The notes under the pieces are model-generated. The model saw only the letters and a program-made list of their open reading frames with translations. It made no database searches and had not been told where the DNA came from. This document shows positions 1-64,000 of a stretch of 64,000 nucleotides of DNA, one piece after another (within the stretch, counting starts at the first letter, position 1; every line of letters begins with the position of its first letter). The stretch covers positions 31,064,001 through 31,128,000 of the forward strand of contig OZ249436.1 in assembly GCA_965235115.1 (NCBI GenBank). Reading direction: 5' to 3'. The stretch is from Laetmonice hystrix. Its lineage: Eukaryota. The position numbers and the translations under genes are program-made.

Positions 1-871
1 CAGAACTATGCCCCCTAGCTATACGATCCCGGGACTATGACCTCCAAACTGAATGCCATTTTGTTCTGATCAACAATAATTATATTCCCCCATAGTATAC
101 ATGCAGTAGACTACAGGACTGTTTCCACAGGCAGCCCTATACTGAGAACGAGTATAGATTTCTGAAATCCTATAGGCCAATACATGTATAGAATATCTTA
201 AATCACCTGGTAATAAGAGGAAAAAGTCATGGTAGTATATAGATCTAGCTGCAGTGAGGGATACCTTGCCTATGTTGATGAAAGAAAGAAGGCGACTTAA
301 AAATATTCGAGAAGGGAATGGGGTCACGTATTGTACGTGTACAACACATCCAGTGAATAGAGAAACGTTATCCGATAACTTCAGTCTTGCCAATATATCC
401 GAGAAACATTCAGTATAGAAATATCATAATGGGTATGCCTTTACCGTAATGATTGTTAAGATGTCGGTAGTTTTTCTATCAGACCCCCTCACTATTTGGT
501 CTTTTTACTGTGTTTTCGCCGTGAAGATGGCCCTGAATGCATGCCAAAAATTACGGAATAAAACCACCATTACTCACTCACTCCCCCACTCATCTGTGAG
601 ACGGTAACAGGTAACAGTTCTATATGAACATGGTAGCATTGTAAAATATTACGTATTCTGATAGTACAATTTTTGCGACAGTATTATGCCCGTGGTATAT
701 TTCCCCCATAGCACTTTCTGACCAGGCTGACCCCCCCCCCCCTCAAAAAAGCAAATTCTTCCCCTAAACCCCCCTTACCAAAATCTTGGATCCGCCCCTG
801 CGTATATACATGTATGCAGTTTTAGTATGGTAAGTAACGTAGAACACCATTTGTTATGATTCCATCTTTAG

Positions 872-2812
872 GTGGCATCGCCTGTCAGTCTCAAGCCTTA
901 CACACTTCACAACGGCTGGCTGCCGCCAAATTGTCCGATTTCCAGTTGCGAAAGATTACGCAAGACTTCGACCATGTTTATGGTAGGTGAAAAGTGCATT
1001 ACTTTAAATTGGCGTAATTGATTAGGCCTATATTTAATCAGCTGTAATATAAGTGTGTTGTCCGGTTACATGTCCCTAGGAACGATTACTTCCATAATCG
1101 ATAATGACAGTTACCGAGGTGTTCTTAAAAGTCATTCAACATCAAGTATGTACATGTAACATAGAATTCTAAACTTCTTTCCATATGGCTATATGGCTTT
1201 TACTTATTGAATTTTTTCTTTTGTTTCTTCTGATTTTAGATAGAAATAATGACGGATTTATTGATAAGTCGGACGTCCAAGCAGTTAAGAATGTGAGTAA
1301 TTTTGGTATCTCCAAACTATTGGTGTTAGCATGAGGTGTATGATCACTGGTTTAAAGAATTATTTCCAGTAATACGTGCATGGTATTCAAAATTATTTTT
1401 CTGCCATTTGTCACTTTTAAAGTTCTTTTATTATTATCACCCTGCTGGTATATAACTGAAAAGTATTCATATATTATACAACTATTATGTTATAGGCCTA
1501 TACATGAGAAGTTAACTGTATAATTTTACAGCGACTGCGGACTTACACAGAGAACGTACATGGTAGAGCCATCAAGGACGTATACAAGGCTGGATTTGAC
1601 GATTTTTGGGACATTTTAGTCAGCGTCGCCGACACTAACAAGGATGGGTTTGTCTCGAGGTAGGTCTATATTACGCATTTTCTGCCCAAATGTAGTCACC
1701 GCATATAATTATAACAAAATTATAACTAACCTTTAGTGGCGTTATAAATAAAAGACACCATTCTTTAAATATCTTTAATTATCAGTGCTGCGATGTTACA
1801 AAAATATTATGTAAACTGTATTCCAGGGAGGAATGGGTCCGTTTGTGGGAGGAAATCGTTGGAGGAAAACCTGTCATAGAACCGAAATCACTGCCTCAAT
1901 GGGTACGGATGGTACCCGCTTCCTTATTCCCAGTATTAGATGCCAAAGGTAGGTAGCGTATTAGGTTGTTTCCGTTTATTATTATTATATATTATTGAAA
2001 GCCCTGCGACAGGTACATGTACATCAGATATTATAGGAAAGATGCTCATGTGCATCCTGATCGAACAAAATACAATAAATCCAAAAAAGCTGATATTGCG
2101 AGGAAAAAACACAGGACATTAAAAAGAACACCATTTCACACATGACCTGTTTGGTGCATCTTACCCCCAGTATAGACTATGATCTGTAACGAATGCTACC
2201 CTGTGAATGGCGATCTTTCAGGTGATGGAGTAATAGACACAGAAGAATATAGGGATTTCTGGCACCATGTTGGAGAGTATCGCCTGGCAAGTGATGAGGA
2301 TATTGACCGTTACTTCAAGCATATGACAGAGGTTTGTACCCTTTCTACAAACCCTAGCAAAGAATATTTTCAATATGAAAAAACATGGGAGATTGTGATA
2401 TTCATACATTTGCGTGTAAAGATATATCTGTTTTAGCATGAAAATGTTGTAGCCTGTATAATAATTTTGTTTGGCAGAAATCTTATGCACTCGTTTTTGC
2501 AAAGAAAGGTGTTTCAAATGTATCGAGATACACATGTAGAGACTGACTATAATGAAAGACAAGGATATATTATACGATCATCGCGATCATCGCGAAAAAA
2601 TACACAAGGACTCATTTGCTTATGAATTCACCTGGTTACAAACTTTCTGGATTCCCTTATTCCATTTTCTTTATTTTTTAAAGGAGGGAACAAAACCTAT
2701 CGATCTTCCTCGTTTGGAGCAGCTATACGCCGATTTCTATCTGTCGGACGACCCAGCCACGCCCGGTCGATACATCGCTGGACCGATTAAATTTGGCTTC
2801 GGTGAAGGATAA
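872..2812 (+). CDS. Calexcitin / sarcoplasmic calcium-binding protein-like EF-hand protein, 5'-incomplete; exons 872-982, 1240-1292, 1532-1659, 1827-1948, 2222-2331, 2684-2812
   Basis: All introns are GT-AG and phase-consistent. Spliced product: LSDFQLRKITQDFDHVY-DRNNDGFIDKSD...ADTNKDGFVSREEW...LPQW...DAKGDGVIDTEEY...DFYLSDDPATPGRYIAGP. It has three EF-hand loops plus N- and C-terminal motifs typical of calexcitin/SCP. The start-codon exon was not found. Confidence 0.85.
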
Positions 2813-5542
2813 TGCTGATAGGAAATAGAAATCCCTATATAATTACCTCGTGGTGGCAGGAGTGTGGCAACGCATGTGATGAGAAAGAGAACGTGGCTGG
2901 GGAAGATTGCCTTATAGAGTAAGATGTGTCAAGACTGAACAATAGCAGGCAGAAAGGTGACGTTGAGACGATGAAGACTTAATATAGTATATTCCACAGC
3001 AAAAATCTAAGACAACCCTTCTTTTCAGCATTGCAGGGCTCTGGCGTGATCTCAGATGGTTTAAAAAAAATCAATTTTCACTGTCAGGTTTTTGCGTACT
3101 ATGGCCTAAGCCTATAATTAGAATATTACAGGTACAGAGTACATTGTACTATACCTAAATGTTCTGCATGACTTTTTAATGTATTTTGTGTGATACTATC
3201 CTGATAACCTGCTCAGGGCATTGAACTAGGCCCCAGAGGAATGCCGAAATCCCCAAAATAACCCTTCCCCAGGTATATTCAGTCAGTAGTTCGGTCAGGT
3301 CATGTATTATGCGGTTTTGTATATTATAAATGGACATGGTATTTCAAAATCCATTTTTCTAGCGTTATATGCATGCCAATTTGCAGCGCATCCTTTTTAT
3401 GATAGTGACTCCCACTTGTCCTCCCTTCACCTGGAAAAAAGTTGAAAAACTTTTAAAATGTATCTTAATAATCTAGAAATTATATATCATGGGACATATT
3501 TTATAAGGAAGACTTAGAAATGTGATTTCAGGTACAGCTTCCATCAGAATTATACCTTTTCAATAATGTGCACCCACACATTTTAGGCCTAGAACTGTGT
3601 TAGTATAATAATCCTGTAGATTTACATATTTTTTGGTTCGTATTTCTAAATGTTTTGATACTGTCTTGTGGTACAAAAACTGCTTCGAGTAATCAGGCAC
3701 CCCTGAATTTTAGTGTAAAGTAAACAATTTCATATCTAAGAGTATATAATAGAGAATTTAACATTTTATTGAAATTTAGATGATTTTTGCTCTGTGTAAA
3801 GCCTAAAGTACTTTTTTATTCTGGGAAAAATCTTTTTTGGGGGGGCTCAAGCCGATTTAAATTCAAACACCCATTGATTCCATAATGCATATCATTAAAG
3901 TGGCACCTCAATTTCTTCAGATACTTGCCTTTGGACCCCAGTGACACCATGTTAAAATTTCAGTTCCGAGCGATAAGCAAACGTATTTTAAAAATGGAGT
4001 TAGTTATGTTGAGTTACCGTTCGGTCCGAGCCGTATTTTCTGAAGCCAGCGCGGGGTGGGAGCTAGCGGTAATCTATTTATAGATCATAGCTTATGTCCA
4101 AATATGGTAGCGGAATCTCAGTATACCCATCCGAATATTCTTGGTCGGATGGAAGCCAGGAGGACAGCAGAAACATATTTTTCCGTTCCATTTTTTAAAT
4201 ACTTTCGCTTATCGCTCGAGCCTGAAATATTAACATGGTGTCATGGGGTTCAATTCAAAGGTAAATATTTGATTAAACTTTCTGTTGTTGTATTAATGTG
4301 GAATGGAATTCCTGTTCTTTGGTACATAATGATCAATGTACATATAGCCATATTGTTGCCAATAAAAGGTTCCTCTGGATAATAAAAATAGACACATAAT
4401 GATGGGGTTCCAGCATCAGACGTTTACAGCAGATGTTGTTTTAAAGAGATTCGAACATTATAGAATATGTTAACTTGAACAAGCACAATTATACGCAGGG
4501 ATACATTCAACAACGTTTAAGTGCCTACGTCAGTCTTGTTGAATCTGAACTCGGTTATGGAGGAGATTTATGTATATTTAGGATAATCAGCGCCTATAGG
4601 TTCCATAATTAGGTCACACCAGTTGACTGAGAAACGTAGGTGGTGCTCATTGATGACCTTGGTGACTACCGACAAGTGTGTCGATGTATGATCTGCCTGT
4701 ACTTGTTTGTTTTTCATGGAAGGGTCTACTGTCCGTATAGCAATGTGTAGAAATGTTAGGAAATATTTTCAACGGCAAATTACAATAGGTTTACCGCTTT
4801 GGTCATGGATTCAAGACAGGACAAGAACCAGTTGGTTATTATGACACGCTTCTTGAACAACATAGAACAGTGACGTGGCCGCCAAACTATATGAGATAAA
4901 TATTAAAGCTCAATAATAGCCATGTAGGCCTGGAGTCATATTCAGCAGTCTTGTCTTTTTTTATGCAGACCCCTTCTATATATAGGCTTTATAGCCCTCT
5001 TCCAAGACTTTTAAAGAATTATAGAGACACTTTTTGTATAGGTATGAGTCGCAAAGTTTGGGACAGAAATGAGTTATAGTATAACCCAATAATATTTTCA
5101 GAATCGAAAACCAGCCTTATATGAGAATAATGCACACTTTCACAAGGAAGCTTTGGTTGTGAATTATAGAATAACGAACCGTCCCTCCAGCATGTGCACG
5201 TCTTCCCCGAAATACATTGTATCGAAGATTTCCTCCGGTGGGATGCATGAAGTTATGGAAACTTTAACCCTGCATGGCACTGGCAAAGTGTATATAGCAT
5301 ATGTGTTTTCTTTAAGCAGAAATTAGTTCCTCATCTAGAACAGGCCAAGTGATGGGTTTGATCACAGGGACGCCGCTGTCAATTTCAAGGGGACAACTCC
5401 GGGTGTTTGACTCCATGCGATTTAAGCATGTTATCGTTATGGTTGGCTGTAAAATCAAAAGTCACGAATACTTACTTCGGTGAGGTGCATTCTTCATGTT
5501 TGTCCACCACGGCCAACCATAGCAAAATCGGCCGGCCGGGTG

Positions 5543-5774
5543 GCGAATTTTTTTCCCCAAACAGGTTTGCCATGACGCTTGGAGTCAAATTGTTCAAAAA
5601 GGGTTAGAGTTAAGGTTAGAGTTAGGGATAACATTGGTTATTAACTCTTAGGGATTTACGGTTAGTTCGGGATAAGGATAGTGATATTCCAACACAGTTG
5701 TCACGTGTCACGTTCGTCCTACTCGGTATTTGATTGGACGAAATGGCAAACCTGTTTGGGGAAAAAAAATTCGC
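5543..5774. mobile_element. ~230-bp MITE with ~30-bp TIRs and 9-bp TSD (Mutator-like), inserted in another repeat
   Basis: TIRs are GCGAATTTTTTTCCCCAAACAGGTTTGCCAT and its reverse complement. Direct repeat GGCCGGGTG at 5534-5542 and 5775-5783. A related host-repeat copy at ~44977-45112 lacks the insert. Confidence 0.7.
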
Positions 5775-6274
5775 GGCCGGGTGGGCCCGTGGATCAGGCC
5801 CTTTAGCCAATTTAAAGGCCGTAGCCCCCACCGCTCCGGTGCAAAAGAAAAAAATTCGTTGGTCCTATATATAGCTGAAATTCACCAGAATGCAGGTATA
5901 ATGCACATAAATATTAACATTTTTCCGAGTGGCAAGTATTTCCTATATGGTTAGTTATAAACTGCATAGGCTATAGTTGATAAAACTTGGCTTCAAGGCA
6001 GGCTAAAAGTTTCCGTGCATTATGCACGAGGCTTTGAAAGTGCGGGTGCATGTGTATACATACGTGCTGGTGACAAGTCGACACTGGTACCCATCATGTC
6101 GACATGTTTACCCGAAAAATATACCGCGTATTGGCTGACTTGTTACTTTATGCTCCATACTGTCGTACTTCATTTGTTAGTATCGTTCTGGCAGCGAGGG
6201 AAAAAGGAAGAGGGAAACAAACATTGAAAAGGTATAACGGTGGGCTATAGCATGAGGTTGTAGGCCTATTAATA

Positions 6275-7131
6275 TATCGGGTGGATAAAAAAAAAACGCC
6301 CCGAACTTTAAACTTCAATATTTCAAAAAGTAATGATTGTAATTCAATGAAGTTTTTCTTAGTATCACTTCATGATGTTGTCTCTTAGTTGTTAATGTTA
6401 CAACTCAATAGCTTTGATAATATTTCCGTGGGGCTAAAAACAAAAATCATTGTACAAAAGCGCAATGCCGGGCTAAAGCGAGTGGTAGTCGCACCAGAGT
6501 CCCTGGCCTCACACTAGAGTAGGTGGTCAATCGGTCCCCCGTTTTCACTCCATACTGCTCTCAGTCTCTTTTTCCATGAGCCAATGCACTTCCCGATCCC
6601 TGATAGGGAAATATCTTCCCAACATTATCTTCGCAACGTTCTGAATATGTTGCTAAACGTGATAATGATACGATTTCCCTTGAACTTCTCGTTACAGTCA
6701 TATCGTCCTGTTGCAGTTTATTGTATAGGGTTTGGCACATTAAACATTTGTTTTCTCTAAAAGTATACTAGGAATAGCACATAATTATTTTATTATATCC
6801 AGTGGTCCACAACATTATATATTGTAAAACATGCAAAAACTAAATATTGATTTTTTTTTTACCCAAGGTACAATGCGGTGCATCAAACAGGTGTCAAATT
6901 GGACACACTGGCAGCTGCATGATATTTGACCTAATTCCGGCATTGCGTTTTTAGACACTGATTTTTGTTTTTAGCGCCACGGGATTAATATCGAAGCTAT
7001 TGACCTGAAACTTTAACATACCAGAGATAATATGATGAAGTGATATTAAGAGATATTGTATTGAATTATAATTTATAGTTTTTGAAATATTAAAGTTTAA
7101 AGTTCGGGGCGTTTTTTTTATCCACCCGATA
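6275..7131. mobile_element. Non-autonomous Tc1/mariner-like element with ~195-bp imperfect TIRs, copy 1
   Basis: Ends TATCGGGTGGATAAAAAA...TTTTTATCCACCCGATA, flanked by TA. A highly similar copy lies in opposite orientation at 41864-42723. Confidence 0.8.
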
Positions 7132-8499
7132 TATGTTTCGCTGAGCTTGGAATACGGGCCCATGTGCAGAGGCCTTCAAAACTTCAATAGACTATAGAGG
7201 CCTACGACTATAGCTATTATTTTAAGTGGAATTATTAAGATATCTGGAAATTAAGTAGTATAGAAAGATGATTAATAGGCATATTCCTGGTGCCTATTAG
7301 CTGCAATTTTAAGCGGAGTAAAAATAAATATGAAAAATGTGGATTTCCAACTGCATGGATATATTATTATGCCTGCCTTTGTCACAAGAAACACGTATAA
7401 ATTCCGAAGGGAGCGAGGGGCTACGTAAAAATTAGATCTATAGGTATTATAAAGACTATAGGCCTACCTTTTTTCATAATTATGACGGTTTTTATGACAA
7501 CTATATTGTCGGTCCGTCGGCTGTGTTTATTGGAGCCGGGGGAATTAAGGGGGTGTCCTATACTTTTGCCGTCTTGCCGGGGGCGCAGATCATGGATTTC
7601 GAAAGAAGGTGGGATGAGGGGATAGGAGTGAAAGAAGGAAAGTAGGCCTAATATTAGCATAGACTCTCCCCTCCCGCAACACAATGCCAACTGGACATAG
7701 GCATGCAGTGGGGCATCCGGGGTGGGGGGGGGCCGCCCCCTTAGATTTCTTCTTTTTTACAGTCAAAATAAAAGAAATGTAAGTGGGACGCCCTTATCAA
7801 AATCCTGCCCCCCCCCCATCAAAATACTGGTGCGCCCCCCCCCCCCTTATCAAAATCCTAGAATCTATAGGCCTAGGCCTAGATCCCCACTGCTATATAT
7901 AGGCATGCATATAGGCCTATAAAAATAATTCGCCCATTAGGCCTACATAATTATATAGGATACTACATGTATATCCAAGCGTCAAGCCTTAAGAAATTCA
8001 CTTACACGGTAAGCATAAATTGGACAAGTTTTGATAATTTCCCGTGGGACCGTCACCAATAGCTTTTAAGTTACGGTAGCGCCCTCTATCGTTTTGATTA
8101 TGCCTGTCGACATTGGGCAGCAGGTTCCACATAAAGCAGGCCTGTGGGAGGAGGCCTACCTTTTTTCATATTCGCGTCTCCTGTTAAGATAAATAAGGGC
8201 TTTAGTAGCTGCCAGTAGGCCTATAATTTTAGCTTGAAGGCTATAATAATTAAGCCCATAGGCCTATATAGGCCGTAAGATGGATCTATATATGCCTATA
8301 GGCCTACGCGTGTTGTTTTCTGGTTTTTGTTTGTTTTTGTGTTTTCTGGGGGGAAGGATATACTTGTTTCAATCAATGACAGGACCTATTTAAATAATTG
8401 ATTTGTTACTGCAGTTTGCCGGATCCGGCGCGTGCGTTCTGTTTTATTTAGGCCTATAAGCCTAAGCAAAGATAGAGATTCCAGGTCAATTTCAAATTT

Positions 8500-8708
8500 C
8501 AGGGCCATGCGCAGGATTATTTTGAGGGGGAGGGGCGTACACGGGGGGGGGGGGGTATTGGCCTACACGGGGGTGCTAGTGCATGGGTTCGGGGGCTTGC
8601 AAGAAAATTTTGAAATTTTCCCAAATCGAAGCCCTATTATAGGCCTACTTGATTTTGGACGGGGGGGTTACGGCCACCCCAGAACCCCCCCCCCTGCGCA
8701 CGACCCTG
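8500..8708. mobile_element. Short CAG..CTG-ended MITE with 5-bp TSD (hAT5-like)
   Basis: Ends CAGGGCCATGCGCAGG...CCTGCGCACGACCCTG, with AATTT on both flanks (8495-8499, 8709-8713). Confidence 0.6.
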
Positions 8709-9559
8709 AATTTTTCTGCAGATTATAAAAGTAGGCCTTTATATAGGCCTAGGCCTATAGGCCTATAGGCCTATAGGTCACTTTCATGTTTGATGCATGA
8801 AACGGGGGCGGATACGAATTGGGAAAGGTGGGGGCACTTTTTTGCCTAGCAGGGCCGTGCCCAGAGATTTATGCGGGGGGGGGGGGGGGGGGGGGTTACA
8901 GTGGACGGATCTAAGTAGCCTATAGGACCTAAAAAGCCTAAAAAAAGAAATCTTTGGGCACCTAGGGGGGGGGGGGGTACAGACACACACACACACCCAA
9001 CCACCACCACCCCCGAGCTGCTATACGTCTAAATATCTCAGTCAAAGGTCACTTTTAAGGCATTTTGAAGAATCCTAAATCCTCCACTTAATTTAGGCCT
9101 ACTGTAGATTATGTGAAATCGATCATTATCAAAACGGGAGACGTACACATACATAATAGGTACGCCTCGACGGGTATGCCCCCCCCCCTTATTGCCACAG
9201 CCACAATGTATAAAAAAACTATCAATGATATATTACAACTTGTAAAATAAGCTACATTGTTCTAACAATTCTTTTGACGGGACGGAACATCTGTGTACAA
9301 AATTACATTCATCATTAAATTGAAACAGACTTATTAAAGGGTCCTATTTGACGTTCCCATCCAATGTTTTGACATTAGCCTATAGCGCCTCACCTAGGCA
9401 CCGCCTATTACATTCCCTAAAGTGCTTAGATTTAAATGATTGTCGCCTATACACGTACAAAATGCATAATATTTGACTAGAGACCGTGCTGTTGGACACG
9501 TTCGCCTCAAGGACTAGTCCCCACAAAGGAAACCCTTTTTGGAATAATGCCTGCTCCCT

Positions 9560-9826
9560 GGCTCTCAACGCGGATTGCAATCATGGCGGCTGGGAAGAGA
9601 CGAGTGCTACCGTGGCAGAAAGATCATGATTTACAGGTGTACAGTTCCAGCTTCTTCTCTGTAAGCATACTTAACGATGATTGATTCGACTCGTGCATCA
9701 TTAAAACATTACAAGGTTGACTGAGCGAGGAGAACATCCGAAGGAACGTCTCCGAGAAATCGGTCAACATTGCTCGGACCGAACCGCAGAGAGAGGGGTT
9801 GCTTTGAGAATTGATTACTGAGGCAG
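9560..9826 (+). other. Probable 5' UTR exon of the zinc-finger locus (5' boundary approximate)
   Basis: CpG-richer segment ending in donor CAG|GTAACA at 9826/9827. The next clear acceptor TTTCTTTTCTTAG|G is at 10405/10406. Confidence 0.5.
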
Positions 9827-10593
9827 GTAACAATTTAAAATGCAGAACCTGGTGGTCCTACTTTACATTTCAGTGACCTTTTGTTAACGATTAATATTTG
9901 GATTTCTTCTCTTGGAAGTATTTTTATTTTCCTTTGCGTATTTCTAATATGGCCTTGAGGTACGCCAGGGTATGTGTGGTACATTTTGTGGTGTGGCATT
10001 TCTAGGCCCTAACCTAAACTAAAAAAACTATTCAATTTGTAAGGCTGATTTAAAAGCACAGTCTAAAACCTGCATGAATGGATTGCAATGTTTTCATGTG
10101 AGGCGATTGCCATGATATTTCTGTGGGTAGGCCTATATATAGTTGAAGAATTGACCTATATAAAATTGAAAGCCTAGGCCTAATTGTTCAACTGATTGGG
10201 GGAGGGAGGGGGGGGGGAAGAAAACGTTTGCTGATTCATGACTGGATGTGATGTTGCAAAAGAAGGTCTACTATAAAGTCTATAATATATATGTGAATTC
10301 CTGTCTTGAGTTTGTCTTTTAATTTTGAACATATCTTGAGATTGATAATTTAGTATAATTTATAATCCCATGTCAGTACTAAGTGTTTTTTATTTCTTTT
10401 CTTAGGACTGATTGCGAAGTGATATATCATTAACGAGGCAATCAAAGGCTAGTGGAAAGGCTTCTTGAAGTCTTGGGCACATCTCCAAACCTACCAACCA
10501 GACTCTGCAGCTAACTTCCAGGAGGCAACGGGATTTCATGGGCCAGTTGGCCAGTTTTTACAGGCAGTCCAGGTGAAACTTGATATATGTTGC

Positions 10594-11424
10594 ATGATGA
10601 AGCCGGATCAGGAACGTGTCAAGAGCTTACTGATTGATACGGTGACACTTTTGTGTAAAAACAGTCTGCAGTTCCAAAATGAGTTGTGTATAGAAGGGCT
10701 GCTTGGGGTGAAAGTGGACTCTAGCGATGTCTTCTTTGTACATATCAGTGAAAATTTTCAGAGCCCTTCTTCAATCCAGAAAGGTTCCAAAAACACAGGT
10801 GACTTGGCACCTGCAACCACAAATGAAGCCGGTTCCAAGGTGTTTGATATTCAAAAACATTTACCAGGTGGTAATAATGTTGTGGAGGTACGGTCCCCAG
10901 AGGCCATCGCCAAACCTGCTCCTGTTCTTGCAGGACAAAGAAGAGTTCCGCGGAAAGCTTCCAGTCCCCAGAGGTCTTCTCTGACCTCACAAAAGCTAGA
11001 CGGACTAGGCAGTGACTTTCAGCATGTTTCCAATGTACATGATGTACATGAACATCAAAACGCCAGTGACTCGGACAAAGACAGGCAGACTGACCAGGAT
11101 GGTGGCGAGGTTACCCCTTATATTCCTTTTACTAATGTTGGGAAAAGAGAAGGCAGTCATGACTTCCAAGGGCCACCTCTCAAAAAGTTGCACCCTGTAG
11201 ACCATGAGGGTCTAGACTCAAATGGCACACATGCATACTTACATGACCCACAAGTCTCTCCATGGCCCAACATAGCTGGCAATCTGGAGCTGGCATCTCA
11301 GAGTCAAAGTGCCACCTTTGTGGAACCTGAGGAGAATGAACTCAGAGGTGACATCTCTCAGCCTGGATGTTCGACTTGGCCAACTGCTAGCCAGACAGTC
11401 ACAGCTCCAACGGCAGTTGATATG
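10594..11424 (+). CDS. Constant N-terminal coding exon (277 codons) of a multi-isoform C2H2 zinc-finger gene
   Basis: ATG at 10594 starts MMKPDQERVKSLLIDTVTLLCKNSLQFQNELCIEGLLGVKVDSSDVFFVHISE, followed by a low-complexity linker. It ends at the in-frame donor ATG|GTAGGT (phase 0). Exon acceptor is at 10406. Confidence 0.8.
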
Positions 11425-12391
11425 GTAGGTCAAACCTCATTATCTAGAAGAATTCTATCCAAAATAAATTTGTGCAGCTCTTATACATATATATATATAG
11501 ATGTAAAGGTATCAATGTGAATTATTTAAATGTAATTTACAGTATGAGGTGCCCATATTTTCTTTGTTGTTTTCATCAAAATATGTACTGGATCTGTTTA
11601 CTTGTAACTTGATCAAAAGTGTGTTCATCCAGTTTTTATGAAATTCTAGGAACATTTGACAAATCTTTGACAAGCGAGATGAGAAAAAGAACACGATAGA
11701 TGAAAAAAAGAACACATGATTTTGGTGCCAGCATATATATATATAGTAAAAAAAAAATCATGTAACATATATCCTATAATCATATTCAGTGAAATGTAAC
11801 CTGGTAACTAAGGTTAATAAAAAGCATAAATTCAGTGTTTAGTAGTAATTAAGTATGGCATAATTTAATGTAAAACAAAGGATATTCTGAATGCTGAACA
11901 TGTTTTTTTCTCTATTTTTTCCCCTTTTTTGGGCTCCTGTTCATATATTAATTTGTTGTCCGTAAGTGGAATTTCTAAAAATCTTTACCTGAGATTGAGT
12001 GAAAACTTCTCTTTCAGTCAACTTTCTACTTGAGTTATGATTAGTTTTGATTGCAAATTGTGGCAAGGTCAGACCATTGAAATTAGACCAGGTGGTGACA
12101 TGGAAAGTTAAACTTTTGCCACTTTTTTCTGGGATTCAGTTTGATCTTCGATATATTTCTAGAAAAATTTAACCATAATAGATTCTGCCTGATTTGATTT
12201 GTAATTTAAATATGCCTTATTTGTTGTAAATGAAAAAGTATGCCTATTCAATGTCATGAAGTGTTGAGCTGTGCTCATCATTTGCATTATGATAGGTCTA
12301 CTCACTCTACTGGTACATATTGTACCCCTATATCAGTACATATGAAATTTAAAAGGGGGCATTTGAAACTATTGTGAGTGGCCAGGAGGCC

Positions 12392-12929
12392 TATATTATA
12401 CAAATATTGGATGGCGGCGAGTCCACTATACAGTTTACGGGACGAAGAAAAGCGATAATGGACCAGGCGAAGCCGAGTCCATTATTGCTTTTCAGAGTCC
12501 CGTAAACTGTATAGTGGACGAGCTGCCATCCAACACTTGCTATATTATACACCTATAGAATATAGGGCCTAAGTAAAATATTGATAATCCCATATAAATA
12601 AAGTCGAGAACACCCGCTTATGAAAATTATGTAGGTTAAACTTTTCTGTAACCATGGTCAATGTGACAATTGGACACATTAATTTAGAACCCCATTAACT
12701 AGTTACTATAGTTAAATTCATCTTATCTTATCCATCTTATCATCTAGAAGCAGCCTGGGCAGCCGGGCAGGACTGCTCTTATCATTTAGATCTACTTTGA
12801 CGTCGTCTCTATGGTTTCCAGAGCGAACCGTCCAATATCGTATTTTACCATCCAATATCAAAATTTTCGGGACGGTCACGTGGTACAAATGGACCAATCA
12901 GATTGCTTAGCTGGGCTAGGTGTATAATA
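12392..12929. mobile_element. Palindromic repeat element with a ~125-nt hairpin (GGCGAAGCC loop) and a short inverted TATTATACACCT motif
   Basis: Arms TTGGATGGC..GTCCACTATACAGTTTACGGGAC and GTCCCGTAAACTGTATAGTGGAC..GCCATCCAA span 12407-12533. TATTATACACCT (12543-12554) pairs with AGGTGTATAATA (12918-12929). Superfamily uncertain. Confidence 0.55.
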
Positions 12930-13857
12930 TTGTCAAGTTAGGTTAACCTAGTTGACCTTTATGCCCCAACAAGCACCACCTGTTCTAATGCCCCTGCATC
13001 ATCCATTCCTATGTCAGCAGTATTCATGATTATTACTTAAATGCAGCCTTAAAGTTAAGAGAATGGAATAACACTATTTTAAAACAATAATTTAGTGTAC
13101 TTGCATACACATACTTGCATACATTTGCTGAATGAAAAAAGGATATTCAACTGTCATCTGCTTTGACACTTCAGGCTACTCTGTTGCCATACATGTGGTA
13201 AAAGAGTAATTAATTTTGATTAATGAAAATCGGTTCCAGAGTGGCAAAAATTTATGGATCAAAAGTGGCAAAAAGTCATGTAGAGAAAGAGCGAGACAGA
13301 GAGAGATAGAGAGAGAGAGAGCGAGCGCAGTACCCCGGTACTTACCTGGTGGAGCACTGCAGTCATTACTTCATGGATCAGTGCTCATGGCACAATATGA
13401 TGGTCATGTCTCAAGGAATCATATAGTGTGACTTCAGAAGCCATTGTAGGGTTTTCCTTACAGTTTTATGAAATACCCAGCTTCTAAGTCTCATCCTAAA
13501 TTTCCCAAGAATACTCGTTCAGTGAGGTGCTTTAGCACTCCACCTTTTTCAGCAGAAACGTGCAAATGTTGCTGTCAGAAAAGGAAAGATTTATAAACCG
13601 AAAGCATTGTGATCCAGTTTGTATTGATTTAATTCTGGACCATGCTGGGCTGGCCAGGAGCCACAGACACAAGCTCAACATAATGGGCAATGGTATCAGT
13701 CGTGTGGAGTGAAGTCGAATTTCCCCATGTCTGTTTGTAGGAATGCTGGCCAGCCTGCTGTGTGGTTTGAGCCCATCTCAGCCATATCGTGGCACTGCCC
13801 AACCTACCTGTGCACGCCTACCTGCACCCATCTAAACACTCGTTTTGTCTGCTGCAG

Positions 13858-14529
13858 GTCGTACCTCACCCACACTTTGTCTTGGCCACCCCAGAAAGTG
13901 TGCAGATACTAACCCCTCCGAGGTATCCTGCTGCGGGTACTGCTGCTGCCGCTGCTGCTGCCGCCGCTGCCGCCAAGAGGACCAGGCAGGCCCAGCCGGA
14001 CGGCAAGTTATACAACTGCGACAAGTGTCGCTACACCACCAAACGATTGTGGAACCTTCAGCGGCACATGCGCAAACATTGGAAGGACCTCACAAAGTGT
14101 CCACTCTGTGTTGAGGCTTTCTTTATGAATGACGAACAGTTGCGGCAGCATGTGCAGTCCTCACACCAAAACGTGGACAGTGTTCGGCATCATTACCTGG
14201 AAATAGAAAAACACCTCTCAGGTGCTTACGCAATGTCGGAAAATGGTGCGGCCGAGGACCCGCAGGATAAAAGGGATGGGCAGGCCAGGGACCAGGATGC
14301 CACCGATAATTACGATGTCACAGAACATACTGCCGAGTCAGATGGGGAGGAGGTGGTGCAAGTTGTAGACATTGACCCTGACGAGGGAGACCCTCCTAAT
14401 ATAAACGACACTAATACTCTGGGCAGGGAAACATCAAAAGCTAGCCAACTTGACATCCCAGAGGAGGCAGAGAATGCTGTTGTGGAGGATCTTAGAACTG
14501 TTTCTCCAAAGGCAGAGATTCAAAACTGA
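13858..14529 (+). CDS. Alternative terminal exon A: poly-Ala tract, two C2H2 fingers (second atypical), acidic tail
   Basis: Acceptor TTTTGTCTGCTGCAG|GTC, phase 0. Fingers CDKCRYTTKRLWNLQRHMRKH and CPLCVEAFFMNDEQLRQHVQSSH. Stop TGA, then AATAAA at 14649 and 14733. Confidence 0.8.
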   Translation, partial: VVPHPHFVLATPESVQILTPPRYPAAGTAAAAAAAAAAAKRTRQAQPDGKLYNCDKCRYTTKRLWNLQRHMRKHWKDLTKCPLCVEAFFMNDEQLRQHVQSSHQNVDSVRHHYLEIEKHLSGAYAMSENGAAEDPQDKRDGQARDQDATDNYDVTEHTAESDGEEVVQVVDIDPDEGDPPNINDTNTLGRETSKASQLDIPEEAENAVVEDLRTVSPKAEIQN

Positions 14530-16171
14530 GATCAACCATTTGTTTTTTGGTCTTTCTCGTTACTGTAATTCTTTATAGTAGTGTACTGGCAAGCTGTAGC
14601 CTCACTTCTCAGGCAGGTACATATTTTTGGTTTCTACTCGTTTTGGGTAATAAATGTAATAACTACATTAAAACTCATAAGACAAAAGATTGAACAAATT
14701 GAGATTTCGGATTCATGACTGAAAAAAAAGGTAATAAATCAAGTATATAATGATTTTACTTAAAGCATGCACTCCCAACTACTGGAAAGATCCCTCTATC
14801 CTTATATACAGAGGGGTCTCATTTTTAAGAGCAGATTAATTTGTTTTGGGACAAGGGTTAAAAAGAGGGTGAGCCAGGAAACCGGAATTGTGCTTATTTT
14901 TATCCTTGGCCTAAGTAAGTAATTGTAACCTGTAGTTGGGGTTTATGTGAGAAGCATGTTTTGGCTTAGTTCCTCAAACTGTACTTATGAATCAGGGGCA
15001 ACCATTGTTAGACCGCACACAAGCCATTTTAGGCACTGATCTCAAAGCAACTTGAAAGATATGGCGCAAAAAGTAAGCCAACAACAGTGAGAATTTTTAG
15101 TGCTTCACATTTGAAACTCAGAAGTCTTCGGGAGTTTGGAAACACTCCTAGAGATAGTGGTGAGAAACTGCATGTGAAATGGCTCATCCACTTGTAAAAA
15201 AAAATAATGAAAAGGTTTTTTAGAATTTAGTGACCACAGCGACCAAAGTGAGGAGCTTACCCTGCAGAGAACCTTGCTAAAATTTGATCTACTACTGTCT
15301 TGCCATCCCTGGTTTTGTCCGGTTGCCAACGTGGCATTCAATCAGCAGTGTATGAGTTCTAGGAAACGTTGCCACTCTTGTTGTCCTTTTGCTGCAGAGT
15401 CAATCTGATGTTATTACGATTTTAGAATTTTCGTGTGTCCGACATGAAGAATGAAGACAACATTCGTAACATATTGAACACTCCTGGCTGCCTGGTTTAC
15501 CACCGTACTCATTCAGCATGAAATGGCCAGTATTTTTATCCTACCCAAATGGCATCGCTTCCCTTTACTGTCGAAACTTGACAGCCTTGAAAATACACTG
15601 GACATGTAGTTTGGGGATAGATAGCAGACTGTGAGTTCTGTCCATTGTTAGACATTGCTGCAGCAAATGGATACAATCATGTTAAATAACTGTTTTGGAA
15701 TCCATAATATTTACAAGATGTTAACCCTACAGGGCACTCGTTAGAAACCTGCTTATTGCTGTTAATTGCGTTATAATGGAGGAAAGAGGATAGAATTTCT
15801 ATTTTGGTCTAATTTACAAGTGACAGCTTCCCCAATCAGGGCATTAAATAATGGTTATTGGTACCTACACTGAATTGTTTGGTGTTTGGTGGTACCATAT
15901 TGTTCCCTGATTTTAACAATGCGAGACATTTTATCTTTTGGTTTCGAAGAGGTCGATTATTTTTCACTTGGACGTTGGTTGTCTGTTGATGTTGGTTCAT
16001 CTTTTGTTAGTCCCATGAGGGATAGTTCGATACTGATAACTTTCAGTATCAAATAGACAAACCATATGAGATATTGCTATACCATGGCAGCTTTTCTGTC
16101 TGACAGAACAACATTGGGATTTGCAGTTTTTCACAGCGAGAGGTAACTGCTGGGGTAATATGTGATCTGCG

Positions 16172-17002
16172 TAATGCCCGGTGCACACAACACGATTCTA
16201 GTCGGTGATCCGCAATCTGAGCAATCGCCGACTGAGAGTCGTGTAGTGTGCATGTAATCGCCGACTAGATAAGACGAGTTATGACGAGTTTCGTGTCGGC
16301 GACCTGCAGTCTTATACGATTCAAAAAATGAATAGGGCCCAATAACAGTCATGTAGTGTGCACCACTTCTAAGATTGTAGTTGTCAGTGTGCGCACAATT
16401 CCCGACGCGACTCGATCGTGGGGAACACATGGTCCAATCACAGCGCAGGAATTTTGTCATGCGACACCCTATGGATGCATGCGTGCCTGCATGCTTGATA
16501 ATAATGGGTGACGCCAAACCCAGTAGCCATGCTCCTCTGGAAATTTAAAAAAGAACATCAAATAATGTAATCTCTGGAGTCCTGATTGTGTGGAAATATG
16601 AAGATTTCCTTTGGTTAAAATAATGTAGGCCTATTTATAGGCCTACACTTTCTTTCTTTTACAAAAATGTCCTTAATATAGGCCTAGTAAATTTTCAAGG
16701 GGGGATTTCCGGATACTTGGAAACCCCCCTGGAGACGCCACTGTTTCATATCAAGTTCAAAACGTGATGGTGACCGTCATGACGTGCGTGCACTTATATG
16801 AGTAGGCCTAGTTCAAGTTTTCAACACCAGGATCGTGGCAATGGGCTGGCGGGTCGCCGACAATTGAGTCGCAAGTGTGCATGAGTCTCGTTGTAGGAAT
16901 CGTGTAGTGTGCGCGCGTCAGTCTTTAATCGGGAATCGGGGGAAACTGATAGCAACTCAACTGTCGCGTCTTAACAAGTCGTGTAGTGTGCACCGGGCAT
17001 TA
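16172..17002. mobile_element. MITE with TIR TAATGCCCGGTGCACAC and internal TCGTGTAGTGTG repeats
   Basis: Left end TAATGCCCGGTGCACACAACACGA, right end TCGTGTAGTGTGCACCGGGCATTA; TA/TWA-type target; no coding capacity. Confidence 0.7.
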
Positions 17003-19954
17003 CACGTCATCAAATGGAATACGAAAGTTGGCCCAACATTAATTTGGTGATGATAAGGGAATATTTACCAAAACCCAAACGTGGTTCCTCCAAATGTGTT
17101 CTCCAAGGAATATGAATATTTTTATAAATATTATGACAATTATGAAAGCATAGTTTTAATAAACTGTAAATGGTACAGACTGAGGAAAGTTAGTTGATAT
17201 TTTATCAAGTTGTTGTCAAATACACCTTTTTCTTTCATTTTTACCACATAGCTTTATCCTTTTATTTAGAAAGGCCATATAATTTTATGTCCTAAGTTTT
17301 ATTTCAAAGTTATTCTAAATTATTTAAATAATGATTGATCGGGGCCGTGAATAGTTTTAGGATAATTTAGAGTACAGTAAGAATACTAAGACTTATACGG
17401 TACAAACACATTGTACACTTAGGTTATGAGTTGTTATAACGGTAACCCCAATCTCCCAATCAGCTAACATTTTTGCTTTATGACTTTGCTACTTAACTTG
17501 TAAAATATGATACCATTATTCAAGAATTTCTACATGATAAGGACACTTTGATAACAAAAAGCCTTTGCTTCTATACCAAAGAGTTTAATGTAAGTCCAGT
17601 ACTAGTGTAAAGTTTGTGTGAGTTCTTTGTGATGGAAGTTTTTGAGGGATGATACTGTATTTATCACAAAGTGTGAGTGAGAGCTTATGAAATTCGGGAG
17701 GGGGGAGACTTAGGTTATCGAACACATCTCTTTTAAAAGATAGCCACCTTGTTTGTTTGTGAGGAAGTTGATGTTAACACATATAAAGAATGTGTGTATG
17801 TAAACTTAAATCTCTAAACACCAAATGTTAGAAATCAGTGCATTGAACCAGGTATTCAGGAGACCAGTATGTGCTGAAAGTTTAATCAATACAAGAATAC
17901 AAATACCAAGGAGAAATAGGCCTACTTCAAGAATCCTGCTTCACGTAAATACTCTTTATTTTGAATCAGTGACCTTCTTGATACACATATTACAGGGGAT
18001 TAGTTGGAGAGAGTACGCACGTAAGTGGTATTTGTTGGATGAAATAGATTAGTTATAGTTTTTGAGTTGAACATTCAAAGAAGCTACTCGTACTTAAAAG
18101 TATTGAATTAATTAGTACCAGGGTTATTCTACAAGCATTTATGTTTTGTCAACTCCAGAAGATTAAATGGTACCGATTGTTGAAGATATTAAAGTATTAA
18201 AGGGCCCAAGCCAAACTATACGTTTGTAATACAATTTTGGTGGGCTGTTATTTTGAGATGAGTGTAGTCTTAATGTCGTTGTTTGTTGGAAGATTTACTT
18301 GTTACAAAGCTATATAGCTAGGCATGAAGGATGGAGCAGCTCAAGAAGTGACTGTTATGTCTGTAATGGTGAACGCATGCATAGCTGTCGAAACTGCATT
18401 CACAGAATAAGCTGTGTGAAACAGGTCATTATCTAATAACAGCAAAAATTTTCATATCACTAACAGTGGCAGAGGAATTGCTCACACACTTCCTTCATTG
18501 ATATTTCAGTAATACTTGTTTCTCAAGGATGTTTAAGAACCCCGTGAGGTACATCGGAATCTTTGATAAGTTTGAGTCTTTTTGTACCGTGCACACTGTC
18601 GTTGGTAGATGAAGCTCGAGTTGGGACAGTAGAACTCCCATGTTCCAGAAGCTATGAACCTTTTGTTGAAGTGAAAGTAGTAAGATATAAATTTTCTTTT
18701 ATCCCATGTCTTGTAGGCCATGTATACAAGTACTGGTTTAACACTGAGAGAAAAGAACGTTCATAGACTGTGTGAGAGTTGCTGCTGGACAGGAAACTCT
18801 TACATTCAATATTGAATTATCCTGGCCTAAAATAGTGAATCTTTCCATAACATTGAAAATGTAAGTTTTGAAAGGTGAAAATGATTTTTGCTCTTGATAA
18901 TAAGAGATACATGTTCCAGTAATACTCTCAAGATAAGTTATTGTCCTCAGGCAGGATCTTTCTTTTGAATCGTTTTTAACAAATATCGAAAAAGGTGAAG
19001 GACTGAAGGAAGTCTGGAATACCATGTGATGTTCTTTTACACCAATCTTTTGGATATAATTTAAAAATAATTGAGAAAGGTTATTTTTAATCTTGGAAAT
19101 AGTTTTCTTGTAAAATATTCTTCGTACTGCCTCTCAGATTTTGTCTGTTATTGCACTAGCTGATACGTTCTGGAAATCCATTGAACGTTTAATTTTTTAA
19201 TTAGTCTATTTTTTTAAATACAAATACCGGTATTACTGATGGTAAATGTGAAGGTCATTATAACGTTACCATACCCAAAAACTTATACATAATTTTCTCT
19301 TAATGTTTTCCACATGGATGCTCGTTTTTATGCTAAATAAGGGCCCCGCGGGTACTCAGCTATGATTTGTTCTTACCATGTGGCCAAGTAATTATAGTGT
19401 ATTTGACCAAAACTTACAGTCCACAATTGCAGTTGTGCAATGATGTGTTGTATAATGATCTAATGTTAACTTTCGTTAGTGGTAAACGTTAGCACTGGAT
19501 CTGGGATTGCATGTGGTGCTTTATACGTTAGTTATACCAACCGTACATAATATATTATAATGTAGCAGTTATGCAGAGGTGCTTCACCCTATTCTGTGTC
19601 GAAAGTGAAATAAAAAAGCATGTTTAGAAAATGCCGCATTATGTCCTGATGTCCCTTTGCTTGTAGTAAGTCATAAGTCATATCTGACATATAGCACCAT
19701 ATTATTGGTGAAACCCACTGGGAAATGGAAGAAGTGCCATAGCATAATTGATTAGATATACTGGTGTTTATGCAGTATTTTCCTGATTGAATTTGACCAT
19801 GATGACATATTCTAATATGAATAATGTCATATTTTACATGAACTTGATGTTACCTTTAAAGGTTTTTTTCTGAAGGTGATGAGGTGTGTGCGCGTGTGGT
19901 TGAACCGGTGGCTGTGGTAGGAAACATTAACCAGGCGTACCTGTTGTTCTTTAG

Positions 19955-20377
19955 GGCTTGGTCCACCCTGACCCATCCACCCAGGGCACCACCACAACCA
20001 CCACCACCGCAACACTCCGAGAAACCTCCCACCAGCAGTCCACCTCCGAGAAGTCGCATTTAATCGGACAGCGAGGCCGAAGGTCCAAATTATCACTAGC
20101 GAACATACAGCCTTACGGTTGTCCAGTTTGCGGCATGGAATTCTCCCAACTGGGAAATATGAAGCGGCACTTACGCACACACACAGGAGAGAGGCCGTAC
20201 AAATGTGAACACTGTTCAAATGCTTTTAGGCAGTCGACCCACCTTAAACGGCACCTTCTCACACACACCAAAGAAAGGCCGTTCCGCTGTAGAGTGTGTT
20301 GTGCCACCTTCATCCAAAGCAATAACCTACTGGTCCACATGACTAATTATCATAGTGGAGAGATAGCGGGAGAATGA
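19955..20377 (+). CDS. Alternative terminal exon B: three tandem C2H2 fingers
   Basis: Acceptor CTGTTGTTCTTTAG|GGC, phase 0. Fingers are joined by TGERPY and TKERPF linkers; stop TGA. There is no in-frame ATG before the first finger, so it is unlikely to be a stand-alone gene. Confidence 0.85.
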   Translation, partial: GLVHPDPSTQGTTTTTTTATLRETSHQQSTSEKSHLIGQRGRRSKLSLANIQPYGCPVCGMEFSQLGNMKRHLRTHTGERPYKCEHCSNAFRQSTHLKRHLLTHTKERPFRCRVCCATFIQSNNLLVHMTNYHSGEIAGE

Positions 20378-20785
20378 CAGGTAGTGCAGAACCTCTAATT
20401 CTCTGTCCTTTAGGTTTCTCCAGGCTTCTGGTAGTCGGCTTCTTGTTGCTTTTAAAAGACAATGGGAGACACTAGCTCTCCTTGAGTAGATAGCAATCAA
20501 GACCAAAGATTCCTGGAAACACCCTCCAGTAGTAGCTAAGATTGCAACCTAGGCTAAGTCTTTTCGTATTCTGGTCCTTAGATCCCTTGCCAAGTCAAGC
20601 CCTAATGTTATTAATCACTGGACATTTCAGAATTTAATGAAATGAATTTGATGTTCACGACACTGTATTTGCATGTGCACTTTGTTGAAGTCTAGGACGT
20701 AAGATTTGATTGTGTACATAAATATTCTGTGTTAAGGTGAACTGATAAGGACCAACTATTAAACAGGACCTTTTTCCTCCTGCAG

Positions 20786-21313
20786 AAACACTTGTCAACG
20801 GAACAGTCATGGCCTGCAGTGGTGTCCCCTGTTCTTGAGCGACTTAAGAATCCATTGGTCGAGAGGTGGCACGGGCGTACAGGATGGGAGGGTGCGTCGA
20901 TTGTTCAAGCTCTTGGCCTGCCGCACCAGCTGATGACCGCTTCAGTCAGGCTAAGCCCTGCTGGACCCCAGGCCGGTGCCCTGACCAAACCTTATGAGTG
21001 CCCGGTGTGTCACCTGCATTTTGCACAGGGCGGGAATATGAAGCGGCATATGAGAACACACACGGGCGAGAAACCGTACAGGTGCCAGTTATGTGGTGCG
21101 GCCTTTAACCAGTCAACCCACCTCAAGTCCCATTCTTTGGTCCACACTGGGGAGAGACCTCATAAATGTTCAGTTTGTAATGCCGCTTTTAAACGAAAGA
21201 GTGCGCTGCATGTGCATTTTACCAGTGCACATGCGCATAGACAGCAAAGAGGAGAGAGAAACAGGATAAGCGAGGACTTTAACATCAGTGTAACATCGGC
21301 CAGTACCGGTTGA
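20786..21313 (+). CDS. Alternative terminal exon C: three tandem C2H2 fingers
   Basis: Acceptor CTTTTTCCTCCTGCAG|AAA, phase 0. TGEKPY and TGERPH linkers; stop TGA. Confidence 0.85.
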   Translation, partial: KHLSTEQSWPAVVSPVLERLKNPLVERWHGRTGWEGASIVQALGLPHQLMTASVRLSPAGPQAGALTKPYECPVCHLHFAQGGNMKRHMRTHTGEKPYRCQLCGAAFNQSTHLKSHSLVHTGERPHKCSVCNAAFKRKSALHVHFTSAHAHRQQRGERNRISEDFNISVTSASTG

Positions 21314-23357
21314 CACCTGTTGGCACTATGAACAGTGCCCAACTGGTCGACAGGAATGACATGGAACTTTTTGAATCAGCATTCTTCATGCTTGGTGATT
21401 TGTTGGCCATTTTAACGAATTGTGTTTTACCATATCTACATTCCTGGCATTGCAGGAAGGCCATTCCATGTTTTTGGTATTCACATGTTCACTTTATCTT
21501 CAGGGGAGTTTCTCCTTAGAATCACACCGAAGTCGTTAAAATCTAGTCTGGAAGCAGAGATTATTCACTGGTTTTTAAAGTCTGGTCTGTAGTGGCCAAG
21601 TTTTATTAGTAGACACTGTGCTCTCTAGAAGTGAGACATTTCGTATCTAACTGGACATCCCGCCTGCTGCAGTCTGGTTCCCCTAGAAATGATCAGGGAT
21701 CCCATTCCACCGCTGTTTAGTCTATCTGCCCCTTGTCTAAATCTCCTGTTAATTGTGAAAGGAAACTATTTAAAAGATGCACCCAAAGCCTTCGCGTCGG
21801 TTACTCTTCTAAACCAAGATGTCGATGAAGTAAGGGAAACAGTACACTTTAAATATAAAGTAACTCAAAAGTAGATCTATTTATATAGAGTACATTGTTT
21901 ATTTTATTGTTATTTTGCAAAAATAGCTACTTTAATACTAATAGCTCCTGGGTTATTATGCAGTTTACAAAATAGTTCCCGAAAAAGAGGATGAATGGCT
22001 TATTTAGGTTCACAGCCACTACCCTCCGTTTTAACGGCCAGGTCTTTGCTATGGTCCATGTGTGGTGCAGTAGTTCTGGGTTCTTGGTCATTATTGCTTT
22101 TCTATGATCTTTTAGGTGTTCATGTATGTTGTTATGTGTTAGCAGATGCATCATAATAAGCCTGCTTCAGCTCGTTATTTCAAATGTCTTTTTTCAAATA
22201 TTCAAACATTTGCAATGTAGAAAAGTCAAGTATTCATTGAATTTGATGGATAGCATTAGTGATCACATCGAGATGTATGAGAGATTTTGTGATGAATTAC
22301 GGTTCCAACAACCTCTTGATTACAAAAACATCAAAGAGGCAGTGAAGAAGAAATATAAAACTGATATCTTTATCCCCCCCCAAAAAAAAGAACCTCTTGG
22401 GTTCAAAGCATAGGTTTAACAATAGTAGAACAATATACACAGGGTACTGCATTCGTGATTTATATTTATGAAATACATAAATGTACAGACTGAGATTTTC
22501 CGTGTACATCATTTTCTCAGCAGCAAGGCATTTGTTATATACCGGTATTTATTTCCGAGTCTTGTCGCAGCACTTGTGTTAAAGTTGTAGTAGGTGGCAA
22601 GCAGCCACACTAGAAAGGGTCCATTGCACAGAACCACTTTCTCCAATGTTATTGTAAAATACAATAAAAAAGATTCTTCATGGAATATTCATTTCTTTGT
22701 CTTGTCCTGATATAAAGTTGAGAAGCAAGGAACCAGCAATATATCAGTTATAAATATTCAAAGGTGGTACTTATTGCCGCCTACCCTTTTTGCCCTGTCC
22801 TAGATTGAGAATTCCGCCAGGTCGTACCGAGGCAATTGATATTGTTTGGCTTTTGTAAATGTGCGAAGTACAATGTATATGGACTACATGCAGCTTCACA
22901 TAGTTCTGCCAACCAACAGATAAAATGCCAGAGTTTCGTAGATGCCTTGTTATGCATGTAACTGGCATTGTGTTAGAGATTAAAGTTCAGAACACAGGCA
23001 CGTCTTATTATAAGTCTAAATTACACAGGGTCAGAGAGGAGTATTAAACGGTCAGGTGTGGGGGTTGTACGTCCACATCTATGAACAAATTTTTCATTTC
23101 AATTAATATTTAATTAACAGATAATACCTTTATGGACTTTTACATTTTAATTAATTTAAATATGAATTTTCGTATATATTCTAGGCATAACGTATGGCGA
23201 TTTTAAGTATCTGTCCTAGAACACAATTATCAAGTCTTCCCACTGAATTTCATTTTGTGTGATCTGTTCACCTTTATTACAGTACATGTACATGTACACG
23301 TACAGTGTCTTGATCAACTGTTCACTCACACAGTTGGAATGATGTGTCTATTTCCAG

Positions 23358-23780
23358 GTTCGCAAGCCTCTACAGATTGCTCCCATAGTTCCCTACATGC
23401 CCATTGCCCAATCCCCGCCCAAGGTTTCTCAAACCAAGTCAGGGACGTGTCCAATCTGCCAGCGTAAGGTTTACAGTGTCAAACAACACATGGTGACGCA
23501 CACAGGCCTACGACAACACGAGTGTCACATCTGCTGTAAACGTTTCGGCAAGAGCGACAACCTCAAGGTCCACATGCGCACACACACGGGCGAGAAGCCG
23601 TACACGTGCACGCTGTGCGGTATGGCGTTCACGACCAACGGTAACCTCAAGAGTCACATCAAAGTGCACGACAGCGGGGGAAATGTTCGAGAAGCACGGA
23701 ATATGAAATGTGCGATCTGCTACAAAAAGTTTGCCAGCAGCGAGGAAAAAAACAGTCACGTTTGCCCTTACGATATTTAG
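23358..23780 (+). CDS. Alternative terminal exon D: one shortened finger, two canonical C2H2 fingers and a terminal C2HC-like finger
   Basis: Acceptor TCTATTTCCAG|GTT, phase 0. Fingers CHICCKRFGKSDNLKVHMRTH-TGEKPY-TCTLCGMAFTTNGNLKSHIKVH; stop TAG. Confidence 0.85.
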   Translation, partial: VRKPLQIAPIVPYMPIAQSPPKVSQTKSGTCPICQRKVYSVKQHMVTHTGLRQHECHICCKRFGKSDNLKVHMRTHTGEKPYTCTLCGMAFTTNGNLKSHIKVHDSGGNVREARNMKCAICYKKFASSEEKNSHVCPYDI

Positions 23781-25391
23781 AGATAAGGCATCCACCGAAT
23801 GAATGACCAGCTGAATAGAGAGAAAGCAAACACCAGGACGATTTTGATGAACAAGTCCCCAAAATGACAACTCCCGCCAGCAAGTCTTACCATTTTGGTG
23901 GAGAACCAAACGACGGCGATTTGAACCCACAGCCTGATGACCACCAAACCTTCTAATTTCCCTTCAGCTTACGGAATTTGAATAGAACTTTTTAAAAATA
24001 AAACTAGGCTGGTTGTAAAGCAGGGTTTCTCATAGAGCGTACATCTTAGAAGAAGGCAATAGACTGAACGATCTCGTGTTAATTTACATAAAAAACCTTT
24101 CTCTATTGCTCTGCATCTACCATGGACATGCTAGAAACCCTTTTTATGGTTGTTCTTTGGGTGCTAGACAAGCTAAAAATACCTGTAGGGCTGGACACCT
24201 AAATGGATCCGCCAGTGGAACGTCTGGAATGTGGATGGTATTATAACGTATTTCAATTATCTTCAATCAGTTCGATTAGCGCTTGGGGTCAAATTAGTGC
24301 AATAAAATGAAGCATTTTCTGAAATTCAACTCAGCATGCAAATTCTGGAATTTCGGTTCCAATGCACAAATGCACATTGAATTACTTCCAATGTGCCTTG
24401 AACTAGAAGTCTGAATGGTCCAAATTCTATTATGCGCATCAATGCACAATCTGGGCTCTAGTTGTGAAAAGGGAATTTGGTAATTACTTGATCGGTGCAA
24501 CTTTATCACAAGGCGATCCCTGTAGTGAAATTAAAGAAGTGGGTTTGAGTCCTTACTTCTATCTTGATCAAACGTACAGTATCAGTAACTTAACCTGCAG
24601 GGGGAAGGCTGATACCATTTTCCTGTACTCGTCAATTCCAAAAACCTAGTCCTTGCAACATATATACGGTATAGATGCCAGTGATTTCTTAGTTTAGGTC
24701 CTCGTTGAGAATTCTTCTTTCGACGGTTGCTTTCAACGTGAAGCCCTCGGATAAGTAAAAATTAATTATTGTCCTTCCCCTGGAAAAAATGAGAAACGCA
24801 CCAAATGTTTCGTTAATTATATATATGCTTCAAACTTTACAACTTTCAAGAAAGTACTTTGATGTAAACGCACCTATGTTAGATTTTTATGCCCCTTAGA
24901 AAAGGGTTGGAGTAAAGACTAACTTCTCGTTTTTTGACGGCCAATGAGGAGGAAAGTAATGCTCAGAACCACTGTTATATAATTATGTAGAAACTGTTTC
25001 CATCAGGTTCCATCATTGGTCTGTCTGCTATTGATTGTGTCTGCTAGTCTAGGAACCACATAAACCAGTGTCCATTTCAAAGGCTAATAGACTGTAAAAT
25101 ATACTGGTACTTGGCACACAAGTATATGTAACACGCATTATACCACATCCACAAACTGACTGACGACTTGGGTTGTAAAACAAACCTGAGTTGTTTCAAC
25201 ATTAGTTGTGCACAGATTGTGAAGGCTACAATTGCCTACATAATAGTTTTATTAAAAATTAAGGTGTTCATCTTTCTTACAATAGCATCTTTATGTAGTA
25301 TCTGTAGCATATTGAATAAACTGCCAACTCTTAGAAACCAACAACTGCATGTTATTTTCAATACTTACAATTATTCACTCAAGACGCAACA

Positions 25392-25583
25392 GACGGTGCA
25401 TAGTTTACAATGTATATATGGTTTACAATGTAGATGGTGCATAGTTTACAATGTATATATGGTTTACAATGTAGATGGTGCATAGTTTACAATGTATATA
25501 TGGTTTACAATGTAGACGGTGCATAGTTTACAATGTATATATGGTTTACAATGTAGACGGTGCATAGTTTACAATGTATATGG
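25392..25583. repeat. 41-bp tandem array (four full units plus a partial) at the duplication junction
   Basis: Unit GA(C/T)GGTGCATAGTTTACAATGTATATATGGTTTACAATGTA starts at 25392, 25433, 25474, 25515 and 25556 (partial). Confidence 0.9.
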
Positions 25584-26057
25584 ACTACATGCAGCTTCAC
25601 ATAGTTCTGCCAACCAACAGATAAAATGCCAGAGTTTCGTAGATGCCTTGTTATGCATGTAACGAGCATTGTGTTAGAGATTAAAGTTCAGAACACAGGC
25701 ACGTCTTATTATAAGTCTAAATTATACAGGGTCAGAGAGGAGTATTAAACGGTCAGGTGTGGGGGTTGTACGTCCACATCTATGAACAAATTTTTTATTT
25801 CAATTAATACTTAATTAACAGATAATACCTTTATGAACTTTTACATTTTAATTAATTTAAATATGAATTTTCGTATATTTTAGGCATAACATATGGCGAT
25901 TTTAAGTATCTGTCCTAGAACACAATTATCAAGTCTTCCCACTGAATTTCATTTTGTGTGATCTGTTCACCTTTATTACAGTACATGTACATGTACACGT
26001 ACAGTGTCTTTGATCAACTGCTCACTCACACAGTTGGAATAATGTGTCTATTTCCAG

Positions 26058-26480
26058 GTTCGCAAGCCTCTACAGATTGCTCCCATAGTTCCCTACATGC
26101 CCATTGCCCAATCCCCGCCCAAGGTTTCTCAAACCAAGTCAGGGACGTGTCCAATCTGCCAGCGTAAGGTTCACAGTGTCAAACAACACATGGTGACGCA
26201 CACAGGCCTACGACAACACGAGTGTCACATCTGCTGTAAACGTTTCGGCAAGAGCGACAACCTCAAGGTCCACATGCGCACACACACGGGCGAGAAGCCG
26301 TACACGTGCACGCTGTGCGGTATGGCGTTCACGACCAACAGTAACCTCAAGAGTCACATCAAAGTGCACAACAGCGGGGGAAATGTTCGAGAAGCACGGA
26401 ATATGAAATGTGCGATCTGCTACAAAACGTTTGCCAGCAGCGAGGAAAAAAACAGTCACGTTTGCTCTTACGATATTTAG
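26058..26480 (+). CDS. Alternative terminal exon E: recent duplicate of exon D
   Basis: Same phase-0 acceptor as exon D. 423 nt with five substitutions relative to D; ORF intact. Confidence 0.8.
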   Translation, partial: VRKPLQIAPIVPYMPIAQSPPKVSQTKSGTCPICQRKVHSVKQHMVTHTGLRQHECHICCKRFGKSDNLKVHMRTHTGEKPYTCTLCGMAFTTNSNLKSHIKVHNSGGNVREARNMKCAICYKTFASSEEKNSHVCSYDI

Positions 26481-28757
26481 AGATAAGGCATCCACCGAAT
26501 GAATGACCAGCTGAATAGAGAGAAAGCAAACACCAGGACGATTTTTGATGAACAAGTCCCCAAAATGACAACTCGCCAGCAACAGCTCTTATTTGGTGGA
26601 GAACCAAATGACGGCGATTTGAACCCACAGCCTGATGAACACCAGCCTGATTCTCCATTTTAAACGGATTGACATTCCATGACAAAAATCTGACGCCACA
26701 GTCCCTTGCCTTGCTTCTAAAGAATTCACACAGGGTATCTCCTTACATAAAGAATTTTCGGTTTTCTTCAAAAATGTAGAATCACTTGATAGCATTTTCT
26801 TCAGACCAGAACTTCTAATTTTGACTCAAATTTCCCTTATAGCAGTGAATGGTGGCTGTAACCAGCAGCCTTCCATTCACTCCTATGTTAATGTAACGAT
26901 CTGCCCGGTTATTAACCAGCCTTAGTAAGACAGGCCTGCAGAGCTTTAGATCATTTGTAAAGCAGGGTTACTCTTGGAGCGTACATCTTAGAAGAAGGCA
27001 ATAGATTGAACGACCTCATGTTAATTTACATCAACAACCTTTCTCTATTGATACCGGGTATATTGTATCATGTGAGGCAGGATACTTCTTCAGTTTTTAC
27101 TTGCCTTTCTTTCTTTTTGCCTTATGCACGTTTGAAATGAAGTTCCTGGTGCAGGGACGAATCCAGAATTTTGTCAGAGGCAGCGGGTGGGGTGGGGGTT
27201 GGGGGGGGGGGGGCAAGGTTCAGTTTCTACCATAAGAGGGGGATGCACCCATTGATTTTGGCGAGGAAGCTACATCTCTGCATCTACCATGGACGTGCAT
27301 AGAAAACCTTTTTATGGTTGTTTTTTGGATACTAGACAAGCTAAAAATACCTGTAGGGCTGGACACCTAAATGGATCCGCCAGTGGAAAGTCTGGAATGT
27401 GGATGGTATTATAACGTGTTTCTATTATCTTCACTCAGTTCGATTCGCGCTTGGGGTCATATTAGTGCACTAAAATGAAGCATTTTCTAAAATTCAACTC
27501 AGCATGCAAATTCTGGAATTTCAGTTCTAATGCACAAATGCACATTGAATTAATTCCAATGTGCCTTGAACTAGAAGTCTGAATGGTCCAAATTCTATTA
27601 TGCCCATCAATGCACAATCTGGGCTCTAGTTGTGAAAAGGGAATTTGGTAATTACTTGATCAGTGCAACTTTATCGCAACGAGGTGATCCCTGTAGTGAA
27701 ATTAAAGAAGTGGGTTCGAGTCCTTACTTCTATATTGATCAAACGTACAGTATCAGTAACTTAACCTGCAGGGGGAAGGCTGATAGCTACATTATCGGTT
27801 GACTGGGACAGAAAATGGAAACTGATTTCCACAAATACCAGGCATGTTTATTCCACAGACTTGGGTAGATACAATCACCAACTGTTACATAATACCAGTA
27901 CTGCGGTGTGCAGGATATACCGGGGTAATGAATATTACATTTCTAGTTTTTTATACACCATATAATTATATAATTTCTGTAGACTGTAAACCCCTGCTAT
28001 TATCCGTGTCATCCTATTATCCTTTTTCTTTCGCTGAACCGGTATAGATGCCGGTGATTTCTTAGTTTAGGTCCTCATTGAGAATTCTTCTGTCGATGGT
28101 TGCTTTCAACGTGAAGCCCTCAGATACGTACTAAGAATAATTAATTATTTTCCTTCCCCTGGAAAAAATGAGAAATGCACCAAAAGTTTCGTTAATTACT
28201 ATATGCTTCAAACTTTACAACTTTCAAGAAAGTACTTTGATGTAAACGCACCTATGTTAGATTTTTATGCCCCTTAGAAAAGGGTTGGAGTAAAGACTAA
28301 CTTCTCGTTTTTTGACGGCCAATGAGGAGGAAAGTAATGCTCAGAACCACTGTTATATAATTATGTAGAAACTGTTTCCATCAGGTTCCATCATTGGTCT
28401 GTCTGCTATTGATTGTGTCTGCTAGTCTAGGAACCACATAAACCAGTGTCCATTTCAAAGTGCCAATAGACTGTAAAATATACTGGTACTTGGCACACAA
28501 GTATATGTAACACGCATTATACCACATCCACAAACTGACTGACGACTTGGGTTGTAAAACAAACCTGAGTTGTTTCAACATTAGTTGTGTACAGATTGTG
28601 AAGGCTACAATTGCCTACATAATAGTTTTATTAAAAATTAAGGTGTCCATCTTTCTTACAATAGCATCTTTATGTAGTATCTGTAGCATATTGAATAAAT
28701 TGCCAACTCTTAGAAACCAACAACTGCATGTTATTTTCAATACTTACAATTATTCAC

Positions 28758-31700
28758 TCAAGACGCAACAGACGGTGCATAGTTTCGGCTTAAACGATCA
28801 AATTCATTCTCCTAGAAAGGGAAAAATGACAACACAGAATGAAAATATAATTTAACCTATCTATTGCATTATAATGTAAAAACTATCTATTCAGTAAATG
28901 TGCACTACAGTGTAATCTAAAGTTAAGATAAAACTAGTCTTTCTTCCATGGAATGGAAGGGAATGTAGTAGAATCTAATGTATAATCGCTATAATAATTT
29001 ACCAGTATAGTTTCTCAGAACTAGAGTAGAGTATTTCCTAGCCATAACACTAACATTGGAACACATAGCTTCCGACAGTATTGGAAGTCTACTGCCTCCT
29101 GCCTAGGGGTTATATGTAATTATCAATAAAGGTATTGATATAATTGTAAATGATTGATGTCTGGTACCTTTGACAGATAGTCTTGTACGAAAGGATGACT
29201 TCTCCAGGAGTCCTTCATCTGTGACAGGTATCTGTTGCTCACCTGTAATACGACCAAAATTGTCCATTGTTTGCCTCATACATTCTGATTTACTTGTTAT
29301 CAATTGGGAAAGTCAGAATTTAACATTCTCTAAGGATATCAAGACTTTACGACTTTCTCAAATGCTGCTAAAATGTATACGTATATACCCAATATAGATC
29401 GCCACATTTTTTCAACCTGGACTCCCACATCAAAGTTAGGGGTGCGGCCATCTATCCAGACCCTAAGGTTACCCTCCCAGCCCACAGAGCCAGACTACAA
29501 GTTCCCCATTACGCCACCAGGGGTCCCTACACTCGTACATTTGTATGAACTTATTTATTAATTTCATAATGCTGCAATTTTATTTGGCATAATTACTTTT
29601 ATACTTTTTTGTATTGTATGCCTCATAACACTAACCCCCGGCATTTTACTAGTCCCTGCACTGACACATGGCAGTGCAAGGCCAGAACATCTGCTCATTT
29701 GGTGGGACACCTAGTGGTTATTCTAGGTACTAGATTGGTCATTGCATCTGTGATGGCTTTAAAAGTGGGGTGGAGTTTCTGAGGGCAATCCTGCCATGTG
29801 AATAGCCATCTAAAGTTTCTCCAAAAGATGTTTTGAAAACAAGGAGAACATTCTGGCTATATTGTTTGTGGCTATGCATGTTTTGTCCAGTACAATTAGA
29901 TGTTGTAAGCTTGGGGCGAGCAGATCAGGGAGCTGCAGCTCAGAAATTCCAAGTAACTTTTTCCCTGACCATGGGGTCTAAATCCCCCCTGCGGCTGTCT
30001 ATTTTGCTGTGGCCATCTGTCGGGTATATACGGTAACTCTGTCCTTTACGCAAAACACCGACTTTGATTATAATTCTTCCATGCTGTGGACTGAATGTTA
30101 TCTCCGATATTAAAACTCTTGTTATATCATGTACGTTTCAAACTGGGGAACGATATTACCTCATTATGTCAGCATTGAAATGGTCGTTTAGGTGAGAAAC
30201 TACTCACCTCTGGAGGTTTACCCAAGTGCTGGGATAAAACAATCATGTTGATCAGCGTTTCTGGGTTGTTGCTGTCCTGGAAAGGTAAAAAATCGTTACA
30301 GTGGAAATCTAAATAATAACAGTTCATCATTTAAATATTTCCAATACAGTTAGATGAAAGCACAACTGAAAATATTTTGCTTGTGAACTTTTGAGGTTAG
30401 ATTATTAGAGAACACATAATTGGGTCAGAAAGATGAACTGGACAGGGCTTAAATAAAATGCACAACAAAATAATTTGTTGGGCACTGGAGGAAGGATAAT
30501 TTGTATCGGCAGAAATTTAGAGTATGATATGGAAAACTACTTTTCCCTATTTGTCTACCTATGGTAACATCAGCATTGTCGTTCAAGCAATCTAACGAAA
30601 TAGTGTAACATTACTTATTACTACCTATTACAACTACTAGGCCTGGCTAACCTATAACAACTACTAAGCCTGTTATATGACCTAGTAGCAGTAACTAGTA
30701 CCTTATCCATGGCTTCCTGCAGGACACTCTCAGCATCATCAAACCGACCCTGGGACATGTAGCAGGCAGCCTGTCCATTCAGAAGTAATGGAGTAGAGTT
30801 ATGCTTGTCTGCCAGCTCTTGGAAGATGTAGTAGGCATCCTGAAGCTTATCGCCACCCTGGGAAAATAGCAATAAAGCTAATGATAAGAGCTATTATTAC
30901 CTCCCTTTATTTTGTTCTATATTTAAGAGTTGTAAGGGTGTCTGTAAGATTTTCAAAAAATTTTGAAAAGTACTACATGAAATCAGAAAATAGAATTTTT
31001 ATAACAGCCGACAAAAAAAAAAGAAAAAAAAAGAAAGAGTTTAGTCTGTAATTTTTCTGGAGAATCATTGACATTTCAACTTCCTGCAACCCACTTTTCA
31101 AATATTGAGACTAGAAATTACACGGCAAAACAATTCTGTTCTGGGAGTTTTCACATTCAGCTAGTGGAACCAATTACTGTAAAGACTATCTGTATCAATT
31201 TTACAAACTAATCTACAATTAATCGCTGTGCTTTCTCCCACCATATAAATCTATCACTGCAATATTGTCTATTATTAACAAGAATATGTATATTTCTCGA
31301 CACCTATAGTTACAATTGAGACTTATAATAAGTCACTCAATGACTTAGTTCTGTTATTACGATTTTCCTCATGTATTTTGCACCATGCTTGTGGAAATAA
31401 ACTAAACTAATATACTGACCACAGCCAGATTGAACCAGGCTTGAGCAAGCTGTGTCAGAATGCTATCCTCATCTGTTTCCTGCATGCGTTTCAACTCTTT
31501 CCTGAAATGCAAGATTATAGTCTGTTGATCAAAACGTTATGATTTCAACATTGTAATCAGAAGAATTTCAATAATGACCGATCAATTATGCTGACTACCT
31601 CTGGTATTATGACTAATTCTGTGCTATGTGCAAAAGTGACTCATGGAGTTTAAACAATATTACAAAGGATGAATTTCAGACTAGACTTACTTAGCAAGGT

Positions 31701-34700
31701 CAACCCTGTCCATCTTTAAGTACGTCTGCACCATCATTGCCATGCTGGAAAACAAGATTATTATTGATTTCTTACAAATTCCATCTCCATAAAATGTAGT
31801 AAACTGAACAATATGAATGACAGAAAGTACTTGTGACTTCATCATTTTTTGGCGTTTCTCTCCAAATTGTTGCTTCAGATTGCATTTATATAGATATTTA
31901 GAAGAAACACTTACCACTCCAGTGCCTCTGATGCATGTAGTGTCCGTAAAGCTGCCTCATAATTCTAAAAGAGCAAATTTATACTTAGAAACATGAGAGA
32001 ATCTCCATCTCTTAAACATGGATTAAACTGCCTTTTATGTAAATCTTACTTAAATTTTGAATCTTGCCCCATTTATTCAGACAGTAAATAATATAATTGT
32101 TACTGATATAAGTATATCAGTAACTGCTAATTGCTGAGCAGTCATGGTTAAATTCAATTAAACAATTCTATTCTCGTTCGCATTGATTTCCAGGAGAAAA
32201 AGAAGGAAAATGAGTGGAGGAAAACCCAATTTGTGTTGCATTAAATTTTAAAACATATGATTTGGTAATAAGATTTACTGGAATATACATGTATCCATGT
32301 TTATATCCATCCTCTCTATAACTCACTCCTTCCTGGTAGTACACAGATGATGCCATCAAGAGGAATGTACTGTTGCTGACATCAACGCTGCCACTCATCT
32401 TTCTATCTAATTCTTGTTGAATTTCATCACGTCTGAAAGAAAAATAACTTACCTCATGACAAGTATATAACACCACCAACTGCAAATAACAGAGATGCCT
32501 ACCCTGTAATCTTACAATCAGGACTTTCAAACATTCATAACATTACTACTTTCCCATAACTCTGTATTTTCATTTAAAAAATCGTACAAAATTGTAATGG
32601 TAGGCATCTTTAATATCACTATCAGTATTTTTAGTGTCATTCACACTGCATGGTATTTGGCTGCTTCAACCCCATTTTATGGTCAACTGAACAGGGCAAA
32701 TGTGTGGATTCTAATTCTACTTGACCTAACACAAAACATTTTGACGTTTACTTATCCAAAAAAGGCTTTATGTACATTACCTTCGACTGTCACTTGAAAG
32801 ATAGTCTGCAAACATCCGTACTGCCTGAAGTTCATCAGGAGAGCCTGATGAGACTTCATCCAAGACAACTCCAAACTTTCGCTGGGCAATGTATGCTCTG
32901 TACATTATGACATCCTTTGGTGTCCTCAACTCTGGACGAGTCTGGAAGCAAAGGTACAAACCATGCAACCAACCCTTTACTCAACAAAAAATAAAATCAG
33001 GTAAGTAGTTATATAACATTACTAACTTTTTTTAATGATCAGCATTTTGGGTGGTGATTATTACTGATAAGACAAAGTGTACATCTTGACAACTTTGAAA
33101 ATGTCTGTGCTTATTATATTAGGCCCTGGTTTTCCTATACATTGCCCTATCCTATTAGTGTCTAGTTTTCTAGCCTAGGTATCTATAGTATGTTCACTAC
33201 AACTTGCACTCGCACATATTCATGTCAATCCTGACCCCCAACCCACATACTCCAATGGGGTCAGTGATACAGTTGTAGCCAATGGGAAGTTCCAATAGTT
33301 TCCGAGTCAGCCCAGAAAGCTGGCAACAGCTGCCTCCCAGTAGGCTGGCTAGTATATGGGGGCTGGTCACTATCGTTGAGGAGGCAACAGTTGGCCTCAA
33401 GTTGGAGTGAACATACTATTAATACTGTATCCACTCCCCCACATTCAAACAACATCAAGACTAGTAAAAGTGGCACTAGCACTTTTACTGTGGCACAAGC
33501 AGGTGCCTGGTATCTAACGCAGGGATGTGCCCAGAAAAAATTGAGTGCCAGGCGGTAGTTTTGTGCAAGCACCAAAGGCGCAAGAGTTTTAGTTCGCAAG
33601 GGGTGCGGGTGTTGGGCTATTTTTTTAGATGATAGGCCTGATAAAAATTCCTGCTGGGTGGCACTTTTTAGTTTTGTGCCGGGTGGCTAAAATCGGTGCT
33701 GGGTCTGGCCCCCGGTGCCCGGCGTGGGTACATCCCTGCTAACCTTGTCAAATAATCTGTTTTGAAAAGCTTTTAGCCAGAAAATATAGTGAATTGTGTT
33801 TGGTTAGGCAGTGGTTATTTTGCCGGCATATGGATGGGTCATGTGACTGCACTAATGAATTCCTATTCGATGTCACGATGATATCTTACAGCAAAATAGA
33901 GGATTTATCTCGTTTAACAACCAATTAGAGACTAAACTAACACTAACCCTTGGCCTAATCTTAGCTCTAACCCAAACAATGAAACATATTGTTTTGTGTC
34001 AGTAATTTAGGCAAAATAACCACTGCATAGCCATAACGTTGCCCGTCGTAGGGAGCCTACAATTTTAATGCAAAGGCCAAAGTAGCTAGCCGGTTCAGAT
34101 GCTGGGTGAGGGTGGGAGGTGTCGGCCGAGTGTCTTTACTTTAGTTTGTTTTGGATTCGGTAATTAGTCAAACTAAGATAATTTTATTTAGCCCTTGCTG
34201 GCTAAATATACACCGCCTCTTACTTAAGTTACTGGTACTATAGTCCTGAACCGTAAGTTGGGAACTTGGGAGGTCATCCAGTTCAACCCCCACTTGAAAC
34301 CCCAAAACATGTTATTATATCATTCTAGGTGATAATATTGTGGGCAGTTAGTCTTAATATTTATGCAAACCCGAATGTTATAAAAATAAATAATTATTTT
34401 ATAGTTAGAAAGTGTTATTTTAGAGCGCTGCTGCTCAAAAACCAGTGTACTGGCCGGGTGTCTTGGGCTGGTAGAGCCGTCAACACGTTCGTTGTCATCG
34501 CTTGGGCCAGAGACTGGCCGGCGATAACGTCCTCATAATCTGCATTGGCTACAATTTTATAGCCTGGGTTCGATCTGTTTGTGCTTTCATTGTCACTTGT
34601 GACATCATTACGCAAACTACGTATTTTGATACATAATATTACAATGTTTCACTGACAAAAAGACAGTGCGTGCCTCGTTAAGTCAACTGTGGCTGTGACG

Positions 34701-36143
34701 TCATAGAGAGGACGTGCGGCACCGTCGTCAACGACTAACGTAGACTGCAGTATTTTGCTGTCTAGCTCTCGTTTTATTAAAAGATGGATTAAAATACTAC
34801 AGAAGCAGATACTTCGAAGGTCAGTGGATAGTCTCAGAAAATTATAGCATTATAATACCTCTGTAAACATCACTGTAGGCCCCTGATCCTACACAGCTTA
34901 GATTGGAGCCTGGCTGTCTATTGTGATATTTAATGTCATTATCAAAGTTTTGGGAACTTTTAAATTTCCAAACAAAGCTCGCTGTATTCAAAACTATAAG
35001 GAATCTCGCTAAAAGAAAGATATCTATGGAGACCTTACGATGTGGGGAATAATTCTGGATACTTTTTTGTATAGGTCGTCGCGACAGATTTTGCGTGGCA
35101 AGACCGGCTAGGTAGAAAAGTCACAAGTTTTCAGATTTTTTATACTTTTTTCGCGGTTTTTAAATGGCCATACCAAAAAGAATCCTTAAATCTATTTATT
35201 AAATTTCACACTGAACAAAAGCCGAATATCTCTAGTTTCTTTTGCAACAATTTCCATGCGAATTGATTCATTATTACCACCGCGAGCAGGTTTTGAAGCA
35301 CCCAATGTCAGAAAAACTAAGCTTTTAGTCCCCAACTTAAGGCCGGTTTATAGTCCGTCGGCCGACCATCGGCCGACCATCGCTGAACGTTTATAGTCCA
35401 GCGATCCGGTGTCGCGGTCTGTTTTCTCCGCGGTCTGAAATCTCCGGGAGGTTGGCTGCAGAGTCGCGTATATTTCTATCGTTCTAGGTAGACTATCCGA
35501 GATATCAGTCCAGGATGAAGTCTCACGTAATAACCCTTTTCTCCTCCGTCAGTTTTGGTCCACAATTTGCCTATCCAGGCTGTCGTTTATTACTGTTTGG
35601 AAGAAAACTCTACCGCCTATCAGCTAGCAGACGACCGGAGGTGTGAGCCCAAACTGCGACACGCGCGTGCTCACTTGGTTAGGTTTGGCCCCTAAACAAT
35701 AGGAAACCATGCACCCGGAGATTACAGACCGGCGGAGAAAACAGACCGCGACACCGGCCGTCGACCGACCGATCGCTGGGAGTTAAGCCTGCGTGAACTT
35801 TGACCTGACGTCGAGCGATGGTCGGCCGATGGTCGGCCGATGGTCGGTCGACGGACTATAAACCGGCCTTTACGGTGCAGAGCTATAGTGGTAGTTTAGC
35901 CGTTCGCCAGCAAGTGAGCAAGAAAGACTCGTGAAGCGGGGGAGGTGTGGCTTCTACCACAGACAGTACCGGCAGTACCAGTAACATACCACTCTTCTCA
36001 CGCTACAGCAAAACCCGGCTTACACTTGAGGTCAAAACTCGCACCTTTAACTTCTGAGCTTCAGTTATACACTGCTGATAATTCCCGGTGTAAAGGGCAG
36101 TCCTCACTTCAAACAGTTCGTCGGTATCGTTTTGGTTTGCCAT
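28758..36143 (-). CDS. COPE: Coatomer subunit epsilon, 301 aa; exons 36143-36045, 32941-32781, 32432-32327, 31964-31915, 31744-31691, 31501-31420, 30857-30702, 30276-30208, 29242-29168, 28811-28758
   Basis: Ten phase-consistent GT-AG exons totalling 906 nt. Recognisable motifs: [83 protein letters not shown]. Confidence 0.97.
33808..34026. mobile_element. Small MITE with 17-bp TIR GCAGTGGTTATTTTGCC
   Basis: Perfect inverted repeats at 33808-33824 and 34010-34026, with internal TAACCC-like motifs. Confidence 0.5.
34236..35890. mobile_element. Non-autonomous TIR element with (C/T)ACTATAG termini in COPE intron 1; its right TIR is interrupted by a MITE
   Basis: Left end TACTATAGTCCTGAACCGTAAGTTGGGAAC. 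After removing the insert, the right end reads (reverse complement) CACTATAGCTCTGCACCGTAAGTTGGGGAC. No clean TSD. Confidence 0.6.
35340..35869. mobile_element. PIF/Harbinger-like MITE with TTA TSD
   Basis: TIR AGGCCGGTTTATAGTCCGTCG and its complement, with subterminal TCGGCCGACCA repeats. TTA at 35337-35339 and 35870-35872. Confidence 0.75.
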
Positions 36144-36553
36144 CTTTCCTGTGTGTTGACGTTCAAGACGGAAGATGATCGCGGCCACGCTGTCCAACTA
36201 GAGTACGCATGCGCAGCCGGGGAATCAATAGTCAGGTAGCACACTACCTTACTCCCAAATAAATGTTGGTTGTAGGCCTAGTATCTTATACAAAAGGATG
36301 AACATGTTATGCAAGATCGTATATACAGACATATATATCGTATAGTACGTTTAAATAACTAAGATGCTATTTATCTAAATTTTGATTCGAAAAGTAAAAT
36401 TCTCCTTCAGTATTTTTTCTGTTTTTGTCTGGTGAGACTTTCCTGTATGTGGGGCGCCCGGGCACTTTAGTTTGAAGTTCTGTCATTAATGCAGGCGTTC
36501 TGAAGAGAAATGAGGTGTGGAAAAAGCTGGAACGTAAAGGTTTAGATTCAACA
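36144..36553. promoter_or_regulatory. Bidirectional promoter region of COPE/HAUS1 with an NRF1-like CGCATGCGCA site at 36206-36215
   Basis: The divergent start codons are separated by only 410 bp, and the motif matches the NRF1/ewg/P3A2 consensus core. Confidence 0.6.
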
Positions 36554-39500
36554 ATGGACGAAAGACACAGTCAAGTAAGTAGGAGACAGTTAAAGAGTAC
36601 GTAACAAGGCACTACCAAGCCGGCACTAGCACTACCACTTGACTAGTGCCAGTGGTAGTTCCAGTGTCCAGTCAAATTACAGTAGTACTAGTAGGGACTT
36701 GGTATTCCGCTAGGGGCGCTGACAGTTTGCGTAATGATCTGAACTAATTAGGTCAAATGTCAAAGGTCATGTTAATTAGGTCATGACATGTAATTAATGT
36801 TGATATACATATAACTTTATTTGATCAAGAAATATGAACTAGAACAGCAATTTTATGATCAGATAACTTTTTTTTGCTTTCTGCATGTTAAAACAGAAAT
36901 TGGGGGGGGGGGGGTTAGTAGTCACAACATTTTAACATGGAGTCTAAGTAAAATCAAAGGCTATTTCTGCAATATGTTTGGTCCCATAACTCCGGAAATA
37001 ATTATGCTAGGCACAAAATTTAAAAACATTAAACATGGTGTGTTTTGTTCCATATCGCCACTTGGTTCTTTGCTATTGTTTTCACCAATGCGAATATGGC
37101 GGACAGCTAGCGGAAGCCCAGCAAATCTATCTTATTTTTTTCACTGTGACAATTACTCAAACTTTTTTTCTGCATTTCAACTATACTATTATATTTTTTT
37201 ACATATATGGCAATTGATATCGAACAAACTTTTTTCCCTGTGTTTGGTAAACAGATTATTTAAAAAAAAAACATTACCCACGTATCAAATGGTCCGCCCC
37301 TTAGATTGGCGCCATTCGGGACTCCCTCGGGCATATGACGTCACTTCCTGCTATTCGAATATACCCTCGGGTGGAATAGCGGCCATGTTTGGCAACCAGA
37401 TACACCGCCAAATGGAGGTGTGTAGCGAGGCACTGAGTGAACCGTCATATCCCATCGAGCCAGGAAGTAGTGCATTATTGACACCCGCTCCTTCGGCGTT
37501 GTATGTGCAAATATAAATTTCTGGTATGAAGGGGAACGTTTGAAGAAGAAAAATGAATCACCCAATTTACCTAAATGGGCGTCAATACGGTAATTTATTA
37601 AATTCTGGGAAGCAATATGGCCGCGCCCATATACGACACGCGTACGACACTGGCCCGACACATGGTAGGACTACTTGTAATCATGTTGTAATTTAAGTTG
37701 TATCATGACATGATACTATTGTAATATTGCATTGTAAGCATTGTAGGCCTATTTTAGTTGCTTCCATGCCTGATGCAGAAAAAATACTGCAAGCACTGCC
37801 ATGCTGTCGAGAGTCCCGGCTAAATGTACCCGAGATGCAATGCTCAAAATGGCACCTGTTTCACCCGAGGCTACTTTCGAAGATATGGCCGAGGATTCCC
37901 GAATGGATTGGCGCATGGATTTTGTTTTGTCAGTTGACGCTGTCTGACTAGAGAGTGATACACTAAGTTACTCTTTTACTTCCCAGGGGCGTAGACAAGT
38001 GCCGTGATGTGGTAAAATCTGGGGGGGGGGGCTGAAGAGTGTGCTAGAAACAACCTGGGGCACAAAGGTTATAGGTTATTATAGGCCACGCTTAAAAATC
38101 TGGGGGGCTTCAGCCCCCCCAAGCCCCCCCCTTGTCTACGCCCCTGCTTCCTAAATCAATGTAACACTAAAACGGAGGATAACTGTATACTGGTATTGTG
38201 ATGACATTGTTGGATCTGTATAACATTGAATAAAAGCCCAAATAACATTATAATATCTGAGTTATGGTACAAGGAAGATTTTGTATAATGTTAACAGATT
38301 CAGTGTTGGTTGGAAAAAGTTTTTGGTGGGGAAGGGATTCCACAGTATGAGATCAACTCCCACACCATTGATATCCTCTACGATTTGATGATCCGCAATG
38401 AATGGCAGGACGATTGTATAAACTGTGTCATTGAAGACTTGAGACAGAAAACCGAGGAATACAGTGCAGAAGGTAACAAGGATTCAAGAGCCAAGTCTTG
38501 GCACATGATCTTGATTTGGACTTTTAATTTTAGAAATAATAAATGTAATGTTAATCTGATTATACTTTGGTTAAAGATCAGAAGACAAGTTGTCAGTTTA
38601 ATAATGAAGAGGCAAAAACTTTTAATGTAGCAGACCAGATTCTTCTAGAATTTAAGCAGTCTCCTTCAGTGTTGAAACTTTTTTCTGTTCTGCATGCAGC
38701 TGACCGTCTGGGTGCAGTGCTAGAGCAGCTGGGGATCACACCCTCCACGTTATCTCAGTCTGGAACTGTGAGTCTCAGGTCCTTGGCTCGCATTGCAACT
38801 TTACTGCAAACCAAGAATACATCTGATACCAGGTATGCCATTGAAGGCACAAAGCAATGATGAACATTGAATGTAAAACTTTAAAGAATGTACTTGAAAA
38901 TGATGTACCAGTATATCAAGTAGACAAGTTAACTTATGTTGGTGCATTCTGGAACATTTTGACCAGAGTGCCAGAAAATAGGATAAGGTGTACAGGGGGA
39001 GACTTCCCCCCTCCCCCTCCAAGAAAATTGCTTACTTATGGAAGGCCCCGCTCTGTTGACTACCCCCCCCCCCCCCAAGGCGAAATCCTCCATGAGACCC
39101 TGGTGAATATTTTGTTTATGATATTCAAGTTAAGAAAGGTTATATGAAGTAAGGTTATGTGTTTCAGTCTGTTGCTGGCACTGAATGCAGCTACGCAAGA
39201 AAGACTCCATGTTGAAGAAGCTCGCTGTGCAGAGCAAAGGCTTCAGGCTCAACTCTCCAATAAGACAAAAGCAGCCTTACACAGATTAAAAGCCTTAAAC
39301 CAGTAAGTCATATCAAAATCAGAAGGATCGAATTTTATGGTTTTTATGGTCTTAAAATTCCAATAAAAACTTTAAAGAAACAAAAATAACCATTATGCAA
39401 CATATTTTGTGTCAAAATGTGAGAGGTACCACTATAGAGATTTAAGGTGAAATGTTAGGCTTTTGAATCCTGCTCATATGTTATACTGAAACTGATACAG

Positions 39501-41347
39501 ATCACTAGCAAGTCTGGAAGAACAAGCTACTTACGAAGGGCCAGAACTGTCTCGGAAGATGAAACAGGCAGGCTTTCTACAGAGCAAGACAAGAGAGTAT
39601 CGTAAACAGGCTCATCAACTAAATGTATGATCTGCTGTATGCCAGACAAAAAGGCGGTTATAGAGAATTTCCAAATGTTGTCCTAGGGTTAGCTCTAGGC
39701 AAATTCACAATCATGTATTTGATTTATCCTACACTAAAATAACTATAATATTATATTTAAATGTAATGTTATTGTTAAGCAGAGCTCTGTATTTATGACT
39801 TCACATCAATTGCTAGATTCACCATTGTTGCAGAATGCACAGTTACACAGCCCAATGTTGTGTTTGTTTTCCAGCTGGAGGTATCAAAGACAGGTGTTGA
39901 CCCTTCCGTGTATCACCATAATCTTGTAACGTCAGCCCAGGTAAGAATACACAGACTGGATGAAGAATGCAGACAATGGGAATAGTCAAGTGGTTGGGAA
40001 GTTATGGATGGGGTTCTACATGAGCAACATGAGATGGGGCACGTGTAGAGAAGCGGTAAAATGATAAGTTGGAAGGGCCAAGTGTTGTACACATCCGAGA
40101 GGTGGCGCCCCTAGTAGAAACCGTGAGGTTATTTTCATGGAGATCCTATATGAGACGTCAGGTGGCGCCACCTTTCTGTAGTTGCCAAGTTTGACTTGAA
40201 AAAGTTGGGCATACTTTGCCAAACTGTGTCTGGACTGTCGAGATGCTATTTCGTACCAGATGATATACACTAGTTTAAGTATGAATTTCTGTTTCTGATC
40301 TTTTTCAGGAGTTAGCAGACCTCAAGGCCCGACTTTATCCACTAAAAGCAAAACTTGACTCTTATTACAAGCTCCCCCCAGTAAGTAAAATACCATTGTG
40401 CGGCTCATTGCACAGTGTTAAAGTTTATAGATTCCAGCCTCAGGCTTCCGTTTCCTGATACACAACAACACTTGTCTAAGATGATAGATAATCCGTTCAG
40501 TTCACAATTTGTTGCTGAGGCCTAGGCTTCTTGAATAATCCACATTGAAAAAAACAATTAAGATACATGTACTTAATGATCTACATGTGTGTGTGTGTGT
40601 GGGGGGGGGGGGGGGGTGGCTCAGTGGTAAGATGTTCTGGCTGAGGGCCAGTTCTGGTTCTCTCCTCGCCAGTTTGAATCCTTCCCCCCTCCCCCAGTGG
40701 GTTATCAAACGCTTGTAGCAGTGTGCCTTTGCAGTGGTGCCCGTAAAGGAACCGTTGTCACTTACCATAAACCAGACAGAAAAAATGAAAAGACGAAAAG
40801 AGCCAACAGTTACCAACACTATGTAAAACCACCAACCCACTGCCACATAATATACTATGGGAGGGTCATAAATAATTATCTATTATTTCTAGACAATTAC
40901 AGTGTGAGGTTTTGATGGGTTCATATATGTTTTAATAATTTCTTTTATAGGATCTATCCCTGACGAAAGTGAAAGTAGAAGAAGCTAAACGTGAACTGGT
41001 AAGTGCAAGTGGCAAACCAGCATTACTTTTATTATTCACACGCGTTTAATCTCTTGACCTTGCTCTCTTGAGAGTTGTTTTATTGGTAGGAAAGAAGATA
41101 TTATAGGCAGTGCGTCATATAACAGACTGCCATTGATTAACAAGAAGATTGCTACTTTTGTTCATTTAAACTCGGTTATAATGACCTACCAGAAGTAAGG
41201 AAGTCGAAATACGAAGTTATACTGATTAGAGATAAAAGAACTGACAGGCTGTTTGGTTATCACTTATGTTTTTATTGTTCTTCCCTTTCTCAACAGGCAG
41301 CGATGGAATCGGAGTTAGCTAAGCATATCGATGTGATGCATCTCTGA
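36554..41347 (+). CDS. HAUS1: HAUS augmin-like complex subunit 1, 274 aa; exons 36554-36574, 38298-38472, 38700-38832, 39168-39302, 39501-39624, 39875-39940, 40309-40380, 40951-40998, 41297-41347
   Basis: Nine phase-consistent GT-AG exons totalling 825 nt. Motifs WLEKVFGGEGIPQYEINSHTIDIL, VIEDLRQKTEEYSAE and PLKAKLDSYYKLPPDLSLTKVKVEEAKREL match HAUS1/CCDC5 as I recall it. Confidence 0.93.
37984..38146. mobile_element. CAGGGGCG-ended MITE with 5-bp TSD CTTCC (hAT5-like)
   Basis: TIR CAGGGGCGTAGACAAG / CTTGTCTACGCCCCTG; CTTCC at 37979-37983 and 38147-38151. Confidence 0.7.
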
Positions 41348-41863
41348 TAGCTAAAAAAAAAGAGTCACCATGAAGAGTAGAAATATATCCTACCACCAGC
41401 AAAGGGAAAGAGTGGATCTTTTTTTAGGAATTAATAAAGTTACTTTCTTAAAGTTACCCGTAACTGCAGTTGGATGTTTAATGTAGGTTTATCTATAATA
41501 TTTAGTATCAACTTGACATAGTAATATATTAATAGTAGATAAAGGCTGTCCTATTTCTGGAAAATAAAGCACTTTGAGAGATAAAAGCAGCAGAACTATA
41601 ATATTTACCATAATCTCAAACTTCATTAGTCTTGGAGACGCTGTAACGACAGTGTAGCAAAATTAATGGGACAAATTAAATATGCCTTTACCTGTTTCAT
41701 TGACGCAGAAACCTCTTTCGGGTGGAGAAACCGTGATCAATATATTGTTGAAAGGTGGGCTAAATGTTCAGAGAATGGACCTGTAAGTGTACCTGCTGAC
41801 TGACTGGATGAGGGATACAGACAGGGTGATCCCGTGTCTCCCATGTTATTCGCGGTTTTTATA

Positions 41864-42723
41864 TATCGGGTGGATAAAAAAAAAACGCCCCGAACTTTGA
41901 ACTTTAATATTTCAAAGACTATGCATTAAAATTCAATAAAATTTCTCTTAATATCACTTCATGATATTATCTCTGGTATGTTAAAGTTTCAGCTCAATAG
42001 TTTTGATATTAATCCCATGGCGCTAAAAACAAAAATCAGTGTCTAAAAGCGCAATGCCGGAATTAGGTTAAATATCATGCAGCTGCCAGGTGTCCAATTT
42101 GACAACTGTTTGATGCACCGCGTTGTACCTTGGCTACAAACATTTTCAATATTTAGTTTTTGCATGTTTTACAATATGTATAATGTTGTGGACCACTAGA
42201 TATAATAAATTATGTGCTATTCCTAGTACTTCTAGAGAAAAACAGATGTTTAATGTGACAAACCCTACAGAGAAGCTGCAACATTAGGACGATATGACTG
42301 TAACGAGAAGTTCAAGGGAAATCGTATCATTATCACGTTTAGCAACACATTCAGAACGTTGCATATTTCCGAATGTTGGGAAGATATTTCCCTATCAGAG
42401 ATCAGGAAGTGCATTGGCTCATGGAAAAAGAGACTGAAAGCAGTATGAAGCGAAAACAGGGGACCGATTGACCACCTACTCGAGTGTGAGGCCAGGCACT
42501 CTGGGTGCAACTACACCTGGCTTTAGCACGGCATTGCGCTTTTGTACAATGATTTTTGTTTTTAGCGCCACGGAAATATTATCCAAGCTATTGACTTGTA
42601 ACATTAACAACTAAGAGACAACATCATGAAGTGATAGTAAGACAAATTTCATTGAATTACAATCAATACTTTTTGAAATGTTGGAGTTTAAAGTTCGGGG
42701 CGTTTTTTTTTATCCACCCGATA
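41864..42723. mobile_element. Non-autonomous Tc1/mariner-like element, copy 2 (inverted relative to 6275-7131)
   Basis: Same termini and TA flanks as copy 1; the internal sequence is the reverse complement of copy 1. Confidence 0.8.
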
Positions 42724-43799
42724 TATACATTGTGTACTTGTATGTAAGTGATATAACGAAGGTGACATAGATCTGGGTGTACCAAAGGGGGACTCTTATT
42801 ATACAGGGTGTCCACAAAAGAAAAGTCCAGGCTAAACTAGGCAAACTCAGAACCTATGTTGCCTCATATCCTGATAGAAAATCTTCTTACATGAAAAATA
42901 GTCATTTAGGTACAATTGTTGTAAAATAGGCCCATTTACATGAGCATTACATCTCCGTTTCCCATGGAGATCTTACTGCAGCATAAGTAACAAATCTAAC
43001 GTTTTCATATTGGCTCGCGGACTATATGGGAAAATTTGTATCGGAAATGGCAGACTATCCAGGGCAGAGGCCGGAAAGGTTTAAGTCCGAGAGATTGCCA
43101 GATAGACAGATAGAATCTCTTTATATCGATTCCAATACAAACACTGTACAATATTGAATATTGTACGGTATGCAGGGGTTAGCTTGGCTGAAATAAACGT
43201 GTAGGCACATTTATGTGGGGGGGGGGGGGGGGGGGGGGGTCCGAGGGCATTCTGTATTGGCGAATCACTATCAACCCGGGTATTTTGTTTTTTAAAAATC
43301 TAATTTAATTTTAGGCCCTTAGACCAATAACAACCATCTCCTGTTATTTGTAAGTTATAATATTGCATTTTTGGCAAATCTGTTTTTTTTTCTTTATGGC
43401 GGGGCAAAATGTGTAGCCTAGGTAGGCCTACGTGCCTACAGTGCCCAATGGAAGTTACGCGCCTGGTATGGGGTGTATGATTATGTATTATTTATAACGT
43501 ATTCGATTCAGTGTCTACATAGGTCCCTCATATATGGCTATGTCATTGTGACAAGATTTACCCGCTTTTTACAGTAGCATAATATGCAGTCCGGATAATA
43601 TTTTTAGGCTGCGCTAGGTCGGCAGTGTCATAGTTAACATCGACGACCTACTGACCGACTCATCACTTCAACACAACCATCGCAACACTTCAACCGCTAG
43701 GCCTACATACCATCCCTAAGGCACCGCGTTACAAACATTACGGGTAATACCCAATCTCTAGTCAGTTATTTGGCACACTTCTAAACTTCCAAGTCGAAG

Positions 43800-46700
43800 A
43801 TGTGGGTTCGAACTTCACACGTCATACTCCGCCGTCTTCAGCAAACCCGGTCACTTCACGTTGGCCGACCAGCCACAGCTTTAAATCTTCAGACCATCCC
43901 GAAAGTTCACACTGATGGAATCTTCACCGGGCGCTGCCTAATTCAGAGGCGATATACAAGCCAGCAGCAGACCGAAACTGCCGGCTTCAGCGCCCCAAAC
44001 CATGTTTTCTTCTCCGGAGCAATAGCTTCCACAGCTGAGGTGATCGCAGATAAGGAGTGGTTGGAAGTAACCTGGGAAGATGGCGAGAAGACTCATTATC
44101 CATTCCTGTGGCTGCGAGACAATTGTACATGCCCACTCTGCTTCAATGAATCGGCACAATCCAGATTATTTCTGCTTAAAGATCTAGATTTGGACACGGC
44201 CCCAACGGCTGTAAATGTAAGTGTTATGGAGTAGGCTACTATTGTGATCTGTTAGGATGTGACAGATGATTGGGTTGGTGTGAATGTGGATGCCTGTAGG
44301 AATTTGAAAAAGGAAAAATCAAAGAATGGGTGCAAGGGGGAAATAGAGCAGAAAATTGGATCGAACACGGAAAGCAGGTGGGGGTGGGGGGGGGGGGGGT
44401 CTGTATTATCAATTCTAATGTGTCATCTACAATTATTTTGTTGCCCTAGAATGAAATATTGTTATTTTAAGCTGGACCAAGTCAAACGAGAGATTTCCCT
44501 TAAATGGAGCAATGGGCACGAGAGCTGCTACACATTTGCGTGGCTTGAAGGTCATAGTTTCTCTGAGAAATCGCAGAGCCAGCGGCGGTCATGGTTTCCC
44601 AGGGAGCCAAGGACGTGGGGCTCGGAACTTCAGGACAACATTCCGACCTTCGATTTCAAACAGGTACAACACAATTTAACATTTTCATGTGCAGTAGTTT
44701 TGAAGCGACGCTACTTGAGTATAGCTAGGCCTGTACGCGTCGGGGGGGGGGGGGTGACCTCCTCCCACCTGATGTGGGGTTTCCAGGGTGGATCCAGGTT
44801 TGTGGGGGGCTGTGGGGTGGCGAGAGGGGTTTTGGGTGCCGGGGGGGATGTTTGATTTGAACCCTTTCAAGCCTAGAAAAAAAGGAGAAAAAATTGCTTC
44901 GTAACGGGGGGTAGGCGCAACCCCGTAAAGGGCCTGATTCACAGGCCCGGCCGGCCGGCCGGCCGATCTAGTCATTTTATCGTTATGGTTGGCCGTCAAA
45001 TAAAAAATCACGAATACTTGCTTTTATGTTTTCGGTGAGATGCATTCTTCAATTTTGTCCACCACGGCCAACCACAAAATCGGCCGGCCAGCTGGCCCTG
45101 TGTATCAGGCCCACCCCCCTTCATCTGCCACTGGCTTTTGACAACCCGGCCTTGCATCCTCCCTCGCTTGGGGTTGAACCGCTTCCACCCCTCGACAACT
45201 CAATATGCCTGCCTGCCCAATATGGAGCACGAACCTACCTGCATATTTGTCGGATAAAATTGAAATTATTCAGAAAAGAGCAATGAGAGCTATTTACCCT
45301 GATATAAATTATATGGGCGCATTGGACCGTGTGGGTATCCCACGTCTAGACTCTAGAAGAGGTGACTAACGGTATGCAAGAAATATTTTAAGAATATTAA
45401 AAAAAGACAACCACAAACTTTACCACCTACTGCCAGACACAAGAAAAATGCAATATAATCTAATTGGTCGTGCAATGAATATCCTCTTATCAGGTGTCGA
45501 ACTGGTCGGTACCAGAATCATCCCATATGTACACGCATGACTTTTTGTTGTGCGGCATTCATGTTTCACAATTGACGATTGTACATTCGACACCTGTTGG
45601 AAAATTGTCCCGTTGGCCATAACCCAGATAGCACACCTGTGCTGGCACAGCCGATGGCCCACTATTGGGACACCCGTCAAAGCAGCGGCAGCCGTTGGTG
45701 GCCCACTGGTGGCGTGACTAGCTGGTAGCCGTTGGCCCACCGGTGTAGATCTAGCCACCGATGGGCCAACGTTGGCCCGCTGAAGACAAGATAGCACATA
45801 GACGATGGCCCACTGTTGGGCCACTCATAAAAGCACCAGTGGCTGGCAGTCGGCAGCCACTGGTGGCCCACCAGTGGCTGACCAGCTGGTAGCCGTTGGA
45901 CTATCTACAGCCGGTGGGCCAACGGCTACCAGCTGGTCACGCCACTATAATATAGTGGGCCACCAGCCGCTGCCGACAGTGGGCCATCGGTTGTGTGCTA
46001 TCTGGGAACGTATCGTTGGATTGCAACCATTTTGGTCTGCATTAATATAATAGAGGAAACGTTGGGGAAAATGTCGATATTATTGGAGGCTATACCGCTG
46101 CATTGGTGTATACGGTACCCCAGTGTCAACACCAGAGGTCGACACTGGTGTTACCCCTGGTGTTGTGGTATTCTGGTCAACACCAAGAGTGTTGAGTCAG
46201 CACTAGTTTTGCCATTGGTGTTGACACAAAGTGTGGACACCAGGCAAGGTGTTTTTGGCTTTGGGTCAACACCTGACACCAACACCACACACCCAGTTGC
46301 TCCCCTCCCTGCATGGTAATCTTAAAAGTGTTCTTTTTAACAAGCAGCTTTGTTATGACTGCTGCAGCTGGAGACGGAGGACCAAACTCTGTACAAATGG
46401 ATCACGGCTCTACAGGAGACAGGTCTGACCTTAGTCCGAGACGCTCCCTGTGAGGAACGAACCATCCACAGGATCGGCGCTCGGGTCGCCATGCTGCGAA
46501 CCACAAACTATGGGTGCGGACGGCAGTGTTCTTGGTGGTGGTGGTGGTTGGTGGGGGGTGTTAGTTAGGGGCTAAAGAAATTAGCACGGCATGTGTTATG
46601 CTATAGTAGGACTAATACATGCATTGGTGCATTCATTTGAAGACAAGGGCAGAATTGTCTTGAATCGATTTGTAAAGGATTATTCCTTTCCTTTTGGTCG

Positions 46701-48580
46701 TAAAAAAAGGGCTGAGCAAACATTGCTGTACAAATTGAACGTTTAATCTTGCCATAATAGGGAAACGTTTGAAGTGAAGGCCAAGCTGGACCCAAGCAAC
46801 GCCGCCTATACTCCTGCCACATTAGGTCTGCACACCGATTTACCCTTCTACTATTACACCCCAGGGGTACGTTGCTCTTTTTTCCATCGAGCATCAATTC
46901 TTGATGAAGGCGTCAAGATGAGCGACAAATATGAGAGGGCTCTTGTGATTGGCTGAAACAAGTGTACCTATATAAAATAGATCTATTTCCTGTACTTTTG
47001 GTCAGTGCCTTCTCACACGCCCATCCACAGTTGGTGTTAATTTTCAGGTGCAACTGCTGCACTGTATCAAACAGGTACCGGCGGAGGGCGGAGAGAACCA
47101 GCTGGCTGATGGTTTCCAGGCTGCTCGCCTCCTAAAAGAAAAACATCCGCACATGTTTCAACTATTGTCGACTCTGCTGGTTGACTACATCGACAAGGGC
47201 ACAGACCTGTACAAATTTTTCAAGCTTGCAAGACAACCTATTATTGGGTTGGTAGGCCTAGGAACTGAGATGGAGGGTATCTCTTGGAATGGGGTGCCGG
47301 ACTATACCACGTATCCTATGTGTGGTCATCAATATGATATTCCTTTCTCGTCCCAGTCAATGAATGTATTTCATCTCCTTAATTATAAACAGTAAACACG
47401 ATTATTGCTTTTCCGTGCGAACTATGCGAACAGTACGGCTATATGGAGTATGACCAAAACTCAAAGCAGACGTAGGGAGTTGTTAACGTGAAAAAGGCTA
47501 GCAATTATATTATCTATATATATACAGCAGGTGCTTACAATGACTTTACCTTTTTGCTGCCATATGTTGGCAGTCTTGATCCAGCTGGCAATGTGACGAA
47601 GATAACCTTCAACAACCAGACCCGGGACAGCTACCTCCACCTGCCGGTCGACATTGTCACACCCTTCTATCGTGCGCTGAGAACCTTCAATAACATTCTA
47701 TACGACAAGAACTCGTACGTCCAACACAAACTCCAGGAAGGTAGGCTATTTGAGCGCGATGAAGACATTGTAATAGGACTTAGTCTTGGCTACTTCCCAT
47801 TAAATACCGTATAATGTACATTGAAATATGTATACACGATCAGGGTTAGGCCTATGGATTCTGTTCTGCCCCTTTACACACACACACACACACACATCTC
47901 TGAGGGATTATTGAAAGTTCCTTGGGCGACCAAGGAGGTTGCTGAGCTTCCCATCGCCGCGGCAATCTCTCCCCAATCTCTCAATGAACGCTCAACAATC
48001 TCTCAAGCGGAAATCTGGCCATTTCTTCATCGCGCAACGATCTCTCAACGATCGCCACCCCTGTGTTAAGGGGTATAAGTAGAAATGGATGCTAGCTCTA
48101 TCGTGCTGAGAGAAATTATATAGGTTTAAGGCCTAGAATTTCTCATACGCCGACTATTTTTGGCTTCTACATAACAGGAGTAGGTCATTATTCAAGGTCT
48201 CGTGATACTGCAGATGTGAACTTGTCTATTAATAAGCCTATACCTACTGATAATTTCACTATGGTTAGATAAGATAAGCATTTGAAACAAGGGAGAGTTT
48301 GTGATAATATTGACACACTGTAGGCCTACTGCGCCCGACGACGGTATCATGTTTAAGTTATACATAAAGCGTGAAGAAACTATTATAGTTGACAGGAAAA
48401 CGCCTTTTGATGTTTCCAGGGGACATAATCTGTTTCCATAACTACCGAGTGCTACACGGGCGTTCTGGATACCGGGTTACGACCGGCGGCGAGCGTCATT
48501 TACAGGGAGGATACATCGACTGGGACGAGTTGAATTCACGGAGGCGCGTCCTCCTGGCAGAACTTGGCCTCCTTCACTAA
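43800..48580 (+). CDS. BBOX1: Gamma-butyrobetaine dioxygenase-like protein, 462 aa; exons 43800-44216, 44472-44663, 46368-46513, 46761-46866, 47048-47247, 47574-47740, 48420-48580
   Basis: Seven phase-consistent exons totalling 1389 nt. Zn-binding WLRDNCTCPLC...H, Fe-binding HTD in HTDLPFYYYTPGVQLLHCIKQ, and NYRVLHGR...RHLQGGYIDWD. These motifs are closer to BBOX1 than to TMLHE; strict orthology is unproven. Confidence 0.88.
44930..45112. mobile_element. Short TIR repeat (GGGCCTGAT...ATCAGGCCC), the empty-site relative of 5431-5822
   Basis: Shares TTATCGTTATGGTTGGC...TTTGTCCACCACGGCCAACCA with 5431-5520. Confidence 0.55.
45211..45535 (+). mobile_element. 5'-truncated, decayed non-LTR retrotransposon fragment (CR1/L2-group ORF2 C-terminus)
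   Basis: Translates ACPIWSTNLPAYLSDKIEIIQKRAMRAIYPDINYMGALDRVGIPRLDSRR, then a stop and frameshifts, then CKKYFKNIK and HKLYHLLP. This is typical post-RT sequence of CR1/L2-like LINEs. Confidence 0.75.
45623..46006. mobile_element. CCC-ended MITE with 2-bp TSD (animal EnSpm/CMC-like)
   Basis: TIR CCCAGATAGCACAC / GTGTGCTATCTGGG, AA on both flanks, internal TGGCCCAC/GTGGGCCA repeats. Confidence 0.7.
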
Positions 48581-49038
48581 GCACGAACATTTACTTATGA
48601 TTCTAAATACCATTTGCTTTAAGCCCCCGTCACACTCTTATGTATCAAGCGATCCGGCTTAATCAGTAATTTGAAGAACGAACAGTCAGAGGTTGTAATT
48701 AAATGCTGTGAACGAGATATATGATTGCGGTGTTATCGAGTGTAGTGCCGGATCGGGGTGGGGGGAGGGGTGTTAGGGGGCGTGTAGCCACCATGAACTG
48801 ATTATCTTTAATTCAGTGCAGGAGGGGGAGACCGAGTAACCCGAAAATACTGTCCGTATTTTACACACATTCTAAGGGCAAAACAGGGATTGTTTTGATT
48901 CACAAATTACCTCAAAAATGATTTTCTATTAGCTCTTGGGATAATTCAGTACAGGTTTACGTGCTCCACATATATGTTTAAACATATCCCTAACAATTTG
49001 TATTGAAGAAAACTTTTATTTAAACGTTTCCAACTCAC

Positions 49039-50419
49039 CAGGGGCGCCGCTGCCGGGGGGGACGGGGGGACATGCCCCCCCCCACTTTTGCTGGCGACCC
49101 AAAAAGGTCAAAGGCTCCTTGAAGTTGAAGCTAGGCCTAATAGATCTACAGGTCTTCTTATACTCAATATGCCTGCTTTTTAAGGTCAATGGCCCATGGG
49201 AGGCAAATTTAAAATAGATTTTGAACATTTTAAATCTTGGCTTTAATTCGCCTATAATATAGGCCTGGGCCTATGTGTTTAGGAGATAGGTCTATGCTTT
49301 GCTCTTCTATAATTAATATGGGCCTAACCGCGGCCCAGGCTCCCTGCAGCTTCCCTGTGTACCTCAGTCCTACCACACTGGCGGATCCAGGGGAGGGGGT
49401 CACATATAGGGTCTGGACCCCCCTAAAGCCCCTCCTGCCGTTAATGGCGCCTCACGGCATTGTAGGGCTACATAAGACTTTTGATATCATTAGTCTTTAA
49501 ATAGCTTATTTTGTGCTCCAAAATGCATCAGATTTCACTAAATTACACCTTGAATTTGAAATTTTTCCGGGGGGCATGCCCCCGGACCCCTTACTAGCAA
49601 GGCTTTGGGCCTTCGGTGCTCGTACAGTCACTCCGGTTGCGCCCCTAAACACGAAGGACCCCCCTACTTGAAAAAGCTGGATCCGCCCCTGTACCGTCTC
49701 TTGTTTAGCTCATACCTAAATATTCAGGTATATTATTTAGCTCTAGGAAATCTAGGCCACGCTTTAATTATTGTCTGACAGCGTTAGGCCATGTATTCAT
49801 TTATTATTAATGAGTGAGGTTTACCAATTTTTTACTAGGCCTAGTGTGGTAGAACAGAGAGTGGCAAGTAGGATGGGGACGGTCTCTATTTTATTTGGTA
49901 AAAGTGTGTTTTAGGCTTAATCGTCAACTGTTTTTGCTTCTGATAAATATTGCTTGATACTGTTTCTTGTGATGTCAAGGGCCAGGTGGGGCCCACCTAA
50001 CAAATTTTTTAGCCTCGCTACGCTCGGCATGATTTCATTGTAACTGTACTAATAGTAATACATCTTCATACAAAAAAGGAAGATCTAAGGGGGGCAAGCC
50101 CCCTGAATCCCTCACTTATTAATACATTAATTTTGAGCGAAAGGTCGGCACCGAAAGCTCTTTAGTTTGATGCTGAGAAGCCGGGAAATAGCATCTATGG
50201 CCTTTTATATTCCCAAACATTTTCAGTCGGAGGCCCCCCCCCCTCTCGGTGCAGGCACCTTCTGACCCTCCCCCGCCTGCAACAAAAAATCTTGGATCCG
50301 CCCCGGGGGGTAAATACACTGTTATTTTGCAATTCTTATGGTACATAAATCTGGGGGGGGGGAGGTCAATCACACCAAGATTGTCCCCCCCCACTTTGAA
50401 ATAGGCAGCGGCGCCCCTG
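49039..50419. mobile_element. CAGGGGCG-ended element with 5-bp TSD CTCAC, containing a nested related MITE at 49376-49691
   Basis: TIR CAGGGGCGCCGCTGCC / GGCAGCGGCGCCCCTG; CTCAC at 49034-49038 and 50420-50424. The inner CACTGGCGGATCCAG..CTGGATCCGCCCCTG is flanked by TACCA/TACCG. Confidence 0.7.
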
Positions 50420-50582
50420 CTCACTGTTCCTTTTATGGTCTGCCCCTCGCCTTTAGCTTCTGTGAATTCTTCCTTGATAATGTTACTGCTTGTATACTGG
50501 CGTCAGTTGCTACTGGAACAATGCGCTGGCAATTCGTGCAGTAAAGATCTTTGGCGTCATCGTTGGAGAATCCCCGTGTGGC

Positions 50583-52010
50583 CAGGTCTTAACTTACAAC
50601 TGGTTTAAACTGACAACATCAGTTGCCAGTTTGAATCCAGGTCTAAACTGACAAATAAGGATCATTAGTGCATTGTCAAAAATTCTCTGTAATTTCACAG
50701 TTAATTTAACTGGCAGCACAGCTGTCAGTTATATTAACTGTAATTTTACAGATATGTTAAAAGACAGATAACGCCACGTTTGTAAAATAACAAACGCAAA
50801 TTATTCATTATAACTGAAATACACTAATGTAATTTTACCGAATCCAGTTTATAAAACGCTATGTTTGTAAAATTACAGAATTACTATAAAGAATATTTCA
50901 ATATGTACTGTATTTTTACAGTAAATACTGTTAAAAAAAGATCGTCGATGATAAACGAAAAACCAAAATCTGGCTTTTAAATACATGTACGTCTGACGTG
51001 ATCGATGATTTCAGACGGGTCCATTCAAGGGAAATTCAAACGTCTGCAACCTAAGAGGCTACTCCGTATTATAATATCGACTGCTTTTACAAAGGAGTTA
51101 ATATTATGTTCTCTGGTGTCCAAAAATGGTGTTTCATGAGAAATATTAACAAATCCCACTTCATAATTAGGCCCCTGTTTGACATTCCACTCCACTTACC
51201 ATCACAAAGAGTGTATTCATATTATTGTTAATTTATGGCCACGGTTGCATTATCCGACTATGACAGGTATAGGACACTTCGGGGTATAGACAAATAAAAG
51301 GGGCAGGTGAGAGTCATCACCTGACCACTGTGCTGGTTATCCAGTAACGTCTTACGTCCTGTAAATTTACAGTTCTTTTATTGTACAGATCGAATACAGC
51401 AACAGTAGCTGTCAAACGACAGTAACATTGGCAGTAATTTCCAATAACAGGAGCATACGCTGTTCCTTTTACAGTTTTATATCTTGTGAATTTCCATTTT
51501 TTTCTAACAGTGCACACGGGTATTTTATGTATTTTATTTAAACAAAGGATCATTTTTCACGTGTTTACGTTGTAATTAGGCTGAAAATAGGCTGTAAATG
51601 ATTTTTACTGTAAAAAGTACTGTATTACTTGACAGGTAATTCTTCTGTAAAATAAGTTTACACCAGATTTAATAGTAAATTTTGTACAGTGTGCTGGAAT
51701 GATAATCACTAATTTGAACTGATTCAGGAGATGACAGCACCGAACGATAATAAATTGGTCTCTATGAAGGCACTGTAGAAATAAAGGTTTCGCTTTATGA
51801 TTTCCTCATCACTTCATTAATAATATTGTTCTTACGGGTATTCCAAGTATTTTGTTAGATGCAACACGCAAAACAACAAAATATGCACAGCCAATGTAAA
51901 AAGCAATGCAGGCTACATTCCTATCATGGCGGATCAGTTAAAATAGTGATTTGTCATTAAAGCACTAGTGACAATTATTTGTCAGTTTAGAAGTTGTCAG
52001 TTAAGACCTG
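50583..52010. mobile_element. TIR element (CAGGTCTTAACT...) with a nested CACTGT-type element at 50671-51691 (TG TSD)
   Basis: Outer ends CAGGTCTTAACTTACAACT / AGTTGTCAGTTAAGACCTG. Inner ends CATTGTCAAAAATT / AATTTTGTACAGTG are flanked by TG, and the interior is rich in TTTACAG/CTGTAA motifs. Confidence 0.55.
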
Positions 52011-52286
52011 TACAACGTGCAACCATTCAAATGACCTCTTACGTATTAGGAGACCCGATTACTCCATTAGGGTCAAAATCTACGCCACAATAAACCATGT
52101 AATGTCGCTTCTGATTGGTTGAAACGACTTCCGGTCATTCACCCCAACATTTCTGCATGGGGCGTGCTACCCCATCGTGTCGTAATAGAAAGGTCAGGTA
52201 GAAGAGACATTTCTTCAGAAACCCGAATTTTCAAATGTAAAACGTGTGTGTGCTAAAGATCAATTCTGAAACGTAGCTTTTTATTG

Positions 52287-52528
52287 TTAAAAGGGCATGC
52301 TATGAAACACGTTTTTGAGGATTTCCGGCAATTATCCAACATGACCGTGTACTAGGGATCGGCAGAGAAGCGGGCAAGGGAGCTTAAACTTCGATTTCTC
52401 ACGCAAAATGAAACTGATAAGTCTGCCTTTGTTTACTTAGCAATTTTAATGAAGGATCTCTTTATAAAAACAGCAAAAGTTCTATGAAATACCGATTTGT
52501 AACGTTTCCTCATAATATGCCCCTTTAA
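52287..52528. mobile_element. TTAA-flanked MITE (Kolobok/piggyBac-like)
   Basis: Imperfect TIRs TTAAAAGGGCATGCTATGAAAC ... GTTTCCTCATAATATGCCCCTTTAA. Confidence 0.45.
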
Positions 52529-53301
52529 CACACCCTGAGAAACTGCTTTGCTGCATGGTGTTAATTCGTGCTTGGTTGGATTTCATATAGGAACCGTTGA
52601 AAGACAAGAGATCGAGACTATAAATACAAATTTGTACCTGCAATGATGGATGTAAACGAGAACAAGTCTACCGCCTCTCTAATTACAGGAGTATGATTAA
52701 CTAGCATGTATTACACATTCATCACGTTACCTCGTGAACTCTTGCTGGTAGAATCGGAGTGTATGTACAGGCAGTCCTCACTACAGCTCGCCTGTTCTCG
52801 GATATAATATGGAGATAAGGCGTCGTAATGCAGGAACAGATCAAAGGAATGGTGATCCCCATGATGGCAATGCTCTTAAGAGGGCTATTTGAAAGTTTTG
52901 TAAAGTGCATATCTTTAGTCGTGTGTAAATGTCACAACTGCTGGTCGGTCTTAAGACATGCTTTCAATGACACTGGTTATGTGAGCCGACTGGATTTCGG
53001 AAGACGACGACATTGGTTGACTTTGACACATGATATTTCTAAAACACCCCTACATCTTAACACATCTTATTCACGTTTCATTTATTCACGATGAATGCCG
53101 AAGTCGGAATTCTTATGGCTCGTATTCTCTATAATACGGTGCGCCTCCGCTAGATTTCGGTTTAATTCCAGCGACCATCGCCTCTCGGTGCAATTATTCT
53201 ATCGGCCACCAGCACAGTCAAACAGTGCCAAGTATGTATACGTGGATTGATCCACATTGTGTGGAGTTCCTGCTTTCAAAGCAATGTAGATAGATTTGTC
53301 G

Positions 53302-56300
53302 TTAGCGAACTTGTACCCGCATACAGGTGCGAGACACGACTGCTGTGAGTATAGGCAGTAGGATGGAGGTCGCCTGGTTGGCACTACTGAGGACAAACAT
53401 CTTTGTTTCCACGGCATGGGGACAGTCTCGTCCTGTAATAGGAAAACAGTGTTCTTTGCTGTACAATAAACCATGTAATTCAGCAAGTAAACTATATTGA
53501 CATCATATATACTGTACATGTATACCTTCTTAATGATTCAAATGACAACTTGTGCGATGCATTACGGTTGGCCTACGTCTGCCCATTTTTATAGGGCCAC
53601 TGCAACAAAAACTACACGAAATTGTTTTCCGTGTCTGTGGGGTCACCGGATTTTAAACGGTGAATCACCGTTTCCTTAGCTATGGAAAAATGATCCACTT
53701 TGTTCCCCGGATACACAGTGAAAACATGATAGTGAACGTATTGTTTATGGATAGAAAAATCTGGGACCAACCTAAAGTGACAGGTAAACCGAATCTATCG
53801 ATGGAGCGGCGATCAGGAAATCTTGCACACGTACTGCTGTCCAACGAATTAACCTTACTCAATGCTCCATACACCTGCCCAGATGGTTCAGTCACATAGG
53901 CCTGCAAAGAAATCACAAATATTCCATGCCATGCCATAGCACGCATTCCTGGTTAGGGTGGGGGGGGGGGGGGGGGGGTGAGAACCAGAGAACATTGCCC
54001 TTCTTTTATGCTCTTGTGTGTCAGTTACTTCCTGCCAGATCCCCAGGTAATCCGGTTACCTAAAAAGGCCTCGTATATAACCCTGTAAAAACCCAATCCC
54101 ATGGACTGTCGCAAGGAGCCGAATGTAGTAAAACGGGGTTGTCACCGAATGGAGTTACCATCACGAAACGTACGTATCGTACCGCCTTCTCGAGCTGGTC
54201 ATAGCGTACCGACCCGACTCAACTCAAGCCATCTATAGTTTTTATGCATTCCACTGTTTCTGTTTGTCCCTAAATCTTTCAATCCATAAATAAAAACGAA
54301 AATAAAAAATGGTTTGATTGAGTCGGGTCGGCTTAACGCGAGGACTAAATATTTACATAACATTTGCACAGCTTTGGCCTTAAAAGTTATCAAAGATATC
54401 TGGCATAATCACAGGCTTTGGTGGACAATGTCATTATGCAGATATAAGATATATTTGGTAAACATGCCAAACTCTCCACGTCGTAATCATGCAGACATCA
54501 TAGATAGGCCTACAACATCTGACTTTGAGATGAGATAACATTATCTATCATGATCCCATCTGTAGATCCCCTTTGATCTCATGGATCCTTCATAATGCAA
54601 TCTGCATGCCGACAACCATGTCTTTGGTATATAGGTAGACGTAAGATCATGAGGCTTACCAAGCAGGTAAAGTTGGTGTCTCGGGAGTCGTCATTGATTA
54701 GTGCCACGTAGGTGATGCCGTCCTGGCTCACGGTGGAAAATAGACATACGAAGTTCCTGCTCCCTACGATGGCAAGCGAGAAGATTCAGGGTACAATATA
54801 CAGTTGCTGTGCTAACTCGGATCAGTTCCTCATTGTGCTAAAAATCAAGCATTGTTTTTTGGTTTATGGTTTTGGCCTATGACTTGTGCACACTTGACAG
54901 GCACGGCGGAGCAGGGGGGGGGGGCTTTAATTTAATATAATGAATACGGAAGTGAGAAAACCTATTTTAAGCTACAGTTTTATACCTAAAATAAGCCATA
55001 ATGCGTCTACTGGCGTCTTTTATCCCCAGAACTTCCGGGGCCTAGGCGGCCCCTATAGACCCTCGCCTAAGTATACTGTGGTAGTGTACCCCCCCCCCCC
55101 CCCCCAATCCGAAATTGCTTCCGCCGTGCCTCGGTAAATCCCTTTAGATTCTATCATATAGGCGGCGGAACTGGGGAGGCAGGGGTAGGGGGTTACAACC
55201 CCCCCTTGAAAAAGGGGGTGGGGTTTAATGCTTCAACCTCCCCAGTAGGCCCTAATTGCTGAAATGTCGACATTTCAGTGGGTGGTATAATTAAAATTGG
55301 TCACTCGGTCTCACTTTAATTTATCTATAACAGTCTGGCCACCAGTTTCCATTTCCGTCAGCCCAAGTGTTTTGACCAAGAATAGAAAAACTGTTTCTGC
55401 TGTTTCCTGGGTAGAAAACTGCCCCTCAGATGCCTGGATAATTCACCTCAGAGAGTCTCGTTTTTCAAGATTTTCAGGGGGAGGACGTTTTCAAAACCAA
55501 CCAATTTTATTTTTCGCCGCCCCTGTATTATAGTAGGCCTAAATACCTAAATGTTTTTCGCGTTCGTGAGCAGTAACTTTACCTTAGAACGTATGAACCG
55601 ACCTTGGACATTTAATAAGTCCGGCTTTGACAAGATATGTCTGAATCGTAGTACATTTGAAGTTGTAGCGTCCATTTCATATTGCCAGTCATGACAAGGG
55701 AGACGATGTCTGGATATATCCAACCTCCAAGTGTATCGTAATGGTGACGGGCAGGCTGTCCCCGGACGCTTGGCTGCAAAAATGATTCACGTCAAAAAGA
55801 GATAGTTTTTGGGTATTTTTTTCGGTATAAAAAGCTTGGAAAAATTACAGGTATGCCTGATTATGTAAAAGGTGAATTATTGTTCCTTCAGTATCTTATA
55901 GACTCTATATGTATGCACAAAAATTCAATACATGCCACTGCGGATGAAGGTGACGAAATCCCATGCGGGAATGTCGGGGTCAATCCAGTGCAGTCCAGCA
56001 GAATCCTCCACCATCCTGTACCGGTCACATAAATATTGCACGGTCGTCAGAATCCCTTTCTTCACGACATGCATGATATCTTCTGCCAAATATTGTGACA
56101 CAGAAATACATTAATGGGCAAGGAGCCTGTTGCAGTGCCTGAATATGAAATTACTGAAACCACAATTATTACATATATTTGACGAATTATTGTTTTAGGA
56201 GGCCTCATGTTAATTCCAACACATCGGTTTCAATGATAGCATTTTGTCTTGTATAGTATAAACTGGCATTTTAAAACATAAAATAATTCAAACTAATTCA

Positions 56301-58151
56301 AATAATTCCTATATTATATTGATGATGGGACAAAGTCAACGTCTCCTAATTTGACATTTCAGCCCCATTTCTCTATTATTTTCTTTCTGATACAGGAACA
56401 ACAGGTTTATAATACGTTGCCGTTTTCTTTATTTGAAAGTATTATGAAAGAGCTGTTTTGTTCCATCAAAGGATCGATATTGCCGGTGTTGTGTTGGGAA
56501 CGAAGCAGTAATTAAGTCAGGTGTCCATCATACAAAACAAATATTTTTGCCCCATCAGGCATATTTACTAATGGCATATATCGATCAACATCATCCCCCC
56601 CCCCCTACCAAATCCCCAAAAACTACTGATTTCCTCCGAGAATAGTATCTTCTCTGAGGAAATCAATATTTTCCACGTTGCCGATGAAAGTCTCCTGGTG
56701 CAGATCCCCGAGAGTTTCGTCGTTGAGCCAATGATTGATGTTCGCACCTGTTCCGTCCTTGCCTACTACATACTGTCGTCTGTATCTATTATCGTGTGGT
56801 ATAAAGGGCTCCTCTCATTGACCTTGCAGGAATCAACATAAGCCTAATAATTTATTATGTTTGTTTGACTTTGTCAGCGCTGCTATACACTTTCCTGGGG
56901 TAAACGTTTCTGTTTTGGGCTCTGATGATGCCAGCAAAACTGATAGGGTTTCACACTTTTCGAACTCTTACAAAGGAAATGCCCGTGGGCTAATTCTTTT
57001 TGAACTGCATGGTTTAGTAATGGAATTTATGAAACTGATAGGGTTTCACACTTTTCGAACTCTTACAAAGGAAATGCCCGTGGGCTAATTCTTTTTGAAC
57101 TGGTTTAGTAATGGAATTTATGACATCAAATGCGGCTATAACGATATTACAAAATGGCAACATATTGAGACAAGTATACCTTCCGTATACCCCTTAGGGC
57201 CTACCGTACCCATTGCCACTTTCCGGGTAGTTTTCGTGGGCCGCATGCACATTGTGGTGTGGATGTTACAGCGGGTAGATCTGCTAGTTTATAAGAAAGT
57301 CAACAGAACAAGACTGAAATATATAGATCTATACCCACGTGTATACCGTCTGATGACGACCAGGTCGTGCGTCGGATGTGTAGCTGTGAAACACATAATT
57401 AAATCGTTTTGTCCTCCAGGTGTCGCCCTGGCCACGATGACGCCATCCGGGTAGCGGCTACACGTGAAGCGGTAGCCGAGATAGATGAAGGAGGAGGCAT
57501 TGACAAGCAGAAGGTGACCATGGACAGAACCCTGCCACTGTCCCGGGTAACGGCGGCCCGGGAAACCGCACGTACCCGACACCGGCCGCGAGGAAACCGT
57601 CGGCGGCGGCGGCCTGGGCGGGCGGGAGGACACACCTATAGCGAGTGTGTGCATACGTTAGGTATTTAACGTCTGAAGTTATTTGAAATGAAATAAGACG
57701 TAGACCTCGTCTATTCCATTTGGTTCCATGCAGGTCTCTCTACTCCTGTTGGTATTCTATACTGTATAGAGCTACAAAACTGTAGGTATAGGCCTAGACT
57801 ATATAATCAAATTATCGAAAGGAATTGTGAAGAGATCCTGTCAATCACGAAGAAAGTAAAAAATATATATAAACAAATTTTAAGAAAACTATAGATCTAG
57901 ACTATCTATTAAAAAAAACGCTGTACGATTAACATGGAAATAATGTCTACAGGCCTATGTAGAAACGTAATGGTATTAATGCGGCAGTGTATAGGCCTAG
58001 CCTATATAGTCCAATGTACGGGTGCAAAACCAAAATGTAGCCGTCGCGCGAAAACAGGATGCAAAAACTTACCATAAATCGTCCCCAAACGGACATGCAA
58101 GAAAAGCAAGGTGAGCAGATAAGAGAGACGTTGACTTTTGGTCTGGTCCAT
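53302..58151 (-). CDS. Uncharacterised secreted or possibly GPI-anchored Cys-patterned protein, ~351 aa; exons 58151-58073, 57635-57339, 56082-55939, 55773-55603, 54763-54660, 53901-53772, 53432-53302
   Basis: Seven exons join in phase without stops (1056 nt). Signal-like N-terminus MDQTKSQRLSYLLTLLFLHVRLGTIYG; modules CGFPGRRYPGQW...FTC...MCF and CPSPLRYTW...FVCLF...TYVALIN...FTCL; hydrophobic tail. The exon-3 donor is weak (GT after 55939, or GC after 55936). Confidence 0.7.
56937..57123. repeat. Intronic 95-bp tandem duplication (two copies)
   Basis: AAACTGATAGGGTTTCACACTTTTCGAAC... starts at 56937 and 57032; the second copy lacks 4 nt. Confidence 0.85.
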
Positions 58152-58830
58152 GGCTGCATGGGTAGGCCTAATGTGCTCGTTTGGTCTCCGTCGCTATGCA
58201 GGTCCTCATTTCTCTCCCATGCACCGTTAGTGTAATGATTTCCCATGCATGACCGCTTATAATGTTGTAAAGGTCACAAGAGAAATAAGGAATTAGACAT
58301 AGAAGCCTCAGGCACATTCGGCGGGTACTATGACATGGAGCAAAAACTGTCAATATCTTTTGGAGCGTCTCATGCATCAGAGTTTTTCATCGCTTGTCTC
58401 ATTTCGCCACCTGTGCATGCAGTCTGCACAATACCAACTCGTCAATACAGTATAATGTTACTATTCACCTTCAAATTACACTACTAATACCACAACGCGT
58501 TCAGTACATATAGCGCGTCTCTATTTAGGTTTATGACCATGGGTTATAGACGCAAAGCTCCCTTGAGGTGCGCCACGCCTAGATATAGAAATGGTGCTTG
58601 GGGCAGACGACATGGGGCGCGTGCACGCCTGCTCCCACAGAGTTCTAAGGAACGTATCTCTCAAGCTCAACCTGGGGGCAGAGGGGGCTGCTGCCCCCAA
58701 ATATTTATACTGGTGGGGGGGGGGGGGGTCATTCTGCCCCCTATATTTGGACTTCATGCTTCTCATAAAACCTCCCAATTTGGACATTGGATGACCCCTC
58801 CCCCCTCCCAAAAAGAAAACGGAGTGTCTA

Positions 58831-61433
58831 CTGCCAACGTACTTTGGGCGGAAGACCACCAAAACGCTATTGTCAAAGTACCAATCAGAAGCTTTGTTAC
58901 ATAATTTATGACCTAGATTTTTTGGCGCCAGGACTAGGACCAGGAGGTGCCATCTTGACGAGTCCTGTTATAATGAAGCTGGGTGACACGTTTCCGATGG
59001 ACCACAGCTTTTCTGAGGCAATTGACCAGTACAAGCAGGGTCAGAATGTTGTTTATCACATATAAGCCTCAGAAACTGTGAAGACGTATCTAAACACCCA
59101 GGAAGACAAGACATACGGATCCCAGAGGGGATAAGGTTAGTTCATTTCTACATTATTTGACATAATTAACGGTAACTAAGAGCGAAGTTAAAATCATTTT
59201 GCCATGATTGTTACAGGGCTGCAACAAGGCCAGACCTTAGCTGTTACAGATGTGATTATGATATTTATGTACCGGGTACCATAAATATTATCGACCCTGT
59301 CTTAAACCCTGCAGCTTGCCGCCACAATACTTGTGCAGCCCCTTGGCAGCAAGGGGTAGGTTGTTAGGCTGCATTGTTATTGCCAAAGAACTGTGGCAGC
59401 AAGGGGCAGGGGCTTAGGCTGCATTGTTATTGCCAAGGTACTGTGGCAGCAAGGGGTAGGGGGTTAGGCTTCATTGTTATTGTCAAAGTACTGTGGCAGC
59501 AAGGGGTAGGTTGTTAGGCTGCATTGTTATTGCCAAAGAACTGTGGCAGCAAGGGGTAGGGGCTTAGGCTGCATTGTTATTGCCAAGGTACTGTGGCAGC
59601 AAGGGGCAGGGATTTAGGCAGCATTGTTATTGCCAAAGTACTGTGGCAGCAAGGGGCAGGGATTTAGGCTGCATTGTTATTGCCAAAGTACTGTGGCAGC
59701 AAGGGGTAGGGGGTTAGGCTGCATTGTTATTGCTAAGGTACTGTGGCACTGGCAGTAAGAGGTAGAGGGTTAGGCTGCATTGTTATTGCCAAGGTACTGT
59801 GGCAGCAAGAGGTAGGGGGTTAGGCTGCATTGTTATTGCCAAGGTACTGTGGCAGCAAGGGGTGGTGGGTTACGCTGCATTGTTATTGCTAAGGTACTGT
59901 GGCAGCAAGGGGTAGGGGGTTAGACTGCATTGTTATTGCCAAAGTACTGTGGCAGCAAGGGGTAGGGGGTTAGGCTGCATTGTTATTGCTAAGGTACTGT
60001 GGCACTGGCAGTAAGAGGTAGAGGGTTAGGCTGCATTGTTATTGCCAAGGTACTGTGGCAGCAAGAGGTAGGGGGTTAGGCTGCATTGTTATTGCCAAGG
60101 TACTGTGGCAGCAAGGGGTAGGAGGTAAGGCTGCATTGTTATTGCCAAGGTACTGTGGCAGCAAGGGGTAGGGGGTTAGGCTGCATTGCTATTGCCAAGG
60201 TCCTGTGGCAGCAAGGGGTAGGGGGTTAGGCTGCTTTGCGATTACCAAATTACTGTTGCCACTGGTGTCCACTTTTTCCAAGTGTTCCATATTACTATAC
60301 AGATTCAGGCCAAATTACCGCAGGCTGTTTTACTGTAACTCTCGAAGGAAGTTCTGAAAGGCTTTTTTTAAGGGTTACACAGTTTCGCATGTTAATTGGC
60401 ATCTCCAAATTATATAGGCCTACATGTATATAAGTAGGCCTACATTACCTTGACTACGTCAGCAAACTACGAGTATACCTTCTGCTTTTACACCTAAGAT
60501 TTTCTCCACACCGACAGTTGTAATTCTCTATGTGCAATGTGAAGGGTCGTTGGCAATAAAGCTCATGTTCAAAATATAGTACCACTTGACTTCCTGACTT
60601 TATTCTGTCAATAAACGTCATGTTCAGACAGCGTCACCTGACAAAGTACTTCGCCATCGAAAATGTCCCTGTGTGTCATGAAAAAGTGTGTCAAGACTAA
60701 ATCTCAGGTCCAGAGATTTCATGTTTCCAAACAAAAAGGACTTTGGCTCAGTAGGTCATGCTTAGAAATTGTAGTATAGGCTTAATCACACTTTTTCCTG
60801 TCAAAGTAGGCCTACTTTGGTATTAAAAACCGTATTGATACAGGGCGGATCCGGAATTTAGGAAGGGGCGGGGTTAAGGGAAGAATTTTCTGGGGGAGGC
60901 GAGTAGTCATGGACAATTAAGACCGTTCAATGGTGAAAAAAAGACAAAATTGGCTACGGGGGTTAACTCCCTAACCCCGGATCCGCCACTGATATAACGC
61001 GGTAATAATCTGAACGTCCCCTAACAACAGTTACTGTAGTACTTTCACACTTCAGTGTATGTGTACCCATAGAGTTTGGTAACAGCGCTTCCAGACAATG
61101 TTCTTCGTCCACATGTGCAATAAGAGTTCCTGATAAAGTTGCTGACAAAGTACTTTGATACTGAAGCCCACGGTCTTCTGCACAATCGTGTGGCTTTATA
61201 ATGTGGACACAGTACTTTGTTACATGCATCAACCCCGAGTTGACCGGAAACATGTTTCTTGCTTCCAAAGTACTTTGGCAGGATCAGGAAACAAGCAGTT
61301 TGTAAGCCAGTCGCCCATTGGTACTTTGGCAGCAATTACCCTGGCTTGTTGCTGCCAAAGTACAAATACTGTATTTTGATTGGTACTTTGGCAATAGCCT
61401 TTTGGTGGTCTTCCGCCCAAAGTACTTTGGCAG
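58831..61433. mobile_element. Decayed foldback element with ~60-bp inverted repeats, a MULE/ZSWIM3-like N-terminal coding remnant and an internal satellite
   Basis: 58831-58890 is the reverse complement of 61374-61433. ATG at 58973 gives MKLGDTFPMDHSFSEAIDQYKQGQNVVYHI*ASETVK. A CAAAGTACTTTG palindrome recurs through the element. Confidence 0.55.
59345..60234. repeat. 50-bp G-rich tandem repeat, ~17.5 copies
   Basis: Unit GGCAGCAAGGGGTAGGGGGTTAGGCTGCATTGTTATTGCCAA(A/G)GTACTGT. A variant with a 6-nt insertion recurs at 59745 and 60001. Confidence 0.95.
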
Positions 61434-61739
61434 CAGCCATTGCCAAAAGAAAATGACCAAATGCTGAACCCAGTCGTGACGTCACTCGTACAAAAATTCT
61501 GCCCCCCCCCCATTAGGCCTATTATTTTTTCCTTCATACACCTCTGCATGACCCGCACATAGTATCGGGCCCCTTCCTTTCGACAATTCAGGCTTTTACT
61601 CTAGTTTTTTTTTCGTTGTAAACTATTTTACTTACAAAACTAAATAGCTGCCTATGCATGCTCTTCAAGTAAGCGTTATATGAAGTGCGCAGTTTATTCA
61701 AGGGAGTAACGTTTTTATACCAAGTCCGGGGTTCCAGGG

Positions 61740-62059
61740 CAGGGCCGGATCCAAGGGGGGGGGCGTGGGGGGCGTACGCCCCCTATTTTTGGCAGAGTAA
61801 TGATTTTTTCGAGACTGGAATTTTACACTTGCCGGGAAAGATTTATGATTTAGTTAGCAAGAAAATGGTACTTTGCCCCCTGAAAAAAGGAACAGTTCTT
61901 TTCTCAGATGCCGGGAAAATGCATCTGACAAACATAAATTTTCCAAATTTTCTGGGGGCGGTCCGCCAGACCCCCCCCCAGGGGCTTTGCGCCTTCGGCG
62001 CTCGCAAACTTCTCCAGGGGCTACGCCCCCCCTAACTAAGAATCCCGGATCCGGCCCTG
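61740..62059. mobile_element. CAGGGCCGGATCC-ended MITE with 5-bp TSD CAGGG (hAT5-like)
   Basis: TIR CAGGGCCGGATCC / GGATCCGGCCCTG; CAGGG at 61735-61739 and 62060-62064. Confidence 0.7.
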
Positions 62060-62595
62060 CAGGGGGCGTACCATATACACACACACGTGACCGTATACGT
62101 CACAAAATTACCTCAGCGTCATACCTGCATGGGCGAAACTGTCTAAATCCAATGTTCCACTGTCAGTAGAGTAGCATGGTCACACCCTAGCCCTATAGAC
62201 TCTGATATCGCCGGAATCTCGGCGTATATCGTAATCTGACCTGCGTGGAAGGATGGCCTTCCTAAGTATAGAAATTGCTAAGTTGAACAGAACGTATAGG
62301 CCTATCCCCTTTTCGGGGTTGTACAGTTAGCAAATGACGGCTTATTTGTTTAAAGGTAGGTGTGCGTGATATTGCCTATTGCTGATAACACATTTTCACT
62401 GACATCTAAATTTCGCGCCACCACATTTTACGCAATTTGAGCAAAAATAACCGCAAATAACCCCAATCCACAGTATATTTATACAGTAAAACCTTCATGT
62501 AATGAACACTTTTGGAACTGAGAAAAACTGTGCATTATACATGGAGGTACAGGCCCGTACGCAGGATTTCTTTTTTTTTTTTGGGGGGGGGGAGC

Positions 62596-63157
62596 AAATG
62601 TGGCACCGTCCTCGCATACCCACGAAATGTGGCACGGTCCTCGCATACCCACGAAATGTGGCACCGTCCTCGCATACCCACCAAATGTGGCACGGTCCTC
62701 GCATACCCACCAAATGTGGCACCGTCCTCGCATACCCACCAAATGTGGCACCGTCCTCGCATACCCACCAAATGTGGCACCGTCCTCGCATACCCACCAA
62801 ATGTGGCACCGTCCTCGCATACCCACCAAATGTGGCACCGTTCTCGCATACCCACCAAATGTGGCACCGTCCTCGCATACCCACCAAATGTGGCACCGTC
62901 CTCGCATACCCACCAAATGTGGCACCGTCCTCGCATACCCACCAAATGTGGCACCGTCCTCGCATACCCACCAAATGTGACACCGTCCTCGCATACCCAC
63001 CAAATGTGGCACCGTCCTCACATACCCACCAAATGTGGCACCGTCCTCGCATACCCACCAAATGTGGCACCGTCCTCGCATACCCACCAAATGTGACACC
63101 GTCCTCGCATACCCACCAAATGTGGCACCGTCCTCACATACCCACCAAATGTGGCAC
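62596..63157. repeat. 29-bp minisatellite, 19 full copies plus a partial
   Basis: Unit AAATGTGGCACCGTCCTCGCATACCCACC; very homogeneous. Confidence 0.95.
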
Positions 63158-64000
63158 ATCACGTCAGTTGAGGATAATCGATGTGCACACCCATCACCTG
63201 TACCTGCACCCTGACCCTATACATAGCAACTACTTATCTCTCTTTGATCCTTCGAGACATTCAATCGAAGAACCGAGGATTCGTATCAAAACGTGCAATT
63301 ATCGACATATGTCGACAGTCTTGCGCCCTGTGTTCGCCTCCGTGAACCCTTTGTTCTCGTAACAGCAACGCTTTTGTTTTAATTTAATGAAGAAGAGATT
63401 TTACAAACTGTTGACTGTTAGCACGCCCCCAAAGCCGCGCACCCACCCACACACAAAACTCACATACCCTGAAAATGGATCCGCCATATAGAATAGTGAC
63501 AGTGACTAGTTTAGTCAACATCAGTGACTCTCGGAAAAAAGGACTAAATTCACTCGGGGTCTGGCGGTCAATGAAACCAAATAGAAGACGATTTTGAAAC
63601 TAAAGTAGCGTCTCATGGATTATCGGGTAGCACTACATCAGGTGTGACAGATAGTATAGGCCAATAGACAAAGGCGTACAACCATGCAGTCCGCCAGTCG
63701 ACTGTTCATTCATCTGCCTGGTTTTAATTTATAATACCGCTCTCTGACTAAATTTATACCGTAGTTCTAAACGTCATTGAACAAGTCGAATCCCGCAATG
63801 AATGACGTCGCTTTCCTGGAAGAAATGCACACAGCAACATTGTTAGATTTAGGAATCTCTGGTTATTAATATCGAGAGATCAACAACACTTACTAAGTTA
63901 TGAAACGTTATGTGTAAGCTTTATTGGTTCGACAAGGAAGGAGGAGTCTATACTGACACTTGCCGTAGAACGATCAAACACACATCATGTACTTCGAAAT

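Follow-up and report, generated by a model that had tools for sequence, protein, structure and literature searches.

A locus in a 64,000-nt stretch of Laetmonice hystrix DNA (the window, meaning the whole stretch analysed) is very probably one gene with alternative last exons, in which one promoter and one phase-0 donor would serve several ends. The DNA of the window locus and of its paralogs shows a shared 5' coding exon followed by phase-compatible terminal exons that encode DNA-binding modules, and this anatomy recurs in other species. The alternative last-exon design is best read as convergent with that of Drosophila lola and mod(mdg4). The original prediction of a lola/mod(mdg4)-like, BTB-less system outside the insects fits all of the DNA evidence and understated the scale, since the design is family-wide, with arrays of 50 or more exons and with ends that are not C2H2 zinc fingers. 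A literature search that barely covered subscription journals and supplements found neither the N-terminal domain nor, for annelids or molluscs, arrays of this kind described in print.

The constant exon and its N-terminal domain

The constant exon (positions 10406–11424, forward strand) opens at the acceptor ttcttag|G (10405/10406) and contains part of the 5' UTR and a coding sequence of 831 nt, or 277 codons, from an ATG at 10594 to 11424, where ATG|GTAGGT forms a phase-0 donor (11424/11425); both the coordinates and the frame originally given for this exon were verified. Upstream on the same strand, a reading of the sequence suggests, with low confidence, that 9578–9826 holds the promoter region and a first exon without coding sequence, with candidate donors at 9636/9637 and 9826/9827 and a YY1-like word at 9578–9590. 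In nearly all of 26 homologs, the constant part closes with ...PGCSxW...[DE]x|V at the corresponding alignment position.

The constant exon encodes an N-terminal domain followed by a low-complexity linker. No Pfam family (KRAB, SCAN and zf-AD included) matched the 277-aa constant region at E<=0.1, and a sequence search of the PDB gave no match below E 0.79, in agreement with the prediction that this exon carries neither a DNA-binding nor a BTB domain. The conserved part is 57 aa long, with one helix and two strands, and holds an unnamed domain of ~55 aa (10597–10767, forward strand; helix 3–23, strands 29–41 and 44–55). Its AF2 model has a mean pLDDT of 84.7, and a fold search with it gave nothing significant (best Foldseek E 1.1; best VIA Z 4.3). 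Among MADS-box proteins, whose dimer core likewise combines a helix with a beta-hairpin, MEF2D (Z 3.8, rmsd 3.5, 45 aligned), SEP3 (Z 3.6) and SRF (Z 3.2) all stood among unrelated rows scoring equally. The domain alone returned no usable match as an ESM Atlas query. It has 1,791 relatives at E<=0.001 and 39 genomic copies, that of the window locus among them; a tree built on its 57 columns is poorly resolved for the most part and supports no order of events. A word-based search, which is weak evidence, found no longer fused homologs. Two tandem copies of the domain occur in the natural proteins P0041–P0046 and P0179, an indirect hint that it may self-associate, and the shared domain would presumably have a role in protein interaction.

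The five variable exons of the window

Downstream of the constant exon, ORFs opening at 13858, 19955, 20786, 23358 and 26058 (223, 140, 175, 140 and 140 codons, respectively) each follow directly on a pyrimidine-rich YAG, are in phase 0 and end in their own stop, and the same five AGs score highest upstream of the first finger when acceptors are scored without regard to phase. All five match Pfam C2H2 families, and every predicted coordinate was correct. The predicted products of constant plus variable exons, of 500, 417, 452, 417 and 417 aa, are confirmed in size by the ORF lengths. Chaining of the finger exons was rejected, as originally proposed, because a stop ends each of them and no strong in-frame donor lies within.

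Variable exon A (13858–14529, forward strand, as are all five) has 223 codons encoding a poly-Ala stretch, one canonical and one degenerate C2H2 finger and an acidic tail, and is followed by AATAAA at 14649. Exons B (19955–20377; 140 codons) and C (20786–21313; 175 codons) encode three C2H2 fingers each; the two are old paralogs, 58% identical over 86 aa, saturated at synonymous sites and with a dN of 0.39. Neither A nor B has a Met upstream of its first finger. In exon D (23358–23780; 140 codons), two atypical fingers flank two canonical ones, and exon E (26058–26480) is a recent copy of D with 5 amino-acid differences. The original view of D and E as recent duplicates agrees with an apparent tandem duplication spanning 22869–28785 (units ~22869–25406 and ~25570–28785), in which self-BLASTN finds four blocks 92–97% identical; over the 423 nt of D and E there are 5 non-synonymous changes and no synonymous ones, which are too few to judge selection. 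The window yielded no sixth finger exon, no trace of one and no further constant exon.

Splice phase and selection across the paralogs

It had been claimed that the phase match in the window is unlikely to be due to chance. With four independent exons the odds at this locus are modest only, and the doubt is removed by the phase statistics of the paralogs. Under phase-blind scoring, the best donor is in phase 0 in 19 of 20 paralog constant exons, and with the window included in 20/21, vs 74/199 for all GT dinucleotides. Similarly, 96 of the 111 paralog finger ORFs, a count that leaves out the window locus, have phase-0 acceptors against a YAG background of 40.5% (p=1e-23), and so do 34/42 of the ORFs that lack a Met ahead of the first finger (p=1e-7); both p-values overstate independence, as the exons of one array are related. 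The idea that finger exons of the Laetmonice hystrix genome are generally in phase 0 was rejected by a control, an unrelated multi-finger cluster on contig C8, in which 4/4 strong acceptors (score >=5) are in phase 1 and a good phase-0 acceptor occurs in 0/9 ORFs, the control being small (2 tiles, 9 ORFs, several of them frameshifted).

The paralogs vary widely in the number of their ends. Two large arrays, of at least 50 and 36 exons, repeat at ~500-nt spacing and are not interrupted by any N-domain exon; the median exon spacing in arrays is 430–570 nt, and arrays extend over more than 50 kb. In 10 of 20 paralogs, by contrast, the first 9.5 kb contain no more than one finger ORF, and in 4/20 the DNA examined shows a single variable exon or none, whatever its kind; these low counts weigh against the alternative last-exon reading. 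Close pairs of variable exons are under purifying selection, with a pooled dN/dS of 0.32 over 10 non-overlapping pairs, and each of the 50 and 36 exons in the large arrays has its own set of predicted base-contacting residues. These figures bear on the suggestion that one end alone is used, the rest being recent copies in decay or products of misassembly. Exons D and E, 97% identical with only non-synonymous differences, could indeed reflect relaxed constraint on one copy or an allele assembled twice; however, A, B, C and D are intact despite deep divergence, that between B and C having reached synonymous saturation, and together with the dN/dS and the all-different contact residues of the arrays this makes such decay extremely improbable as an account of the system.

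The finger exons might instead be separate small genes with their own promoters, non-coding first exons or spliced leader, the nearest alone being joined to the constant exon. We consider this highly improbable, because the phase-0 bias holds in the Met-less ORFs, exons A and B of the window are themselves Met-less before the first finger, the median spacing leaves scant room for promoters, and every exon lies on the same strand as the constant exon and downstream of it. Three observations do agree with separate genes, namely a Met before the first finger in 56/87 exons, an ATG directly after the best acceptor in 15/111, and the single end seen in each joined form from relatives.

Ends other than zinc fingers

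The candidate array ends also include an unnamed 215-aa domain and DUF3504/QRICH1. All 55 copies of the second unnamed domain, which has a weak HUH-Rep-like fold, lie <=51 kb downstream of an N-domain exon and on the same strand, within a zone that makes up ~0.2% of the genome. In a partial sample of the genome, the candidate ends number more than 170 (111 paralog and 5 window finger ORFs, 55 second-domain exons and 1 DUF3504).

Joining of constant and variable exons

In the alternative last-exon reading, a single promoter would give a pre-mRNA whose constant exon closes with one phase-0 donor, and the spliceosome would connect this donor with any one of the phase-0 acceptors that follow. A complete DNA-binding module and a stop would come with each variable exon, giving one transcription factor per mRNA, and exons beyond the chosen one would be kept in the 3' UTR or removed by polyadenylation. 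New specificities would arise through tandem duplication of variable exons and their later divergence. We infer that several ends are used from one constant exon, that they are joined in cis rather than in trans, and that the products bind DNA.

The same products could also be made with many of the joins in trans, from separately transcribed variable exons and even across paralogs. In insects there is precedent for this in mod(mdg4) and lola (PMC11426971, PMC4667647), and the same-strand layout found here is compatible with it, as the mod(mdg4) of Anopheles gambiae has its variable exons on the same strand (PMC4667647). Arrays of more than 50 kb and one universal phase, which would permit mixing between paralogs, likewise speak for trans joining. 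Nonetheless, trans joining is unlikely to be the main route, since cis-splicing is enough, and nothing requires trans-splicing where 0/111 paralog finger ORFs and 0/55 second-domain exons lie opposite to the constant exon, unlike in fly mod(mdg4). Some observations count against the alternative last-exon reading: Dscam-like docking of the intron start with the regions around the acceptors did not exceed that of shuffled sequences, except at exon B, where there is a small excess (-25.4 vs -20.4 kcal/mol for the best of 8 shuffles); acceptor hairpins were not found (z -1.6 to +1.6), and the gaps between exons hold no excess of poly(A) hexamers (29/58 gaps vs 25 expected).

Comparison with known systems

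Broad, fruitless and tramtrack are BTB zinc-finger genes with a few alternative finger exons, and to our knowledge a system of this type occurs in arthropods only. Their small cis arrays of alternative finger exons resemble the window locus in scale, whereas their BTB scaffold is absent here. The KRAB-, SCAN- and ZAD-zinc-finger families have grown mostly by whole-gene duplication and have long finger arrays. They share with the present family a lineage-restricted N-terminal domain combined with diverse C2H2 modules and expanded as a family, but here an end has 1–4 fingers and a gene has many ends. In Dscam and the clustered protocadherins, which encode cell-surface receptors, it is a 5' or internal part that varies. 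They have large tandem arrays of alternative exons plus a constant part, as found here, although the docking-site pairing of Dscam was not found in this locus. In the protocadherin cluster, alternative exons are joined to a constant part (PMC9068888).

The closest parallels are lola and mod(mdg4). Drosophila lola has a TTK-type BTB domain and 20 isoforms, 17 of them with different C2H2 ends, and Drosophila mod(mdg4) has at least 30–31 isoforms, mostly with FLYWCH ends (PMC11426971, PMC4667647); the TTK-type BTB was not found in Annelida or Mollusca (PMC11426971). Like these genes, the present family has a shared 5' coding region and many 3' ends, each a short DNA-binding module with a stop, and has expanded through tandem exon duplication. 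Unlike them, its constant domain is the unnamed 55-aa helix-hairpin and not BTB, its design recurs in about 39 genes, of which one has 50 exons or more, and its ends include DUF3504/QRICH1 and the unnamed 215-aa domain; in contrast to mod(mdg4), none of its variable exons examined lies on the opposite strand.

Relatives in other species and wider significance

In other species, 14/16 downstream finger ORFs are in phase 0, and one locus (L104) has about seven of them. Against the reading, most of 80 metagenome loci, which were scanned for finger ends alone, are without a downstream finger ORF, in some cases across 6–9 kb. In intron-less contigs of relatives, the constant exon is joined in frame to a finger exon. 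For example, P0026 terminates SQQ|VN*, whereas P0032 and P0033 continue SQQ|LVSM... into a finger, and P0155 and P0173 form a similar pair of read-through and joined forms. In L034, ...DM| runs directly into a finger exon, and downstream lies another finger exon, also in phase 0 and preceded by its acceptor, which suggests that transcripts may read through beyond the exon that is joined. The two informative clusters each comprise one finger end and one read-through form, and two different variable exons on one constant exon were never seen in the joined forms of relatives.

We tentatively suggest, as a reading somewhat short of probable, an ancient, BTB-independent lophotrochozoan system (annelid, probably mollusc) whose dozens of genes, with one oligomerising domain and one splice phase, would yield hundreds of transcription factors chosen per exon. 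If so, exon choice would be cell-type-specific or stochastic, the slot would take domesticated mobile-element domains (the DUF3504/QRICH1 module and the HUH-Rep-like unnamed domain), and many spiralian 'single-exon zinc-finger genes' would be the ends of a few such loci. Under the alternative last-exon reading, the lola/mod(mdg4) strategy would have evolved again, on a larger scale and on an unrelated, undescribed domain, and zinc-finger repertoire counts of worms, and perhaps molluscs, would change. How one acceptor is picked among 50 that lie about 500 nt apart is a testable question, and the two unnamed, well-folded domains are targets for work on structure and function.

For molluscs, a lead comes from ESM Atlas clusters with automatic names such as 'uncharacterized protein isoform X29' and 'zinc finger protein 37 homolog isoform X25', which have a feature score of 0.94 to P0263, a full-length joined member, with a recognition score below the tool's mark. 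These clusters list C2H2 and no BTB family, and their high isoform numbers hint that they may have the same layout.

The constant exon and its variable exons

The locus is a real feature, best read as a convergent, BTB-less and family-wide alternative last-exon system built on an unnamed domain. Six-frame scanning and direct reading place the start of the constant exon at 10406, with a coding sequence running from the ATG at 10594 for exactly 277 codons to a phase-0 donor (ATG|GTAGGT, 11424/11425), in agreement with the coordinates of the original prediction. The same scan of the window finds five same-strand ORFs directly 3′ of pyrimidine-rich YAG acceptors (exons A to E, at 13858, 19955, 20786, 23358 and 26058), all in phase 0 and each with its own stop, and the predicted products of the five joins are 500, 417, 452, 417 and 417 aa, which confirms the anatomy first proposed. 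C2H2 fingers are detected by Pfam in all five variable exons, with no Pfam family match in the constant region. No additional finger exon or second constant exon occurs within the 64-kb window. Exons D and E, described at first as recent duplicates, do lie inside a tandem duplication (92–97% identical; a 41-nt repeat at 25391–25581 sits at its junction), and between exons B and C synonymous sites are saturated, with a dN of 0.39. Independent small genes fit poorly as a reading of the finger exons; Met is absent ahead of the first finger in exons A and B.

Alternative use of several ends from the one constant exon is very probable on this arrangement, and would proceed by last-exon choice in cis, a single donor being offered many equivalent acceptors with every end self-contained. 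No strong in-frame internal donor was found in any of the five variable exons, and as the ends lack donors, unused downstream exons could stay in the 3′ UTR without a later exon junction. Joining of the ends by trans-splicing is not needed and is less probable. Neither docking nor hairpin signals were detected, and poly(A) hexamers show no enrichment between exons (29 of 58 gaps vs. 25 expected).

The N-domain family

The first ∼57 residues of the constant exon (the N-domain) match 36 genomic places, to which a second query adds three for a total of 39, with 32 of these copies on contig C1; this type of constant exon is thus shared by a whole gene family. With a phase-blind donor matrix, the top donor is phase 0 for 20 of the 21 constant exons, that of the window among them, vs. 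74 of 199 among all GT. In 26 database homologs, the order in the ORF is domain, linker and PGCSxW-like motif, after which nearly all continue with Val and then unrelated sequence, the pattern that read-through of a phase-0 GT donor would leave. A profile search returned 1,791 relatives (E ≤ 0.001), and the named relatives seen come from two annelids only, Lamellibrachia satsuma and Ridgeia piscesae (domain identity of 67–69%), which makes an annelid host probable. The structure predicted by AlphaFold2 is a single long helix plus a β-hairpin (mean pLDDT 84.7) without a significant match in the PDB; given this fold and the lack of a Pfam match, a BTB identity is rejected, as anticipated. Two tandem N-domain copies occur in each of the natural proteins P0041–P0046 and P0179, a hint, and no more, of possible self-association. 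Three pairs of N-domain genes lie head to head, 3–8 kb apart, on C1 at 47052068(−)/47055023(+), 20789170(−)/20797294(+) and 31683891(−)/31691610(+), and perhaps share promoters.

Finger arrays in paralogs

The 25 tiles sampled outside the window contain 111 finger ORFs on the same strand, one or two of them doubtful (L024, L017), and none on the opposite one. Scored blind to frame, the best acceptor is phase 0 for 96 ORFs, phase 1 for 11 and phase 2 for the other 4 (background 40.5%, p = 1e-23, a value that overstates independence because array exons are related), and phase 0 holds in 34 of the 42 ORFs without Met ahead of the first finger. As a control, two tiles (L032, L033) were taken from an unrelated cluster of long multi-finger ORFs in same-strand, megabase-scale runs (C8:24.4–29.4 Mb), where strong acceptors are in phase 1 in 4 of 4 cases and a good phase-0 acceptor is present in 0 of 9 ORFs; this cluster, with several frameshifts, is a different family from the N-domain genes.

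The paralog at C1:29172071–29229000 (+) carries at least 50 two-finger exons in four tiles (L015, L029, L031, L114) over about 40 of 57 kb, with further matches in the gaps between tiles, and all 50 differ in predicted base-contacting residues. Similarly, at least 36 variable exons follow the paralog at C1:29392001–29427022 (−) in three tiles (L010, L030, L115), the array being ongoing at the last tile; this array and that of the C1:29327424 (+) paralog run towards each other, and in the latter single-finger exons are mixed with seven copies of a second unnamed domain of ∼215 aa. Median exon spacing is 430–570 nt in three tiles of the two large arrays, and neither contains an N-domain exon. 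For 70 of 86 exons the closest relative belongs to the same array, a sign of local tandem duplication. The view that extra ends are dead duplicates fits poorly; pooled dN/dS is 0.32 for ten non-overlapping close exon pairs.

Other domains in the variable slot

Among the 20 best-scoring of 38 paralogs, sampled over the first 9.5 kb downstream, 10 have at most one finger ORF in the first tile, which counts against generality. Finger-poor paralogs often have phase-0 exons of other kinds (chosen from a listing, not blind), and when non-finger ends are counted, candidate ends number at least two in 16 of the 20, one in three, and none identified in one. For example, one array combines a C2H2 exon, the ∼215-aa domain and a phase-0 exon (L018:3621–4724, E 1e-33) of DUF3504/QRICH1, a Crypton-derived family. 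The ∼215-aa α/β domain (L023:2626–3261 and 54 other places in this genome) has no Pfam family, and all 55 copies lie on the same strand as an N-domain exon and no more than 51 kb downstream of it, in zones that make up about 0.2% of the genome; they are spread over 10 loci, with up to 17 per locus. Its fold is confidently predicted (pLDDT 81) and gives only middling matches, to SIRV1 ORF119 (Z 7.2, rmsd 3.6, 110 aligned) and to parvovirus Rep nuclease domains (Z 5.3–5.8, 126–141 aligned), among many ferredoxin-like folds. The likeness to HUH/Rep origin-binding domains is weak; domestication from an HUH-Rep may be considered as a lead only.

Other species and joined forms

In 80 metagenome loci, many seemingly redundant and most without a finger ORF in the sequence covered, 16 downstream finger ORFs were found (about seven in L104, two each in L094 and L112); 14 of them are in phase 0, and all share the strand of the constant exon. 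Many of L036–L103 have first ORFs of 400–670 aa and lack a finger exon over as much as 8.7 kb of downstream sequence; they may have no ends at all or ends of other kinds.

Finger and N-domain share one ORF in 8 of 172 proteins, and all eight come from Logan contigs only; if these are intron-blind ORF calls, the joined forms would imply spliced RNA or intron loss. Within one cluster, P0026 ends in SQQ|VN* and P0032 and P0033 run on from SQQ into a finger exon, and the P0155 cluster is similarly split between joined and read-through forms. In locus L034, a constant region ending in DM, as in the window, is fused without a gap to a finger exon, and 560 nt past the stop comes another phase-0 finger exon, preceded by its acceptor; the simplest reading is a putative cDNA in which the next alternative exon forms part of the 3′ UTR. 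The N-domain is also fused to the 215-aa module in P0127 and to fingers in the L. satsuma model LSAT2_010159. No constant exon joined to two different ends was seen among the joined forms of relatives.

Relation to known systems

The likeness to lola and mod(mdg4) that was originally drawn for a non-insect lineage stands, on a larger scale than claimed: the system would work in the same way, with a shared front and alternative ends, but fails the BTB test and is not a member. Drosophila lola has 20 isoforms, of which 17 differ in their C2H2 ends, and mod(mdg4) has at least 30–31, some of its exons being encoded on the opposite strand (PMC11426971, PMC4667647), counts exceeded by the paralog with at least 50 exons. 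The TTK-type BTB motif was searched for and not found in Annelida or Mollusca (PMC11426971), and cephalopod C2H2 expansions are described, in the relevant part of PMC9068888, as gene clusters without an array-of-ends layout. No published description of the N-domain or of such annelid or mollusc arrays was found in searches of the open-access literature. In the ESM Atlas, some mollusc clusters bear names with “isoform X25” or “X29” and list fingers and no BTB family, and automatic annotation may already hold the N-domain system in molluscs.

Other features of the window

Two short out-of-frame upstream ORFs (10538/10587) precede or overlap the main ATG, a ∼160-nt palindrome lies in the first variable intron (12392–12549), and exon B is followed by a single poly(A)-like hexamer, at 20758, 28 nt ahead of the exon C acceptor. 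Upstream is a multi-exon EF-hand gene (872–2812, +) resembling sarcoplasmic calcium-binding proteins; downstream, Pfam identifies exons of HAUS1 (38295–38860, +) and of a gamma-butyrobetaine hydroxylase-like gene (GBBH_N, TauD; 43785–47814, +). A MITE-like element of ∼870 nt, bounded by terminal inverted repeats of ∼200 nt, is present in two inverted copies, 91% identical, at 6272–7134 and 41861–42726, and minisatellites occur at 59344–60265 (50-nt period) and 62595–63157 (29-nt period).
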